NCBI GenBank assembly: GCA_903927965.1
Contig: CAIYPA010000299.1
Span: 2,975-66,974, forward strand
DNA: 64,000 nucleotides
Reading direction: 5' to 3'
Origin: an uncultured Bacteroidia bacterium
GTDB lineage: Bacteria > Bacteroidota > Bacteroidia > Bacteroidales > Prolixibacteraceae
Shown: positions 1-64,000 of the stretch, piece after piece
Layout of the letters: every line of letters begins with the position of its first letter
Numbering within the stretch: position 1 is the stretch's first letter
Made by a program: the position numbers and the translations under genes
Notes under the pieces: model-generated
What the model was told of the DNA's origin: nothing
What the model saw: the letters and a program-made list of their open reading frames with translations, nothing else
Databases searched by the model: none

Positions 1-255
1 ATCGGGCCTATGCATGCCAACCTGTTCGTCACAAAACGGGCCCAATTCTTGAGTGCCACTGATGAAGAAGCACTGAAAGCAGCTTTATTCTTAACCCAAT
101 GTGAAGGGATTATCCCTGCCTTGGAGTCGGCACATGCTTTGGCAGCTCTCGAAATGATCAGTTTTAAACCAGACGATGTGGTTGTGGTCAATGTTTCAGG
201 ACGCGGGGATAAGGACATGGAAGCGTATCTTAAATATTATCAATCGGTTAAATAA
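1..255 (+). CDS. trpB: Tryptophan synthase beta chain, C-terminal fragment (gene starts upstream of window)
   Basis: Frame 1 is open from the window edge. The translation ...[33 protein letters not shown]...[11 protein letters not shown] matches the conserved TrpB C-terminus. trpA lies immediately downstream. Confidence 0.85.
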
Positions 256-367
256 GGGGCTTCTGACAGCTGGCGACTGGCTACTGGTAATTTGCTGCTG
301 GTACTGATAAAGAAGTAATTATTTCAGAAATTAAAAGTTTAAAAACTAAATTTCAAATCAAACATCA

Positions 368-1144
368 ATGGAAAACCGTATCATACAACTCTTTAAGAGA
401 AAAGATAAAAATATATTATCGATCTATTTTACAGCGGGTTACCCAAACTTGGAGGACACCGTGAAGATTATAGCAGAACTTGAGAAGAACGGGGCCGACC
501 TGATCGAAATCGGGATCCCTTTTTCGGATCCGGTTGCCGATGGGCCAGTGATTCAAAAAAGCTCTGAGATTGCTTTAAATAACGGAATGTCGGTCAGCTT
601 TTTGTTCGATCAATTGAAAGATATCAGAAAAGAAATATCAATTCCTTTAATATTAATGAGTTATCTAAATCCTGTAATGCAATATGGGATTGAGAATTTC
701 TGTAAGAAATGTAGTGAAATCGGGATAGACGGGACGATCATCCCGGATCTGCCGCTCGAAATCTTTGACAAGGGCTATAAAGGATTTTTTGAATCCAATA
801 ATTTAAGCAATATCTTTCTGATTACCCCTCAGACCATAGAAAATAGGATCAGAAAAATCGATGCGCTCTCTTCCGGTTTTATCTATTTGGTTTCCTCATC
901 TTCTACCACGGGTGTAAAAACTACGGAAGTTGACTTGGGACAAATGGCCTATTTTGAAAGAATCCACAAGATGAACCTCAAGTCGAAATTTTTGGTCGGG
1001 TTTGGAATATCCGATAGTGCATCGTTTGATGCTGCAGCTAAATTTACCAATGGCGCAATCATTGGAAGCGCCTTTATCAAATCACTTGAAGCGGAGGGTT
1101 CAATTGCAGACAAAGTGGAAGCATTTGTCAAACAATTCAAATGA
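368..1144 (+). CDS. trpA: Tryptophan synthase alpha chain
   Basis: 258 aa. It has the TrpA hallmarks LIEIGIPFSDPVADGPVIQ and GFGIS, and sits directly after trpB. Confidence 0.95.
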   Translation: MENRIIQLFKRKDKNILSIYFTAGYPNLEDTVKIIAELEKNGADLIEIGIPFSDPVADGPVIQKSSEIALNNGMSVSFLFDQLKDIRKEISIPLILMSYLNPVMQYGIENFCKKCSEIGIDGTIIPDLPLEIFDKGYKGFFESNNLSNIFLITPQTIENRIRKIDALSSGFIYLVSSSSTTGVKTTEVDLGQMAYFERIHKMNLKSKFLVGFGISDSASFDAAAKFTNGAIIGSAFIKSLEAEGSIADKVEAFVKQFK

Positions 1145-1289
1145 TTAAAAAATCATTTTCACATGATTATTTTCAATGATGTACATTTATAAATAAAGTT
1201 AAATTTGCGCCGATAAACGATTTAGTTGCAATGGCAGGCTTCATAACCGGGAATGTCACTGTAGATACACATAATAATAATAGTTACGG

Positions 1290-3440
1290 ATGAAAAAAAG
1301 TTTAGCAGCTCTCTTTGCCATTGTGCTCATTTTTAACCTAAGCTCCAAAGCCGATGAAGGGATGTGGCTACCTTCGCTTGTTGGAAAATTGAACATTCAG
1401 AAAATGAACGCCATGGGATGTAATCTGACAGCAGAACAGATATACAGCATCAACCAGTCAAGTTTAAAAGATGCCGTGGTTGCCCTCGACCGCGGTTCAT
1501 GTACAGCCGAAATCATATCTGCCGATGGCTTACTCCTTACCAATCACCATTGCGGTTTTGGCGAAATCCAGGCGCATAGTTCTGTTGAACACGATTATCT
1601 CAGGGATGGTTTCTGGGCACTGAAACGCGAAGATGAACTTGTCAATCCGGGTAAGTCGGTTACTTTCCTGATACGCATGGAAGATGTGACCGATCAGGTA
1701 TTGGCGGGTGTTACCGATAATATGGATGATAAGGCTCGTATGGGTAAAGTTCGCGAAGTATCTTCAAAAATAGAAAAAGATGCCAAAGGTGAAACAGCTT
1801 ACGAAACACGAGTTCGGAGTTTTTTTGAATCAAACAGATATTATTTATTTGTTACAGAGACATTTAAAGACATTCGACTTGTTGGGACTCCCCCACAGTC
1901 TTTGGGCAAGTTTGGTGGTGAAACCGACAACTGGATGTGGCCGCGCCATACTTGCGATTTCTCGATGTTCCGCGTTTATTGCGCCCCTGATGGCAAACCG
2001 GCTGCTTATTCAAAAGACAATGTTCCTTATCATCCCAAACATTTTCTTCCGATTTCGTTAAAAGGCATTGGTAAAAATGACTTTACCATGGTAATGGGCT
2101 ATCCGGGTACTACAACCCGTTACAGGACATCCAAAGAGGTAAAATATACTATGGATGTTGTCAACACCGTTAGGATTATTGCAAGGGAGGCTAAATTGAA
2201 CATTATCAGCAACTTTATGGCAACTAGCCAAAAGGCCAGGATACAGTACGCTTCAAAATTTGCAAGAAGTTCAAACTATTACAAATACTCGATCGGCCAG
2301 AACAAAGGTCTGGCTGCGCTTAATGTGATCGGTAAAAAAGAAGCCATCGAAAAGGACTTTATGAAATGGGTAAACGAATCACCCGAAAGGATCGCAAAAT
2401 ATGGCACTGCCCTCGATTCCATCAATGCTGCCTTTCAAACTGTCGATGAAAAAATTGCATCCCAATATGCCCGTGAAGCACTTTTGGGTGGGGCAGAAGT
2501 ATTTGGGTTTTCAGCTGGTGCATCTTCACTTTACCAGGCCTTAAAAGGGAAAAATAAAGACAATATTGAGTCCGCAGCAAAGGTTGTGCAAAAATCGTTG
2601 GATGAATATTTTAAGGATTACGATGCCAACACCGACATGAAAGTTGCCGGGGCCTTATTGAAAATTTATGCGGCAAAAGTCTCTCCCAAATATATTCCTT
2701 CGATTTTTGAGGTCGTGAAATCCAAATTTAAAGGCAATTTTGACCTGTATGTTCAAAAAATGTTCGATAAATCCCTATTTGTCGATAAGACCAGGATGGA
2801 ATCGTTCCTGAAAAACCCATCTTTAAAAGTCCTTGAAAAAGACATGGCTTTTGTGGCCATGCGTTCTATCTTCGAGACTTTGAATACAATAAACCAGGAT
2901 ATGAACAAATCGACTGGTAAGGTTGAAAGGGCCCGGCGATTGTTTGTTGCCGGATTAAACGAAATGAACAGTAACAAATCAATTTATCCTGACGCCAATT
3001 CAACAATGCGCTTAACCTACGGCGAGGTAAATGGTTATGAGCCCCGTGATGCCACCTATTATAACTACTTCACGACGTTGAAAGGGTATCCTGAGAAAGG
3101 GATTGCCGGCGATGTTGACTTCGATTTTCCACAGAAAGTTATTGATCTCTACAATGCCAAAGATTACGGTCAGTACGGGGATAAGGATGGCACCTTGCAT
3201 ACTTGTTTTACCTCAAATAACGACATCACAGGTGGTAATTCAGGAAGTCCGGTCATGAACGGCAATGGCGAACTGATTGGAATCGCATTCGATGGCAACT
3301 GGGAAGCCATGAGCGGCGATATTGCCTATGAGGCTGAAATTCAAAAATGTATCAATGTGGACATCCGGTTTGTCCTTTGGACAATTGATAAGTACGCTGG
3401 TGCGACCCATTTGATCAACGAGATGAAGCTGGTCAGATAG
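1290..3440 (+). CDS. S46 family dipeptidyl-peptidase (DPP7/DPP11-like), secreted
   Basis: 716 aa with an N-terminal signal peptide. The family signature DEGMWLP follows the signal, with catalytic His context LTNHHCG and catalytic Ser context TGGNSGSPV. Confidence 0.9.
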   Translation: MKKSLAALFAIVLIFNLSSKADEGMWLPSLVGKLNIQKMNAMGCNLTAEQIYSINQSSLKDAVVALDRGSCTAEIISADGLLLTNHHCGFGEIQAHSSVEHDYLRDGFWALKREDELVNPGKSVTFLIRMEDVTDQVLAGVTDNMDDKARMGKVREVSSKIEKDAKGETAYETRVRSFFESNRYYLFVTETFKDIRLVGTPPQSLGKFGGETDNWMWPRHTCDFSMFRVYCAPDGKPAAYSKDNVPYHPKHFLPISLKGIGKNDFTMVMGYPGTTTRYRTSKEVKYTMDVVNTVRIIAREAKLNIISNFMATSQKARIQYASKFARSSNYYKYSIGQNKGLAALNVIGKKEAIEKDFMKWVNESPERIAKYGTALDSINAAFQTVDEKIASQYAREALLGGAEVFGFSAGASSLYQALKGKNKDNIESAAKVVQKSLDEYFKDYDANTDMKVAGALLKIYAAKVSPKYIPSIFEVVKSKFKGNFDLYVQKMFDKSLFVDKTRMESFLKNPSLKVLEKDMAFVAMRSIFETLNTINQDMNKSTGKVERARRLFVAGLNEMNSNKSIYPDANSTMRLTYGEVNGYEPRDATYYNYFTTLKGYPEKGIAGDVDFDFPQKVIDLYNAKDYGQYGDKDGTLHTCFTSNNDITGGNSGSPVMNGNGELIGIAFDGNWEAMSGDIAYEAEIQKCINVDIRFVLWTIDKYAGATHLINEMKLVR

Positions 3441-3530
3441 AACGGTCATTTCAAATGTATATGAAGCTGGAGCGGATCGGGATTGCACTTCCCGGATCGC
3501 TTCAGCTTCATAATTTTTAACAAGAAATTT

Positions 3531-4007
3531 ATGGCAGTTACCGAAAATCCTGAAATCACTATCTACACCGATGGTGCGGCACGTGGCAATCCCGGACCCG
3601 GAGGTTATGGGGTTGTTTTGATTTCTGGTCATTATCGGAAAGAACTTTCGAAGGGATTCAAACTCACCACCAATAACAGGATGGAGTTGATGGCAGTTTT
3701 GGCCGGGCTGGAGGCATTAAAAGTGAAACCTTGTAAAGTCACAATCTATACCGACTCAAAGTATGTTGTTGATTCGGTCGAGAAAAGATGGGTTTTCAAC
3801 TGGCTAAAAACCAACTTTAAAGGAAAGAAAAATAGTGACTTGTGGAAGAGGTTCCTGATCACCTATCCGCTTCATTCTATAAAATTTGTATGGATAAAGG
3901 GACATGCCAATATTCCTGGAAATGAGCGGTGCGACCAACTTGCCGTAGCGGCTTCCTTTGAACCTAATTTACCTGATGATATTGGATATCAAAACAATAA
4001 CGAATGA
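3531..4007 (+). CDS. rnhA: Ribonuclease HI
   Basis: The sequence IYTDGAARGNPGPGGYG...TNNRMEL...YTDSKYV...WIKGHA..GNERCD is the RNase H fold signature. I chose the ATG at 3531 (MAVTENPE...) over the longer track ORF starting at 3483. Confidence 0.9.
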   Translation: MAVTENPEITIYTDGAARGNPGPGGYGVVLISGHYRKELSKGFKLTTNNRMELMAVLAGLEALKVKPCKVTIYTDSKYVVDSVEKRWVFNWLKTNFKGKKNSDLWKRFLITYPLHSIKFVWIKGHANIPGNERCDQLAVAASFEPNLPDDIGYQNNNE

Positions 4008-4069
4008 CATTTTTGGTTTCGTATATTTGCTTAAATGAAATACATTTGTAAACCCAAATTTATAAAAAA

Positions 4070-5299
4070 ATGAGGTGGCTTTACAACTTAGGAATACTTG
4101 TATATTACCTGCTGGTTCGGATTGCTTCGATTCGGAACGAAAAAGCCAGAAAATGGATTGAAGGCCGGCACGATATTTTCAAACGGCTTAGCGCGACCAT
4201 TATACCAGGTGAACCATTGCTGTGGTTTCATGCCTCGTCTTTAGGAGAGTTTGAACAAGGAAGGCCTGTAATAGAAGCCATTCGAAAATTAAAACCTGAA
4301 TACAAAATTCTGCTCACTTTCTTTTCCCCTTCAGGATACGAATTGAGGAAAAATTATGAACACGCCGATTACATTTTTTATCTTCCCCTTGATACCCGGA
4401 AAAATGCCAAAAGGTTTATTTCAATTGTAAAACCCGAAAAGGTATTTTTTATTAAATATGAATTTTGGTATCATTTTTTGACCCAGCTAAAAGAAGCCGG
4501 GATACCCACCTACATTTTTTCCGCATTGTTCCGGCCTTCACAGATCTTTTTCAAACCGTGGGGAAAATGGTATCTGAATGCCATTGCAAGTTACGAACAT
4601 ATTTTTGTACAAAACCAATCGTCATACGACCTGCTTCTAAAATTCAATTTTAAAAATGTATCAATGTCAGGTGATACTCGCCTGGATCGTGTGAGCGAAA
4701 TTTCAGACGCTGCACCCCTCCTGCAAAAACTTGATTTTTTTTGCCAGGGAGAAAAAGTCATTGTGGCGGGAAGTACATGGAAAGAAGATGAAGACTTATT
4801 AATCCCATACATAAACAAATCTCCTCTTGGCCGCAAATTTGTTATTGCACCCCATGAAGTGACCCCTCAAAACCTTGATAGGATTGTTAATGTACTCGAA
4901 AAATCCTATGTTCTTTATTCAAAAGCTACGAAGGAAAGTTTGATAAAGGCAGAAGTCCTGATTGTGGATGGATATGGGTATTTGGTTTCAGTTTACCGTT
5001 ACGGCAAACTGGCTTATGTAGGTGGAGGATTCACCTCTGGCATCCACAGCATCCTCGAACCTGCTGCTTTTGGACTACCCGTAATTTTTGGAACCGATTA
5101 TCATAAATTCCAGGAAGCCTACGACATGATAAACCTTGGAGCAGCCATTTGCATCAGCAATTATGAAGAACTCGAATCTCGAATGGACACCTTTCTTTCA
5201 AATCCCAAAATTCTCAAAGATGCTTCAACCTGTGCTGTTGACTATGTCGATCAAAATCGGGGAGCATCAAAAGAAATTGTGAAATACCTTTTTAGTTAA
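4070..5299 (+). CDS. waaA: 3-deoxy-D-manno-octulosonic acid (Kdo) transferase
   Basis: 409 aa with an N-terminal membrane anchor and the conserved WFHASSLGEFEQGRPVIE motif typical of KdtA/WaaA. Confidence 0.88.
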   Translation: MRWLYNLGILVYYLLVRIASIRNEKARKWIEGRHDIFKRLSATIIPGEPLLWFHASSLGEFEQGRPVIEAIRKLKPEYKILLTFFSPSGYELRKNYEHADYIFYLPLDTRKNAKRFISIVKPEKVFFIKYEFWYHFLTQLKEAGIPTYIFSALFRPSQIFFKPWGKWYLNAIASYEHIFVQNQSSYDLLLKFNFKNVSMSGDTRLDRVSEISDAAPLLQKLDFFCQGEKVIVAGSTWKEDEDLLIPYINKSPLGRKFVIAPHEVTPQNLDRIVNVLEKSYVLYSKATKESLIKAEVLIVDGYGYLVSVYRYGKLAYVGGGFTSGIHSILEPAAFGLPVIFGTDYHKFQEAYDMINLGAAICISNYEELESRMDTFLSNPKILKDASTCAVDYVDQNRGASKEIVKYLFS

Positions 5300-5579
5300 C
5301 AACTCCTTCCGGTCGTTTTTCCCGCTCATTTCAATTGTAAATCTGTATATCTCAAACTATTGACGCTTCCGAAATTTCGCATTTTGGTTAACTTTTTGGC
5401 TTCGCGAAAATTGTATAAATTTGTATTTCAAGCTATTAACACAGTTCAGTTGATAACTTTTAAAATCTTTTCCAAAAATTGTGGTGATAATTATTTTACG
5501 CTGTCTATCTTGCAACCAAAGCAATAAGGGTTAATGAATGTCTATAAAAGTAATAAAATCAACCTAATAATTAGAAGCG

Positions 5580-8126
5580 ATGGAAGTGAAAGAGATCAAA
5601 TCTCAACCAAAAGATGAACCGCCAAAAACTTTTTCCCCGGATGAGGCCTTTGTGGCGTCCGTGAAATATTTCAAAGGTGATGAACTGGCCGCCCGGGTCT
5701 GGGTCAACAAATATGCACTGAAGGATTCCTATGGTAACATATTCGAATTGACACCTGACGATCTACATAGACGTTTGGCATCCGAAATAGCCAGGATCGA
5801 GAAAAAATATCCAAACCCACTTTCCGAGGATCAATTATTTGACTTGTTCAAAGATTTCAAATATATCGTTCCGCAAGGAGGCCCAATGACTGGCATCGGA
5901 AATGAATTTCAGGTTGGTTCGTTGTCGAACTGCTTTGTTGTTGGAAATGGTGCTGATTCCTATGGTGGAATCATCATGGTGGATCAGGAACAGGTACAAC
6001 TTATGAAACGACGTGGCGGTGTTGGCCACGATTTGTCCCACATCCGGCCAAAGGGGTCACCAGTGAAGAATTCGGCCCTTACCTCTACCGGGATTGTCCC
6101 TTTTATGGAACGGTTCTCCAATTCGACTCGTGAAGTGGCACAAGATGGCCGCCGTGGGGCATTGATGTTGTCTGTTTCCATCAAACATCCCGATTCCGGT
6201 GATTTTATTGGAGCCAAAATGGATGAGGGAAAAGTAACAGGTGCGAATGTATCAGTAAAAATTGACGACGAATTTATGAAGGCGGTACAAGCTAAAACCA
6301 TGTACCAGCAAAAATACCCAATCGATAGTACCGACCCTATCTATTCGGTTGAAACCGATGCAAACAAGCTTTGGGAAAAAATCGTGTTCAATGCATGGAA
6401 ATCGGCTGAACCCGGAATCCTCTTTTGGGACACGATAATCCGTGAATCGGTTCCCGACTGTTATGCAGATCTGGGATATAAGACAGTTTCGACCAACCCA
6501 TGCGGAGAAATCCCCTTATGCCCTTATGACAGTTGCAGGTTAATCGCATTAAACCTCTACTCATATGTAGATCACCCATTTACACCGAAAGCCAAGTTTA
6601 ATTTTAATCTGTTTAAAAAACATATCCGCCAGACCCAGCAGATCATGGATGACATTATTGACCTGGAACTGGAAAAAATTGATGCCATTTACAGTAAGAT
6701 CATCTCAGATCCCGAGGACGATGAAATCAAGCTCGTTGAAATCAACTTATGGGAAAAAATCAAAAATATGGCCATCAATGGGCGTCGTACAGGCATTGGC
6801 ATTACTGCTGAAGGCGACATGGTTGCTGCGCTTGGATTGCGGTATGGTTCAGAAGCTGCCGTCGAATTTTCGGTAGAAGTGCATAAAATTGTTGCACTGG
6901 AAGCATATCGCGGATCTGTACAACTGGCAAAAGAGAGGGGCGCATTCCCGATTTATGATTCCAAACGTGAAAAAAACAATCCGTTTATCCAACGCCTGGC
7001 TCAGGCCGACCCGGAATTGTACAAAGACATGGCCCGTTTTGGCCGAAGGAATATTGCACTGCTTACGATTGCCCCAACTGGAACTACAAGCCTGATGACC
7101 CAGACAACATCTGGCATTGAACCAGTCTTTATGCCAGTTTATAAACGGCGCCGCAAGGTAAATCCCAACGATAAGGATGCGAGGGTTGATTTTGTGGACG
7201 AATCAAACGATAGTTGGGAAGAATATATGGTGTTCCACCATAAGTTCAAAACCTGGATGGAAGTCAACGGCCACGAGCTCAAAAGGAATTATTCCAACGA
7301 AGAGTTGGATGCCTTGATTGCAAAATCACCCTATCACAAAGCAACTTCAAACGACATCGATTGGGTATCAAAAGTCAAAATGCAGGGAGAAATCCAGAAA
7401 TGGGTCGATCATTCCATTTCTGTTACCATTAACTTACCGGAAGAAGCAACAGAAGAACTTGTCAACAAGCTCTATTTCACTGCGTGGGAAAGTGGGTGCA
7501 AAGGTGTCACGGTTTATCGTGAAGGCTCCAGGTCTGGCGTTTTGATCTCGACCAAGGACAAAAAGAAGGATGGCGTCTTTCCGACCAAACGGCCTGAGAT
7601 ATTGGATGCCGACATTGTCAGGTTGCAAAATAACAAAGAGAAATGGATTGCCTTTATTGGCCTGATCGAGGGCAAACCTTATGAAATATTTACTGGTTTG
7701 GCTGATGATGAGGACGGATTACTACTTCCACGTTCGGTTCAGAATGGTTGGATTATTAAAGGGCGTGAAGAGTCTGGTGCCTCAAGATATGATTTTCAGT
7801 ACCGGAACACCCGTGGTTATAAGACAACCATTGAAGGGTTATCTTACAAATTCAATCCAATCTTCTGGAATTATGCCAAATTGATTTCCAGTGTTTTACG
7901 TCATGGAATGCCGATTGAGAAAGTTGTCGAACTGGTTTCCAGCCTTCAGTTTGATGTCGAATCGATCAACACCTGGAAAAATGGGGTTGCACGTGCCCTT
8001 AAAAAATACATCCCAAATGGTACTGTGGCTGAAGATGCCAAGTGCGAAGCATGTGGTTCAGTCAATGTGATTTATCAGGAAGGTTGTCTGATCTGTCAGG
8101 ACTGTGCTTCATCCAAATGTGGTTGA
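5580..8126 (+). CDS. nrdJ: Adenosylcobalamin-dependent (class II) ribonucleotide reductase
   Basis: 848 aa. Active-site region STNPCGEIPL, class II motif GCKGVTVYREGSRSGVL, and a C-terminal Cys-rich ribbon CEACGS...CLICQDC. Confidence 0.88.
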   Translation: MEVKEIKSQPKDEPPKTFSPDEAFVASVKYFKGDELAARVWVNKYALKDSYGNIFELTPDDLHRRLASEIARIEKKYPNPLSEDQLFDLFKDFKYIVPQGGPMTGIGNEFQVGSLSNCFVVGNGADSYGGIIMVDQEQVQLMKRRGGVGHDLSHIRPKGSPVKNSALTSTGIVPFMERFSNSTREVAQDGRRGALMLSVSIKHPDSGDFIGAKMDEGKVTGANVSVKIDDEFMKAVQAKTMYQQKYPIDSTDPIYSVETDANKLWEKIVFNAWKSAEPGILFWDTIIRESVPDCYADLGYKTVSTNPCGEIPLCPYDSCRLIALNLYSYVDHPFTPKAKFNFNLFKKHIRQTQQIMDDIIDLELEKIDAIYSKIISDPEDDEIKLVEINLWEKIKNMAINGRRTGIGITAEGDMVAALGLRYGSEAAVEFSVEVHKIVALEAYRGSVQLAKERGAFPIYDSKREKNNPFIQRLAQADPELYKDMARFGRRNIALLTIAPTGTTSLMTQTTSGIEPVFMPVYKRRRKVNPNDKDARVDFVDESNDSWEEYMVFHHKFKTWMEVNGHELKRNYSNEELDALIAKSPYHKATSNDIDWVSKVKMQGEIQKWVDHSISVTINLPEEATEELVNKLYFTAWESGCKGVTVYREGSRSGVLISTKDKKKDGVFPTKRPEILDADIVRLQNNKEKWIAFIGLIEGKPYEIFTGLADDEDGLLLPRSVQNGWIIKGREESGASRYDFQYRNTRGYKTTIEGLSYKFNPIFWNYAKLISSVLRHGMPIEKVVELVSSLQFDVESINTWKNGVARALKKYIPNGTVAEDAKCEACGSVNVIYQEGCLICQDCASSKCG

Positions 8127-8263
8127 TACAATGCGAAATTTAATACAGGAGGCCCGAAAGTTTGGGTCTCTTTTTTTATGTTATCTCAATTTTTGTCTCA
8201 CAATATTTTTCACAAACAAATCCCAATTCAGGATCACAATCCCATTCATTAAAACAGTAACAT

Positions 8264-10924
8264 ATGGAACTTCCTCAACTGATTAAAAAGCAAATTGAGA
8301 AACTCGGCAAAATCCTTTCCAACAATGAGTTAGCAATGGGGGAAATCATCTTTAACAACAATGATTGTCAAGTCCTGTCACAATCGGCAGTCAGGTTTGA
8401 GTTAATCGTCAATTTTTCTGAATCAAGGCCCTCCAAGGAATGTAGCCTGAATATTGTTGATGAAGATATAATACCGTCAATTGAAGGGGAAAATATAGGC
8501 TGGAACCAGCATTCATATGCATGCCTGCTCGAAGTTGAGAACGAATTAAAGTATCTTGACCCGAGGGAACCTGTCGAGCATAAGAAATATACACGGGAAG
8601 GGATGATCAAACGGGTCATGCTAGAACGAAGACAAAAAGCAGATAAAGCAAAATACCGGATAAAATGGGCCTCAAATATTTATGGGGATCATATGCTGAC
8701 CAACGAAAATGGGGTAAAGTACAAAATCTTTTTACGCGATTTTGAAAACGAAACCGGTTACAGCGACAGCATGGACTCCCGGCTCAATAAATTGGGGACG
8801 ACCAAACACATCATGTTTGCATTTCAACAGTTAAAAGAAGATAAGGCACTTTACACCAAATTAAATAAAATTGGCCCTTTTATAGAGGTCTTTTGTGACC
8901 CACTCAACGAATATAAAATATCCTGGTTTTATCCGCATACTTTGCCACTTCAGGAACAAGTACTTATTTCAAGATATTTCAAAAATAACAGATTTATTGA
9001 AGAGGACCAGATCAAGAATTTTCTCGGGTTTCTTGACGAATCTGTTTCTTTGCCTAAAATTCATATCCGGCCTGAAGTGCGTGAAAAAATAGAGTTGGTA
9101 TTTGAAAAGGACCTGCTTGAAAATTTGCACGACAAATGGAAACCTGACTTTTCTGCGATTCATGCTGAATTGTTCCCCTACCAGAAGGAGGGGATTGAGT
9201 TTGCCTTATTCCGAAAAGCCTCCATCATCGCTGATGAAATGGGGCTTGGAAAAACGATACAGGCTATCGGGACTGCATTGCTAAAGAAGCAGGTATTCGG
9301 GTTCAAAAAAGTCCTTGTTGTATGCCCTGCATCGCTCAAAGGACAATGGAAAATGGAAATTGAGAAATTCTGTGATGAAAAAGCCCTTATTGTTCAAGGT
9401 TTTCCCAATGAAAGGGCACTCCAATATCAGGACGCTGACCATTTGTTTTTTATCGTCAATTACGAGACTATTTTGAGGGACAACCTTGCAATCAACAAAG
9501 CAGGAATCGACTTTCTGATTCTTGATGAGGCCCAACGGGCAAAAAATTATGAAACCAAAACAGCCTCGTCCATCAAACGGCTCAAATCAAAACACACACT
9601 TGTAATTACTGGAACTCCCATTGAAAACCGACTGATTGATATCTTTTCTATTCTTAGCATAATTGATCCCTATTTTTTCGGTCCCCTATGGGAATTCTCC
9701 TACCAACACTGTTTGTTTGATCCTGACCGTCGCGACAAAATCAATGGCTATTACAACCTCCAGAAACTCAATAAAGAGTTGGAACAGATCCTTATCAGGC
9801 GTGAAAAAAGAAAGGTTATAGATCAATTACCCAACGTCATACAGACCAATATCCCAGTCAACCTTTCTCCCTTACAAGCCGAGTACCATGCGGGTTATGC
9901 CAAAGGCATCGCTCAGATCATCCGTAAAAAATTCATGACACCTTACGATCTCCAGCATTTACAGTTGCTATTGGCCAATATGCGGATGGTATGCGATTCC
10001 ACCTATCTGATTGATGAAGAAACCAACGAATCACCCAAGTTGGATGAATTGAAATACATCCTTCTCGAAAAAATGGAGATCCAGAACACTGAAAAGAAAA
10101 TAATCATCTTTTCAGAGTGGGTCAAGGTTCACAAATTGATCGGTAGGATGTTGCGCGACAATAACATAGGGTTTGTCGAACTAAATGGATCAGTTCCTGT
10201 CAAATTGCGTGGGGAGATCATCAAAAAATTTGAAACGAATCCGAATTGTAAAATTTTCTTATCAACAGAAGCAGGTGGAACGGGTCTCAACCTTCAGGTC
10301 GCAGATACCCTCATTAATTTTGAACTTCCCTGGAACCCAGCCAAAAAGAACCAGCGGATAGGACGAATCGACCGGATAGGACAAAAAAGCAGCAAACTCA
10401 CAATCCTCAATTTTATTACACGCAATTCAATCGAGCAACAAATTGCATCGGGATTGTTGGTTAAACAAAGCCTTTTTGATGGGGTTCTGGACAGTTCAAG
10501 CCATACGGATTATGTCGATTTTTCAAGCAAAGGAAGGTCCCAGTTTATCCAACAGCTTGAAGAGTTTATTTTGGCTGCCGAAAGCATTGGATTGGAAAAG
10601 GAAATGGATGAGATAATTTCTACAAATACAACCTCTCCCGTAGATTTGCCGGAAGGACCATCTGAACCCGAAGTTATTAACTTGGTTGAGGAGGTGGCCG
10701 AAGAAATCCCTGAAATCGTTGAAGATTTGCAGCCTTCATCAAATCAGGTGGTTGCCGACCAAAAGGCGCAGGAAGTCGAACAAGTGATGAACAATGGGAT
10801 GCAATTCCTTGCAGGATTATTTAAAATGTCAACCGGAAAAGACCTTGGCCTGGAAAACCAAACGATAGAAATCAATAAACAGACTGGCGAGGTTGTAATG
10901 AGGTTTAAACTTCCTATAATTTAA
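8264..10924 (+). CDS. SNF2-family DEAD/DEAH-box helicase with an uncharacterised ~300-aa N-terminal region and an acidic tail
   Basis: 886 aa. Helicase motif I ADEMGLGKT, motif II ILDEAQRAKN, and a helicase-C region (STEAGGTGLNLQ, QRIGRIDRIGQ). Confidence 0.85.
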   Translation: MELPQLIKKQIEKLGKILSNNELAMGEIIFNNNDCQVLSQSAVRFELIVNFSESRPSKECSLNIVDEDIIPSIEGENIGWNQHSYACLLEVENELKYLDPREPVEHKKYTREGMIKRVMLERRQKADKAKYRIKWASNIYGDHMLTNENGVKYKIFLRDFENETGYSDSMDSRLNKLGTTKHIMFAFQQLKEDKALYTKLNKIGPFIEVFCDPLNEYKISWFYPHTLPLQEQVLISRYFKNNRFIEEDQIKNFLGFLDESVSLPKIHIRPEVREKIELVFEKDLLENLHDKWKPDFSAIHAELFPYQKEGIEFALFRKASIIADEMGLGKTIQAIGTALLKKQVFGFKKVLVVCPASLKGQWKMEIEKFCDEKALIVQGFPNERALQYQDADHLFFIVNYETILRDNLAINKAGIDFLILDEAQRAKNYETKTASSIKRLKSKHTLVITGTPIENRLIDIFSILSIIDPYFFGPLWEFSYQHCLFDPDRRDKINGYYNLQKLNKELEQILIRREKRKVIDQLPNVIQTNIPVNLSPLQAEYHAGYAKGIAQIIRKKFMTPYDLQHLQLLLANMRMVCDSTYLIDEETNESPKLDELKYILLEKMEIQNTEKKIIIFSEWVKVHKLIGRMLRDNNIGFVELNGSVPVKLRGEIIKKFETNPNCKIFLSTEAGGTGLNLQVADTLINFELPWNPAKKNQRIGRIDRIGQKSSKLTILNFITRNSIEQQIASGLLVKQSLFDGVLDSSSHTDYVDFSSKGRSQFIQQLEEFILAAESIGLEKEMDEIISTNTTSPVDLPEGPSEPEVINLVEEVAEEIPEIVEDLQPSSNQVVADQKAQEVEQVMNNGMQFLAGLFKMSTGKDLGLENQTIEINKQTGEVVMRFKLPII

Positions 10925-10927
10925 AGA

Positions 10928-11689
10928 TCAAATATTTGAATTTCTGTTTAACTCTCTTAATTTCATGTATTTCATAAATGTCGCAAACGAATTGATGATG
11001 CAAAGGGCAATGCCATAATAACCATCAAGGAAGCCAAATTTCAGGAAAAATCCTTTAAAGAATGTTGCAAAGCCTTTCCCCAAAACCCCAACTTTGCTGA
11101 TCTTCCTGTTTTCCGAAAATAATTCATGGGCAGAAGTTGTTGTAAAATGGTTAAACTGATCAATGTGGGCTTCAATCGAAATATAGGTGAAGTGCAAAAT
11201 GTCACCTTTTAAAAATCCTGTTCTCGTATTATGTTGCATATTAACGTGATCATGAGGGTTACGTCCACCCCATTCCCCTTTGTTGCGGTTCCATAGCCTG
11301 AGTTTCCGGTCGGGATACCAATTTCCATGCCTGATCCAAACACCACAATAATTGTTCATCCTGTTCATATAATAACCATCATAGCCAAACTTCTGTTTGA
11401 CTTTAATAATTGAATTACAGAGTGTTTCGCTTAGTGCCTCATCTGCATCGAGCGAGAGTACATAATCAAAACTCGCCAACGATTTGACATAGTTCTTTTG
11501 TTGAATGTAACCTTCAAAAGGATGTTCATAAAATTTAACTCCTAAACGCTGGCAAATCTCGCGGGTCCTGTCGGTCGAAAAGGAATCGACCACCAAAATT
11601 TCATCCGCCACTTTTGTTACGGATGAAATGCACCGTTCAATGGCCGACTCTTCATTGTAGGTAATGATGACTACAGATAATTTTTCCAT
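10928..11689 (-). CDS. Family 2 glycosyltransferase (LPS-core type)
   Basis: 253 aa. LSVVIITYNEE...VVDSFSTD...LSLDADE are the GT2 DXD-type motifs. Confidence 0.85.
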   Translation of the reverse strand: MEKLSVVIITYNEESAIERCISSVTKVADEILVVDSFSTDRTREICQRLGVKFYEHPFEGYIQQKNYVKSLASFDYVLSLDADEALSETLCNSIIKVKQKFGYDGYYMNRMNNYCGVWIRHGNWYPDRKLRLWNRNKGEWGGRNPHDHVNMQHNTRTGFLKGDILHFTYISIEAHIDQFNHFTTTSAHELFSENRKISKVGVLGKGFATFFKGFFLKFGFLDGYYGIALCIINSFATFMKYMKLRELNRNSNI

Positions 11690-11855
11690 TCGATATGTGG
11701 TTAACCCGGCTTAAAAAGGTAACTAGATAAAAATAAGCTGTAAAATTAATTAAAATGATTAAAATCCATCAAAAAACCATTCGCCAGAGACACATAAAAA
11801 TTTATCTTTGCATCCTGTTCGATATAAAGAATGAATATAATTAACTATAATACTT

Positions 11856-12680
11856 ATGATTAGCTATTTTATCAAATCCTTTAAAAGAAAAATTGCAAGA
11901 AGGTTTACAAAGAGATATCCTACAACCGTCAATTCATATGAAATTGAAAACTACGGTACGGTTAAGTTTACTCGTTGGGAGAACCCCCTTTTCCTGAACC
12001 GGAAAATCGAAAGTGCGGGAGTAAAATTCTTTAGCCGGTTTCTGAAGGAGGGCGATACCGCCATCGACATCGGAGCGAACATTGGGCATGAGTCTCTTCA
12101 GCTTGGTTTGGTAACCGGAAAAACCGGTATAACCATTTCGTTCGACCCAAACCCATTTGTCTATGAAATCCTGGTAAAGAATTCCCAATTGAACGCCGAG
12201 AAAACCAATATCAAGACCTTTAATTGTGCGATTACCGACAAGGAAGAGGAGTTTTATTATTATTCTTCGGAAGCTTCGTTTAGCAACGGAGGGATTTCGC
12301 GCGAAAAAAGCAGTAAACATGGCAAATACACCTTTAAAGATAAAATCAAAGGGATCGTACTTGAATCGTTCCTTGAAAAAAATTTCCCCGAACGCATTGA
12401 TAAACTAAAGTTGATCAAAATAGATACGGAAGGTTATGACAAGGAAATTATTAAATCAATTTCCAGCTTACTGAACAAATACAAACCGGTGGTCATCACC
12501 GAGTGTTTTTTCCGCAATACAAACGAGGAACGTTTCGAACATTTTCATCTATTAAAAGATAAAGGTTATTCACTTTATTATTTTTCTGATTTTGAGGCCA
12601 ATGCTGAAATTATTCCAATTTTGGCCGAAACCGATATGTTAAAATGGAAACATTTTGATTTATACGCGATTGCAGAATGA
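11856..12680 (+). CDS. FkbM-family SAM-dependent methyltransferase
   Basis: 274 aa. AIDIGANIGHES (SAM-binding loop) and IKIDTEGYDKEI are typical of the FkbM family. Confidence 0.8.
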   Translation: MISYFIKSFKRKIARRFTKRYPTTVNSYEIENYGTVKFTRWENPLFLNRKIESAGVKFFSRFLKEGDTAIDIGANIGHESLQLGLVTGKTGITISFDPNPFVYEILVKNSQLNAEKTNIKTFNCAITDKEEEFYYYSSEASFSNGGISREKSSKHGKYTFKDKIKGIVLESFLEKNFPERIDKLKLIKIDTEGYDKEIIKSISSLLNKYKPVVITECFFRNTNEERFEHFHLLKDKGYSLYYFSDFEANAEIIPILAETDMLKWKHFDLYAIAE

Positions 12681-12711
12681 GCAACGATTATTGATATTAA
12701 AAAAGAATAGG

Positions 12712-13596
12712 ATGAGCATTGTTACTTCGAAATTTTTAAGGGCTGTTATTCCAAAATTTATCCATAAGGTATTGCTTAAAAGGACAGTGCGCAATTCTAT
12801 ATTCAGTTATTATGGTAATTTGCCTACCCAGCCAGACAATGAAATTGAAACGGTCCTTGATTATTTGCGGAAAAAAGAGGTGACAAATTTCCCATATTTT
12901 GGCTTGGATAAATATGTTCCCGGTGACATTAAGGTTTTCCGTGATAAGGAGAAAGGTTTGAGATATGTCCTACTCGATGGCAAACGGCTCTATTTCAAGA
13001 AGAAATGGAATAAGCTCAGGATCAAAAAAGCTTTCAATGGATTATTGAAAGAGCAGGATCCGGTTTGTCCCCACTGTTACGAAAACAAGGATTTTAAAAT
13101 TGATCATGGGGATGTGCTTGTTGATGTGGGCGCTGCGGAAGGAAATTTTGCTTTGAGTGTCATTGAAAAAGTTTCAAAAGTTATCCTTTTCGAAAGCGAT
13201 GAAAGATGGGTGGAAGCATTGAATGCGACATTTGAACCCTGGAAGGAGAAAGTTACGATCGTTAGAAAATTCGTTGGGGATGTCACAAACGAAGGTTTCA
13301 CTACACTTGATGACTATTTTGCCAAGGATGAAAAAGTTTCATTTCTAAAAATTGATGTTGAAGGGGCTGAAATGCAATTAATAAAGGGAGCCAAAAGAAT
13401 ACTTCAAGAAGCACATCTTCTGAAATTAGCCATTTGCACCTATCACAAACAAGATGATGAAAAGCTGTTTACAGAGATTTTAAGAAATAACGGATTTGAA
13501 ACCTCTCATTCGGATGGATACATCCTGATGTATCATGACCGGAAATTACAGCCACCGTTTTTTAGAAGGGGATTGATTAGGGCAACAAAGAACTGA
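12712..13596 (+). CDS. FkbM-family SAM-dependent methyltransferase (paralogue)
   Basis: VLVDVGAAEGNFAL and LKIDVEGAEMQL motifs. I preferred the ATG at 12712 (MSIVTSKF...) to the track start 12655, which overlaps the upstream gene. Confidence 0.75.
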   Translation: MSIVTSKFLRAVIPKFIHKVLLKRTVRNSIFSYYGNLPTQPDNEIETVLDYLRKKEVTNFPYFGLDKYVPGDIKVFRDKEKGLRYVLLDGKRLYFKKKWNKLRIKKAFNGLLKEQDPVCPHCYENKDFKIDHGDVLVDVGAAEGNFALSVIEKVSKVILFESDERWVEALNATFEPWKEKVTIVRKFVGDVTNEGFTTLDDYFAKDEKVSFLKIDVEGAEMQLIKGAKRILQEAHLLKLAICTYHKQDDEKLFTEILRNNGFETSHSDGYILMYHDRKLQPPFFRRGLIRATKN

Positions 13597-13648
13597 AATA
13601 GTTTTGAAATACAATTGAAACAAGTTGTGTTAAAATTGCATCTAATTA

Positions 13649-14341
13649 TTATTCAAGCAATTGCACAAAATAGTTCCATACTGGACCATTGGGTGGAAGA
13701 GCAATAATGGTAACGGAATCACCATTTACAGGATGTATAAATTCAATTTTTCGGGCATGAAGATGGATTCCACCATCGCTGTCAGACCGGGGAAAACCAT
13801 ATTTCAAATCACCTTTGATATGTAGACCAATTGCGGCCAATTGCGCCCTAATTTGGTGATGTCGCCCAGTATGTAATTCTATTTCAAGCAAATGAAACCG
13901 ATCAGAAGAATTCAGGTAACGGTAGGAAAGATTTGCTTTTTTTGAGTCTTTCTTTTCGCTGCTAGATGCAAACGACTTATTTTGTTTGGTATCCCTCACC
14001 AACCAGTGGTCTAAAGTGCCGTTCAAAGGCTCTGGTTTTTTATCAACAACTGCCCAATAGGTTTTTTGGATAGCACCTTCCTCCTGGAACATCTCGTTCA
14101 ACCGGACCAACGCTTTTGATGTCCTGGCAAAAAGCACCGCTCCGCTGGTTGGCCTATCTATACGGTGGGTAACTCCCAGAAAGACATTGCCGGGTTTGTT
14201 GTATTTGTTCTTCAGGTATTCCTTGACCTCGTCACCAAGGGTTCTGTCCCCCGTTTTATCGCCTTGCACAATATCGCCACACCGTTTGTTGATCGCGATA
14301 ATGTGGTTGTCTTCAAAAAGAACATCCAGTTGCCTAATCAT
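13649..14341 (-). CDS. RluA-family pseudouridine synthase
   Basis: [14 protein letters not shown] catalytic-Asp motif and [12 protein letters not shown] motif. The start at 14341 (MIRQLD...) lies 2 nt after the panB stop; the longer track ORF would overlap panB. Confidence 0.85.
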
Positions 14342-15152
14342 ATTGCTCCCTCTCGTTTGGAAAGTCACGTGATTTAACATCCGCTATATAATTTCCAACA
14401 GCACCTGTAATATCTGCAGCCAGGTTTAAATATCTCCTTAAAAACCGGGGGGAGAATTCCTGGGTCATTCCCAACATATCATGGATCACAAGTACCTGTC
14501 CATCTACGCCTCCACCAGCTCCAATCCCAATTATCGGTATTTTAAGTTCGTGGGCAACCTGGGTACCCAACCTGGCAGGGATTTTTTCCAAAACGATCCC
14601 AAAGCAGCCAGCTTGCTCAAGAAGATGGGCATCTTCGAGCAATTTTTTTGCTTCTATTTCTTCCTTTGCCCTTACAGTATAGGTCCCGTATTTATGGATC
14701 GATTGTGGCATTAATCCAAGGTGCCCCATTACAGGGATTCCAGCCATTACAATGCGTTCTACTGATTCAATGATCTCTTTGCCACCTTCAAGCTTTACGG
14801 CATCGGCATGTGTGATTTTCATAATTTTAATAGCAGAACTCAATGCTTCAAGCGGGTTACCCTGATAGGTCCCAAAAGGCATATCCACAACAACCAAAGC
14901 CCTTGTAACACCTTTAACTACCGATTTTCCATGGTAAATCATCTGGTCAAGGGTGATTGGTAACGTAGTTTCGTTCCCTGCCATCACATTGGATGCCGAA
15001 TCTCCGACAAGTATAACATCGATACCAGCCTGATCGACAAGTTTTGCCATACTGTAGTCGTAAGCGGTAAGCATACTTATTTTTTCGCCATGCAACTTCA
15101 TTTCAGCAAGAACATGGGTCGTCACCCTTTTTACCTCTTTCTGTACCGACAT
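14334..15152 (-). CDS. panB: 3-methyl-2-oxobutanoate hydroxymethyltransferase
   Basis: 272 aa. MLTAYDY...ILVGDS...VVDMPFGTY...VKLEGG are the conserved PanB blocks. Confidence 0.93.
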
Positions 15153-15203
15153 AACTTCAGTTTATATGAAATGAATAATCCCGACAAAAGTAGAAAAATC
15201 AAA

Positions 15204-16505
15204 TTAAGTAACCACTGATTTCAGGTCCGACTTTTCCTCCAGCTCCCGGATATCCAAAACGCCCAAAAAACAATAAAAAAAACAAAAGAAAACAACCCCT
15301 TCCCGGACATTCAGCATCGACTCAGAAAGAAAATTAAAACTACAGATACATAGAAAGATAAAGAACAGGTTATTTTTGCTGGCGACAGATTTGTAAAGGG
15401 AGTAGATCAAGATGACGACCAACAATAAAAATCCAACCAATCCCAAATCAATGAAGGTTTCAAGAAATTGATTGTGTGCATTTGAATTGACACGAAAGGG
15501 ATCTTTGTAGCCGTGAAGCTGATATTTTTTAACCAGTTCATTGTTTGTATCTCCCGGACCGACCCCTAAAAAAAAGTTAGTTCCAATGAGTTCCATACCC
15601 GATTTCCAGATGTGGATACGTGAAACAATTGTTCCATCACCATCGTCACCTAAGATGATCTCAGGATTTGCAATTAATTCACAAACAGCTTTAAACCTTG
15701 GGTTTTGAAAACCAATCAGAGTAACAAATCCGGCTACCACGACAATTGAAATCTTGGTTAAGCGGTTGTGTGCATGATTAAAAAAGATAAAGGCATAACC
15801 TATAACTACGGCTATCGTGCAAATGATCAGGGCTTTCGACGAAAGCAGATAAATCATAATTAAAAACAGAAGGGCTGAGATCCAAAGGAAACCATTCAGA
15901 TTAAGGTTTGAAAATATTCGTCTTCTCAAAATCTCAACACAACTGGCAATAGCAAACAACAAATAGGAAGAAAAATAGGTGGGATGCAGGAATAGGGAAA
16001 GTGCGATAAACCTGAAATGGCTACCCCCAAAATCCCATGAAGCATATCTGTGATCGATTGTATTGAAGACCAGGCCATCCGGAGTAAGGCTTGTCGATTG
16101 ATAAAAGGCTACGGACAAACAAATGATTGAGGAAACAAAACAGCCCAAAATAAAAGACATCAATATTTTAATCTGGTTCTCTTTAAAATATTGGCTATAA
16201 GCGGCTATAACAATCGGAAAGACTAAAAAAGAGGCTTTGACTTCGACTGCAAAGAACCCTGCATGTTTGTTGCCTGACCAGATAATACCTAGGATGTAAA
16301 GAATATAAAGCAGGGGTAAAAGTGCCCGCTGGAGGTTAAAATCAAACTTATATTTCAGGCTTAATAACTTTTGGACAGACATGATCACTACCCAAAAAAC
16401 GATGAGTTTGGACAATTTATTTTCCAGAAGTGGCATTGAAAAGACGAGAAATAAAGTGAGATAATCACTCGTTTTTGACAATAATATATTTAGCTTTTCC
16501 TCCAT
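15204..16505 (-). CDS. O-antigen ligase / Wzy-like polytopic membrane protein
   Basis: 433 aa with at least 10 hydrophobic helices. It has a periplasmic-loop region followed by NAHNQFLETFIDLGLVGF, typical of the Wzy_C/O-antigen ligase family. Confidence 0.7.
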   Translation of the reverse strand: MEEKLNILLSKTSDYLTLFLVFSMPLLENKLSKLIVFWVVIMSVQKLLSLKYKFDFNLQRALLPLLYILYILGIIWSGNKHAGFFAVEVKASFLVFPIVIAAYSQYFKENQIKILMSFILGCFVSSIICLSVAFYQSTSLTPDGLVFNTIDHRYASWDFGGSHFRFIALSLFLHPTYFSSYLLFAIASCVEILRRRIFSNLNLNGFLWISALLFLIMIYLLSSKALIICTIAVVIGYAFIFFNHAHNRLTKISIVVVAGFVTLIGFQNPRFKAVCELIANPEIILGDDGDGTIVSRIHIWKSGMELIGTNFFLGVGPGDTNNELVKKYQLHGYKDPFRVNSNAHNQFLETFIDLGLVGFLLLVVILIYSLYKSVASKNNLFFIFLCICSFNFLSESMLNVREGVVFFCFFYCFLGVLDIRELEEKSDLKSVVT

Positions 16506-16596
16506 TGTCAGGTAAATTTGGTTAAACGAAATAAAAAAGATGGGTCATATTCAAAAATTGATGACCCATCCTATCTGTTTCCAAACTATCCTACCG

Positions 16597-17721
16597 TTAA
16601 ACCCGCAGGAAGATTTTCTTTTGATAAAGGTAGTAAAGCACCAGCCATTCGAGGACAATTGCCCCAAGGATTACAATCCATCCTCCCAATGGTTCAGCAA
16701 GGAAACCAGTGAAAAACATGGAGGCTTTACGAAAATCAATAATTGCAGATCCGAGATAAATCGTAATTGAATTCATCCCGATAACCTTAAAAAACAATAT
16801 TTTATAAGAAAATATCCCTTTTGTCCAACCTTTAACATCGATCGAAAAATAAAACAACGACAAGAGCATAAAGCTGATCCCTGAGGTTAACAGGTTGAAT
16901 GGAACAGTCCAGGCAGCTTTAATGATCGGGTAAAATGTGGAAAGGATAAGTGCAACTGATACCAAAACTGCTCCTGTGAGGGCAAGTATAGCAGCTTTCC
17001 GCTTCGAAGCCGGCTCTCCGTCACGAAGGATCGACCCAGCAAAAGAACCCATTAGTGTAACGGTAATTGCCGAAACAATACACAACAAGCCTTCAGGATC
17101 AAAGGTCTTGCCATGTAACCTTCCGGGTAATAACATCCTGTCGAGCCATGCGTTGATCCCACCTACCTGATCAAGGACACCTGCACCGTACCCAGGAACA
17201 GGAACAGCCAGTTGCAAAATTGCAATCCCTGCCAAAATGCCAATTAGCCAGGCCAAACGTGTATTAAATGATTTTGTATAAAGTACGATGGTGGCAGCAA
17301 ACAGATAGCCTAAACCAATTTGTCCAAGCACACTTGCAACACGCATTGACGCAAAACCGTTTTTCAAGGCACCATTGTAGATAATCCCGAATACAACGAG
17401 CAGGAGACCCCGTTTAACGATCCGGTAAAACAATTGTTTCCGGTTAGCACCCTGTTCAACTTTGGCCGTAATGGCATAAGGGATTGCCACCCCTGAAATA
17501 AACATGAAAAGAGGAAAAATGAGATCCTCAAAATGGAATCCGGCCCAGGGAACATGTTCCATTTGCTCAGCGATGATATCCAGCCAACCCCATTTTAAGG
17601 TTTCAGCCAGTGCAACAATCAGGCTACCCCCTCCGATAATCCATAACATGTCAAAACCACGCAACACATCAAGCGATTGAAGCCGCTCTGGTTGTTTTGT
17701 CTCACTTTTCTTTGTTTTCAT
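16597..17721 (-). CDS. DUF5009/HGSNAT-like membrane acyltransferase family protein
   Basis: 374 aa and polytopic. The N-terminal RLQSLDVLRGFDMLWIIGG motif is characteristic of the heparan-alpha-glucosaminide N-acetyltransferase-like family. Confidence 0.65.
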   Translation of the reverse strand: MKTKKSETKQPERLQSLDVLRGFDMLWIIGGGSLIVALAETLKWGWLDIIAEQMEHVPWAGFHFEDLIFPLFMFISGVAIPYAITAKVEQGANRKQLFYRIVKRGLLLVVFGIIYNGALKNGFASMRVASVLGQIGLGYLFAATIVLYTKSFNTRLAWLIGILAGIAILQLAVPVPGYGAGVLDQVGGINAWLDRMLLPGRLHGKTFDPEGLLCIVSAITVTLMGSFAGSILRDGEPASKRKAAILALTGAVLVSVALILSTFYPIIKAAWTVPFNLLTSGISFMLLSLFYFSIDVKGWTKGIFSYKILFFKVIGMNSITIYLGSAIIDFRKASMFFTGFLAEPLGGWIVILGAIVLEWLVLYYLYQKKIFLRV

Positions 17722-17998
17722 AAAAAATCAATTTGGGATTAATTAATAGCAATAGTAAGTGCCAAAGTTATGAATTTGAAATTACGCCACAAGATTTCAG
17801 TAAAGGTTTGCAAAAAAAATTCAGCAATAAATTTGCTGTCGTTTTGGCATATAAAGTGACATTTTCATTCAATTTTAAACTCCTAATCGTGCCAATTGTG
17901 CCAATCGAAGTGGATTGCAGAAAATTGGCACAACGATTGAAGGAGGCTTGCTACTGTATATAAAAATAGGAATCACAATTTAAAACAATTATAAAGAA

Positions 17999-19921
17999 AT
18001 GGGAAAAATTATTGGAATTGACTTAGGAACAACCAACTCCTGTGTTGCCGTAATGGAAGGCAACGAACCGGTGGTTATCCCCAACAGCGAAGGCAAAAGA
18101 ACTACTCCATCGGTAGTTGCGTTTGTTGACAATGGCGAACGTAAGGTTGGAGATCCTGCAAAACGTCAGGCAATTACGAATCCCCACAAAACAGTTTACT
18201 CGATTAAACGGTTTATGGGCGAGCAATTTACCAATATGTCAAAAGAGATCAAGCGGGTACCATTCCCTGTTATCCAGGGCGATCACAACACACCACGTGT
18301 CAAAATTGAAGACCGGTTCTACTCCCCTCAGGAAATATCTGCTATGATCCTTCAGAAAATGAAAAAAACAGCCGAAGATTATCTCGGTCAGGAAGTAACC
18401 GAGGCTGTTATCACCGTTCCGGCATATTTTAACGACTCGCAACGTCAGGCTACCAAAGAAGCCGGTGAGATTGCAGGTCTGAAAGTTCGCCGTATCATCA
18501 ATGAACCAACTGCCGCATCGTTGGCCTATGGTCTCGACAAGATGCACAAAGATATGAAGATCGCTGTATTCGACCTTGGTGGCGGTACATTCGATATTTC
18601 TATCCTTGAACTGGGTGAAGGGGTCTTCGAGGTTAAATCGACTGATGGTGATACTCACCTTGGTGGTGATGATTTCGACCAGGTGATCGTTGACTGGCTG
18701 ACAGACGAATTTAAAAAGGACGAAGGCGTCGATCTTCATAAAGATGCAATGGCCCTTCAGCGTTTGAAGGAAGCTGCTGAAAAAGCTAAAATCGAACTTT
18801 CTAGTTCAACACAGACAGAGATAAACCTGCCATACATTATGCCCGTCAACGGGATACCTAAGCACCTTGTAAAGACGCTTACCCGTGCCAAATTTGAGCA
18901 ATTAGCTGATAAACTGATTAATGCTACAATGGAACCTTGCCGCAAAGCATTACAGAACGCAGGTATGACGATCAAAGATATTGACGAAGTGATCCTTGTA
19001 GGAGGTTCGACCCGTATCCCTGCAATCCAGGAGAAAGTTCAGAGCCTTTTTGGTAAAGTACCTTCAAAAGGAGTTAACCCCGACGAAGTAGTAGCCGTAG
19101 GAGCTGCAATTCAGGGTGGTGTCCTTTCGGGCGAAGTAAAAGACGTATTGTTACTTGATGTTACCCCTCTGTCATTAGGTATTGAAACCATGGGTGGGGT
19201 TATGACAAGGTTGATCGAAGCCAATACTACGATCCCAACTAAAAAAGCAGAAACATTTACAACAGCTTCTGATAGCCAGCCATCAGTAGAGATCCATGTA
19301 CTCCAGGGCGAACGTCCTATGGCACAGGGAAATAAAACGATTGGTCGATTCCATCTTGACGGATTACCACCAGCACCGCGCGGTATTCCTCAGATCGAAG
19401 TGGCCTTTGATATTGATGCCAACGGTATTTTGCACGTCACAGCAAAAGATAAGGCAACCAATAAGGAACAGTCGATCAGGATCGAAGCATCCACAGGTCT
19501 TACTGATGCTGAAATCAGGCGGATGAGGGACGAGGCTGCTGCCAATGCAGAATCGGATCAACAGGCAAAGGAAAAAGTAGAAAAGCTGAACCATGCCGAT
19601 AGTTTGATTTTCCAGACCGAGAAACAATTGAAAGAGTTTGGAGATAAAATCCCTTCCGACAAGAAAGGCCCGATCGAAGCTGCCCTTGGTAAATTGAAAG
19701 AGGCTTACAAAGCCCAGGATTTGAATGCTATTGAAAATGCTACCGCAGAGTTGAACACCGTGTTCCAAGCGGCCTCTCAGGAGATGTACAATGCAGCAGG
19801 AACTCAAGGCCATAGTGGTCAGGCTGGACCTCAAGGCGGACATCAGGGTGGCGGTTCACAACAACAGGGCCCAAAAGGTGACGGCGATGTGACCGATGTT
19901 GACTTTGAAGAGGTAAAATAA
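17999..19921 (+). CDS. dnaK: Molecular chaperone DnaK (canonical Hsp70)
   Basis: 640 aa. [52 protein letters not shown] and a Gly/Gln-rich tail ending EEVK. Confidence 0.98.
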
Positions 19922-19954
19922 TTGCCATAGACAAGCAATTATAAGAAATAAAAA

Positions 19955-19992
19955 ATCCGCTGTATGTAAATCACATACAGCGGATTTTCTTT
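19955..19992 (+). terminator. Rho-independent terminator of dnaK
   Basis: Perfect 13-bp stem atccgctgtatgt / acatacagcggat with a 5-nt loop, followed by ttttctttt. Confidence 0.85.
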
Positions 19993-20235
19993 TAAAAGGA
20001 TAGGCATTACCTTATTTATCAGATGGAAAACCTATTACGTTGATTGGCATTAATTTTTCGAAAAAGAAAAGGAACATTGTGGAGTGGATGAAAGAGGAGA
20101 TGGTTTAACTTGCCTATTCGCCTGATTTATAATAATTTACCTATGTGCCGAATTAATGATTATAAAAACAATAGTTTTATCTTGTATATTCGATAAATAT
20201 TATATATATTTGTATAATATAAACGATAATACCAA

Positions 20236-21483
20236 GTGAACAAAGATATTGTAAAACTATTAATTGCTGAATATCAACAAAAAGCCGTTGAGATTTCATT
20301 TCAGGAACGTCCATATATCATTGAGGACAAGCTTAATTATGTGTTTGTAGGATTGCGGCGTGTTGGAAAATCATACCTTATGTTCCAACAAATCCGCAAA
20401 TTGTTGGATGCTGGTCACTCCAAAAATGAGATTCTTTATTTTAACTTTGAAGACGACCGCATTGCTTCACTTGCCACAGAAGATTTGGACCGTATAAAAG
20501 TCTGCTATGAAGAGATGTTCGATTGTAAACCGATTTTTTTTCTCGATGAAATACAAATTGTGGATCGGTGGGAGAAATTTGTCCGCCGGCTTGCCGACCA
20601 GGGTTATCGGGTTTATGTGACTGGAAGCAATGCGAAAATGCTTAGCAGTGAAATAGCGACTACTTTAGGTGGACGTTATATCATTGAAAACGTTTATCCA
20701 TTTTCTTTCCCTGAATATTTAACTTCATTGGGGATCGAACTTACTGACAAGAATTTTATTTATCGCTCTCATAACGAAATAGTAAAAGCTTATGAAAATT
20801 ATTTTCGTTTTGGTGGTTTACCTGAACTGACTCAGGTTAACGACAAACGCGCCTGGCTAAGCAACCTTTATCAAAAAATATTTTTTGGCGATTTAATCAC
20901 ACGCTATCAGGTACGTAACGATTTTGCACTACGTGTTCTGATCCGGAAATTGGCTGAATCTGTTAAACAGCCCACTTCGTTCAACAGATTGGCAAATGTT
21001 GTATCCTCTACCGGTAAAAAAATCAGTACTGACACAGTGATCGATTATTTGGGCTATTTAAAAGAGTCGTGGTTGATATTTCCGGTGGAGAATATTTGCG
21101 CCAAATTGGCTGAAAAAGTGTCAAATAAAAAGTATTATTTTATTGACAATGGCCTCCTCAATCTTTTCCTTATTGATCCTTCAACTTCATTATTGGAAAA
21201 CCATGTCGCGATCCAACTTCGTCGGCTGTATGGGGATAATGTTTATTTCTATCTCCATGGCATAGAAGTGGATTTTTATATCCCTGAAATACAATTGGCA
21301 GTACAGGTTTGTTACAGCCTATTGGATCCGGAAACCCGTAAACGCGAGATGAATGCATTGATAAAAATGTCAAAACGAATTGATGTGAAAAAATGGAACA
21401 TCATCACCAAAGACGAGGAAGAAACGATTTCGGAACAAGGGATTATTATTGAAGTGATTCCGGCGTGGAAATGGTTATGTTAA
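20236..21483 (+). CDS. AAA ATPase with DUF4143-type C-terminal domain (COG1373-like), paralogue 1
   Basis: 415 aa with a GTG start in the track. Walker A GLRRVGKS and Walker B FFLDEIQ. The C-terminal half is of the type seen in DUF4143 proteins. Confidence 0.8.
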   Translation: MNKDIVKLLIAEYQQKAVEISFQERPYIIEDKLNYVFVGLRRVGKSYLMFQQIRKLLDAGHSKNEILYFNFEDDRIASLATEDLDRIKVCYEEMFDCKPIFFLDEIQIVDRWEKFVRRLADQGYRVYVTGSNAKMLSSEIATTLGGRYIIENVYPFSFPEYLTSLGIELTDKNFIYRSHNEIVKAYENYFRFGGLPELTQVNDKRAWLSNLYQKIFFGDLITRYQVRNDFALRVLIRKLAESVKQPTSFNRLANVVSSTGKKISTDTVIDYLGYLKESWLIFPVENICAKLAEKVSNKKYYFIDNGLLNLFLIDPSTSLLENHVAIQLRRLYGDNVYFYLHGIEVDFYIPEIQLAVQVCYSLLDPETRKREMNALIKMSKRIDVKKWNIITKDEEETISEQGIIIEVIPAWKWLC

Positions 21484-21486
21484 GAG

Positions 21487-21545
21487 GTCGAAAAAAAACA
21501 AAACGAACTTATTTCATCGAATAGTATCTTTTTGTGATCCAAATA
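21487..21545. repeat. Degenerate partial copy (E) of the island boundary repeat
   Basis: gaaaaaaaacaaaacgaac...tttgtgatccaaat resembles the ...gaaaaacaaaacgaac... and ...ctttgtgatgctccaaaat blocks of copies A, B and D. Confidence 0.4.
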
Positions 21546-21547
21546 AT

Positions 21548-22756
21548 TTATAGTTTCTCCATCTTCAAAAATTCGCGTAAATGAAGATGGTGGATTCCCT
21601 TGTAGTTGCTGCTACTATTGAAAGTGTCCATTGTAACAACATATTTAGGGAAGTTATTATCAATTTTCAAAAGATTGCCAAATTCCCGTTCGTGGGTTTT
21701 TTCATCTAAAATCAGATAGGCAACCTGTACATAAACTTTAAGGCCATCTCTAATACCCACAAAATCAATCTCAAGGTTATTCAGTTTTCCCACATATACC
21801 TCGTAACCTAATATCCGCAGATGCTGATAAACAGCATTCTCCATCAATTTATGAGTGTCTCGTCCAAAATCAAGACGTTGCATGCAGTTCCGAAGTCCCA
21901 AATCCTCGAAGTAATATTTCTCGCCAACCTCAAACTTTTTCAAACCCTGAACATCGAGCCGTCTCGTTTTATTGATAATATAGGCGTTGCTTAATGCTTT
22001 TAAATAGTTGATAATTACACTGGTTGAAATATCTATGCGTTGAGATTTCAGGAACTTATGGATATTAGTTGCCGAGAAAAGGTTGCCTACATTGTCTGAC
22101 AGGTAATCAACAAGAGTCTCCAGAAAATCAACATTCCGAATACCTTCGCGGCTCACAACATCTTTGAGCAGAATTGTTGAATAAACATTCTTCAGGTATT
22201 CAAACGCCATTTCATCATTGAGTGCCAAACGCGACAAATAGGGCAAGCCACCATAGGTAAGAAATAGCTTTAAAGAATTATCCTCATCGGGCAACGAATG
22301 AAAATACAGGAACTCAGTGTAACTTAAACTATGAATCCGAAATTCGATATAACGTCCTGAAAGATAGGTTGACAATTCACTCGACAGCATTTTTGCGTTA
22401 CTCCCGGTACAAAATATATCACAACTTTCAGCCGACTGCAAGCTCCTTAAAACATGCTCAAAACCATTTATATCCTGAATCTCATCGATAAAGAGGTAAT
22501 TATCTTTCCCTGATTCAATTTTATCTTTAAGATAGGCAAATAGCTCTGCTTCACCTCTGATAAAACGAAATTCCTCCTGTTCCTTGTTGATGTAAACGAT
22601 GTTGGCATTGGGATTGCTCGTCTCAATTTCCTGCATAAGTTGCAAAAGCAGATAGCTTTTCCCTACCCGCCGCTGACCTGTAAGCACTTTTATAATTCCT
22701 TTCCCGATAAAAGATTTGATGCGATTACTATAATAGGACCTGTTTAATATTTCCAT
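21548..22756 (-). CDS. AAA ATPase with DUF4143-type C-terminal domain, paralogue 2
   Basis: 402 aa. Walker A GQRRVGKS and Walker B LFIDEIQ. Overall collinear with paralogue 1. Confidence 0.8.
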   Translation of the reverse strand: MEILNRSYYSNRIKSFIGKGIIKVLTGQRRVGKSYLLLQLMQEIETSNPNANIVYINKEQEEFRFIRGEAELFAYLKDKIESGKDNYLFIDEIQDINGFEHVLRSLQSAESCDIFCTGSNAKMLSSELSTYLSGRYIEFRIHSLSYTEFLYFHSLPDEDNSLKLFLTYGGLPYLSRLALNDEMAFEYLKNVYSTILLKDVVSREGIRNVDFLETLVDYLSDNVGNLFSATNIHKFLKSQRIDISTSVIINYLKALSNAYIINKTRRLDVQGLKKFEVGEKYYFEDLGLRNCMQRLDFGRDTHKLMENAVYQHLRILGYEVYVGKLNNLEIDFVGIRDGLKVYVQVAYLILDEKTHEREFGNLLKIDNNFPKYVVTMDTFNSSSNYKGIHHLHLREFLKMEKL

Positions 22757-22902
22757 ATTTTATACTTTTCAAACAGTACAAATATACAATATTTATTAAG
22801 TATAAACTTCAAAATAAAGATGCTATCAACTTATGGAGGTTATAACTCACAGAATTAAAATGAAAATATGAATTTCCAGTATTACTCAGGAAGATTTTTA
22901 AT

Positions 22903-23026
22903 GCAAAAACTCCCTCTCCGTTTACGGCAAAGGGGGCAAAGAAAAACAAAACGAACCTTTATTAAAACACTAACCATTCTCTTTTTATTGAACAAGCTTC
23001 GTGATGCTCCAAAATGGTTTCTTTTT
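22903..23026. repeat. Island boundary repeat, copy A (right two-thirds of the unit)
   Basis: Contains the GC hairpin ctccctctccgtttacggcaaaggggg, an A-rich tract, and ttattgaacaagcttcgtgatgctccaaaatggtttc. It aligns by eye with copies B and D. Confidence 0.75.
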
Positions 23027-23190
23027 CTTCTTTGCTCAATCCTTTGATCCATACTACCTATTACTTGAAAAGTAATTGTTCAGTAGCCGTCAGAGGACAG
23101 TCGTCAGGTCTGGCAGGATAAGTGCAACAATACACAAAACCAATTCCTTGAAACAAACTTTATAATACTGATTATGTAATAGTTATCCTG

Positions 23191-24459
23191 CTAATTTCTT
23201 AGGCAACCGATAGGAACTACCAAAACACAATCATTACGACGATAAGCATATTGACCTCCGGTTAATACCATTAAGAAAGAAGCTTGTCCCATTTTATCTT
23301 CATCAATTTTTGCTTTTAGTACCAATAAATTTTGAGCAGCTTCCTCTATCTGCTTATTCCCTAATTTTACCTCTATGGCTGCCCACCGACCATCTCTTAA
23401 TCTAACAATCAAATCGGATTCTAATCCAGTTTTATCGCGGTAATGAAACACATCACCATCTATCATTTGCGCATAAATACGAATATCCCTTGTGCACAAG
23501 GCTTCAAACAAAAACCCCAAAGTCTTAAAGTCATTCAACAAACCCTCAGGGTTTGTTCGCAAAACTGCTGTAGCAATAGAAGGATCAACAAAATGCCGCT
23601 TTGGTGAAGTGCGAATTGCTGTTTTGGAACGCATTGACGGCAACCAGGCAGGCAAATCTTCTACCACAAAAATTCTTCGCAATGCATTTAGATAAGAACT
23701 GATTGTTTTATCAGAAATTGAAATGTCTGTTGCTTCAATATCATTTTTAATGGTCTGTATCGAAGCCATTGTAGCTACATTTCTAGCCAGAGATCGCAAC
23801 AATAACCGAACTCTTTCGGGATTTTTTTCCACTTCATCAACTCGTGACACATCATGATTGATCACTGCCTCAACATAATCCCTTGACATGCGTAAGGCAG
23901 ACGCCTCATTTTTCCTGATGCTGGCAGGCCAACCACCTCTGCATAAAGCAAAAGCTATTTTTTCTATAGACAATTCGGACATTGCCTCAATAGTCAGATT
24001 TCCACCAAATAGGTCACCCAAAGATACCGTGCCATTCGATTCATGGGATTCAAACAGACTCATAGGACGCATCAACATCCGGGAAAACCGTCCCGTACCT
24101 GTATGAGCAGTTACATTATCTACAGGTACTGCAGAGCCTGTCAAAATAAACTGACCGGTATCTCCTCTTTTATCTACTTCAAATCTGACCGCATCCCACA
24201 AAACCGGAGCCATTTGCCACTCATCAATTAATCTTGGAGTTTCACCTTTGAGTAACAATGAAGGCTTTGTATCTGCCATTGCCTGGTAGGAGGAGGTATT
24301 ATCAGGATCTTGCATATACAAGATGCTCTTTGCGGCATTTGAGGCAGTACGAGTTTTTCCGCACCATTTGGCTCCCTCGATCAAAACAGCCCCTGAAGAT
24401 TGCAATGCCATTTGTAATTCCTGATCGCACAAGCGTAATAAATAAGACCTTTCATTCAT
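23191..24459 (-). CDS. AAA ATPase with DUF4143-type C-terminal domain, divergent paralogue 3
   Basis: Walker A GAKWCGKT and Walker B RLIDEWQ. I preferred the ATG at 24459 (MNERSYLL...); the track ORF extends to 24513. Confidence 0.75.
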   Translation of the reverse strand: MNERSYLLRLCDQELQMALQSSGAVLIEGAKWCGKTRTASNAAKSILYMQDPDNTSSYQAMADTKPSLLLKGETPRLIDEWQMAPVLWDAVRFEVDKRGDTGQFILTGSAVPVDNVTAHTGTGRFSRMLMRPMSLFESHESNGTVSLGDLFGGNLTIEAMSELSIEKIAFALCRGGWPASIRKNEASALRMSRDYVEAVINHDVSRVDEVEKNPERVRLLLRSLARNVATMASIQTIKNDIEATDISISDKTISSYLNALRRIFVVEDLPAWLPSMRSKTAIRTSPKRHFVDPSIATAVLRTNPEGLLNDFKTLGFLFEALCTRDIRIYAQMIDGDVFHYRDKTGLESDLIVRLRDGRWAAIEVKLGNKQIEEAAQNLLVLKAKIDEDKMGQASFLMVLTGGQYAYRRNDCVLVVPIGCLRN

Positions 24460-24519
24460 AATTAATGTAGTACTAATTCTATGCAAATATAGGTGAAGTT
24501 TCATAGTTTCCAATTTAAA

Positions 24520-24578
24520 CTTCCTGATTTGGCTATATTTTACTTCCTGATTTGGCTATATTTTATTTCCTGATTTAG
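24520..24578. repeat. Tandem direct repeat, 23-bp unit in about 2.5 copies
   Basis: cttcctgatttggctatatttta occurs perfectly at 24520-24542 and 24543-24565. A partial third unit tttcctgatttag follows. It lies just upstream of the paralogue-3 start. Confidence 0.9.
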
Positions 24579-24648
24579 AAAACCTCACTAAGATTATCCA
24601 AGGGCTGCTATTTTACTCTATTTGTATTGAATTTCAGACTATTATGAC

Positions 24649-24945
24649 GATATTTGAATACCTGTTATAAATTGATCCTGTTTTGGAAACCCACCCGAAT
24701 TATTATTACGAAAACCCCCATCGCCGTTTCGGGCAAAGGGAGCAAAAAAAACAAAACTAATTTTTATTAGAACAATAACCAATATCTTCTAATCGAACAA
24801 GCTTTGTGATGCTCCAAAATGATTTCCATTTCTGCTTGCTTATGGTTGCTTTGAAAGGATTTGTTTATGAAAATAATTAGCTTAATAGGTTACGCCCTTT
24901 AAATCCGAAAATTTGCATCATGAAGGCTGAGGCTACCACATTTCA
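24649..24945. repeat. Island boundary repeat, copy B (full unit ~300 bp)
   Basis: Aligns by eye with copy D over about 190 bp at roughly 80% identity. Shared blocks are ttgaatac..tgatcctgttttggaaac, the hairpin cccccatcgccgtttcgggcaaaggga, and aacaagctttgtgatgctccaaaat. Weaker similarity continues through ...gaaaatttgcatcatgaaggctgagg...tttca. Confidence 0.8.
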
Positions 24946-24994
24946 AAAAACTGCGTATATTTGTATATTATAATGTACATTAAAACCTACTAAT

Positions 24995-25222
24995 ATGTTA
25001 GTAATTAGTTCGGCGGAATTGCGCAACAATATGAAAAAATACCTCGATCTTGCCAAAGATGAAACGGTGGTCATACAACGGGGTAGAACCAAAACCTTTG
25101 TTTTATCAAGACAAGAAAGGTTGTCACTTGATGCCAACCTTGCCAATGCCGTTACTGCGGAAGAATTACTGATTGGAATAGAAGAGGACATTAAGAAAAT
25201 GTTCAGTAGAAAGCTAAAATAA
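24995..25222 (+). CDS. Phd/YefM-like type II antitoxin, apparently orphan
   Basis: 75 aa. The N-terminus MLVISSAELRNNMKKYLDLAKDETVVIQRGR fits the Phd/YefM pattern. No credible toxin ORF follows. Confidence 0.6.
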   Translation: MLVISSAELRNNMKKYLDLAKDETVVIQRGRTKTFVLSRQERLSLDANLANAVTAEELLIGIEEDIKKMFSRKLK

Positions 25223-25335
25223 TGAAAGTGGTATGTATTTTTTACTATCTACTCTGTCAACGGGGAGGATGTGTATCTGGTGCAATACCTTAGTAATAAC
25301 CGTGTTATTTCTAAATATTTATAACCTGCCAAATA

Positions 25336-25395
25336 GCAAAACCCCCTCGCCTTTTCCGGCAAGGGGGCGAATAAACAAAACAACAAATCGACTGG
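25336..25395. repeat. Island boundary repeat, copy C (hairpin core only)
   Basis: gcaaaaccccctcgccttttccggcaagggggcgaataaacaaaac matches the hairpin plus A-rich core of copies A, B and D. Confidence 0.7.
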
Positions 25396-25524
25396 CTTGT
25401 TTTTACAATAAAAAAACTCCAATTCCAAAATGAATTGCTGTTATTCCTCATTTTTAATTTATGTATATTTGCTCGACAATAGTCATTTTAAATAGATCCG
25501 AGTTTTTAAAATAAATTCAGAATT

Positions 25525-25755
25525 ATGAGGCTGCAATATATTTCAGACAGTAAAGGGCAAACAACTGGCGTATTTATACCAATTAAGGAATGGAACGAGC
25601 TGAAAAGCAAATTCAAAGGCATTGAAATCGATGAAATTGACATACCATACTGGCATAAAGAAACAGTAAGAAAACGCTTGGCTGAATATGAGAATAATCC
25701 GAACGATGTTTTAGATTTTGATATTGCGATGATGGATATTGAAAAAGAATTGTAA
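25525..25755 (+). CDS. Putative addiction-module antitoxin component (partner of ParE/RelE toxin)
   Basis: 76 aa. IPYWHKETVRKRLAEYENNPNDVLDFD is typical of the small addiction-module-component family. Its stop overlaps the toxin ATG (taATG). Confidence 0.75.
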   Translation: MRLQYISDSKGQTTGVFIPIKEWNELKSKFKGIEIDEIDIPYWHKETVRKRLAEYENNPNDVLDFDIAMMDIEKEL

Positions 25756-26051
25756 TGTATAAGTCAATTATCCTTCCTCCTGCCAAAGAAGATATCCGAG
25801 ACGCTGCTTTATGGTACGATGAAAAACAGAAAGGACTCGGGAAAAGGTTTATAAATCAGGTTCGTGAAAAAGTGTATTTTATAAAACAAAATCCCCAAAC
25901 TGGAAGCGTACGCTATGACAATGTGAGAACGATGGTTCTGAATGTTTTCCCATTTATGATGCACTATACCATAAATGAAGATAGCGAAACCATAATTATT
26001 TCTGCAGTGTTGCACACAAGCCGCAACCCGGAAATATGGTCGGAGAGATGA
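25755..26051 (+). CDS. RelE/ParE-family type II toxin
   Basis: 98 aa. The A..DI..A..WY......GLG.RF pattern and C-terminal HTSRNP are typical of ParE-like toxins. It is translationally coupled to the upstream antitoxin. Confidence 0.8.
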   Translation: MYKSIILPPAKEDIRDAALWYDEKQKGLGKRFINQVREKVYFIKQNPQTGSVRYDNVRTMVLNVFPFMMHYTINEDSETIIISAVLHTSRNPEIWSER

Positions 26052-26095
26052 ACATCTTCCAGAATCAAAATATTACCATTGAAAACCAGTAAAAA

Positions 26096-26392
26096 TGATT
26101 TTTGAATACTTGTTTTAATTTGATCCTGTTTTGGAAACGTACCCTAATTACCATGACGAAAACCCCCTCGCCGTTTCCGGCAAAGGGGGCGAAAAAAACA
26201 AACACACCTAAACTAAAACAATAACCACTATCTATTTATTGAACAAGCTTTGTGATGCTCCAAAATCATTTCTTTCATTTCCATTCAATAGTTTAATATT
26301 GAATATTTTAGCATTATAGTTAATTCGCCTAAAAAGGATTAAGAATATAAAACTGAAAATTGGTGCATGGAAGCTGAGATTATAAAATTTCA
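26096..26392. repeat. Island boundary repeat, copy D (full unit ~300 bp)
   Basis: See copy B. It contains the hairpin ccccctcgccgtttccggcaaaggggg, which on the minus strand is followed by ttttcg (terminator-like). It lies downstream of the minus-strand Clp_N-like gene. Confidence 0.8.
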
Positions 26393-26394
26393 TA

Positions 26395-26883
26395 TTAATT
26401 GATTCTGTAGCGCGAAAACAGGATATCCGATTTGAATTGGTTCATGTCAATATTGAAGGCCGAAAACAGTTTTTTTGAACAGGATGAATTCCATCCAATC
26501 ATCGAATAGAACAAATGCCTTATTTTTAATTCCTGGTTTGCATAGATCGCCGCATTCTCGAATATGCTTTTACATTCTGCGCTTCTATGGATGACCTTAT
26601 CTTCGGGAATTCCGTTTCCCATGGGCAGTAAATCCCGCAAGGCCCTTCTGAATTTGACAATATTTATCCCAAAAGTATTTAACCGGTTATAGAAGTCGTC
26701 TTTTTCTTCGACGAAATTCCTTTGTTGCTGTTCCGAAAGGTTCATTTTGGCCAGGTTCACCTTATCAAGTGAAAGTATCCCCAACATTATATGGTCAACC
26801 TCAATAAAGGGCAATTTTTTATTGGCTGCTTCGTAACAGCTAATTTGCCAGGCAAGTTGCACTGCTGTTGAATAATTGTTCAT
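26395..26883 (-). CDS. Stand-alone Clp N-terminal (Clp_R repeat)-like domain protein
   Basis: 162 aa. Two helical repeats resemble the ClpA/ClpB N-domain: AVQLAWQISCYEAANKKLPFIEVDHIMLGILS and ECKSIFENAAIYANQELKIRHLFYSMI. No AAA module is present. Confidence 0.5.
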   Translation of the reverse strand: MNNYSTAVQLAWQISCYEAANKKLPFIEVDHIMLGILSLDKVNLAKMNLSEQQQRNFVEEKDDFYNRLNTFGINIVKFRRALRDLLPMGNGIPEDKVIHRSAECKSIFENAAIYANQELKIRHLFYSMIGWNSSCSKKLFSAFNIDMNQFKSDILFSRYRIN

Positions 26884-27033
26884 TATGCTTTTATTATCAT
26901 TAAACTAATATTGAAATATTTAACCATAAACCTGTTTCGTTCGCTACCCGCTTCATTATGGATTCCGCCACCAAGTTTCAAAAGTCGTTGAAGGCTAACT
27001 AATTGTATTATAAGAACATACCCCCTCATGTCT

Positions 27034-27221
27034 TGTCATTGCGAGGTTTGCTACATAATACATTGTTAATCTGCATATTACCATGCAAACCGTGGCAATC
27101 CCAACCTAAGAAGCACTGTGCCAGAAACATTGTTCTGGAAGGTGCTTCAAACATGGGATTGCCACACTCGCATTTAAATTCTGCAAACCATTAAAAATCA
27201 ATACGCTCGTTCGCAATGACA
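27034..27221. repeat. MITE/REP-like structured element, copy 1
   Basis: Perfect 10-bp terminal inverted repeat, tgtcattgcg (27034-27043) and cgcaatgaca (27212-27221). These enclose a 74-nt nested hairpin at 27092-27165: gtggcaatccca/tgggattgccac, gaagcac/gtgcttc and ccagaa/ttctgg. Confidence 0.75.
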
Positions 27222-27339
27222 ATTCCGTGGGGGAAGATCGACCTAACGAAAACGGTGCTAACAATTTTGAGTGCGCCTCAAAGTTTTAAAAGTTGCATGA
27301 AGATACCAAACAACATAACGCACTTTCACTCTTAGGACC

Positions 27340-27470
27340 TGTCATTGCGCGGAGTGCGGAACTGGACTAAATTTGAAAGATTATCATTTGCACTCCAAAG
27401 CAATCCCATCTTAGTGGCACCGTGCCAAAAACAATGTTCTGGAAAGTTCTTCAAACATGGGATTGCCACA
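27340..27470. repeat. MITE/REP-like structured element, copy 2 (right end degenerate)
   Basis: Begins with the same tgtcattgcg. It contains agcaatccca...ccaaaaacaatgttctgg...tgggattgcc, collinear with copy 1. The flanking caaagttttaaaagttgcatgaag parallels caagtttcaaaagtcgttgaagg found before copy 1. Confidence 0.65.
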
Positions 27471-27561
27471 TTAACCATTTTGAAACTGCCAACAATTTTG
27501 TTTGCACCATCACCATCCCGGCACCATCAACAGTCTGAACCGAAGATCAGCGAAGCTAAAG

Positions 27562-27636
27562 CCTAACCCAACGGCAACGCCTTGGAAAAACATGAAACCC
27601 TAACCCAATGGCAACGCATTGTAAAACAATAGCGAC
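27562..27636. repeat. Imperfect tandem repeat, two copies of ~36 bp
   Basis: cctaacccaacggcaacgccttggaaaaaca... is followed by cctaacccaatggcaacgcattgtaaaacaa... Confidence 0.7.
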
Positions 27637-27735
27637 CCGCTACTATTTGCATCCAGAAAGGACAGCCTAATCCCCAAAAATATTTTCGCACCTACTGCGT
27701 TCGGTTTAAAAAAGCTAAGGGTAAGATTGTAAAAT

Positions 27736-28590
27736 CTAAAGAGCCTTGGCGCACCGGAAACCGTAGTAGTCGTTGTGGCCACCCGGTAAGTTGAGGCGGT
27801 TGGCAGTGCGGAAGGAGTAGTGGTCAAAGTCGTTCCACGAGCCGCCACGCAAAACACGCGAACTACCAGTTGAAGGACCTTGAGGATTGTTTTGCGGCGA
27901 ATTGGCATAATAATCAGCACCGTACCAATCGTTGCACCACTCCCATACATTGCCGGTCATATCGTACAAACCAAGTGAATTGGGTTGCTTTGTCCCAACA
28001 GGATGTGTTTTACTTTCGCTATTTGCACCGTACCATGCATATTTGCCAAGATTTTTTTCATCATTCGTACCGGACCATTTTGTTTTTTTTGTTGCCGGAC
28101 CAAAGGAGGCTGAATATTCCCACTCGGCTTCTGTTGGCAACCGGCAACCGACCCATTTTGCAAAGGCATTTGCATCTTCCCATGACACATTGATTACAGG
28201 ATGATTTCCCCTACCCCAACCCTCATCACCAGGTTTTTCCCTTCCGGTGGCAACACAAAAAAAATCGTATTGTTCAAATGTTACCTCGTATTTACCCATC
28301 TTAAAGGCACTCAAAGTTACCTGATGCATGGTTTCGTTTTTCCCCCTATTCTTTTCATTTTCTGGGCTACCCATTGAAAACGTTCCTGCCGGGATGTCTG
28401 CCCATTGAAATGTGGATAACAACTTGTCTTTAATGGACTGTTCTTTTGCTTTTGCCGATGCTTGTGCATTATTTGCCTCTGCCTTGGCTTTCTCTTCTGC
28501 CTTAACTTGCACCTTAAAGTACACTATATAAGCAACATTGGCAATAAGCCATAAGCACAAGTAAATCAATATTTTATTTTTCTTGCTCAT
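27736..28590 (-). CDS. Membrane-anchored FGE-sulfatase (SUMF1/EgtB/PvdO-like) domain protein
   Basis: 284 aa. N-terminal MSKKNK plus TM helix ILIYLCLWLIANVAYIVYF, then a Lys/Ala-rich coiled segment. The FGE-sulfatase domain motifs are PVINVSWEDA, GLYDMTGNVWEWCNDWY, RVLRGGSW and GFRC. Confidence 0.85.
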   Translation of the reverse strand: MSKKNKILIYLCLWLIANVAYIVYFKVQVKAEEKAKAEANNAQASAKAKEQSIKDKLLSTFQWADIPAGTFSMGSPENEKNRGKNETMHQVTLSAFKMGKYEVTFEQYDFFCVATGREKPGDEGWGRGNHPVINVSWEDANAFAKWVGCRLPTEAEWEYSASFGPATKKTKWSGTNDEKNLGKYAWYGANSESKTHPVGTKQPNSLGLYDMTGNVWEWCNDWYGADYYANSPQNNPQGPSTGSSRVLRGGSWNDFDHYSFRTANRLNLPGGHNDYYGFRCAKAL

Positions 28591-28629
28591 ATCTTGACAT
28601 TTAAAAATTAGTATTGCTTTCTTGAGGAA

Positions 28630-29571
28630 TTATTTGATTCCTATTTTTATAGCGACGGTTCGGTTTTTTTGCTGGTTTTGATGGTTATCGTTTATAAACG
28701 GGACTTTATCCACACTCAGGATGCCTGTCAAAATATCCTCGTTAAGTATCCTGCTGTTTTTAAGGATTATTTTACCAACCGCCATTGCACGTGCCTGCCT
28801 TAACGAATTGTCATCATTGAAATATTGGCCCTGCACAATTTGCACATCGTCCGAACACCCCAATATCGACATCAAGATTCGCCCGGCAAATGGATCAAGC
28901 ATTTTTGCCAAAAGGGCAATGGTCTCAATTCCGGTTTTTAACGGCTTGGCCCCTTTACGGAACAACCCTTCATTAAAGGTAACCAATAAGGTTCCATTAT
29001 TCTCGACAACGTTAATTCCAGCCACTTTGGCGAGGTTGGTTTTGACTTCATTCAGTATATTTGTGGAAGATCTGATTTCCCTAATTGCTGGTAGGGCATC
29101 AATCTTAGCGAGCAATGTAATTTGTTGTTCCTGAAGTAATTTCATGTTAGCCGACTGCCTGTTTATTCCTGCCACTACGGTATATAACAGTAAACCAATT
29201 GCGATTAACGACAAGGTTAGGACAACACCTTTGAACCTGAAGAAACGGTAAAAGACACGGCTTTTCTGAAGTTGGTCGATCCGGTGTAATGCGGAGATAA
29301 AGTGATTGTTGTTCGGATCAGCCTTCAGACACTTTCTCCAAAGGAACGAAGCCTCGTTGAACATTCCCTGTTGCGCATAGATTTTGGCCTGTAAATCCAT
29401 CAATGCCAGATTGTCACCAAACGATTTTGATAAACCGGAGATATAAGAACTTGCGGTGATATAATCGCCCTTAAAAGCAGCCTCAGAGGAGAGGTGCATA
29501 TAATAATCAAACAAAAGCTTGTTGATCTCCTCTGGGGTACTTTGAAAATCCATTTTAGATATATCGTTCAT
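28630..29571 (-). CDS. TPR - transmembrane - OmpA/MotB-like domain protein
   Basis: 313 aa. N-terminal TPR-like repeats (...AKIYAQQGMFNEASFLWRKCLKADPNN...) and one TM helix (VVLTLSLIAIGLLLYTVVAGI). The C-terminal OmpA-like pattern is FNEGLFRKGAKPL...ILGCSDD...NSLRQARAMAVGKIL...NRTVAIKI. Confidence 0.6.
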   Translation of the reverse strand: MNDISKMDFQSTPEEINKLLFDYYMHLSSEAAFKGDYITASSYISGLSKSFGDNLALMDLQAKIYAQQGMFNEASFLWRKCLKADPNNNHFISALHRIDQLQKSRVFYRFFRFKGVVLTLSLIAIGLLLYTVVAGINRQSANMKLLQEQQITLLAKIDALPAIREIRSSTNILNEVKTNLAKVAGINVVENNGTLLVTFNEGLFRKGAKPLKTGIETIALLAKMLDPFAGRILMSILGCSDDVQIVQGQYFNDDNSLRQARAMAVGKIILKNSRILNEDILTGILSVDKVPFINDNHQNQQKNRTVAIKIGIK

Positions 29572-29581
29572 ATACAGTTTA

Positions 29582-32077
29582 TTACCTTAATGTTGTTCCA
29601 CCAAAACGATTATTTTCGCCCTGCTCGCCCACCGGCAACAATTCGCCAAGCCCTCGGACCACTGTTTTTAAAGTGTCGATATCGTTGTTTTGGATCGCCC
29701 TTTCGCCGCTTGAAATCAATTCATCTGCCCTACTGCCATCTTTCATGTCGTGTTTTTTCTCTTTCAGGTTTGAAAGCCGTAAGATCCAATACTCTGGCAG
29801 CTTGTGCAACATCGTAAAATAAAGGATATCCGTCTCATCGATCCTTCGCCTGAGAAGGTCCGGATCTTTTGAGGCAATTGCCTTGTCGATTTCCCGCTCC
29901 AATCTGGTTAGGTTCTGCTTGTCGGCAGCATCGCCGTAACTATCGGCAATCCTCCGTGCATCCTCTTTGAATGCGATGGCCTCGTTGACCAGAGTAGGCC
30001 ATGCAAGCGAATCTTCAACCTGATCGAGCCACGACTTTAAGTCAAGGATCCTGTTGTTTGCCTTGATCCTCGCATCGGGATCCACTTTGGCTGCCTCGAT
30101 CAAAGTTTCGATCTCTTCCAAAACGTTCTCCTTGTCCATCTGGCCAAAAATCGAAAGAGCCTTTAAATCCTTTTCAGTTCGCGACTTTTCATATAGTTTG
30201 TCGTACAATTCTTTGTCCTTTGCAAAATCGGCTTTCAGATCCTTGACCTTTGCAGGTTCGATGACCAGATTGGCCTCCACCTCAAATTCTTCATCCAATA
30301 CGGGGATATAGGCTTTTGCCTTTACCAACCTCGATTTATCGACCATAATGGTGATTTCGATTTCGCTCCCTGCCGGCAATGTCCTTCGGATCTTGTTGCC
30401 AGGGATCGACAAGGACCCGATCAGCCGGTTGTGGTCTGCATGGCGGCTGTTTTCCCCTTCGACGATGGGGATATGGAGCAAATCCTCTTTTTGCCCTGCC
30501 CTTACTTCGTTCAGGTTCCGGTGGACGCTCATATTTTTGGCAGGCAACGAAACCCCTTTGCTCAACAAAAAGTCGGTTTCGTTATTGGCCATTGCGATAC
30601 CGATCGAATGGATCAACGGAAAATCGGCCGAAACAATCCCTGTTGTGTAGGACAAAGCTTCGGGGTTGGTTTTTTGCCTTATTCCGGTGTTGTTGAACAA
30701 TTCGATTAAAAATTCGTTCTTTTTCCCCTTTTCGGCCCAAAGCTGGCTAAAGAAGTCACCCTCTTCGGATATGTGGATTTTACCGCTGCGCCATTCCGGC
30801 CTTGTAGTTTTGTTTACAAATTCGATTGTAAAGCCCGAAAACTTCGTTAACCCATCAGAAATTATTTTGCCACCGATAAACGGTTCCGTATCGGAGCCAA
30901 CGGGTTGATAGTCCAATTCGAGCAGCAATTCGTTCTTTTCGGTCTTGGTATCTTTATTTACCGGTATGATCTGAGTCCCTGCAAAAATCGCTGCCCCTTT
31001 TGCCACAACCGTTATGGGGTAAATGCTGTATTCGAGCGGGATACCCAAACCTTCATTGGGGTCGGCAAGCATTTCGCGCAGATAGGGGATCATGGAGGTA
31101 CCCCCAACCATTATTATTTTCTCGATGTTGGCCGTTCCCAACCTTTTTTCCAGCAAAACCTGTTTACAGATATTGATCGACCGGACAATAAACGGCTTGG
31201 CCAATCTTTCAAAATCGGTTCTCGAAACCTCGCATATAAATTCAACCGCTTCACCGTTACTGTTTTTGTACAGGTTGTCGATCGTTATTTCGATTGAATC
31301 CTCCAACGAGAGCCTAATTTTTGCTTTCTCAGCTTCCGCTTTGAGTTTTGCAAACGCACCAAGGTATAACTTGTTATCGCGTGCAAAATCTCTCAATTTG
31401 AATTCCTTGATCACTGACGGTACCAATAACTTATTGACGATTTCCCAATCGAGGTTCTTCCCGCCAAGCCCATTGTCGCCGCCATGGTGGACAACTTCGA
31501 TCTGTCCGTCTTTGATCCGGATAATTGCAGCGTCAAAAGTGCCGCCGCCAAAATCGTAAACCAACCAGAATTTATTGTTGCTTTCGCTCTGGAAACCATA
31601 AGCCATGGCGGCAGCAATGGGCTCCTGCAAAAGAGGGTGGTTAATAAACCCCGCCATTTCTGCAGCCTTGTTTGTAGCCGAGCATTGGGGAAGTTCAAAA
31701 GCAGCCGGCACCGTAATGACCACAGACGTTATGTCCTCGCCCAATTGCCGCCTCACATCGTTCTTTAATGCTTTTAGCACCATTGCCGAAAGTTCTTCAG
31801 GGCTATAGCTTTTGCCGTTGCGGGCAAACGTGTATTTTGCATTGGATCCCATTTGCAATTTGAATTCGCTGAAAGCATTTTCAACATCGTCTTCGAGGTG
31901 CCCTTTTGCCCGAAGCCCCACATGTTCGGCTTCTTTTTTGTCGATCCAAACTGCCGAGGGGGTGAATTCGTTGCCATCGTTGTTTTTAAACACTTCTGCG
32001 TCCAATCCGTTCAAACGTGCTATTGTACTGTTGGTTGTACCGAGGTCGATCCCGAAATCAATTGTTACGTTTTTCAT
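29582..32077 (-). CDS. Atypical Hsp70-family ATPase (831 aa) with inserted and extended C-terminal regions
   Basis: Actin-fold ATPase motifs [22 protein letters not shown] and MVGGTSMIP. An SBD-beta-like block (HSIGIAM...LHIPIVEGEN...IGSLSI...EIEITIMVD) is present. About 110 aa lie between NBD and SBD, and a ~220-aa helical tail follows. It is distinct from dnaK at 17999. Confidence 0.85.
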   Translation of the reverse strand: MKNVTIDFGIDLGTTNSTIARLNGLDAEVFKNNDGNEFTPSAVWIDKKEAEHVGLRAKGHLEDDVENAFSEFKLQMGSNAKYTFARNGKSYSPEELSAMVLKALKNDVRRQLGEDITSVVITVPAAFELPQCSATNKAAEMAGFINHPLLQEPIAAAMAYGFQSESNNKFWLVYDFGGGTFDAAIIRIKDGQIEVVHHGGDNGLGGKNLDWEIVNKLLVPSVIKEFKLRDFARDNKLYLGAFAKLKAEAEKAKIRLSLEDSIEITIDNLYKNSNGEAVEFICEVSRTDFERLAKPFIVRSINICKQVLLEKRLGTANIEKIIMVGGTSMIPYLREMLADPNEGLGIPLEYSIYPITVVAKGAAIFAGTQIIPVNKDTKTEKNELLLELDYQPVGSDTEPFIGGKIISDGLTKFSGFTIEFVNKTTRPEWRSGKIHISEEGDFFSQLWAEKGKKNEFLIELFNNTGIRQKTNPEALSYTTGIVSADFPLIHSIGIAMANNETDFLLSKGVSLPAKNMSVHRNLNEVRAGQKEDLLHIPIVEGENSRHADHNRLIGSLSIPGNKIRRTLPAGSEIEITIMVDKSRLVKAKAYIPVLDEEFEVEANLVIEPAKVKDLKADFAKDKELYDKLYEKSRTEKDLKALSIFGQMDKENVLEEIETLIEAAKVDPDARIKANNRILDLKSWLDQVEDSLAWPTLVNEAIAFKEDARRIADSYGDAADKQNLTRLEREIDKAIASKDPDLLRRRIDETDILYFTMLHKLPEYWILRLSNLKEKKHDMKDGSRADELISSGERAIQNNDIDTLKTVVRGLGELLPVGEQGENNRFGGTTLR

Positions 32078-32108
32078 TTTTATGTGCTGATTATTAAGTT
32101 TATAAAAA

Positions 32109-32600
32109 TTATTCTGTTGGTGTCCCTACTATCACTTCACCCATGACGATCCGCTCACCTTTAAAGTAAATGGTGGGTTTGATCGTATCGATGATTGTCT
32201 CTTTTTTCAGACCCGGCGTAGGCTGGAATGTTAAAACCTTCAACGATAGGCCCGAATCAAAGTCGTTGTTGTCGTGATCCTGGATTTCGATCCCCTCCTT
32301 TTCCATTGCAAAGATCACAGATTCGAGGTGCCGGTACGTTCTTTTCATATCCTCGAATGGCTGGTTTGTGGCACGATCAACCATTCGTTTTTTCATCCGC
32401 CAAACGCCAACGGCAAGCTCGGCGACAAAATTGAGGTTGGTTTCATTTCTAACCTCCTTGACCGCAGGAGCAATTTGTTCTTTTGTTAATCCAGCTATTA
32501 GGTTTTCAAGGTTATTTAGGAGATCTTCGCTTAAAACTAATGGAACAATTCGGAACTCTTTTGGAAATTGTAACTGTTTAATACTTTCTATTTTTTTCAT
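32109..32600 (-). CDS. GrpE-like nucleotide exchange factor (short form)
   Basis: 163 aa. A helical N-half is followed by EKEGIEIQDHDNNDFDSGLSLKVL...IDTIKPTIYFKGERIVMGEVIV. This mirrors the GrpE pattern G.E.I...G..FDP..H.A.......V....GY...GR..R.A.V.V. Confidence 0.65.
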   Translation of the reverse strand: MKKIESIKQLQFPKEFRIVPLVLSEDLLNNLENLIAGLTKEQIAPAVKEVRNETNLNFVAELAVGVWRMKKRMVDRATNQPFEDMKRTYRHLESVIFAMEKEGIEIQDHDNNDFDSGLSLKVLTFQPTPGLKKETIIDTIKPTIYFKGERIVMGEVIVGTPTE

Positions 32601-32612
32601 ATATAGTTTATT

Positions 32613-34343
32613 TTAGCGTGCTTCGATTGGTTTTTCGCCATATTGCCATCCCTTTTCACGAAGTTCGACAATTTTTGGATATTGTAAATAGTAAACATAC
32701 TCCTTGGTTGTAAGTGTATGTATTTCAACCATATCCATTTTTATTTTTTGCGGTGAAAAAATATATCCGATTAACATTCCTAAAGCCGCAAAGTTTAGGA
32801 ATGTGAAATAGAGCCAGAAATCTAAATGTTCAAATCCGAGTTCAAGTATACCAAAAAAAGCGAAAAGGCTCAGACCCAAGCTAAAAATAAAGCCCCCAAA
32901 TATGTTAACTAAAATTTTTTCGTTTACCTGTGAATTTTTTTCCAAAATACTGTTTCTTTCTTTTTCAGTTTTGTTGTATAAATCATGCTCCTTTTTGCAA
33001 TTTGGGCATCTTGGAACTTCAATTGTATTGTGGCTCCACTTTACCGAATAACTTCCGTAAATCCCTGGCATATATGGATATTCGCGACCGCCAATGTCAA
33101 CAACTTTCCTCACGTTGCCGCACATTTTTATTTTAACTACATGGCTTTCATCGCTTTTATTTTTTTCACAAAAGAAACAAGTATTGTATAGCTTGTCGTA
33201 TTCTATATTGCTTATATAGATTTTCAGGTTGCCATTGACTTTTTGCTTCGCCGATTCGCCCTTCACAATGGAAATCAATTGCTCATAGATCGGTAACGCT
33301 TTTTCGTATTCCTCGCTTGCATTGGTGGCCGAATTGACAAGGTACATGGCTTCGAGCGACACTTCGTCGTGGGCAACTTCGCGCAACGAATTGTTGGCTG
33401 GCAACAGGATATCAAGTATTTCAAGCAAAGGTTTAGTCTGGTCGATCAATTTTTGGCTTGCCTCCAATTCGCCAACATGGTTCGGATATTTTTCATTAGT
33501 AAAAGACTTTGTGGTAATTTTAATCCTGTTCCTGATCGGTTCCACTGTTTTACGTAATGCCACATCACCTGCCTCTTTGCCAAATTCTGAATTTAGGATA
33601 AGTTCCAAATGCCTTTTGGCTGTTTGGGAATCCTGTTTTTCGGCAGCCTTGAGCGCAAGGTTCGCGTTGATCAACAACAATGCCATGGGCAATGATCCCC
33701 TGAATTCCTGAACAAAGCTTGTTGTCATGCGGGGGTCGTCCAATTGAATGATTCTTTCCGAAAACTTGTGCCAGAACCCTTCATGGTCAATAAGTAATTT
33801 CCACCTTTTAAAGGTTTTGACCCATTGTTGTTCAAGGTTGGCTGTTTCAGGCTTCTTCTGTGGATAGCCGGATAGTTCATCGTCAAGTATTTGCAAATGA
33901 GATAGAATTGCAAGGTTATGGCGCGATACATTTGATTCGGTCAACATATTTTCATATTCGATCCAGGTCTTTTCAGCCGCAGCAATATCCTTGTTTGATA
34001 AAAACCCAAGGGCTTTATCGGAATTTGCCATCTCAAAATCGTGAGGCCAAAACCAGAAAAACTCGTCAAGAATTCTTGTTTCGGGTTCGCGCAATCTGTG
34101 GAGTGCCAACCTGTGCTGGTCGGTATCAGGAGCTGGAACGATTGGAAATGGAGTTTCTGTGCTGATCGTTTTGTTGCCGTATTTCTCCATCAGTTGGTTT
34201 TTCTGCATCTGCGTGGTTATTTCCCGTGTCGTGGCGTTCACAGAAAGACCCGAGATACGAAAAGCGTTTCCCCTGTATATTTCAGGTACTGCTGCCTGAA
34301 GGAGGATCAAACATTCGTCATTTGTTGCTTTTTTTGGTTCCAT
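32613..34343 (-). CDS. J-like (no HPD) helical protein with CxxC...CxxC zinc ribbon and C-terminal two-helix membrane anchor
   Basis: 576 aa. The N-terminus NAFRISGLSVNATTREITTQMQKNQLM...LREPETRILDEFFWFW resembles J-domain helices II-III, but no HPD tripeptide occurs anywhere. A ribbon CFFC(55 aa)CPNC is present. Two hydrophobic helices are ILVNIFGGFIFSLGLSLFAFFGIL and FWLYFTFLNFAALGMLIGYIF. Confidence 0.5.
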   Translation of the reverse strand: MEPKKATNDECLILLQAAVPEIYRGNAFRISGLSVNATTREITTQMQKNQLMEKYGNKTISTETPFPIVPAPDTDQHRLALHRLREPETRILDEFFWFWPHDFEMANSDKALGFLSNKDIAAAEKTWIEYENMLTESNVSRHNLAILSHLQILDDELSGYPQKKPETANLEQQWVKTFKRWKLLIDHEGFWHKFSERIIQLDDPRMTTSFVQEFRGSLPMALLLINANLALKAAEKQDSQTAKRHLELILNSEFGKEAGDVALRKTVEPIRNRIKITTKSFTNEKYPNHVGELEASQKLIDQTKPLLEILDILLPANNSLREVAHDEVSLEAMYLVNSATNASEEYEKALPIYEQLISIVKGESAKQKVNGNLKIYISNIEYDKLYNTCFFCEKNKSDESHVVKIKMCGNVRKVVDIGGREYPYMPGIYGSYSVKWSHNTIEVPRCPNCKKEHDLYNKTEKERNSILEKNSQVNEKILVNIFGGFIFSLGLSLFAFFGILELGFEHLDFWLYFTFLNFAALGMLIGYIFSPQKIKMDMVEIHTLTTKEYVYYLQYPKIVELREKGWQYGEKPIEAR

Positions 34344-34367
34344 TTTTTATTCAGATTATGATGTTGT

Positions 34368-35471
34368 TTATCTTGAAATTCCTTTTCTCCACAACTTGGC
34401 CAAATACTCATATTTCTCCTTGTAATCGGGGAAACGGAGAAAAGCCTGTTCGAGCAGATCGGCCGCATCGTTCAATTTGTTCGAATAAATGCTAAGGCTT
34501 AATGCCTCTTTCAGTAACTCGGTAGCTTTCGTTTCGTCAACCGGTGTGTGCACCCCCAAGGCTTCCTTTGTTGTTTCTGCTTGGTTTATAGCGATATCCG
34601 TGTGTTTGGCTGTTTTAGAGGGTTTCCATTTTTTCAGGTCCTTTAAGAATTCCATTGCGTTCAGGTACCTTGCCGATGGTTCAATGGCCAATGCCTTCAA
34701 AGTGATCTGGTCCAGAAATGGATTTACGTTTAAATTCAAACGACTTGGCGGGATAATCGGCACCAAAAAACTGGAATGGTCAAAGAACTCGTTTTCAACT
34801 ATATCGGCAAAAGGCAAACGGTCCGTCAGCATAAGATAGAGAATACAACCGATAGCCCAAACATCGCCTGCACATGAATCAAATTTGTAATCTTTGTAAA
34901 CTTCGGGCGATTTAAAGATTTTGGTCCCTTTGGCACTGGCAAGAAGGGTAAGCGGGTTGACATGTTTTGCCAGGCCAAAATCGGAAACCCTAACCCTAAT
35001 CCCTTCCGAATCGTACCCGATCAAAATATTCTGTGGCTTAATATCCCTGTGAATGATAGGTGGGTTTTCGCTGTGTGAAACAGCAAGTCCCTGGCAGATC
35101 TGTGTAATAACCTGAACGGTAGTCTCAATCGGAACAACCCGATTGTCGTACGATTGCCAGAACTTGTCGAGGCTGCCCCCTGCAACATATTCCATAGTAA
35201 AATAGCCGAAAATGCCCTTCTGGGTTGTCGAGACATTGGCATCGAATACCCTTACAATATTGGGATGCCCGATCTGGGACAGGAGTATGGCTTCGCCCAT
35301 GATCTTCTCGATTTCATCCATCGTCATCCCGAATGTTTTGAAAACCTTCATTGCTTGCCTGCCCAGAAACCTGTGTTTCACCCGGTAAACTTCGGCGAAA
35401 GCCCCTTCACCCAAAAAGCGCTCAACTTCGTAGGTATTGTTAATTCTTTGTCCTTCAGTTAGTATAGCCAT
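34368..35471 (-). CDS. Hanks-type Ser/Thr protein kinase, cytosolic, with helical (TPR-like) tail
   Basis: 367 aa. G-loop LGEGAFAEVY, AMKV lysine, catalytic loop HRDIKPQNIL, DFGLAK, and an APE-like SPE. No TM segment. Confidence 0.92.
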   Translation of the reverse strand: MAILTEGQRINNTYEVERFLGEGAFAEVYRVKHRFLGRQAMKVFKTFGMTMDEIEKIMGEAILLSQIGHPNIVRVFDANVSTTQKGIFGYFTMEYVAGGSLDKFWQSYDNRVVPIETTVQVITQICQGLAVSHSENPPIIHRDIKPQNILIGYDSEGIRVRVSDFGLAKHVNPLTLLASAKGTKIFKSPEVYKDYKFDSCAGDVWAIGCILYLMLTDRLPFADIVENEFFDHSSFLVPIIPPSRLNLNVNPFLDQITLKALAIEPSARYLNAMEFLKDLKKWKPSKTAKHTDIAINQAETTKEALGVHTPVDETKATELLKEALSLSIYSNKLNDAADLLEQAFLRFPDYKEKYEYLAKLWRKGISR

Positions 35472-35483
35472 ATTGTCATTTTT

Positions 35484-36224
35484 TTAAGGATTGGTAATTA
35501 GCCGATATCCCATACCCCTTATGTTGACGAGGTATGATGGGTTTTTAAAATCGGGCTCTATTTTTTTCCTCAATGCCGCGATAATGTGATTGACATCGTT
35601 TGCGGTATGCTCATAGGCATCGTCCCAAAGAGCCGAAATCAGCTCATCGAAGGTACACATCACCGGAATATTCTCGTTTGATTTGTTTTTTTGATCCATA
35701 AACCTCAGTAGTTTGTGTTCCAATGGAGTTAACGAACCAACTTCGATTACTTTGTTATCTTTGTAAATCAGCAGTTTGGCCTGGACCCAATCATAACACA
35801 ATCCTGATTTGAAATTTTCGTGATTTTCGGTAGCCAGTGGGTCTTTGTAATGCAACTCCCAATATTTGGCAGGTTCTTCAACACCAATACTGGCAAGTAC
35901 CATGATGATATCGTCGTTTTGCAATTTCAATTCGCCTTTCACTTTCTGTACAGAATTTTGCCGTTTAACAAAAGTCCCGTTCTTACTTGCATTGTCGATT
36001 ATCCATGATGTACAATTCTTGACCTCAATCGAGCAGTGCATATACCGTGTGACCAACTGTTGGGGATCGGGCAAAAGGGAGATATCGTTTAGGTCCTCCA
36101 ATCGTCCAATGATGATCTTGTCTTTATCGACAACCCTCCTGGTTTCGACACCATCGATTGATCTGATTGTGATATAAGGCTTTACAATATTCACCTTTTT
36201 GACTTGTTTTATATTTTGCGTCAT
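35484..36224 (-). CDS. FHA domain - OmpR/PhoB-type winged-helix DNA-binding regulator
   Basis: 246 aa. FHA block IIIGRLEDLNDISL...VTRYMHCSIE...IIDNASKNGTFV. The C-terminal Trans_reg_C pattern is LTPLEHKLLRFM...LISALWDD...VNHIIAALRKKIE...IRGMGYRL. Confidence 0.8.
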   Translation of the reverse strand: MTQNIKQVKKVNIVKPYITIRSIDGVETRRVVDKDKIIIGRLEDLNDISLLPDPQQLVTRYMHCSIEVKNCTSWIIDNASKNGTFVKRQNSVQKVKGELKLQNDDIIMVLASIGVEEPAKYWELHYKDPLATENHENFKSGLCYDWVQAKLLIYKDNKVIEVGSLTPLEHKLLRFMDQKNKSNENIPVMCTFDELISALWDDAYEHTANDVNHIIAALRKKIEPDFKNPSYLVNIRGMGYRLITNP

Positions 36225-36287
36225 GCTCCTGAAATTTTATTTTAAATCTATGTCGGTAAAAATACGTCCCCGATCATGTCGAATCAA

Positions 36288-36318
36288 TGGAATTTTGGTT
36301 GAAAAAGAGTGGAATTTT
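36288..36318. promoter_or_regulatory. Direct repeat TGGAATTTT x2 spaced 22 bp apart, candidate operator upstream of the FHA-wHTH gene
   Basis: tggaatttt occurs at 36288-36296 and 36310-36318, within the 154-bp gap between the phosphatase stop and the FHA-wHTH start. A function as a wHTH site is inferred only. Confidence 0.3.
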
Positions 36319-36378
36319 AAGTATTGTAGGAAACCCACAATTTCACTTGATATTGTCAAATGCGGGAAACCTAAAATA

Positions 36379-37131
36379 TCAGGTATCATTTACAATTTCA
36401 GATTGCCAGTATTCCTTTGTGTCTAAATCCATTAGTGTAAGTTTGCCGGAAATGTGGACTCCTGTGTCGAGCATCCAGAGATTTGCAAAGTGTTTGGGTG
36501 CCGAATCGCCAATAAAAAGAGTAGGTGTGTGTCCGATGAAAATTTCCCGAAATTCTTCAAAAACCCGATCTATTTGGTGATACTCCAGAGCAGTCAACAC
36601 CAATGACCTGTCCCATAATAAGATGTCTTTATCTTCCTGCTGACGATAAAATGGAATCCTCGGGTTGTAACCACCATGGACAAACAATCGTGATTCCGGA
36701 TCAATAAAAAACAACTTTGCATTTTCAAAAAAACGGATATGCTTTTCCCATAAGTGGGGAGCCTTTTGATATTCTTCAAGGGTATGTTTTCCCCCTTGAG
36801 ATTTCCATTCTTTGGGAATCCGATTAGATTTTAAATATTGATAGCACCATTCATCGTGATTACCAAGGATATGGATGAAATTCTTAACTTCCATCAACTT
36901 TTCGATGACCTCAATTGGTTTTGGACCGCGGTCAACCAAATCACCTAGGCTAATCAGAAGGTCTTTTTCAAATATAAAACCAACACGCTTAAAGAGATCC
37001 ATCATCTCGTCAAAATGGCTGTGAATATCGCCTATTACAAATTTCCGTGGTTCAGACATTTCATGGGAATGTTGCAACGGTTCGGGGCCGTTGTACAAGG
37101 GCAGATCATGTAATGAATCGAATTGGTTCAT
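36379..37131 (-). CDS. PPP-family (calcineurin-like metallophosphoesterase) Ser/Thr phosphatase
   Basis: 250 aa. GDIHSH (GDxHG-type), GDLVDRGP (GDxVDRG) and GNHDEW (GNHE/D) motifs in canonical order. Confidence 0.85.
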   Translation of the reverse strand: MNQFDSLHDLPLYNGPEPLQHSHEMSEPRKFVIGDIHSHFDEMMDLFKRVGFIFEKDLLISLGDLVDRGPKPIEVIEKLMEVKNFIHILGNHDEWCYQYLKSNRIPKEWKSQGGKHTLEEYQKAPHLWEKHIRFFENAKLFFIDPESRLFVHGGYNPRIPFYRQQEDKDILLWDRSLVLTALEYHQIDRVFEEFREIFIGHTPTLFIGDSAPKHFANLWMLDTGVHISGKLTLMDLDTKEYWQSEIVNDT

Positions 37132-37341
37132 GCCTGGTACCAGTTATTTTTAAGCGGTTAAATGTAAAAAGTTTACAACAATAAAACAATAAGGTAAAGA
37201 TATTTTAGTCCTTTTTAGAAGGCAAAATAATCATTTGAAAACCTACCTAAATTTCGTAAAACTAACCTAATTGTTCTCCTATTTATCGATGTTCAATAAC
37301 TGGTAAGGATTTTCTTAATTTTGTACTTTAAATACATTAAG

Positions 37342-38289
37342 ATGACAAATACAGAATTTGAATGTAGGATATGCCATAACAGTACTGGCAACAAACCATT
37401 TACAGCCAGGGAACGGATGCTGGGGCTCAATGACGAATTTGAATATTTTGAGTGTTCAAATTGCATGTGCCTACAAATCAAAGAAATACCTACCGATATG
37501 GATCGTTATTATCCTACGGGATATTATTCGTACCAACAACCTGTATTTACCACAGAACTGACGGGGATAAGGCATTTCCTAAAAAAAAGCCTTGCAGGTT
37601 ATTACACTGGGAAATTTAACCTCACAGGTTCTATCTTGTCAAAAATTTATGGCAACCCGTTTACCTGGCTAAAACCCAATATTGTAAATTTTAAGTCCAA
37701 AATTCTGGATGTGGGTTGCGGTAAAGGAAGGTTGTTGTTGTCGATGAAAAGGAGCGGCTACCAGAATCTGACCGGTATCGATCCCTACAACAGTGAAGAT
37801 ATCCGATACGAAAATGGCGTAAATGTCTATAAGAAAGATGTCTTTGAAATGGAGGGTCAATATGACCTTGTGATGCTGCACCATTCGTTTGAACATATGG
37901 ATTCCCCTAAAACTGTTTTGGATAGATTAGGACAACTAATTAATTACCAGGGTTTTATAATTATTAGAATTCCCGTTGCCAATTGCTATGCATGGCGGAA
38001 ATACCAAACCCATTGGCTCCAGTTGGATGCACCGCGCCACTTCTTTTTGCACTCGATCAAAAGCATGACCCTCCTTGCCAAGGAATGTGGCCTCAACCTT
38101 CAACGTTTTGAATTTGAGTCAAGTGCGTTTCAATTTACGGGAAGCGAAAAATACTTGAGGGACTTGGGATTTACGCAGGATAATTCCATATTCACGCAGG
38201 AACAGTTAGAAAGCTTCGCAAAGGAAGCACAAAGACTGAACCAACTGAATGACGGCGATTCGGCCTGTTTCTATTTAAGAAAAGCTTGA
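37342..38289 (+). CDS. Class I SAM-dependent methyltransferase with N-terminal CxxC...CxxC zinc ribbon
   Basis: FECRICHN...FECSNC ribbon, SAM motif ILDVGCGKGRLL, and DLVMLHHSFEHM. I preferred the ATG at 37342 to the TTG at 37321. It is divergent from the phosphatase gene. Confidence 0.8.
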   Translation: MTNTEFECRICHNSTGNKPFTARERMLGLNDEFEYFECSNCMCLQIKEIPTDMDRYYPTGYYSYQQPVFTTELTGIRHFLKKSLAGYYTGKFNLTGSILSKIYGNPFTWLKPNIVNFKSKILDVGCGKGRLLLSMKRSGYQNLTGIDPYNSEDIRYENGVNVYKKDVFEMEGQYDLVMLHHSFEHMDSPKTVLDRLGQLINYQGFIIIRIPVANCYAWRKYQTHWLQLDAPRHFFLHSIKSMTLLAKECGLNLQRFEFESSAFQFTGSEKYLRDLGFTQDNSIFTQEQLESFAKEAQRLNQLNDGDSACFYLRKA

Positions 38290-38398
38290 TGGAATTTATT
38301 CGCTTTATTTTATGTATTTTCGTCATAAATTGCTTTGATAAATAATTTTGTCCGTAATATGACATTAGTTTTTCAGCAAATCATTTAATATTTTTGTA

Positions 38399-38584
38399 AT
38401 GAAAGGCGAGTACTTAAAAAGGAAATACAAGGAAATTGAGCGGGAGGAAAAAGACACCTTGGAAATTCCTGATTGGCAAAAAGAAATAGTTCTGCAAAGA
38501 CTTAAAGAGTACCATAGTAACCCTGAAAATGTTTTGGATTGGGTCGATGTTCAAAAAGAAATCGAAACAAAATATGGTTTTTAA
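38399..38584 (+). CDS. Putative addiction-module antitoxin component (paralogue of 25525..25755)
   Basis: 61 aa. IPDWQKEIVLQRLKEYHSNPENVLDW parallels IPYWHKETVRKRLAEYENNPNDVLDF. Confidence 0.7.
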   Translation: MKGEYLKRKYKEIEREEKDTLEIPDWQKEIVLQRLKEYHSNPENVLDWVDVQKEIETKYGF

Positions 38585-38723
38585 GATTGTAATAACACAT
38601 AAGGCTCAGATTGATATTAACGAGGGAATTGAATGGTATGACGAACAAGTTCCTGAACTTGGAAAACGCTTTTTTCAGACCATTCAAGCCAATTTTAAAA
38701 CGCTTTGTATAGACCCATTTTAG
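38574..38723 (+). pseudogene. Truncated RelE/ParE-family toxin (N-terminal ~49 codons only)
   Basis: MVFKIVITHKAQIDINEGIEWYDEQVPELGKRFFQTI... is collinear with the first half of the 98-aa toxin at 25755. It stops at 38721-38723, and the neighbouring flippase gene ends 39 bp later. Confidence 0.65.
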
Positions 38724-38761
38724 GTGGAAAAATCACGTGAGTCCTTTTACATTTATTGCAC

Positions 38762-40252
38762 CTATTTTTTCTGTTTCATCCCCAAAACCATCAACACGTC
38801 ATCCGCCTTCTGATTGATATCAGGTGATATTTTCAACAGGTAAACCGGGAGGCAAAACAAAACAGTCAGGATGGTGCTTCTGACAAAGATATCAAGGATA
38901 AAATTTGGCAATACAGGTAAAAGCATTGTGATCAGATAAGCACCTATACCAATGGCTGCCACAATGACGAAATTTAAGTTAAACGGCTGTAAACCATACT
39001 TATAATATAAAAATGAAAACCTCAACAGGTTAAGTATCGTCAGCGAAACGGCCCCTCCAAGGGCGGCTCCTGTTATCCCCAAGACCGGAATCAGCAAAAG
39101 GTTGGTAATCACCAGTAAAACAACAAGCACCAACAAAAAAACAGTCTGGACTTTATAATACTTTGACGAACCCAAAATTGAACTGTTGGCCCCTGTGCTC
39201 ATATCGATCAGGCTTCCCAATCCGATAAAAAAGATCACCCATTTTCCTGGAAGGTATTCGGGCCTCAGGATATGAAAAACATTGTCAATATTGGCCCATA
39301 GCCCTAAGAACATGATCAGTCCAATAATAAAGAGGGTAATGCAACTTTTCTCATAAATAGTCCTGATGTTATTCAAATCGTTGTTCTTCCAGGCATCAGC
39401 CGAAACAATGTTGGTGATTTTCAGGATTGCCCTCGAAGGAATGCTGACAATGATCCCGAAAAAGAAACAGACTGTATAAATCCCAGTAGCACTCAAACCC
39501 ATCATCTTATTGATCATCAGAGTATCCACTGTTTGGATGATCAGGACAGAAAACCCATTCAGGATACTGAACAAGGCCATTAATCCTACAGAATGGAGCA
39601 AAGGTTTTTTCAAAAAGGCAAAATCTGTTTTTAACGGGAATTGCTTCTCAGATATCAAAGTATATACAATAAAGAGGGTGGGAACCGACATCGAAGCGAT
39701 GTAGAAAAAGACGAACTGGTGAAAATCAATCAATTCATAATAAAAAAAACCTATTCCTATGATAATCAATATTCTTTGAAATACTTCACGAAGGAAAGTA
39801 CCATGTACGCTATTGAGGAGTGCGGTATAATATCCATCCAAAAGGATAAAAAAGATCTGGAAAAAAATCAGGACAAGGAGGTAATTCAAGTAATCGACCA
39901 GCAAGGCAGATTTCTCCAAACTAAATTCGATAAACCAATTCCTGAAGATCAAAAAAAGCAGCAGGGTGATCAGCGAACCGGCAAGGCCAGCCAACAACGT
40001 CATAGAAAGAAAACCATGATGGCCACTTTTAGGATCTTTAAAAAATGGGAACAGCCTGATTGCGACGCCGCTAAACCCCAAAGTTCCAAACTGTGCCACA
40101 AGTGTTGCATAAGCGACAATGATCTTGAGCAAACCAACCTGCTCGGTCGAGAAAATAAGCTGCAGTAAAATTCCCGTGGTCAAAAAACCAAGCACAACAC
40201 CGACATAAGTGCAAATTGTTCCCTTAACAGACTGATTGATAATAATTCCCAA
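38762..40252 (-). CDS. Oligosaccharide/polysaccharide flippase (MOP/Wzx-like) family membrane protein
   Basis: 496 aa with about 14 hydrophobic helices. Length and topology are typical of Wzx-type flippases. Confidence 0.65.
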   Translation of the reverse strand: MGIIINQSVKGTICTYVGVVLGFLTTGILLQLIFSTEQVGLLKIIVAYATLVAQFGTLGFSGVAIRLFPFFKDPKSGHHGFLSMTLLAGLAGSLITLLLFLIFRNWFIEFSLEKSALLVDYLNYLLVLIFFQIFFILLDGYYTALLNSVHGTFLREVFQRILIIIGIGFFYYELIDFHQFVFFYIASMSVPTLFIVYTLISEKQFPLKTDFAFLKKPLLHSVGLMALFSILNGFSVLIIQTVDTLMINKMMGLSATGIYTVCFFFGIIVSIPSRAILKITNIVSADAWKNNDLNNIRTIYEKSCITLFIIGLIMFLGLWANIDNVFHILRPEYLPGKWVIFFIGLGSLIDMSTGANSSILGSSKYYKVQTVFLLVLVVLLVITNLLLIPVLGITGAALGGAVSLTILNLLRFSFLYYKYGLQPFNLNFVIVAAIGIGAYLITMLLPVLPNFILDIFVRSTILTVLFCLPVYLLKISPDINQKADDVLMVLGMKQKK

Positions 40253-40404
40253 TGGAGAATGAAATTAATGAAATAATAGAAACAAAGTTGTTAAACGGCA
40301 AAAGTAACTAAATCAATGCGAATTATTGAATGTTAACGGAAAAGGGGTAATCCCAACTTTCAAAAAAATAGTATTTTTGCGATCAATCTTCAAAAGCAAA
40401 TATC

Positions 40405-42870
40405 ATGACGAAGTTTTCGTGGAAAGACAGTTTACCGCACCTGATCGCTTTGGTTCTTTTTCTTGTTCTGCCAATCATCTATTTCTCACCAATATTAGAG
40501 AATAAACAGCTCAATCAGCACGATTCGATGACCTACATCGGTATGTCGAAAGAGGTCGTCGATTACAACAAGAAGAGCGATGACCTGGCTTTGTGGACCA
40601 ACTCGATGTTTGGTGGGATGCCCTCGTATCTGATCGGATTGCCAACCAACACAGCAATCACCTCGATCTATACAGTTACAAACCTTTTTAACCTGCGGCC
40701 GGCCAATTTCGTATTTCTTTATTTTATAGGCTTTTACATAACACTTCTTCTTTTTGGCGTCAATCCATGGCTTGCAATAGTGGGAGCTTTCGCATTTGGT
40801 TTCAGTTCCTATAATTTTATGATCATCGCTGCTGGCCATGCTTCCAAGGCAATTGCTATTGGATATATGGCACCTATCATTGCAGGATTTTACTTCGCTT
40901 TGAAAAAGGATCTCTGGATAGGAAGCGCGGTGTTCGCCCTCTTTCTTGCACTTGATATTTATGCCAACCATCCTCAGATTACTTATTACACTTTTCTGAT
41001 TATCCTGATTCTTGGAATTGTCGAGCTGGTTTCCTCAATAAAGAACAAACGGGTTCCGGAACTGGTCAAGAAAACATTAATCATTGCAGGTTTTGCCGTT
41101 CTGGCGGTTGCCTCAAATACAGGACGGCTTTGGACAACTTTAGAATATGGGAAGTACTCCCTCCGTGGAAAATCGGACCTTACAAACGACCTGTCAAATA
41201 AGACCTCCGGCCTTGACCGCGATTATGCGACACACTGGAGTTATGGAATTGGCGAGACCATGACATTGCTGATCCCAAATTTTAACGGAGGATCTTCTTC
41301 TGTTGGTTTTAGTGAAGATTCCGAAACCGGAAAAGCTTTAAAAAGCAACAATGTCCCCAACGCAAATACATTGGTCAAACAACTTCCAGGTTATTGGGGC
41401 GACCAGCCAGGCACGTCAGGTCCGGTTTATTTCGGATCAATCGTATGTTTCCTTTTTGTTCTTGGACTTTTTCTTTTGAAGGGACCTCTCAGGACCTGGG
41501 TGGTAGTCGCCTCCATCCTTTCGATTGCCCTTGCCTGGGGCCACAATTTTATGCCGTTGACCAACTTCTTTCTCGATTTCTTCCCAGGATACAACAAGTT
41601 CCGTACAGTTACAATGATCCTTGTGATCGCCGGTTTTACCTTTCCGCTTTATGCAATGCTCACATTACAAAAACTCGTAAATGGCGAATTCGATAACAAG
41701 GCATGGCTCAAACCATTGGCATGGAGTGTTGGGATTACAGCTGGCCTGGCACTGATTTTTGCAGTGTTACCAGGGCTAGCCGGTTCATTTATCTCCTCTA
41801 CCGACAGTCAATTACCTGAATGGCTGCACAAAAGTCTGGTCGCTGACCGGAAATCGTTGCTGCAAGCTGACGCCATCCGTGCCGTAATCTTCATCCTGCT
41901 CGCTGCAGGGGTGGTATATGCCATGAACTTAAAGAAACTCCCAGTCAAAAATGCAATCCTTATTTTGGGCGTCCTAGTCGTTGCCGATATGTGGAGTGTT
42001 GACAAACGTTATTTGAACGATGGAAATTTCGTGTCCGACCGTGAAGCAAAGAATCCCATCAAGGCAACAGTAGCCGATCTTGATATCCTGAAAGATAAAT
42101 CGCCGGATTACAGGGTTTTAAATATGGGTGTCAGTACTTTTGCCGATGTGAGCACCTCCTACTTTCACAAATCGATAGGTGGCTATCACGGGGCCAAAAT
42201 GCGCCGTTTTCAGGAATTGGTTGATTTTCAAATAGTCAACGAAATGGGTATTGTTGGTGACCGTCTTGGGAAAATTAAGACAGAAGCCGGAATCGACTCT
42301 GTATTTATCGGACTCAATGCTTTAAACATGCTAAACACCAAATACCTGATTTACAATCCACAAGCTCCACCACTTTTAAACAACCACGCACTAGGGAATG
42401 TTTGGCTGGTCGATAAATACAAATTGGTGGACAATGCCGATCAGGAAATTGCAGCTGTAAATAATATTGATCCTACCAAAGAAGTGGTAATCGATAAGAA
42501 GTTCCAGGATATAGTTGGCGGAACTACATTTGCTGCTGACCCTGGGGCCAAAATTTCATTGACCAACTATTCGCCTAATAAGATGACTTATCACTATCAG
42601 GGAAATGGAAACCAGTTAGCTGTTTTTTCCGAGATCTATTACCCAAAAGGCTGGAATGCATATATTGATGGCAAGGTCGTATCCCATTTCCAGGTGAACT
42701 ATTTGCTTCGGAGTATGGTGCTTCCAAAAGGCAATTATGATGTTGTGTTCAAATTTGAGCCTACCTCCTATTTAATCGGACAAAAAATTTCGGTGTGGAG
42801 TTCCGTACTTTTATTGTTGCTCATTATCGGGTCAATTTACAGGAAATTTTTCTACAAGGCAAAAATTTAA
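40405..42870 (+). CDS. YfhO-family large polytopic membrane protein (putative glycosyl-transfer function)
   Basis: 821 aa. A multi-TM N-terminal half is followed by a large soluble domain and a final C-terminal TM helix, the usual YfhO architecture. Confidence 0.6.
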   Translation: MTKFSWKDSLPHLIALVLFLVLPIIYFSPILENKQLNQHDSMTYIGMSKEVVDYNKKSDDLALWTNSMFGGMPSYLIGLPTNTAITSIYTVTNLFNLRPANFVFLYFIGFYITLLLFGVNPWLAIVGAFAFGFSSYNFMIIAAGHASKAIAIGYMAPIIAGFYFALKKDLWIGSAVFALFLALDIYANHPQITYYTFLIILILGIVELVSSIKNKRVPELVKKTLIIAGFAVLAVASNTGRLWTTLEYGKYSLRGKSDLTNDLSNKTSGLDRDYATHWSYGIGETMTLLIPNFNGGSSSVGFSEDSETGKALKSNNVPNANTLVKQLPGYWGDQPGTSGPVYFGSIVCFLFVLGLFLLKGPLRTWVVVASILSIALAWGHNFMPLTNFFLDFFPGYNKFRTVTMILVIAGFTFPLYAMLTLQKLVNGEFDNKAWLKPLAWSVGITAGLALIFAVLPGLAGSFISSTDSQLPEWLHKSLVADRKSLLQADAIRAVIFILLAAGVVYAMNLKKLPVKNAILILGVLVVADMWSVDKRYLNDGNFVSDREAKNPIKATVADLDILKDKSPDYRVLNMGVSTFADVSTSYFHKSIGGYHGAKMRRFQELVDFQIVNEMGIVGDRLGKIKTEAGIDSVFIGLNALNMLNTKYLIYNPQAPPLLNNHALGNVWLVDKYKLVDNADQEIAAVNNIDPTKEVVIDKKFQDIVGGTTFAADPGAKISLTNYSPNKMTYHYQGNGNQLAVFSEIYYPKGWNAYIDGKVVSHFQVNYLLRSMVLPKGNYDVVFKFEPTSYLIGQKISVWSSVLLLLLIIGSIYRKFFYKAKI

Positions 42871-42900
42871 TGAATCTCTGAGAACAAACTATATTTCAAA

Positions 42901-43779
42901 ATGGCCAGGAACAAACCACAAAAACTGAAAACCAGTTTGTTAAGTTCATATTTTACCACAACCCTTAGCATCTCGATGATTCTTTTCCTATTTGGATTGT
43001 TGGGATTGCTGATAATCAATGCTCAGCGACTTTCCGATTTCGTGAAGGAAAATATTGGGGTTACCTTAATCCTGAAAGACGATGCCAGGGAGGTGGACGT
43101 CATAAAACTGCAGAAAAATCTTGAAGCCACAGATTTTATTAAGTCAACCCGGTTTGTTGATAAATCCAATGCGGCCATTGAATTGAAGAAAGAACTGGGC
43201 GAAGACTTCGTCGATTTCTTAGGATATAACCCACTACTCTCTTCAATAGATGTAACTGTTTATGCTGCCTATGCAAATCCCGACAGCCTTATGATGCTGG
43301 AAAAGAAGCTTCTTACCCACCCCCAAATTCAGGAAGTCTATTATCAACGCGACCTTGTTAAGCAGTTGAATTCAAATGTAAAGAAAATTAGTTTTATCCT
43401 GTTGGCAATCAGCCTGTTGATGTTCGTGATTTTTACAGCCCTGATCAACAATACAATTCGGTTGTCAATCTACTCCAAACGGTTTTTAATCAATACCATG
43501 CAATTGGTTGGGGCAACACGGTCCTTCATACGGACACCTTTTATTGCTAAAAGTGCCCTGCATGGTATCTATGGGGCAATCATCGCCTGTTTCATGCTTT
43601 TGGCGATCTTTTTCTCCTACCAAAGTGAGTTAAAATCGTTCATCGACTTCCAAAATCCGACCTCCCTTGGGTTGCTCGTTGCAGGTATTTTTTTATGCGG
43701 AATTCTTATCACTGTGGTTTCCACTTACTTTGCCGTAAATAAATTTTTACGAATGAAGTTTGATCAGCTGTTTTATTGA
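42901..43779 (+). CDS. ftsX: Cell division protein FtsX-like permease
   Basis: 292 aa. One N-terminal TM, a periplasmic domain, then three C-terminal TM helices with the FtsX-type MQLVGAT motif. Confidence 0.8.
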   Translation: MARNKPQKLKTSLLSSYFTTTLSISMILFLFGLLGLLIINAQRLSDFVKENIGVTLILKDDAREVDVIKLQKNLEATDFIKSTRFVDKSNAAIELKKELGEDFVDFLGYNPLLSSIDVTVYAAYANPDSLMMLEKKLLTHPQIQEVYYQRDLVKQLNSNVKKISFILLAISLLMFVIFTALINNTIRLSIYSKRFLINTMQLVGATRSFIRTPFIAKSALHGIYGAIIACFMLLAIFFSYQSELKSFIDFQNPTSLGLLVAGIFLCGILITVVSTYFAVNKFLRMKFDQLFY

Positions 43780-43814
43780 TATATCTTTGCAGGTTAGAAT
43801 CAATATCTGTTTGA

Positions 43815-44069
43815 ATGGCCATAAATATCGAAAACAAAGAGGACAAGGGATTTGCCCTCGGTAAAGAGAACCTGAAACTTTTATCCATAGGGTTTCTGAT
43901 CATCGTAGTTGGATTTTTATTAATGATTGGGGGAAATAGTAAAGATCCGTTTTTTTTCAACAAGGAAATATTTAATTTTCAGAGAATTACACTTGCACCG
44001 CTTGTGGTTCTGTTTGGGTTTGTATTCGAGATTTACGCAATCATGAAAAAACCAACAGAGAAAAAGTAA
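43815..44069 (+). CDS. DUF3098-like small membrane protein
   Basis: 84 aa with two TM helices. It sits immediately after ftsX, as is common in Bacteroidota. Confidence 0.55.
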   Translation: MAINIENKEDKGFALGKENLKLLSIGFLIIVVGFLLMIGGNSKDPFFFNKEIFNFQRITLAPLVVLFGFVFEIYAIMKKPTEKK

Positions 44070-44082
44070 TTCCTGATAATTA

Positions 44083-44823
44083 ATGACGAATTCAGAAATT
44101 ACACAATTCGATTTTCACAAAGGAGAAATATTGGTTTTCGACAAGCCCCTTAACTGGACTTCTTTTGATCTTGTATCCAAAGTCAGGTACATTATCTGTA
44201 AAAAACTGAAAATAAAAAAGTTGAAAGTTGGCCATGCCGGAACACTCGATCCCAAGGCAACCGGGATTTTGGTCTTGTGCACGGGAAAAGCCACGTCCAA
44301 AATCGAATCACTTCAGACTGGTGAGAAAGAGTACCTGGCAACTTTGAAAATAGGTTCTACTACACCTTCTTACGATCTTGAAAGTGAGGAAGACCATCAA
44401 TTTGAGACCAGCCATATTACTAGTGATTTACTGACCGAGGTATTAAAAAAATTCATCGGAACAATTGAACAAATTCCGCCAGATTTTTCTGCGATAAAAA
44501 TTGATGGTAAAAGGGCCTATGAATATGCGAGAAAAGGAATTGCTGTCGAGATCAAACCAAAAATACTAGAAGTGAAAGAGATCGAAATCTTAAGCTTTCA
44601 ACTTCCCGAAGTGAAACTGAGAATTGTTTGTGGTAAAGGCACTTATATTAGGGCACTTGCACGTGATATTGGCGAGGCGCTTAACAGTGGGGCTTACCTG
44701 ACCGGTCTTCGCAGGACAAGGGTAGGAGAATTCGATTTAAGCCAGGCAATCGATCTGGAGGATTTTTTAGCAACACCGCCGATAATCAAAGATAAGCATT
44801 TGACAACAAATGAGATATATTAA
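44083..44823 (+). CDS. truB: tRNA pseudouridine(55) synthase
   Basis: 246 aa. KVGHAGTLDPKATGILVLC catalytic-Asp motif and CGKGTYIRALARD. Confidence 0.93.
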   Translation: MTNSEITQFDFHKGEILVFDKPLNWTSFDLVSKVRYIICKKLKIKKLKVGHAGTLDPKATGILVLCTGKATSKIESLQTGEKEYLATLKIGSTTPSYDLESEEDHQFETSHITSDLLTEVLKKFIGTIEQIPPDFSAIKIDGKRAYEYARKGIAVEIKPKILEVKEIEILSFQLPEVKLRIVCGKGTYIRALARDIGEALNSGAYLTGLRRTRVGEFDLSQAIDLEDFLATPPIIKDKHLTTNEIY

Positions 44824-44834
44824 CATCAGCATAA

Positions 44835-45896
44835 ATGACATCATCTATGAAGCTTTCAAAATTTAAGTACAATCTACCGGATGAATTGATTGCCCTCCAT
44901 CCCACAAAAAACAGGGATGAATCTCGCTTAATGGTTTTGCACCGCAATACCGGAGAAATTGAACACAGGATATTCAAAGACGTAGTTGATTACTTCAACA
45001 ACGACGATGTGATGGTGTTCAACAATACGAAAGTCTTCCCTGCACGTCTATATGGCAATAAAGAAAAAACCGGAGCTCAGATCGAAGTATTCCTTTTAAG
45101 GGAACTTAACCGCGAACAACGCTTATGGGATGTCCTCGTTGATCCTGCACGTAAAATCAGGATTGGGAATAAGCTTTATTTTGGTGAAGACGATCTGCTT
45201 GTTGCTGAAGTAATTGACAATACAACTTCCCGGGGGCGTACCCTAAGGTTTCTTTTTGATGGAACTTATGAGGAATTTAAAGATACCCTGTACAAGCTTG
45301 GAGAAACCCCTCTTCCTAAATTTATCAACCGCCCTGTCGAAGAAGATGATGCCTTACGGTATCAGACAGTCTATGCCACACACGAAGGCGCAGTTGCTGC
45401 CCCGACAGCTGGTTTGCACTTTAGTCGGGAATTGTTGAAAAGGCTTGAGATTAAGGGAGTTGACTTTGCAAACATTACCCTTCATGTCGGGTTGGGCAAT
45501 TTCAGGAGTGTCGATGTTGAAGACCTTACCAAGCACAAGATGGATTCCGAACAGATCTGGATCAGGGAAGATGCTGTTGAAATCGTGAATACCGCCAAAC
45601 TTGACAAACACCAGATTTGTGCTGTTGGGACCACTGTAATGCGGACACTTGAAAGTTCTGTTTCCACGAATGGGATGTTAAAGCCATTTGAAGGCTGGAC
45701 CAATAAATTTATATTTCCCCCCTACGACTTTACTGTAGCCGACAGTATGATTTCGAACTTTCACTTGCCGCTTTCAACATTATTGATGATGGTCGCTGCG
45801 TTTGCAGGGTACGATAAACTGATGAATGCCTATAAAGTTGGGATCAAGGAAAAATACCGCTTCGGAACCTATGGCGATGCGATGCTGATCATCTGA
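44835..45896 (+). CDS. queA: S-adenosylmethionine:tRNA ribosyltransferase-isomerase
   Basis: 353 aa. [15 protein letters not shown]...[12 protein letters not shown] and [12 protein letters not shown] are conserved QueA blocks. Confidence 0.95.
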
Positions 45897-45920
45897 TGGT
45901 ATCTACCTATTGATTAACGA

Positions 45921-45960
45921 TATACAACAAAGGCCGGAAATTCCGGCCTTTGTTGTATAT
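45921..45960. terminator. Bidirectional rho-independent terminator between convergent queA and efp
   Basis: Near-perfect palindrome tatacaacaaaggccgg aaatt ccggcctttgttgtata. Confidence 0.8.
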
Positions 45961-45974
45961 CTTGATTAAAGAAT

Positions 45975-46544
45975 TTATTTTTTAACCCGCTCGTAATATG
46001 ACCGGTCACGGGTATCAACCCTGATGACATCCCCTTCGTTGATGAACATTGGTACCATGATCGTTGCCCCTGTTTCGACAGTTGCCTGTTTCAGGGCAGT
46101 TGATGAGGCCGTGTTTCCCTTTTCCCCTACTTCAGTATAAGTGATCTCAAGCTCAATAAAAGGAGGCCATTCAACAGTCAGAGGTGTCTCTGTATCAGCA
46201 TGGTACATAATTTCAAGCGTCATCCCTTCCTTCATCAGGTCGGCATTGTCAACAAGTTCGGTTCCGATGGAAACCTGCTCAAAAGTCTCAGCGTTCATAA
46301 AATTAAATCCCATTTCATCCTTGTAAAGGAACTGGTAAGGCCTGCGCTCAATGCGGACCGTATTGATCTTTGTACCTACAGAAAAGGTATTGTCGATCAC
46401 TTTTCCTGTTTTGAGGTTTTTTAATTTTGTACGGACAAAGGCAGGGCCTTTTCCTGGTTTTACATGTTGAAATTGTACAACCTGGAACAATTGTTCGTTA
46501 AATTCAATACACAGCCCATTACGGATTTCTGCTGTAGTTGCCAT
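45975..46544 (-). CDS. efp: Translation elongation factor P
   Basis: 189 aa. The sequence ...FQHVKPGKGPAFVRTKLKN... carries the EF-P signature loop. Confidence 0.96.
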   Translation of the reverse strand: MATTAEIRNGLCIEFNEQLFQVVQFQHVKPGKGPAFVRTKLKNLKTGKVIDNTFSVGTKINTVRIERRPYQFLYKDEMGFNFMNAETFEQVSIGTELVDNADLMKEGMTLEIMYHADTETPLTVEWPPFIELEITYTEVGEKGNTASSTALKQATVETGATIMVPMFINEGDVIRVDTRDRSYYERVKK

Positions 46545-46906
46545 TGTCTTTTGTATTTTAAGATATTTATAACTCGATAAAACCCTTCCGGGAAATTTTT
46601 TGCGAATTTAGACAAATCCATTCAAAGAATGAAAAAATGTTTGCTGTTTTCAGGAATAGACTATATTTAGCTAATGAATTGTATTCCAAATATTTAAAGA
46701 AGTCCTTTTCTATGGTAAATGAATTTTCCGAAAATTGCCTTCACAAATGAACTAACAATAATTCCTGATTTCAAGCTTCCATTGATTCATCTGCAACTTT
46801 TTGTACGTAAATCCCCTGCCCTATCCAAAAAAAAACTCCCAGCCTTGATTTGACCAGGAGTTTCTTTTTTATAATTCGAAGAGCGATAAGCCCTTTTGAG
46901 ATTGAA

Positions 46907-47752
46907 TTATTTTGTGGACCGAATGACGCCCCTGAAATAACCGATCGACTCGGCAATTCCCATAAATGGATTGTCCATGTTGATTTCATGCTCAAGGCTG
47001 CAAACGCCTGTATAACCGACCTTTCGCAGCATTTTAACGAAGGCCGGGAAATTAATCACCCCACGCCCTACCTCAAGCGAATAGCCAAGCTTGGTCTTAC
47101 CTGTTACATCTTTGATATGGATATCAAATACCCGCGATTGGTATTTTTTCAGGTCTGCAACCGGATCTTTTCCGTTTCTTGTATCATGACCAATATCCAG
47201 GCACATCCCGATTCTTGGATCGAGGTCTTTTACGTGGTTCCATACATCTTCAGCATCCGGATAAGTCTTAATATCCGGGCCATGTAGGTGTATTGCCAAC
47301 TTAAAATCATACTCTTTAACTTTTTTGTCAACATACGGCAAAAGTTCATAATTCGGGACACCAATAATCAACTTTACGCCTACCTTTTTTGCATATTCAA
47401 AAGCCTTGTCAATCTCTGCTTCGGACTTCAAATAAATTGGACCAACTGCATAACCAGTTACACCTTTTGATGCAAGCTTGGCCTTAAAAGCTGCAATTTG
47501 CTCATCGGTGCTTGTGAGCGGCAGATGGAAATCCTTGATGCAAAGATAATGGACATCGGTACGTTGCAGTGTTTCAAGTGCTTTGTCGATGTCAAATTTC
47601 AGAAAGGTAAAACCTGCCATTCCGATCTTAAACTTTTCGCCGGTTTCGGGTGCCGGTTGTGGGCCAGGGCGTTCAGGCTTATCCTGAGCAACCGACACCA
47701 ACGAAGTAATGGCCATTAATCCAATCATTAAAAGAAAAGAAAATTGTTTCAT
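46907..47752 (-). CDS. Secreted sugar-phosphate isomerase/epimerase (xylose isomerase-like TIM barrel) family protein
   Basis: 281 aa with an N-terminal signal peptide. Typical AP_endonuc_2-fold blocks are present: LAIHLHG, GMCLDIGH and SLEHE. Confidence 0.75.
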   Translation of the reverse strand: MKQFSFLLMIGLMAITSLVSVAQDKPERPGPQPAPETGEKFKIGMAGFTFLKFDIDKALETLQRTDVHYLCIKDFHLPLTSTDEQIAAFKAKLASKGVTGYAVGPIYLKSEAEIDKAFEYAKKVGVKLIIGVPNYELLPYVDKKVKEYDFKLAIHLHGPDIKTYPDAEDVWNHVKDLDPRIGMCLDIGHDTRNGKDPVADLKKYQSRVFDIHIKDVTGKTKLGYSLEVGRGVINFPAFVKMLRKVGYTGVCSLEHEINMDNPFMGIAESIGYFRGVIRSTK

Positions 47753-47853
47753 TAGTTAATTTGTTTTAAGGATTAACCCTATCTACAAAGGTTCATCCAA
47801 ATTTGTAATTAGCGAATATTCGCGCAAATTTAATTTAAAGAGTTGTCAATAAA

Positions 47854-48588
47854 TTGTATTTTCGGAATATTTTTAAACTGGAATTGAACACGCTCAATAA
47901 TAAAATAAATCGGGGTTTTGTTGCGGCAGGTGACGAATCAGATTATTGCGCTTTTAAAACAGGAGAATTGCTTGACTTGTTGAAAAGTCCCAAAGCTCAG
48001 GAACGGACAATTGCTGCAAGATGTCTTGGTAAAAGAAATGAAAATCATATCGTTGAAAAGCTGCTTTTCGCTCTGGATAATGAAAAGAAACTTTATCCCA
48101 AAATTGAAATTTGCAATTCATTGGCCAGGTTTGGGAACGATTCGGTGACAGGATTGGTGCAACGATTGGGGAAGATCGGGAAGAATCAATATAAAACCGT
48201 TCCTATAGCACCGTTTGTGAAAAACAGCTTTCCTTTGCCAAGGGATATTGCCGCCAGGACCCTTATCCGGATTGGCAAGGTTGCACTTCCATCCCTTTTG
48301 GAAGTCCTCAATAGGGAAGATATATCCAAAATTAGTGAGGCCGTTGATTCCCTAGGGTTTATTTGTTTTAAAAATCCCCTGCCTGAATATCTTGGACAGC
48401 TTTTAAATTGTTACAGAAAACATTTCAATTCCGATTTGATCAGGTGGAAAATATACAGGGCAATGAGTGCATTTCCGCAAAGTCGTCCATTTTTGGAAGG
48501 ACAACTTCACAATGAAATGCAATCCGCTATAATACAGGAGATCAGAAGAAGCCTGAAAATTATGGATAAATATGGTAAAATTATATAA
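47854..48588 (+). CDS. HEAT-repeat domain protein (start codon uncertain)
   Basis: 244 aa. It has repeated ...R..AA..LG... helical units (ERTIAARCLGK; RDIAARTLIRIGK). The track start is a TTG, and no in-frame ATG occurs in the N-terminal part of the ORF. Confidence 0.5.
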   Translation: MYFRNIFKLELNTLNNKINRGFVAAGDESDYCAFKTGELLDLLKSPKAQERTIAARCLGKRNENHIVEKLLFALDNEKKLYPKIEICNSLARFGNDSVTGLVQRLGKIGKNQYKTVPIAPFVKNSFPLPRDIAARTLIRIGKVALPSLLEVLNREDISKISEAVDSLGFICFKNPLPEYLGQLLNCYRKHFNSDLIRWKIYRAMSAFPQSRPFLEGQLHNEMQSAIIQEIRRSLKIMDKYGKII

Positions 48589-48599
48589 ATCAGGAAATT

Positions 48600-49040
48600 A
48601 TGGATATATCAATCAGGGAAGCAACAGAAAATGATTATTGGGCAATTGTTGAAATGTTTAAGGAATTTGCCCATTTTGAACATCTTGATGAACGGTTGGT
48701 CAATACGGTAGAACGGATGACCGAAGAAAAGGAATATTTTCATTGTTTTGTGGCAGTAAATCCTCAGGATGAGATTTTAGGATATGCAACCCACTTTTTC
48801 GCCTACTTTACCTGGACAGGCAAATCGCTTTACATGGATGATCTGTACGTAAGGGAGAAATACCGAGGGGCAGGTATCGGCAAGCTACTTATAAATAAAG
48901 TAATTGACTTTGCCAAATCGACGGGTTGCCATAAAGTTAGGTGGCAGGTTTCCGATTGGAACGCCCCTGCCATAGGATTTTACAAAAGTCTGGGTGCTGT
49001 GGTCGATGCCCAGGAACGGAACTGTGACCTTGATCTCTAA
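48600..49040 (+). CDS. GNAT-family N-acetyltransferase
   Basis: 146 aa. The acetyl-CoA binding motif YRGAGIGKLL follows beta-strand LYVREK. Confidence 0.85.
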   Translation: MDISIREATENDYWAIVEMFKEFAHFEHLDERLVNTVERMTEEKEYFHCFVAVNPQDEILGYATHFFAYFTWTGKSLYMDDLYVREKYRGAGIGKLLINKVIDFAKSTGCHKVRWQVSDWNAPAIGFYKSLGAVVDAQERNCDLDL

Positions 49041-49045
49041 ATAAA

Positions 49046-49627
49046 ATGAAAAGGGTATTACTGCTTTTGGCAAAAGGGTTCGAGACCCTCGAAGCGAGTG
49101 CTTTTATCGATGTGATCGGATGGAACCTTAGTGAAGGGGATGGAACGACACAACTCTTTACCTGTGGATTGGAACGGGAAATTAAAACTTCATTCGATCA
49201 GCAGTTTACGGTCGATTACCTGATAAATGAAATAGATACCAATTCATTTGATGCCCTTGCGATTCCAGGTGGTTTCGAAAAATATGGTTTTTATGAACAT
49301 GCATTTGATGAGCGGTTTCTAAACCTTATCCGTACATTTGATGCTCAAGGCAAAAATATTGCATCTATCTGTGTTGGAGCCCTTCCGATCGCGAGAAGTG
49401 GTGTATTGGTGAATCGTAATGCGACAACTTACAATAGAAATCCGGTAAGGCAAGATGCCCTGAGGAGCTGTCAGGTCAATTTGGTGAATGAGCCCCTTGT
49501 AATAGACGGCAATATCATCACTTCATGGAACCCTTCAACGGCCTTGGATGTCGCTTTCTTATTGCTCGAACGGCTCACTTCTCCCGAACAATGTATTTCA
49601 ATAAAACAGTTAATGGGATTTTGCTAA
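49046..49627 (+). CDS. DJ-1/PfpI family protein
   Basis: 193 aa. DALAIPGG and the nucleophile-elbow context IASICVGALPIA. Confidence 0.8.
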   Translation: MKRVLLLLAKGFETLEASAFIDVIGWNLSEGDGTTQLFTCGLEREIKTSFDQQFTVDYLINEIDTNSFDALAIPGGFEKYGFYEHAFDERFLNLIRTFDAQGKNIASICVGALPIARSGVLVNRNATTYNRNPVRQDALRSCQVNLVNEPLVIDGNIITSWNPSTALDVAFLLLERLTSPEQCISIKQLMGFC

Positions 49628-49692
49628 CTTTGCAATCGATGTCGGTCACGACCCTAATTGTCCTGAATGACATTGCATAGTACTCATAATTA

Positions 49693-50532
49693 ATGCCTTA
49701 TAAAATGGTATTTCAAAAAATGCACGGATTGGGGAATGATTTCATTTTGATGAATGGGATCGAACCTTCAAATTTTAATCTGCAAGAACTTGCAATTAAA
49801 TTATGCGACAGGCATCAGGGAATTGGTGCCGATGGCATAATTTTAATCCTGCCTTCCGAAATTGCCGATGTTAAAATGCGCATTATCAATTCGGATGGAA
49901 GCGAAGCCAATATGTGTGGGAACGGGATAAGGTGCTTTGCCAAATATGTATATGACAATCAAATCAATACCGCAAAATCGTTTACCATTGAAACAGGGGC
50001 TGGCATTATGGTTCCAGAGTTGATCACCGAAAATGGAAAGGTTTTGGCTGTTAAAGTGAATATGGGGTCCCCGGACCTGGAGAGGTCGGCCATTCCGATG
50101 ACAGGTGCAGCAGGAACTGTCATCAACGAACCTCTGACCGTTTCAGGCAAGGAGTACCACATTACGAGCATGCTTATGGGCGTACCACATACCGTGGTTT
50201 TTGTCGATCACCTGAACAACACCGATATTGTCACAATTGGAAGGCAAATAGAGAAAAATCCGTTATTTCCGAAAGGGACAAATGTCAATTTTGTGGAAGT
50301 GATCAACGACCATGAAATTAAAATGAGAACATGGGAGCGTGGTGCCGGAAGTACATTAGCCTGTGGAACAGGAAGTTGTGCATCTGCAGTAGCCTCATGT
50401 CTAATTGGTAAAACCGGCAGGACGGTCACAGTTCATCTCACATTGGGTGACCTATTGATCGAATGGGTTGATGGAAATGTTTACATGACTGGGAGTGCCG
50501 ACCATGTTTTCTCCGGCGAGGTTGCCATTTGA
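49693..50532 (+). CDS. dapF: Diaminopimelate epimerase
   Basis: 279 aa. KMHGLGNDF, SEANMCGNGIRC (first catalytic Cys) and TLACGTGSCA (second catalytic Cys). Confidence 0.93.
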   Translation: MPYKMVFQKMHGLGNDFILMNGIEPSNFNLQELAIKLCDRHQGIGADGIILILPSEIADVKMRIINSDGSEANMCGNGIRCFAKYVYDNQINTAKSFTIETGAGIMVPELITENGKVLAVKVNMGSPDLERSAIPMTGAAGTVINEPLTVSGKEYHITSMLMGVPHTVVFVDHLNNTDIVTIGRQIEKNPLFPKGTNVNFVEVINDHEIKMRTWERGAGSTLACGTGSCASAVASCLIGKTGRTVTVHLTLGDLLIEWVDGNVYMTGSADHVFSGEVAI

Positions 50533-50578
50533 CATCCATTTTCAATTCCTGATAAAATAGATTATTAAAAAAGAAACT

Positions 50579-50956
50579 ATGGAACCCAAAAACAGGTCAT
50601 CTCTTTTAATCGGTATCGTTTTCCTGATCCTGAGTTTTCTGGCGAATTCAGTTTATCACAATTACCTGAACAACAATGGTCCCGACCTCTCCAGATTTGC
50701 AGGCCCTTTGTCCTGTCTTTTTTATGTGATTGGCTTTTCACTTGTGTTTTTGATTAAAACCTTCAGCTATCCATCCATTGTCATTTTGGTTGTCTGTCTT
50801 ATTTCGATTGTGAACGAAATCAAACAATTCAGGGCTTCCGGAATTCTGGATGTAAATAACATTGTTGCATCTCTGATAGGCGGGGTTATTGCCTATTTGA
50901 TATGGAAAGCCATCGAAAAAAGATCAACAAATCAGGATAAAAATTCAACTCTTTAA
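50579..50956 (+). CDS. Small integral membrane protein, function unknown
   Basis: 125 aa with about four hydrophobic helices. I recognised no diagnostic motif. Confidence 0.45.
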   Translation: MEPKNRSSLLIGIVFLILSFLANSVYHNYLNNNGPDLSRFAGPLSCLFYVIGFSLVFLIKTFSYPSIVILVVCLISIVNEIKQFRASGILDVNNIVASLIGGVIAYLIWKAIEKRSTNQDKNSTL

Positions 50957-51011
50957 TGTTAATGCCTATTTCCCTATCTTTGCAAAAATATTAAGATCGA
51001 TATCAATCATC

Positions 51012-52538
51012 ATGAGCGAAAGAAAAGTAAGGGTCCGTTTTGCACCCAGTCCCACTGGACCACTACATATCGGAGGTGTCCGTACTGCCCTATTTAATTA
51101 TCTGTTTGCCAAAAAACATGGCGGTGATTTCCTTCTAAGGATCGAGGATACGGACCAAACCCGTTATGTTCCCGGGGCTGAAGATTACATCCAGGAAGCA
51201 TTGGCCTGGTGCGGAATTTCGATTGATGAAGGCCCAAAACAAGGGGGGCCTTTCGCCCCATACCGCCAAAGCGAACGAAAAGCACTTTACCTTAACTATG
51301 CTGAACAATTGCTCCAAAGCGGCTATGCCTATTATGCCTTTGATACGCCGGAAGAACTTGATGAAGCCAGGAATACGGCTGAGTCAAAAGGTGAAACATT
51401 CACATACAATGCCTTGTCGCGTGGGCAGATGAAAAACTCCCTTTCACTTCCTGAATCAGCCTGGAAAGAAATGGTCTCTTCAACACATTATGTGGTGCGT
51501 TTTAAAATGCCTGATAATCTGGATGTAACAGAGATAGACCTGATCCGCGGAAGCGTTACTTTTAATACCTCTTTGCTTGACGACAAGGTCTTGTTTAAAA
51601 GTGACGGTATGCCCACCTACCACCTCGCCAATGTGGTTGACGATCATCTGATGGACATTTCGCATGTTATCCGTGGTGAAGAGTGGCTTCCTTCGATGCC
51701 ATTGCATGTCCTTTTGTACCGTGCATTTGGATGGGAAGATACCATGCCCCGTTTTACCCACTTACCGTTGATTTTAAAACCAACAGGAAAAGGGAAACTG
51801 AGCAAGCGTGACGGTGACAAACTGGGCTTTCCTGTATTTCCGCTTTTATGGCGGGACTCAGAAACTGGTGAAACATCACGTGGATATCGTGAAGATGGGT
51901 ATTTCCCCGATTCTTTTATCAATATGCTTGCATTGCTAGGCTGGAACCCTGGTACAGAACAGGAGATATTTTCGATGGACGAACTGATCCATGCATTTTC
52001 GCTTGAAAGGGTTGGAAAATCGGGAGCCAGGTTTGATCCTGAAAAAACCAAATGGTTTAATCATCAGTATTTTGTCAAAAAGTCGGATGAAGAACTTGGT
52101 GCACTGCTGTTACCTTTCCTTGCAGATAAAGGCATACATGCCAATCCGGATATGGTTGCCAAAGTATGTGGGATGGTTAAGGAACGGTGCAATTTTGTTT
52201 CGGAAATCTGGGACCAAAGCTACTTTCTATTTGCTCCACCCACTTCCTATGATGAAAAAATCGTGAGCAAACGTTGGAAGGACGATGTACCTGCGATAAT
52301 GATTGAGATTGCCGGGTTCCTGGAAACGATAGAACAATGGAAAGCACCAACCATTAAAGAGCCATTTTCTGCCTTTGTAACCTCAAAAGGCTGGAACTTT
52401 GGGACTGTGATGAACTCATTACGGCTTTGCCTGGTGGGTGGTAGTTTTGGCCCTGATATTTTTGAGATCTGTGAAATCATTGGAAAATCTGAGACCATAT
52501 TCAGGATAAAAAAAGCAATCTCGGCATTGAACAAATAA
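51012..52538 (+). CDS. gltX: Glutamate--tRNA ligase
   Basis: 508 aa. RFAPSPTGPLHIGGVRTAL (HIGH region) and KLSKRDG (KMSKS-type). Confidence 0.96.
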   Translation: MSERKVRVRFAPSPTGPLHIGGVRTALFNYLFAKKHGGDFLLRIEDTDQTRYVPGAEDYIQEALAWCGISIDEGPKQGGPFAPYRQSERKALYLNYAEQLLQSGYAYYAFDTPEELDEARNTAESKGETFTYNALSRGQMKNSLSLPESAWKEMVSSTHYVVRFKMPDNLDVTEIDLIRGSVTFNTSLLDDKVLFKSDGMPTYHLANVVDDHLMDISHVIRGEEWLPSMPLHVLLYRAFGWEDTMPRFTHLPLILKPTGKGKLSKRDGDKLGFPVFPLLWRDSETGETSRGYREDGYFPDSFINMLALLGWNPGTEQEIFSMDELIHAFSLERVGKSGARFDPEKTKWFNHQYFVKKSDEELGALLLPFLADKGIHANPDMVAKVCGMVKERCNFVSEIWDQSYFLFAPPTSYDEKIVSKRWKDDVPAIMIEIAGFLETIEQWKAPTIKEPFSAFVTSKGWNFGTVMNSLRLCLVGGSFGPDIFEICEIIGKSETIFRIKKAISALNK

Positions 52539-52597
52539 TTCAAAGTTATTTGTTTTGATATTGAATCCAAATTCGAGGGTACACAGTCGGAATTGAA

Positions 52598-52763
52598 AAT
52601 AAGGTAAATAAGGTTTAATCGTAGTTGCAAACTAAATCTATAAAGGTTTCAAGAGAATATGTAAATAAGGTTTGACAGCCAATCAAACCTTATTTATACC
52701 TTTTTTCCTAACCTTAATAGCATGAGGGAGTAAGGATAACCCAACCTTATTTACCTTATTTAC
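52598..52763. repeat. Nested inverted repeats built from a TAAATAAGGT(T) motif
   Basis: The outer arms are aataaggtaaataaggtt (52598-52615) and aaccttatttaccttatt (52743-52760), perfect reverse complements. The inner hairpin is at 52661-52697. The motif occurs six times across both orientations. Confidence 0.8.
52661..52706 (+). terminator. Rho-independent terminator downstream of gltX (inner hairpin of the nested repeat)
   Basis: Stem gtaaataaggtttga / tcaaaccttatttat (14 of 15 bp) with a 7-nt loop, followed by accttttttcc. Confidence 0.7.
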
Positions 52764-52847
52764 AGGAATTGTAAGTAATAATCTGTCAAAGCTATATGCA
52801 GTTTATGCACTTCTATTATGAAGCATTGAAACCTTAATTGGATTTAA

Positions 52848-53603
52848 TTAATATAAAATGGCAACCAACGCTTCTTCGTACCGCCGTCCCACTTCTTTCC
52901 AATTCACAATTTTCCAGAAAGCATCCACATAATCGGCACGACGGTTCTGATAGTTCAGATAATAAGCGTGTTCCCAAACATCGAGTGTCAGAATAGGAAT
53001 TCCCCTTACCTCACTGGTGCTCATCAGCGGATTGTCCTGATTAGGTGTGGAACTCACAACCAGTTTCCCTTTTTCATCCACAGTCAACCAGGCCCAGCCA
53101 CTTCCAAACTGCTTCTTTGCTGCATTACTGAAAGCCTCCTTGAGTTTATCCATACTTCCAAAGGATTCATTGATCGCCCTTAGCAATTCCCCTTTCGGAG
53201 CCTGCCCCGACTCCGGCGCAAGTATTGTCCAGAATAACAAATGATTGTAAAACCCTCCGGCATTGTTTTTCACAAGTGCAGGACTATTTTCAATCTCGGT
53301 AAAGAGTTGGAACAATGGTTTTGCGGAATTATCAGTGTTCGCGGTTGCATCGTTCATGTTCTTGGTATAGGTGGCATGATGTTTTGAATAGTGGATCTCC
53401 ATTGTTTTGGCATCAATTGTTGGCTCGAGGTCTTTATAAGCATAAGGTAGCGGAAGCTGCTTCGACTGTCCCGTCAACTGATATTCGGATAATCTTGAAA
53501 ATACCTTGCTCCAAAACGAATTATCGGCAGGAAGTGGATTGCTTCCAAAGGTAAATGCAGAGAAAAGGACAACTACAAAAATCGAACTTAGTAATTTTTT
53601 CAT
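52848..53603 (-). CDS. sodB: Fe/Mn superoxide dismutase with signal peptide and ~40-aa N-terminal extension
   Basis: The SOD core runs from LPLPYAYKDLEPTIDAKTMEIHYSKHH to DVWEHAYYL. It is preceded by MKKLLSSIFVVVLFSAFTFG. I preferred the ATG at 53603 to the track start 53636. Metal specificity, and so the sodA/sodB label, was not determined. Confidence 0.85.
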   Translation of the reverse strand: MKKLLSSIFVVVLFSAFTFGSNPLPADNSFWSKVFSRLSEYQLTGQSKQLPLPYAYKDLEPTIDAKTMEIHYSKHHATYTKNMNDATANTDNSAKPLFQLFTEIENSPALVKNNAGGFYNHLLFWTILAPESGQAPKGELLRAINESFGSMDKLKEAFSNAAKKQFGSGWAWLTVDEKGKLVVSSTPNQDNPLMSTSEVRGIPILTLDVWEHAYYLNYQNRRADYVDAFWKIVNWKEVGRRYEEALVAILY

Positions 53604-53921
53604 ATTCAAATAATTAATTAAAATATACAAACACAATTCGTCCAGATAAATAAATATAAACTCTATTTGTATTTATTCTTAATAAGAAACACTTCAGGTC
53701 AAAAAAAGTTTAATATTTTTTTCGCTGGATGCAGAAAATGAGTTGAGATGAACATTATTCGGGTGAATAATCAACAAATAAAATTCCATTAAAGCATTTT
53801 AACAAAATTTATTTTCAAATAATAAATAAAATAATAGCGTATTGATATGATATCTAATAGATTGAAAACATAAAAATATTTTTGAAAATTATTTGGAAAT
53901 CTTCGGTTTAAACAGATTTAT

Positions 53922-53958
53922 TATAGTACGTTTGACTTTTCTAACAACTATTAACAAA
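53922..53958 (+). promoter_or_regulatory. Conserved promoter-like box upstream of SusC copy 1
   Basis: tatagtacgtttgacttttctaacaactattaacaaa contains TAcgTTTG, matching the Bacteroidota -7 consensus TAnnTTTG. An almost identical box lies at 59756-59792 before copy 2, while the surrounding leader DNA has diverged. Confidence 0.45.
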
Positions 53959-54351
53959 CGGTACAATAAAATGTTTACACCAAACAATAATTCCCTTTTA
54001 CCATAATTCCGGTAGAACAAGCCAAAAAAGACACTTACAGAACCAATCGTCTATTTAACATCTTTTTTTATAAGTTCGTAACATTTTGTATTTTGTGACT
54101 GAACTAGATTGTTTCTGATTGATAATCTGAATATTGAGATAAAGTGTACTTATCAGGTTGGCATAATTTTAAGTTTTAATGTTTCATAATAAAATTTTAA
54201 TTGCCTATGATATAAAAAACAATCCCAAATGCCAGTATGTCTTTTGATGCATTGGCAAAATAATTTCTTACTTATTTATTTATCAGTATCTTAAGGATAT
54301 TTGCCGATCAGAATCGTCAATCCGGGATACTACTAAACATTTATTTATTAT

Positions 54352-57300
54352 ATGAAAAAAAACAAAACAATTAAGGGACAGAATCTCAGGCTCCCATTTA
54401 AAAAATTCCTTCTGGTCATTAAAATGATCGTCGTATTGATTTGTTTCACAGGTCTTATCGGTGCCTTGGCTCAACAGGGCAAGAAAGTTTCAGGTAAGGT
54501 TAGTGATCAAACCGGGGCCTCCGTACCCGGTGCAACTGTATTGGTCAAAGGGACTACCATAGGTGTGGTCACAGATATGGACGGGACTTATACATTGAAC
54601 AATGTCCCTGAAAAAGCAACCCTGCAGGTCACCTTCATCGGGATGAAGGGACAGGATGTTTTAGTGAACGGCAGGAGCACGATCAATATTACTTTGGAAG
54701 CGGCCGTGACCGACATCGACGAAGTTGTTGTCGTTGGTTATGGTACACAGAAACGTGCAAACGTTGTCGGTGCTGTATCCTCTGTTGATGGGGAAAAACT
54801 TCAGGCAATGGCTTCAGCGAACGTTTCGAACGCCATCTCGGGTTTGATCCCGGGAGCGACCGTTATCCAGCAGACAGGTGAACCTGGCCAGATGAGCCCA
54901 CGTATCATGATCCGTGGTAGGACAACCGTCAACTCCGACGGTAGCCGTATGTCGAACAGGTCGGAAACAGCCCCACTGGTTGTAATCGACGGTGTGCCGG
55001 GACGTTCAATGGACGAGATCGACCCCAACGACATCGCCAGCCTCTCCGTATTGAAGGACGCATCTGCCGCTATTTACGGTTCCCAGGCTGCAAACGGTGT
55101 TATCCTGATCACGACCAAGTCGGGCAAGGATGGCAAACCACGCCTGAGCTACCAGTTCTACGAAGGCGCAATGACCCCTACGGTTATTCCTGAAACAACA
55201 AACGCTGCCGATTATGCGACGATGCTTTCTGAATACCAGGTATCCAAAGGTTCCGCACGCACTTATTCCGATCAGGACATCGAATTGTACAGGAATGGCC
55301 TTGACCCATGGAAACACCCGAACACAAACTGGTACAGTGACCTTATTAAGAAATACACCACTACTACCAGGCACAACATTACCCTCGACGGTGGCGCCAA
55401 TGGCATGAAATACTATGTTTCTTTTGGTTTTAAGTCTGACGACGCTTTCTACAAAGCCTCCTCCACCAAATACAAACAGTACAACGTCCGCACAAAACTT
55501 GAAATGCCGGTTACCGATTGGTTGAAGACCGGTGTTGAGATCGCAGGGTTCCTCAATGACCGTATCTATCCTTACAAGAGCGCCGATGCAATCGTTGGAC
55601 AGGCAACCCGTTTGCTCCCAACAACATGGTCCTTCTGGCCAAATGGCCAACCAGGCCCCGACATCGAGTATGGTGACAACCCAGTTGAAACCTCCACTTT
55701 CAGCGCGGGCAAGAACGACCAGAAAACCTACAGGGTTTTAAGTACGTTCAGTGCAACTGTTACTGTTCCTTTTATCAAAGGTCTTTCGTTCACGGGCAGT
55801 TACAATTATGATTTGACCAACTATTACAACAAGGCTTTCTATCAACCATGGACCCTCTATTATCCAAACTGGTCGAATGCAACTGTTGGTTCAAACGGAT
55901 ATGTCACTTCGATGACACCGACCCCAACCTTAAGGGGACTTTCTTCGGCTGAAAACAACGAAAGGTACGACCGTACCCTGAACCAGACCCTTTTGATCAA
56001 TGCCAATTATTCCAAAAAAATTGGTGACCACAACATCTCTTTAATGGGCGGTTTTGAGCAATATACAAGCGACTGGAACTATTTCTATGCCTATCGCAAG
56101 TACTACATCTCCTCGTTGATCCAGACCATGGACGCGGGCAACGCAAAAGACCAGAACATCTCAGGTTCTGCTTCTGTCTATGCGCGTAAATCCTACATGG
56201 GCAGGGCCACATACGACTACAAAGGGAAATACCTTGCTGAAGTCGTGTTCCGCGCTGACGGTTCCCTGAAATTCCCTACTGCACAACGTTATGGATATTT
56301 CCCCGGTCTTTTGTTGGGATGGCGTGCTTCCGAAGAGACTTTCTGGAAGAACAACCTCCCGTTCATCAATTACTTCAAATTGAGGGGATCGGTCGGCAAA
56401 ATGGGTATGGACCCAACTGCACCGTTCCAGTTCATGGACAAATATGCGATCAGCACGGGTATGACATTTGGCACCTCGGGCGCCATTGCAACAGCCGTTG
56501 GGCCACCTTCTGTAGCTAACCCTTTGATCCATTGGGAAACACAGACGACCTACAATGTTGGTTTTGACTCCAAGTTCAAAAGCGACATGTTCCATATGAA
56601 CGCAGAAGTGTTCTACAGCCGCAGGGACAACATCCTGGCCACAAAAGATGCTTCTGTTCCAAATTTCACAGGTTTGTCGCTTCCAGCCCAGAACATCGGG
56701 GTCGTTGACAACCGCGGTTTTGAAATTGAGGCAGGGTTCCACAAGACATTGAAAAAGGATATCCGTCTTGACGTAGTCGGTAACTTCAGTTACAACCACA
56801 ATGAGATCGTTTCCATCGACGAGCCCAAAAAAGCAGTCGCATGGCAGCAATTGACCGGCCACCCTTACGGCGCATGGTTGATGTACCAGGCAGATGGTAT
56901 TTACAAAGATGCCGCCCAGGTAGCTGCAACCCCACACATGGCGGGCGCGGTCCCAGGTGACGTTATTTTCAAGGACGTATCGGGCGACGGCGTGATCGAC
57001 GGTAACGACAGGATCCTGCTTGACAAAGTTGATGCACCTGAGGTTTTCTACGGTGGTACGATCAATGTAGGCTACAAAGCTTTCTCTTTGACTGTACAGC
57101 TCCAGGGCCAGGGAAAATTCTGGAAGATGAGCCAGTACGACAACCGTCGTGGTGAAGCCGGTAACTACTACCAGTGGCAGTTCGACAACCGTTGGACTCC
57201 TACCAACACGGTCACGAACATTGCAAGGGCTTACAACCGCGGCGACCAATACTGGTCGGTTGACAATAACGTGAGCACCTACTGGATGGACAATACCGCT

Positions 57301-57510
57301 TATTGCCGTCTGAAAAACGTAGTATTGAACTATGCAATTCCAGCAAAGATTTACTCAAAACTGGGAATTTCAAAGGCAACGATCTATTTCACAGGCAACA
57401 ACCTTGCGTTGCTTTACACCGCGACCAAGAAGTGGGACCCGGAAACAAACAACCCGGGCGTATATCCTGCAATGAAGACTTTTGCAATCGGTGCAAATAT
57501 CACTTTCTAA
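54352..57510 (+). CDS. susC: SusC/RagA-family TonB-dependent outer-membrane transporter, copy 1
   Basis: 1052 aa. Signal sequence, carboxypeptidase-regulatory-like N-domain (VSGKVSDQTGASVPGATVLVKGT), TonB-box/plug region (DEVVVVGYGTQKR) and C-terminal ...FAIGANITF. Confidence 0.95.
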   Translation: MKKNKTIKGQNLRLPFKKFLLVIKMIVVLICFTGLIGALAQQGKKVSGKVSDQTGASVPGATVLVKGTTIGVVTDMDGTYTLNNVPEKATLQVTFIGMKGQDVLVNGRSTINITLEAAVTDIDEVVVVGYGTQKRANVVGAVSSVDGEKLQAMASANVSNAISGLIPGATVIQQTGEPGQMSPRIMIRGRTTVNSDGSRMSNRSETAPLVVIDGVPGRSMDEIDPNDIASLSVLKDASAAIYGSQAANGVILITTKSGKDGKPRLSYQFYEGAMTPTVIPETTNAADYATMLSEYQVSKGSARTYSDQDIELYRNGLDPWKHPNTNWYSDLIKKYTTTTRHNITLDGGANGMKYYVSFGFKSDDAFYKASSTKYKQYNVRTKLEMPVTDWLKTGVEIAGFLNDRIYPYKSADAIVGQATRLLPTTWSFWPNGQPGPDIEYGDNPVETSTFSAGKNDQKTYRVLSTFSATVTVPFIKGLSFTGSYNYDLTNYYNKAFYQPWTLYYPNWSNATVGSNGYVTSMTPTPTLRGLSSAENNERYDRTLNQTLLINANYSKKIGDHNISLMGGFEQYTSDWNYFYAYRKYYISSLIQTMDAGNAKDQNISGSASVYARKSYMGRATYDYKGKYLAEVVFRADGSLKFPTAQRYGYFPGLLLGWRASEETFWKNNLPFINYFKLRGSVGKMGMDPTAPFQFMDKYAISTGMTFGTSGAIATAVGPPSVANPLIHWETQTTYNVGFDSKFKSDMFHMNAEVFYSRRDNILATKDASVPNFTGLSLPAQNIGVVDNRGFEIEAGFHKTLKKDIRLDVVGNFSYNHNEIVSIDEPKKAVAWQQLTGHPYGAWLMYQADGIYKDAAQVAATPHMAGAVPGDVIFKDVSGDGVIDGNDRILLDKVDAPEVFYGGTINVGYKAFSLTVQLQGQGKFWKMSQYDNRRGEAGNYYQWQFDNRWTPTNTVTNIARAYNRGDQYWSVDNNVSTYWMDNTAYCRLKNVVLNYAIPAKIYSKLGISKATIYFTGNNLALLYTATKKWDPETNNPGVYPAMKTFAIGANITF

Positions 57511-57540
57511 TATATTGTACAACTTTAAAAAAATTAGAAT

Positions 57541-59454
57541 ATGAAAAAAATATTACTTAGCATATCGGCAATTGCAATGGTCCTGCTCAATTTGGTATCG
57601 TGTACCAACGTGCTCGACAAACCGGCGGTCGATTCCTTTAATGCGGACCTTGTTTTTTCTGATATCAATGTTGTGAACGCTTACCTTGGCAAATGTTACG
57701 ACCGTATGGGCGGCAACACCGACTCGGGCATCCTTGGCGCCCGTGAGGACCTTTTGTCTTCCGGTACGGACCAGATCCTTTGTATCCACCGTCCTGCCAA
57801 CTATGTGATGCTCAAAGGGACCATGACCCCCGACAACCTTGGTTATTTCACCAATGACGGTTACGGCGGTTTCCTACGTTGGAACAACCTTTATCAGAAC
57901 ATCCAGAACATCAACAGGATCCTTGACGCAATCGGTAAAGTTCCGCTTACAACCGGACAGGACGTGTTGAAAAAACAGATGATCGGGGAAGCCTATTTTA
58001 TCAGGGCATACGAATATGCGTGCTTGCTGATGGTTTATGGTGGTGCTGTTTTAAATGACAAACCGTTTCTTTTGAATGGTGACTATTCCACCCAGAAACG
58101 TGCCACGATCGCCGACACAAAGGACTGGGTACTAAAAGATGTCGCTTCTGCGATTGCAAACCTGCCTGCAAGCGGTATGGAGCAGGGACGTGCCACCCAG
58201 GCCGCTGCTGCATCCTTAAAAGCAAGGGTATTGATGTTCTGTGCCAGCAAGCTCACAAACGGTGGATGGACCGAACAGGCTGCCAATACGTTGGTTTCCT
58301 TTCCTTCCGGTAGCCAGACCGCCCTTTTGACCGCTGCCCGCGATGCTGCGAAGTTGGTCATGGACGGCACTTATGGTACATTTTCGCTCGTCGGAACAAC
58401 TGCTGAACCGACCCAGCCATTGACAGCTGCCCAAGTCAAGGCATATGCCGACAATTATACGAGCATCTTCACACAAAACGCAGGCTGGAACAGCGAGACC
58501 ATCTGGGGCATCCAGTTCCCGCTCACCGGTGGCAATGTCAACAACGCCAACCTGTGGTACGGCCCGAACGGTTACCACAACTGGGGGAACAACGACCCGG
58601 TCGAACCAATGGTAAGGCAATGGGAAATGGCCGACGGAACACCATTTGTTTGGGACAAATACAACCAAGGCGACATGAGAGTGCGCAGGGCTACTGCTGC
58701 AGAATTGGCCGCTGACCCGAATCGCAACCCATACAATGGCCGCGAACCACGTTTTTATGCCAGCGTGCTTTATGACGGTGCCCCATGGCAGCAAAGGCCA
58801 TCGGATGCAGCTGCGTTCGATCCAAAAAACCAGGTACAGACTGGCTATAACCTTCACAATGAAGGAGATGCAACTCCATTCTATAGTGGCGTCGATACCC
58901 GTCAGGGCCTCATCGAAGCATGGAACGGCCAGAAAACAGGTTACAATATCCGTAAATTGCTCGACATTACTTGTGCCGGACAATATTACAGGAATACCAA
59001 TTCATGGGTCGAGTTCAGGTATGCCGAGATCCTGATGATCTATGCCGAGGCTTGTATCGAATTGGGCGGCACCGACCTTCAGAAAGGTATCGATGCCATG
59101 AACCTGGTGCGCAAACGTGCCGGCCTGCCAAGTAGGGTCACCACCGACCAGGCAACTGCCCGTAATTATTTGCACAAGGAAAGGAACATCGAGTTCTTTG
59201 CCGAAGGGCACCGTTTCTTCGACATGCGCCGTTGGATGGAGTGCGAAACTTCAATTGAGAAAATCTATTACATGAGGGTCGAGCATTATGACAATGGCAC
59301 GACGAAATGGATCTACAGGACACCTTCAGGTACCGATACCGGTGACCTTCAGGACGACCGTTTCTTCACGGATAAGAAATTCTACTGGGTCCCTCTGACA
59401 CGCGACGAGATAAACAAGGCTCCTCAGTTGGTTCAGAACCCTGGGTACAATTGA
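57541..59454 (+). CDS. susD: SusD/RagB-family outer-membrane lipoprotein, copy 1
   Basis: 637 aa. Lipoprotein signal ...LLNLVSC, and SusD-like blocks EAYFIRAYEYACL and EFFAEGHRFFDMRRW. It starts 30 nt after susC. Confidence 0.93.
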   Translation: MKKILLSISAIAMVLLNLVSCTNVLDKPAVDSFNADLVFSDINVVNAYLGKCYDRMGGNTDSGILGAREDLLSSGTDQILCIHRPANYVMLKGTMTPDNLGYFTNDGYGGFLRWNNLYQNIQNINRILDAIGKVPLTTGQDVLKKQMIGEAYFIRAYEYACLLMVYGGAVLNDKPFLLNGDYSTQKRATIADTKDWVLKDVASAIANLPASGMEQGRATQAAAASLKARVLMFCASKLTNGGWTEQAANTLVSFPSGSQTALLTAARDAAKLVMDGTYGTFSLVGTTAEPTQPLTAAQVKAYADNYTSIFTQNAGWNSETIWGIQFPLTGGNVNNANLWYGPNGYHNWGNNDPVEPMVRQWEMADGTPFVWDKYNQGDMRVRRATAAELAADPNRNPYNGREPRFYASVLYDGAPWQQRPSDAAAFDPKNQVQTGYNLHNEGDATPFYSGVDTRQGLIEAWNGQKTGYNIRKLLDITCAGQYYRNTNSWVEFRYAEILMIYAEACIELGGTDLQKGIDAMNLVRKRAGLPSRVTTDQATARNYLHKERNIEFFAEGHRFFDMRRWMECETSIEKIYYMRVEHYDNGTTKWIYRTPSGTDTGDLQDDRFFTDKKFYWVPLTRDEINKAPQLVQNPGYN

Positions 59455-59473
59455 TTGTTGTTTAATTATTTAT

Positions 59474-59531
59474 GTAGAGACGTGATGAATCACGTCTCTA
59501 CGAAAGGCCGGCAAATTTGCCGGCCTTTTTT
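59474..59531 (+). terminator. Double-hairpin rho-independent terminator after SusD copy 1
   Basis: The first hairpin is gtagagacgtga tgaa tcacgtctctac (59474-59501). The second is aaaggccggcaaa/tttgccggccttt (59503-59528), followed by a T-run. Confidence 0.85.
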
Positions 59532-59755
59532 ATTTGTTCGCAAAAATGAATATCTGACATTTGTTATGTATTTGAAATCATTTAACATGATTAATGGTAA
59601 AAGAAAACACCCCTTAACATCCAAAAATCAAGTATTTTACTTAAAAAAGGCAGAATTTCAGAAATTATTTTTAGTAAAAACCTGATTATTATCTATTTCT
59701 AAAAGGCTTAAAATCTCCAAAAAAAAATTAAACCTTTTGGTATTTCATATTTTTT

Positions 59756-59792
59756 TATAGTACTTTTGACTTTTCTAACAACTATTAACGAA
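59756..59792 (+). promoter_or_regulatory. Conserved promoter-like box upstream of SusC copy 2
   Basis: tatagtacttttgacttttctaacaactattaacgaa contains TActTTTG (TAnnTTTG). It is the paralogue of the box at 53922-53958. Confidence 0.45.
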
Positions 59793-60226
59793 CTTTATTG
59801 TGATGACTATGCCAATTCAAAATTTAGGTTTACCTTGAAATAGGTTATTCTCCAAAGCAAATACAGTAATAGACAAACATGTTTGATTTACACCGACGGA
59901 TTTAAGTTATGATGACTTAAGTTCTTTTCTGTTTGTAGTAAAAAGGTCTTAACTGAAAATGCCAATTAACATTAAACCCTTTAAAATTGGATTATTTATG
60001 TCCTGGAGTAGCATGCAATTACTCTGGTTAAAATGACTATGTCTTTTTTGTACTAATTAAAAAAAATTACTGCCTATGGGATAACTAAAAACGGACCAAA
60101 AAATGCGGGTGGGTATTTAAGCCAACTCTGCTCAATTTATTGCTTACTTATTTATTTATCAGTACATTAAGTTACAATGGCCTAAACTGGCTGACAACTT
60201 TAGGTACTATTAAACATTTATTTTAT

Positions 60227-63200
60227 ATGAAAAAAAACAAAACAATTGAGGGACAGAATTTTAAGCTCCCATTTAAAAAATTCCTTCTGGTCATTAAAAT
60301 GATCGTCGTATTGATTTGTGTTACAGGTCTTATCGGTGCCATGGCTCAGCAGGGCAAGAAAGTATCGGGTAAAATTACCGATCAGACCGGGGCCTCCGTA
60401 CCCGGTGCAACTGTATTGGTCAAGGGGACTACCACAGGTGTGGTCACAGATATGGACGGAACTTACTCATTGAACAATGTTCCTGAAAAGGCAACCCTTC
60501 AGATCACCTTCATCGGGATGAAAGGCCAGGAAGTTGCCGTGAACGGCAGGAGCACGATCAATGTTACATTGGAAGCTGCCGTGACCGACATCGATGAAGT
60601 TGTCGTCGTTGGTTATGGTACACAGAAACGTGCAAATGTAGTCGGTGCAGTTGCCTCTGTTGACGGGGAAAAACTTCAATCCATTTCTGCCGTGAACGTT
60701 TCGAACGCCATCTCTGGTTTGATCCCGGGAACAACTGTTATCCAACAGACCGGTGAGCCTGGCCAGATGAGCCCACGTATCATGGTCCGCGGTAGGACAA
60801 CCGTCAACTCCGACGGTAGCCGTATGTCGAACAGGGCAGAAACAGCCCCTCTTGTTGTGATCGACGGTGTCCCAGGACGTTCGATGGACGAAATCGACCC
60901 CAACGACATCGCCAGCCTTTCTGTATTGAAAGACGCTTCCGCAGCAATTTATGGTTCCCAGGCTGCAAACGGTGTTATCCTGATCACGACCAAGTCGGGC
61001 AAGGATGGCAAACCCCGTTTGAGCGACCAGTTCTACGAAGGCGCAATGACCCCTACGGTTATCCCGCAGACAACCAATGCTGCCGATTACGCGACCATGC
61101 TTTCTGAATACCAGGTTTCCAAAGGTTCCGCACGCACCTATTCGGATGCCGATATCGAACTTTACAGGAACGGCCTCGACCCATGGAAACACCCGAACAC
61201 CAACTGGTACAGCGACCTGATCAAAACATGGACGACAACTACAAGGCACAACATTACCCTTGATGGTGGCGCCAACGGCATGAAATACTACGTTTCTTTT
61301 GGTTTCAAGTCTGATGACGCTTTCTACAAAGCTTCATCAACCAAGTACAAACAATACAATGTCCGCACAAAATTGGAGATGCCAGTTACCGATTGGTTGA
61401 AGACAGGCGTTGAGATCGCAGGTTTCCTCAACAACCGCATCTATCCTTACAAGAGTGCCGATGCCATCGTTGGACAGGCAACCCGCTTGCTCCCAACAAC
61501 ATGGTCCTTCTGGCCAAACGGCCAGCCAGGCCCCGACATCGAGTATGGCGACAACCCAGTTGAGACCTCAACTTTCAGCGCGGGCAAGAACGACCAGAAA
61601 ACCTACAGGGTCTTAAGTACGTTCAGTGCTACCATTTCTGTCCCTTTTGTAAAAGGGCTTTCGTTCACGGGCAGTTACAACTACGACCTCACCAACTATT
61701 ACAACAAGGCTTTCTATCAGCCATGGACGCTCTATTATCCAAACTGGTCGTCGGCTACGGTTGGTTCAAACGGATATGTCACTTCGATGACCCCGACCCC
61801 AACCTTAAGGGGGCTTTCTTCTGCTGAAAACAACGAAAGGTACGACCGTACGTTGAACCAGACCATTTTGGTCAATGCCAATTATTCCCATAAATTCGGC
61901 GACCATAACATTGCATTAATGGGCGGTTTTGAGCAATACACAAGCGATTGGAACTATTTCTACGCTTACCGCAAGTACTACATTTCCTCCCTGATCCAGA
62001 CCATGGACGCGGGCAACGCAAAGGACCAGAACATCACAGGTTCTGCTTCTGTCTATGCACGTAAATCTTACATGGGCAGGGCAACATACGACTACAAAGG
62101 AAAGTACCTTGCAGAAGTCGTGTTCCGCGCTGACGGTTCCCTGAAATTCCCTACCGCACAACGTTATGGGTATTTCCCAGGTCTTTTGTTGGGATGGCGC
62201 GCTTCTGAAGAGACTTTCTGGAAGAACAACCTCCCGTTCATCAATTACTTCAAATTGAGGGGTTCAGTAGGTATGATGGGTATGGACCCAACTTCACCGT
62301 TCCAGTTCATGGACAAATATGGCATCAGCACAGGTATGACTTTTGGCACCTCAGGCGCTATTGCCACCGCTGTTGGACCTCCTTCTGTTGCCAACCCGTT
62401 GATCCACTGGGAAACTCAGACGACCTACAACGTAGGTTTTGACTCCAAGTTGAAGAGTGACATGTTCCATTTGAACGCCGAATTGTTCTACAGCCGAAGG
62501 GACAACATCCTGGCAACCAAAGATGCTTCGGTTCCCAATTTCACAGGTCTGTCGTTACCCGCCCAGAACATCGGTGTTGTTGACAACCGCGGTTTTGAAA
62601 TTGAGGCAGGGTTCCACAAGACATTGAAAAGAGAGATCCGTCTTGATGTAGTCGGTAACTTTAGCTATAACCACAACACAGTTGTATCTATTGACGAACC
62701 TAAAAAGGCGGTCGCATGGCAGCAATTGACGGGCCACCCTTACGGCGCATGGTTGATGTACCAGGCAGATGGTATTTACAAAGATGCCGCCCAGGTAGCT
62801 GCAACGCCGCATATGGCGGGCGCAGTCCCTGGTGATGTTATTTTCAAGGACGTATCGGGTGACGGTATAATCGATGGCAATGACAGGATCCTGCTCGACA
62901 AAGTTGACGCACCTGAGGTTTTCTACGGTGGTACGATCAATGTAGGCTACAAAGCTTTCTCTTTGACAGTCCAGCTCCAGGGCCAGGGAAAATTCTGGAA
63001 GATGAGCCAGTACGACAACCGTCGCGGCGAGGCCGGCAACTACTACCAGTGGCAGTTCGACAACCGTTGGACCCCTACCAATACGGTCACAAACATTGCA
63101 AGGGCTTACAATCGCGGCGACCAGTACTGGTCGGTCGACAACAACATGAGCACCTACTGGTTTGACAATACCGCTTACTGCCGTCTGAAAAATATCGTAT

Positions 63201-63385
63201 TGAACTATGCGATTCCTACCAAGATCTACTCCAAACTGGGAATTTCAAAAGCTTCGATCTATTTCACCGGAAATAACCTTGCATTGCTTTACACTGCCAC
63301 CAAGAAGTGGGATCCGGAAGTTAACAACCCTGGTGTATATCCTGCAATGAAGACTTTTGCAATCGGCGCAAATATCACTTTCTAA
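60227..63385 (+). CDS. susC: SusC/RagA-family TonB-dependent outer-membrane transporter, copy 2
   Basis: 1052 aa from the ATG at 60227 (MKKNKTIEGQNF...), collinear without indels with copy 1. The track ORF starts earlier at 60140, but the extension has no counterpart in copy 1. Confidence 0.93.
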   Translation: MKKNKTIEGQNFKLPFKKFLLVIKMIVVLICVTGLIGAMAQQGKKVSGKITDQTGASVPGATVLVKGTTTGVVTDMDGTYSLNNVPEKATLQITFIGMKGQEVAVNGRSTINVTLEAAVTDIDEVVVVGYGTQKRANVVGAVASVDGEKLQSISAVNVSNAISGLIPGTTVIQQTGEPGQMSPRIMVRGRTTVNSDGSRMSNRAETAPLVVIDGVPGRSMDEIDPNDIASLSVLKDASAAIYGSQAANGVILITTKSGKDGKPRLSDQFYEGAMTPTVIPQTTNAADYATMLSEYQVSKGSARTYSDADIELYRNGLDPWKHPNTNWYSDLIKTWTTTTRHNITLDGGANGMKYYVSFGFKSDDAFYKASSTKYKQYNVRTKLEMPVTDWLKTGVEIAGFLNNRIYPYKSADAIVGQATRLLPTTWSFWPNGQPGPDIEYGDNPVETSTFSAGKNDQKTYRVLSTFSATISVPFVKGLSFTGSYNYDLTNYYNKAFYQPWTLYYPNWSSATVGSNGYVTSMTPTPTLRGLSSAENNERYDRTLNQTILVNANYSHKFGDHNIALMGGFEQYTSDWNYFYAYRKYYISSLIQTMDAGNAKDQNITGSASVYARKSYMGRATYDYKGKYLAEVVFRADGSLKFPTAQRYGYFPGLLLGWRASEETFWKNNLPFINYFKLRGSVGMMGMDPTSPFQFMDKYGISTGMTFGTSGAIATAVGPPSVANPLIHWETQTTYNVGFDSKLKSDMFHLNAELFYSRRDNILATKDASVPNFTGLSLPAQNIGVVDNRGFEIEAGFHKTLKREIRLDVVGNFSYNHNTVVSIDEPKKAVAWQQLTGHPYGAWLMYQADGIYKDAAQVAATPHMAGAVPGDVIFKDVSGDGIIDGNDRILLDKVDAPEVFYGGTINVGYKAFSLTVQLQGQGKFWKMSQYDNRRGEAGNYYQWQFDNRWTPTNTVTNIARAYNRGDQYWSVDNNMSTYWFDNTAYCRLKNIVLNYAIPTKIYSKLGISKASIYFTGNNLALLYTATKKWDPEVNNPGVYPAMKTFAIGANITF

Positions 63386-63415
63386 TATATTGTACAACTT
63401 TAAAAAAATTAGAAT

Positions 63416-64000
63416 ATGAAAAAAATATTACTTAGCATATCGGTCATTGCAATGGTCCTGCTCAATTTGGTATCGTGTACCAACGTGCTCGACAAACCGG
63501 CGGTCGATTCCTTCAATGCGGGACTTGTTTTTTCTGATATCAATGTCGTGAACGCCTATCTGGGCAAATGTTACGACCGTATGGGCGGCAACACCGACTC
63601 GGGCATCCTCGGGGCCCGTGAGGACCTTTTGTCTTCCGGTACCGACCAGACCCTTTGTATCCACCGCCCGGCCAACTACGTGATGCTCAAAGGGACCATG
63701 ACCCCCGATAACCTTGGCTATTTTACAAATGACGGTTATGGCGGTTTCCTACGCTGGAACAACCTTTATCAGAACATCCAGAACATCAACAGGATCCTTG
63801 ACGGTATTAATGCAGTACCGCTCACTACGGGACAGGACGTGTTGAAAAAACAGATGATCGGGGAGGCCTATTTTATCAGGGCATATGAATATGCTTGCTT
63901 GCTGATGGTTTACGGTGGTGCTGTTTTGGCAGACAAACCATTTGTATTGGATGGCGACTATTCTACCCAGAAGCGTGCCACGATTGCCGAAACGAAGGAC
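63416..64000 (+). CDS. susD: SusD/RagB-family lipoprotein, copy 2 (5' part; continues beyond window)
   Basis: atgaaaaaaatattacttagcatatcggtcattgc... is nearly identical to the start of copy 1. The frame is open to the window end, covering 195 codons. Confidence 0.9.
   Translation, partial: MKKILLSISVIAMVLLNLVSCTNVLDKPAVDSFNAGLVFSDINVVNAYLGKCYDRMGGNTDSGILGAREDLLSSGTDQTLCIHRPANYVMLKGTMTPDNLGYFTNDGYGGFLRWNNLYQNIQNINRILDGINAVPLTTGQDVLKKQMIGEAYFIRAYEYACLLMVYGGAVLADKPFVLDGDYSTQKRATIAETKD

Follow-up and report, generated by a model that had tools for sequence, protein, structure and literature searches.

An extra Hsp70 machine, accompanied by dedicated helper proteins and in most cases by a protein kinase, and probably anchored both to the membrane and to the cell wall, is encoded in genomes of at least 13 bacterial phyla, and no description of it was found in the literature searched. 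The copy analysed here lies in a window of 64,000 nt (the whole stretch of DNA studied) from an uncultured Bacteroidia bacterium (Prolixibacteraceae; GCA_903927965.1, contig CAIYPA010000299.1) and represents a conserved cassette that has spread horizontally. That the cassette is a real, dedicated Hsp70 system is highly probable, and tethering of the machine to membrane and peptidoglycan is likely as well. Judged from the sequences, the cassette would best be explained as an Hsp70 switch, tethered to membrane and peptidoglycan, by which Ser/Thr phospho-signalling is gated, a proposal that comes close to an even call; the chaperone-gated kinase switch, taken by itself, is possible but somewhat doubtful. 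The features of the locus are as follows, with profile matches in brackets:

36379..37131, minus strand: PPP-family (lambda/PrpA/ApaH-like) metallophosphatase, 250 aa (Metallophos 5.5e-17), lineage-specific accessory
35484..36224, minus strand: FHA + OmpR-type winged-helix protein (FHA-wHTH), 246 aa (FHA 1.7e-7, Trans_reg_C 1.9e-12), lineage-specific accessory
34368..35471, minus strand: soluble Hanks-type Ser/Thr kinase, 367 aa (Pkinase 3.2e-44), with a short helical C-terminal tail
32613..34343, minus strand: protein X, 576 aa, with relatives in 190 species-representative genomes
32109..32600, minus strand: divergent GrpE-like protein, 163 aa, beside X or the Hsp70 in 66 of 76 loci
29582..32077, minus strand: atypical Hsp70, 831 aa (HSP70 7.1e-79, residues 8-367 only)
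28630..29571, minus strand: TPR-TM-OmpA protein, 313 aa, with cytoplasmic TPR, TM 116-134 and a periplasmic OmpA/MotB-like peptidoglycan-binding domain
27736..28590, minus strand: FGE-sulfatase protein, 284 aa (FGE-sulfatase 1.5e-58), TM 7-25, lineage-specific insertion
26395..26883, minus strand: stand-alone double-repeat Clp_N protein, 162 aa, conserved cassette member
26163..26188, minus strand: intrinsic-terminator-like hairpin with an 11-bp stem of 8 G-C pairs, then a T run (consensus scan only)

The first eight genes had been listed in the initial annotation as tightly spaced, and the coordinates and lengths given there match the open reading frames, which are separated, in order, by 154, 12, 24, 12, 31, 10 and 39 nt, the phosphatase gene lying 154 nt upstream and the other gaps measuring 10-39 nt. 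Profile searches concur with its domain calls for the FHA and OmpR-type winged-helix protein, the Hanks kinase, the PPP phosphatase, the Hsp70 and the FGE-sulfatase, and transmembrane prediction agrees with two helices in X, one in the OmpA-like protein and an N-terminal anchor in the FGE protein. A separate housekeeping DnaK is likewise present as claimed (17999-19921, 864 bits). The list was incomplete in one respect: it overlooked a ninth conserved member, the Clp_N gene, which lies outside the span then described. The hairpin is the first strong terminator candidate 3' of the cassette on the minus strand in a consensus scan, and is regarded as putative. The island of toxin-antitoxin and DUF4143 genes noted earlier corresponds to a ParE toxin and three AAA_14-DUF4143 genes in the window. 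Polysaccharide and envelope genes surround this copy.

The conservation of the cassette was surveyed with X as the seed, whose relatives occur in 190 species-representative genomes of at least 13 phyla; 78 loci were fetched, and co-occurrence was defined as location on the same strand within 9 kb. The core consists of X, the GrpE-like protein, the Hsp70 of about 830 aa and the TPR-TM-OmpA protein, with 86-92% co-occurrence (Hsp70 in 56/61 loci, GrpE-like in 66/76, OmpA-like in 48/56). In 44 of 65 loci (68%) a cassette-specific kinase orthologue immediately precedes X, and the stand-alone Clp_N gene is found 3' of the OmpA-like gene in 19 of 52 (37%). These core genes co-occur across at least 13 phyla, which bears out the suspected syntenic, dedicated system of Hsp70, exchange factor and J-like protein with membrane- and peptidoglycan-anchored partners. 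The claim that eight genes form a single conserved unit does not hold, since the PPP gene occurs in 2/58 loci, the FHA-wHTH gene in 3/60 and the FGE-sulfatase gene in 1/52; because they are present in only 2-5% of loci, these three are lineage-specific add-ons. In actinomycetes the order is permuted (GrpE-like, Hsp70, OmpA-like, X) and the same four genes are retained. The spread is patchy, with about 0.1% of species representatives, from at least 13 phyla, and identity between phyla is high; its median is highest for the kinase (55%) and lowest for the OmpA-like protein (25%), and several loci carry duplicated X or Hsp70.

Protein X has no match in Pfam, NCBIfam or PADLOC, and its family comprises 1618 representatives at 50% identity. 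It consists of a J-domain-like N-terminus without HPD (about 12-95), an alpha-solenoid (about 103-386), a four-cysteine zinc-ribbon beta domain (389-449), a TM hairpin (481-499, 511-529) and a conserved cytoplasmic tail, in which W566, G569 and P572 are invariant in an alignment of 87 sequences; the AlphaFold2 model has a pLDDT of 91.2 and a pTM of 0.79. The N-terminus is aligned by hhalign in register with the J-domain of DnaJ (E=0.0053, probability 6.8%), and J-domains make up about 20 of the 50 best Foldseek PDB matches of its model, all with E>=0.9, each single line of this evidence falling below the significance threshold. Canonical J-domains require HPD to stimulate the Hsp70 ATPase; the motif is absent from the module in X, and Pfam DnaJ matches none of the 87 family members. 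The J-like assignment made earlier is retained at the level of fold only, and the complete canonical triad was an overstatement, given a J-like module without HPD. The N-terminal module (J-like fold and solenoid) is constant and the C-terminal module differs among homologues, being zinc ribbon and TM hairpin in the window and HEAT, Sel1, cyclophilin or TIR elsewhere (a cyclophilin PPIase is carried by one X paralogue); variable C-terminal modules of this kind are the pattern shown by J-proteins. X is tied to Hsp70 because a natural fusion exists (P0086), in which an Hsp70 NBD 74% identical to that of the window is followed by X residues 10-264 (50% identity) and TIR_2.

The 163-aa protein is probably a nucleotide-exchange factor, considering that hhalign places it in register with E. 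coli GrpE over the C-terminal 70 residues (E=0.0016). The earlier GrpE-like call is consistent with this alignment and with Pfam GrpE matches in 8 of 30 orthologues (best 8.5e-5), and it is weak for the window protein, which at 17.5 bits stays below the Pfam cut-off of 25.8. The top PDB profile match is GrpE as well (4ani, E=0.13), and the Aureibaculum orthologue bears the NCBI name 'nucleotide exchange factor GrpE'. The Hsp70 has an intact NBD, a conserved interdomain linker, a beta-rich insert of about 110 aa, an SBD-beta and a long helical lid. Aligned with the DnaK encoded in the window, it shows matching ATPase motifs and a matching linker (ELLLELD), and the stretch equivalent to DnaK residues of about 78-98 is deleted from it; its C-terminal profile matches the DnaK SBD-beta from profile position 111 (E=8e-8). 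As read from these alignments, no ATPase motif has been lost, and the allosteric linker and the substrate-binding beta domain are retained. The protein scores 260 bits, and the NCBIfam DnaK cut-offs are 648 and 822. DnaK, HscA and HscC are the only recognised prokaryotic Hsp70 types (PMC8215388), and the cassette machine is specialised and fits none of them.

The TPR of the 313-aa protein is weak and under the Pfam cut-offs, and its C-terminus matches NCBIfam TssL-long-form OmpA (3.7e-8) and MotB (1.1e-6); the Actinoallomurus orthologue has TPR and passes Pfam OmpA (36.6 bits, cut-off 27.2). The window Clp_N protein scores 18.8 bits (Pfam cut-off 20.7), Clp_N matches are found in 12 of 14 orthologues (best 2.5e-8), and in three loci a full Clp-type AAA+ ATPase replaces it (L010, L029, L081). 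The PPP protein matches NCBIfam models of PrpA/PrpB-type Ser/Thr phosphatases under their cut-offs (2.4e-18, 2.5e-15) and adjoins the cassette only in the Bacteroidota loci L001 and L004, which together with L020 also have the FHA-wHTH protein, probably, from its domains, a phospho-threonine-dependent transcription factor. The FGE protein combines an N-terminal membrane anchor, a low-complexity coiled segment and an extracytoplasmic FGE-sulfatase (C-type-lectin-fold) domain; its gene lies inside the cassette in L020, and in L001 and L004 the Clp_N gene follows the OmpA-like gene directly, with no FGE gene between. In the kinase, TM prediction revealed no TM or hydrophobic segment and profile search no sensor, extracytoplasmic or ligand-binding domain. 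Because it is without TM or sensor parts and yet is the most conserved component, the kinase is seen as a tightly co-evolving partner and not as a free-standing sensor.

In the mechanism that we favour, X would act as a J-protein-like adaptor, binding the NBD of the Hsp70 and holding the chaperone at the membrane. The GrpE-like protein would reset the nucleotide state of the Hsp70, and the connection between complex and peptidoglycan would be made by the TPR-TM-OmpA protein. Driven by ATP, the Hsp70 cycle may then serve as a switch or threshold device, which holds or remodels the membrane complex and thereby gates the soluble kinase. In the Bacteroidota version found in the window, the FHA-wHTH regulator would read the kinase output and the PPP phosphatase would reset it; both occur in too few loci to belong to the general mechanism. 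About one third of loci (32%), notably those of the actinomycete variant, have no kinase and still keep the Hsp70 core; kinase gating is therefore not a universal output. The trigger is probably an envelope or membrane-proteostasis perturbation, which may include phage attack.

A rather unlikely alternative is a dedicated anti-phage or conflict system, in which Hsp70 and X would sense foreign or misfolded (phage) proteins at the membrane and release an effector, which may be the kinase, X's TM hairpin or a lineage-specific module such as TIR, leading to growth arrest or abortive infection. The system would then parallel, with an Hsp70 at its centre, the MoxR-vWA 'ternary' conflict systems, in which a chaperone sets the threshold. 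On the one hand, the patchy distribution with high cross-phylum identity, the duplications of X or Hsp70, the constant N-terminal and variable repeat or enzymatic C-terminal modules of X, and the location of the Hsp70-NBD/X/TIR fusion in a TIR- and STAND-rich neighbourhood fit such a role; the flanks of one locus (L002) hold CHAT-Clp_N, DO-GTPase2 and WD40 genes, the window copy adjoins the ParE toxin and the three DUF4143 ATPases, the TM-OmpA, ClpN, FGS, Sel1/HEAT and TIR vocabulary overlaps that of the conflict systems reported by Kaur et al. in 2020 (PMC7159879), and chaperone-mediated phage sensing has a reported precedent (PMC12169576). On the other hand, PADLOC, which does not contain the cassette, gives no system-specific match, as would be expected from the earlier suggestion that the system is not a known one; the core has no recognisable toxic effector, the Aureibaculum neighbours are housekeeping genes, and X is found neither on PLSDB plasmids nor in INPHARED phages and is, in the 87-sequence alignment, well conserved and not hypervariable. 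Residence in defence islands across genomes was not borne out either: among 148 flanking ORFs of 57 loci no Pfam family appears more than three times, and matches to defence models are sporadic and generic. A dedicated immune role is possible, and it is unproven because the flanking genes are heterogeneous.

It is unlikely, though better founded than the explanations that follow, that the cassette is a chaperone dedicated to the biogenesis or quality control of one client at the membrane or cell wall, in the manner of HscA-HscB with IscU or of HscC-DjlB/DjlC at the membrane of E. coli, with a kinase that merely regulates chaperone activity. Specialised Hsp70s with dedicated membrane-anchored J-partners exist (HscC-DjlB/C; PMC8215388), the NBD lobe-I deletion is common to HscC and the cassette Hsp70, the downstream Clp_N protein or full Clp ATPase would fit a hand-off to disaggregation or degradation, and the PPIase on one X paralogue and the polysaccharide and envelope genes around the window copy point in the same direction. 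However, neither within the cassette nor close to it did the co-occurrence and flank surveys reveal a conserved gene that could encode the client, HscA and HscC have no GrpE signature and are thought to be exchange-factor-free (PMC8215388) while the cassette keeps a factor, and the exceptional conservation of the kinase and the TIR fusion are hard to reconcile with simple biogenesis.

The initial annotation proposed that kinase and phosphatase, as a pair, sense a signal from the envelope or from infection, with FHA-wHTH as the transcriptional readout and the Hsp70 machine executing or buffering the response. This is improbable, even though the three genes stand upstream in the window and the pairing of FHA-wHTH with a Hanks kinase has a precedent in EmbR-PknH: PPP and FHA-wHTH are missing from more than 94% of loci, and the pair is unlikely to be the primary sensor because the kinase is soluble, has neither a sensor nor a TM domain, and can be done without in a third of loci. 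Sensing would more readily fall to the membrane components and the Hsp70. That unrelated genes came to lie side by side by chance, a view in whose favour nothing was found, is practically out of the question and was refuted by the synteny survey: the same order recurs in dozens of genomes of at least 13 phyla, and each core gene has orthologues specific to the cassette.

Compared with known systems, the cassette resembles DnaK-DnaJ-GrpE in its Hsp70 with intact NBD, linker and SBD-beta and in its GrpE-related and J-fold-like partners. It differs in the size of the Hsp70 (831 aa, with the insert and long lid, and a score well below the DnaK equivalog cut-offs), in the J-like module without HPD or Pfam DnaJ signal, in a GrpE-like protein of only 163 aa below the Pfam cut-off, and in being co-encoded with membrane proteins and a kinase, whereas the housekeeping dnaK is separate. 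BiP-ERdj4 gates IRE1/PERK in the eukaryotic UPR and DnaK/DnaJ/GrpE gates sigma-32, an Hsp70 and a membrane J-protein keeping a signalling protein such as a kinase silent for as long as the chaperone is not titrated by clients; the likeness would be one of working principle only, the signalling parts not being homologous. A Hanks kinase, in the window together with a phosphatase, is shared with the TerY-P triad, Stk2, PD-T4-6 and MADS Mad6. The PADLOC matches of the kinase to mad6 and PD-T4-6 (1e-57 to 1e-53) are, however, generic and comparable to PknB (1e-55), and in contrast to TerY-P there is no vWA/TerY and the rare phosphatase is PPP, not PP2C. EmbR-type regulators combine FHA with an OmpR/SARP-type DNA-binding domain, and EmbR-PknH is an established signalling pairing; the window protein has the same combination beside a Hanks kinase, but with a different domain order, no BTAD and accessory status in few lineages. 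DjlA-DnaK signals to Rcs in E. coli.

HscC with DjlB/DjlC is alike in that a specialised Hsp70, itself non-essential, is brought to the inner membrane by co-chaperones with TM anchors, and in its NBD lobe I deletion and sporadic, HGT-like distribution (PMC8215388); unlike the cassette Hsp70, HscC has 550-580 aa, no exchange factor, true HPD J-domains as partners, and no peptidoglycan-anchored partner, kinase or Clp_N. Kaur, Burroughs, Iyer and Aravind (2020) described MoxR-vWA ternary systems and GAP1-N2 DO-GTPase systems with HSP70, GrpE and DnaJ-FNIII (PMC7159879). The cassette is not described there and is without MoxR, vWA, DO-GTPase, GAP1 and FNIII, and their Hsp70 theme is, unlike the cassette, actinobacterial and firmicute with canonical DnaJ fusions (PMC7159879). 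What both have in common is the association of an NTPase chaperone and a co-chaperone with a 'third component', in which a constant region is joined to variable repeat or effector modules.

Eight co-directional open reading frames on the minus strand were recovered with exactly the coordinates reported in the initial annotation, and two further features were located downstream of them.

36379-37131, minus strand, PPP phosphatase (250 aa)
35484-36224, minus strand, FHA-wHTH protein (246 aa)
34368-35471, minus strand, kinase (367 aa)
32613-34343, minus strand, the protein called X here (576 aa)
32109-32600, minus strand, GrpE-like protein (163 aa)
29582-32077, minus strand, Hsp70 (831 aa)
28630-29571, minus strand, TPR-TM-OmpA-like protein (313 aa)
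27736-28590, minus strand, TM-FGE-sulfatase protein (284 aa)
26395-26883, minus strand, Clp_N protein, true last gene of the window cassette
26188-26163, minus strand, terminator-like hairpin, the first strong one 3' of the Clp_N gene

From the PPP gene to the FGE gene the intergenic gaps are 154, 12, 24, 12, 31, 10 and 39 nt. Profile searches returned strong E-values for the Metallophos, FHA plus Trans_reg_C, Pkinase, HSP70 nucleotide-binding domain (NBD) and FGE-sulfatase calls that had been made by eye, while the TPR and OmpA/MotB-like domains received weaker profile support than the others. The proposed membrane anchors were reproduced by a hydropathy scan (two TM segments in X, a single one in the OmpA-like protein and one at the N-terminus of the FGE protein), and the housekeeping DnaK is indeed encoded separately (17999-19921, 864 bits). 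The DUF4143 ATPases and toxin said to lie nearby are also present, between dnaK and the cluster: three consecutive AAA_14-DUF4143 genes (20236-21483, plus strand; 21548-22756 and 23191-24513, minus strand) and a ParE-family toxin gene (25755-26051, plus strand). Envelope and polysaccharide genes surround the window cassette (15204-16505 and 37321-42870), including a Wzy_C O-antigen ligase-like gene, a methyltransferase gene divergent from the PPP gene, a Polysacc_synt flippase and a YfhO-like membrane protein, a setting that the other loci do not share. A sigma-70 promoter scan gave no information, with as many matches as expected from shuffled sequence; promoters of Bacteroidota differ from the sigma-70 type. 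None of the nine window proteins could be given a name by searching for identical sequences.

In Aureibaculum conchae (L001) and in a Bacteroidota MAG (L004) the Clp_N gene is the immediate 3' neighbour of the OmpA-like gene. Therefore, the FGE gene of the window and the 852-nt spacer behind it are an insertion, and the cassette of the window truly ends with the Clp_N gene. The spacer (26884-27735, between the FGE and Clp_N genes) contains two direct repeat units of ~300 nt, each with an imperfect palindrome of ~80 nt (GGCAATCCCA...TGGGATTGCC). The palindrome copy at 27090-27172 has a folding energy of -42 kcal/mol (z -6 to -8 on either strand) and the copy at 27395-27476 folds more weakly. 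No copies beyond these two were found in the window, and an Rfam search of the spacer gave no match; the repeats could be what the FGE insertion left behind, or a REP/MITE-like element.

The conservation of the cassette was followed through X, which belongs to a sizeable family devoid of domain annotation (~1,600 clusters at 50% identity). More than 260 homologues appeared in a word-indexed search, and exhaustive HMMER against 1.84 billion representatives gave 1,618 cluster representatives at E<=1e-3, of which 725 reach E<=1e-30. When X was used as a single sequence, a genome scan gave no match; a scan with a profile-derived pattern, covering one genome per GTDB species, gave 190 relatives, of which 78 loci were fetched. 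These span Bacteroidota, Planctomycetota, Acidobacteriota, Chloroflexota, Nitrospirota, Gemmatimonadota, Myxococcota, Verrucomicrobiota, Actinomycetota, Pseudomonadota, Desulfobacterota, Cloacimonadota and Zhuqueibacterota. With three loci from look-ups, 81 loci (L003 being a duplicate of L002) were translated into six-frame ORFs and compared with the window proteins and family profiles. Only loci with enough flank were counted, and a partner had to share the strand of X and lie no more than 9 kb from it.

Table. Partners found near X, and median identity to the window protein in other phyla.
Hsp70: 56/61 loci; 46%
GrpE-like: 66/76 loci; 36.5%
OmpA-like: 48/56 loci; 25%
Cassette-type kinase: 44/65 loci; 55%
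Clp_N protein: 19/52 loci; 27%
FHA-wHTH: 3/60 loci
PPP: 2/58 loci
FGE-sulfatase: 1/52 loci
X itself: 31%

The usual gene order is kinase, X, GrpE-like, Hsp70 and OmpA-like, with or without Clp_N; in actinomycetes it is permuted to GrpE-like, Hsp70, OmpA-like and X, and the window order including PPP and FHA-wHTH is repeated in L001 and L004. The kinase is absent from a third of the loci, and therefore the universal function should reside in the four-gene core of X, GrpE-like, Hsp70 and OmpA-like genes. Some loci hold tandem paralogues, with two Hsp70 genes (L029, L031, L035, L077) or two X genes (L006, L033, L048, L049, L071, L074, L081), and in the latter case the second X often has HEAT, Sel1 or cyclophilin in place of the TM hairpin. 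A 2.1-kb contig assigned to the CPR (L011, JBBDIH010000265.1, labelled Candidatus Paceibacterota) has genes for Clp_N and X; its X is 59% identical to that of the window, and because of this close similarity to Bacteroidota copies the contig may be mis-binned. Among cultured bacteria the cassette is carried by Chthoniobacter flavus Ellin428, Aureibaculum conchae, Actinomadura, Frankia and Parafrankia, which would make it accessible to genetics.

The largest protein of the core is a member of the Hsp70 superfamily, as its sequence contains both the NBD motifs with the linker and a substrate-binding beta-sandwich (SBD-beta). It matches Pfam HSP70 at 7.1e-79 and, compared with the window's own DnaK, the actin-like NBD keeps all nucleotide-binding and catalytic motifs, among them those for adenosine, phosphate-1 and phosphate-2 and the catalytic Lys and Glu (FKLQMG, QEPIAA, DFGGGTFD and VGGTSMIP in the alignment), followed by a hydrophobic interdomain linker (ELLLELD vs DVLLLD in DnaK). 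A deletion in the NBD corresponds to DnaK ~78-98, and the same deletion has been noted for HscC (PMC8215388). A profile of 28 C-terminal halves matched DnaK SBD structures (13iq, 1dkz) at E=8e-8 over DnaK ~398-520. This match begins only at profile position 111, and therefore ~110 residues are inserted between the linker and SBD-beta. The insert (residues ~385-490) is beta-rich, has a consensus conserved across the family (IELEYKPVG...GFTIEFVN...WRSGKI...LWAEKG) and found no match in a PDB sequence search; beyond SBD-beta a helical region of >200 residues follows. A DnaK equivalog was rejected, considering that the protein scores 260 bits against cut-offs of 648 (NF001413) and 822 (TIGR02350) and that the NBD alone aligns, and it falls far under the NCBIfam cut-off for HscA. 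A protein search with the C-terminus was saturated by generic candidates, and the entries it listed were fragments with the names 'DnaK' or 'Hsp70 family protein'.

The GrpE-like protein of the window scores 17.5 bits against Pfam GrpE (gathering score 25.8), and 8 of 30 orthologues match at E<0.01 (best 8.5e-5). Its top PDB match is GrpE 4ani (E=0.13), and hhalign against E. coli GrpE aligned residues 90-160 to 125-194 (E=0.0016). Each of these tests is non-significant alone; all agree on the same C-terminal ~70 residues. One orthologue is annotated as GrpE by NCBI.

X itself matches nothing in Pfam, NCBIfam or PADLOC, and its sequence-profile search against PDB gave noise only. The AlphaFold2 model (87 sequences; pLDDT 91.2, pTM 0.79) consists of short N-terminal helices (12-95), an alpha-solenoid (103-386), a beta zinc-ribbon, a TM hairpin and a conserved tail; the ribbon cysteines C389, C392, C446 and C449 are invariant among the 87 sequences. 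Whole-chain Foldseek returned generic TPR/HEAT-like repeat proteins only (best E=0.03), and LapB and P58IPK were dismissed as relatives, their matches being insignificant. The N-terminus had been described as J-like, and this is tentatively supported by the fold but not by the signature motif. On the one hand, helices are predicted at 27-31, 39-54, 74-85 and 87-95, and J-domains make up ~20 of the top 50 PDB matches of the isolated N-terminal model (pLDDT 75.8), all at E>=0.9, with probability up to 0.90 and TM-score by target up to 0.73. The hhalign alignment with the J-domain of E. coli DnaJ is in register (E=0.0053, probability 6.8%), pairing FRIxGL with YEILGV and LRDPExR with LTDSQKR. On the other hand, EKYG and a 19-residue loop stand at the place of DnaJ KYHPD, a conserved HPD is absent from the 87 X-family sequences, and none of the 87 members matches Pfam DnaJ (PF00226) even at E<=1. 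In our reading, the N-terminus is a J-domain-derived fold that lost its HPD.

A natural fusion from a Bacteroidales MAG (P0086, 973 aa) joins an Hsp70 NBD, 74% identical to the window Hsp70 over residues 1-377, to X residues 10-264 (50% identical) and a C-terminal TIR_2 domain. This fusion is direct evidence that the N-terminal module of X functions together with the NBD. The same N-terminal module is kept in longer X homologues, next to modules of the HEAT, Sel1, cyclophilin, receiver or extra zinc-ribbon kind; J-proteins are organised on the principle that the Hsp70-binding module stays constant while the targeting modules vary. The fusion gene lies in a TIR-rich island (L082, JACZJL010000176.1, 1-15000) holding several TIR_2 genes, a DUF4062-AAA_16-WD40 STAND gene (1570 aa), a TIR-TPR gene, a PrsW protease and a radical SAM gene.

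The OmpA-like protein of the window (GCSD...NDDNSLRQARAMAV) has no Pfam OmpA match at E<=0.1, and its NCBIfam matches to TssL-long-form OmpA (3.7e-8) and MotB (1.1e-6) are both under the cut-off. The L041 orthologue exceeds the Pfam OmpA cut-off (36.6 vs 27.2 bits), and the predicted TPR-TM-OmpA architecture is thus confirmed, at sequence level, in a distant orthologue. For the Clp_N protein, Pfam Clp_N gives the window copy 18.8 bits (cut-off 20.7); 12 of 14 orthologues match this model (best 2.5e-8) and the alignment shows two repeats, which assigns the family a predicted Clp_N double-repeat domain. In L010, L029 and L081 a full Clp-type AAA+ ATPase occupies the position of this gene.

Most likely, we infer, the cassette builds an ATP-driven Hsp70 switch at the inner membrane. 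X would recruit and position the Hsp70, the GrpE-like protein would reset it as a putative exchange factor, and the TPR-TM-OmpA protein would couple the complex to peptidoglycan. The kinase/phosphatase pair had been proposed to sense the signal; this seems unlikely, because the kinase is soluble, lacks a sensor domain and is better conserved than any other component, so that it would rather act as a gated output or a tightly bound partner. In the lineage of the window, FHA-wHTH may add a transcriptional read-out and PPP a reset, and the Clp_N protein may either deliver clients to Clp-type unfoldases or compete for these unfoldases.

Whether such a switch serves conflict or defence is a tentative matter, and we consider that role possible but the less probable one. 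The distribution is patchy and resembles that left by HGT, the TIR fusion exists, conflict-type neighbours occur at L002 and L082, and the domain vocabulary overlaps with the one that Kaur et al. 2020 describe for chaperone-thresholded conflict systems. However, PADLOC gives no system-level match, the core lacks an obvious effector, the flanking genes are heterogeneous among loci, the neighbours in Aureibaculum are housekeeping genes, and tblastn found no plasmid or phage copies of X. At locus L002 of a Deltaproteobacteria MAG (JACPWD010000037.1, 1-9500 and 17200-22800), genes for two WD40 proteins, a Clp_N-AAA+ ATPase, a CHAT (caspase-like)-Clp_N fusion and a DO-GTPase2 flank the four-gene core on the opposite strand, a second context in which Clp_N domains and conflict-type genes lie beside the cassette. 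It is possible, though less likely than not, that the cassette represents an unrecognised immune or surveillance class, in which a dedicated Hsp70 cycle, tethered to membrane and cell wall, would be the sensor or threshold for proteins at the envelope that are foreign or damaged and would release the Ser/Thr kinase or lineage-specific effectors such as TIR. If true, it would be a prokaryotic counterpart of eukaryotic chaperone-gated stress and immune kinases, and a fourth type of prokaryotic Hsp70 system would be added, with a mechanism of its own and a J-like partner devoid of HPD.

The proposal that this is not a known system agrees with PADLOC-DB 2.0, which gave generic kinase models and two marginal matches (PDC-M61B, 3.7e-4; ZorB, 6.5e-4), nothing for X, GrpE-like, PPP, FHA-wHTH, FGE or Clp_N, and so no system-specific match to several components. 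The literature search found no description of the cassette, subscription journals being mostly outside its reach. The EACC1-protease-DnaK-like fusions are ~50% identical to DnaK and lidless, CoCoNuT CnuD is Hsp70-like with degenerate ATPase motifs and fused to or linked with McrBC, and the 540-aa Hsp70 of the Myxococcus StkA locus sits with SCP2-like and PhaE-like genes; none of these was retained. The TerY-P triad (vWA TerY, PP2C and kinase) differs as well, since the cassette has no vWA protein and its phosphatase is PPP/Metallophos. The GAP1-N2 DO-GTPase/HSP70/GrpE systems (Kaur et al. 2020) were rejected because no DO-GTPase, GAP1 or FNIII-DnaJ/TPR was found among the nine window proteins or in L041; the DO-GTPase2 gene of L002 is near the core, in a separate cluster on the opposite strand. 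HscC shares the lobe-I deletion with the cassette Hsp70, but HscC proteins have 550-580 aa, no exchange factor and HPD J-partners with a C-terminal TM anchor (PMC8215388), whereas the cassette Hsp70 has 831 aa, an adjoining GrpE-like gene and a partner without HPD.

The cassette is therefore not DnaK/DnaJ/GrpE, HscA/HscB or HscC/DjlBC, and it belongs among the specialised Hsp70 systems with dedicated co-chaperones; that it is categorically new seems to us less likely than not. It offers a tractable system for asking what drives an Hsp70 in the absence of a canonical J-domain, and by what route chaperone cycles connect to Ser/Thr signalling or immunity in bacteria. Three prokaryotic types, DnaK, HscA and HscC, are recognised in a review of bacterial Hsp70s (PMC8215388), and the cassette points to a further widespread type beyond these, distinguished by four traits: a predicted exchange factor of its own, a predicted cell-wall anchor, a co-evolving Hanks kinase, and an adaptor that is apparently J-domain-derived with its HPD lost.
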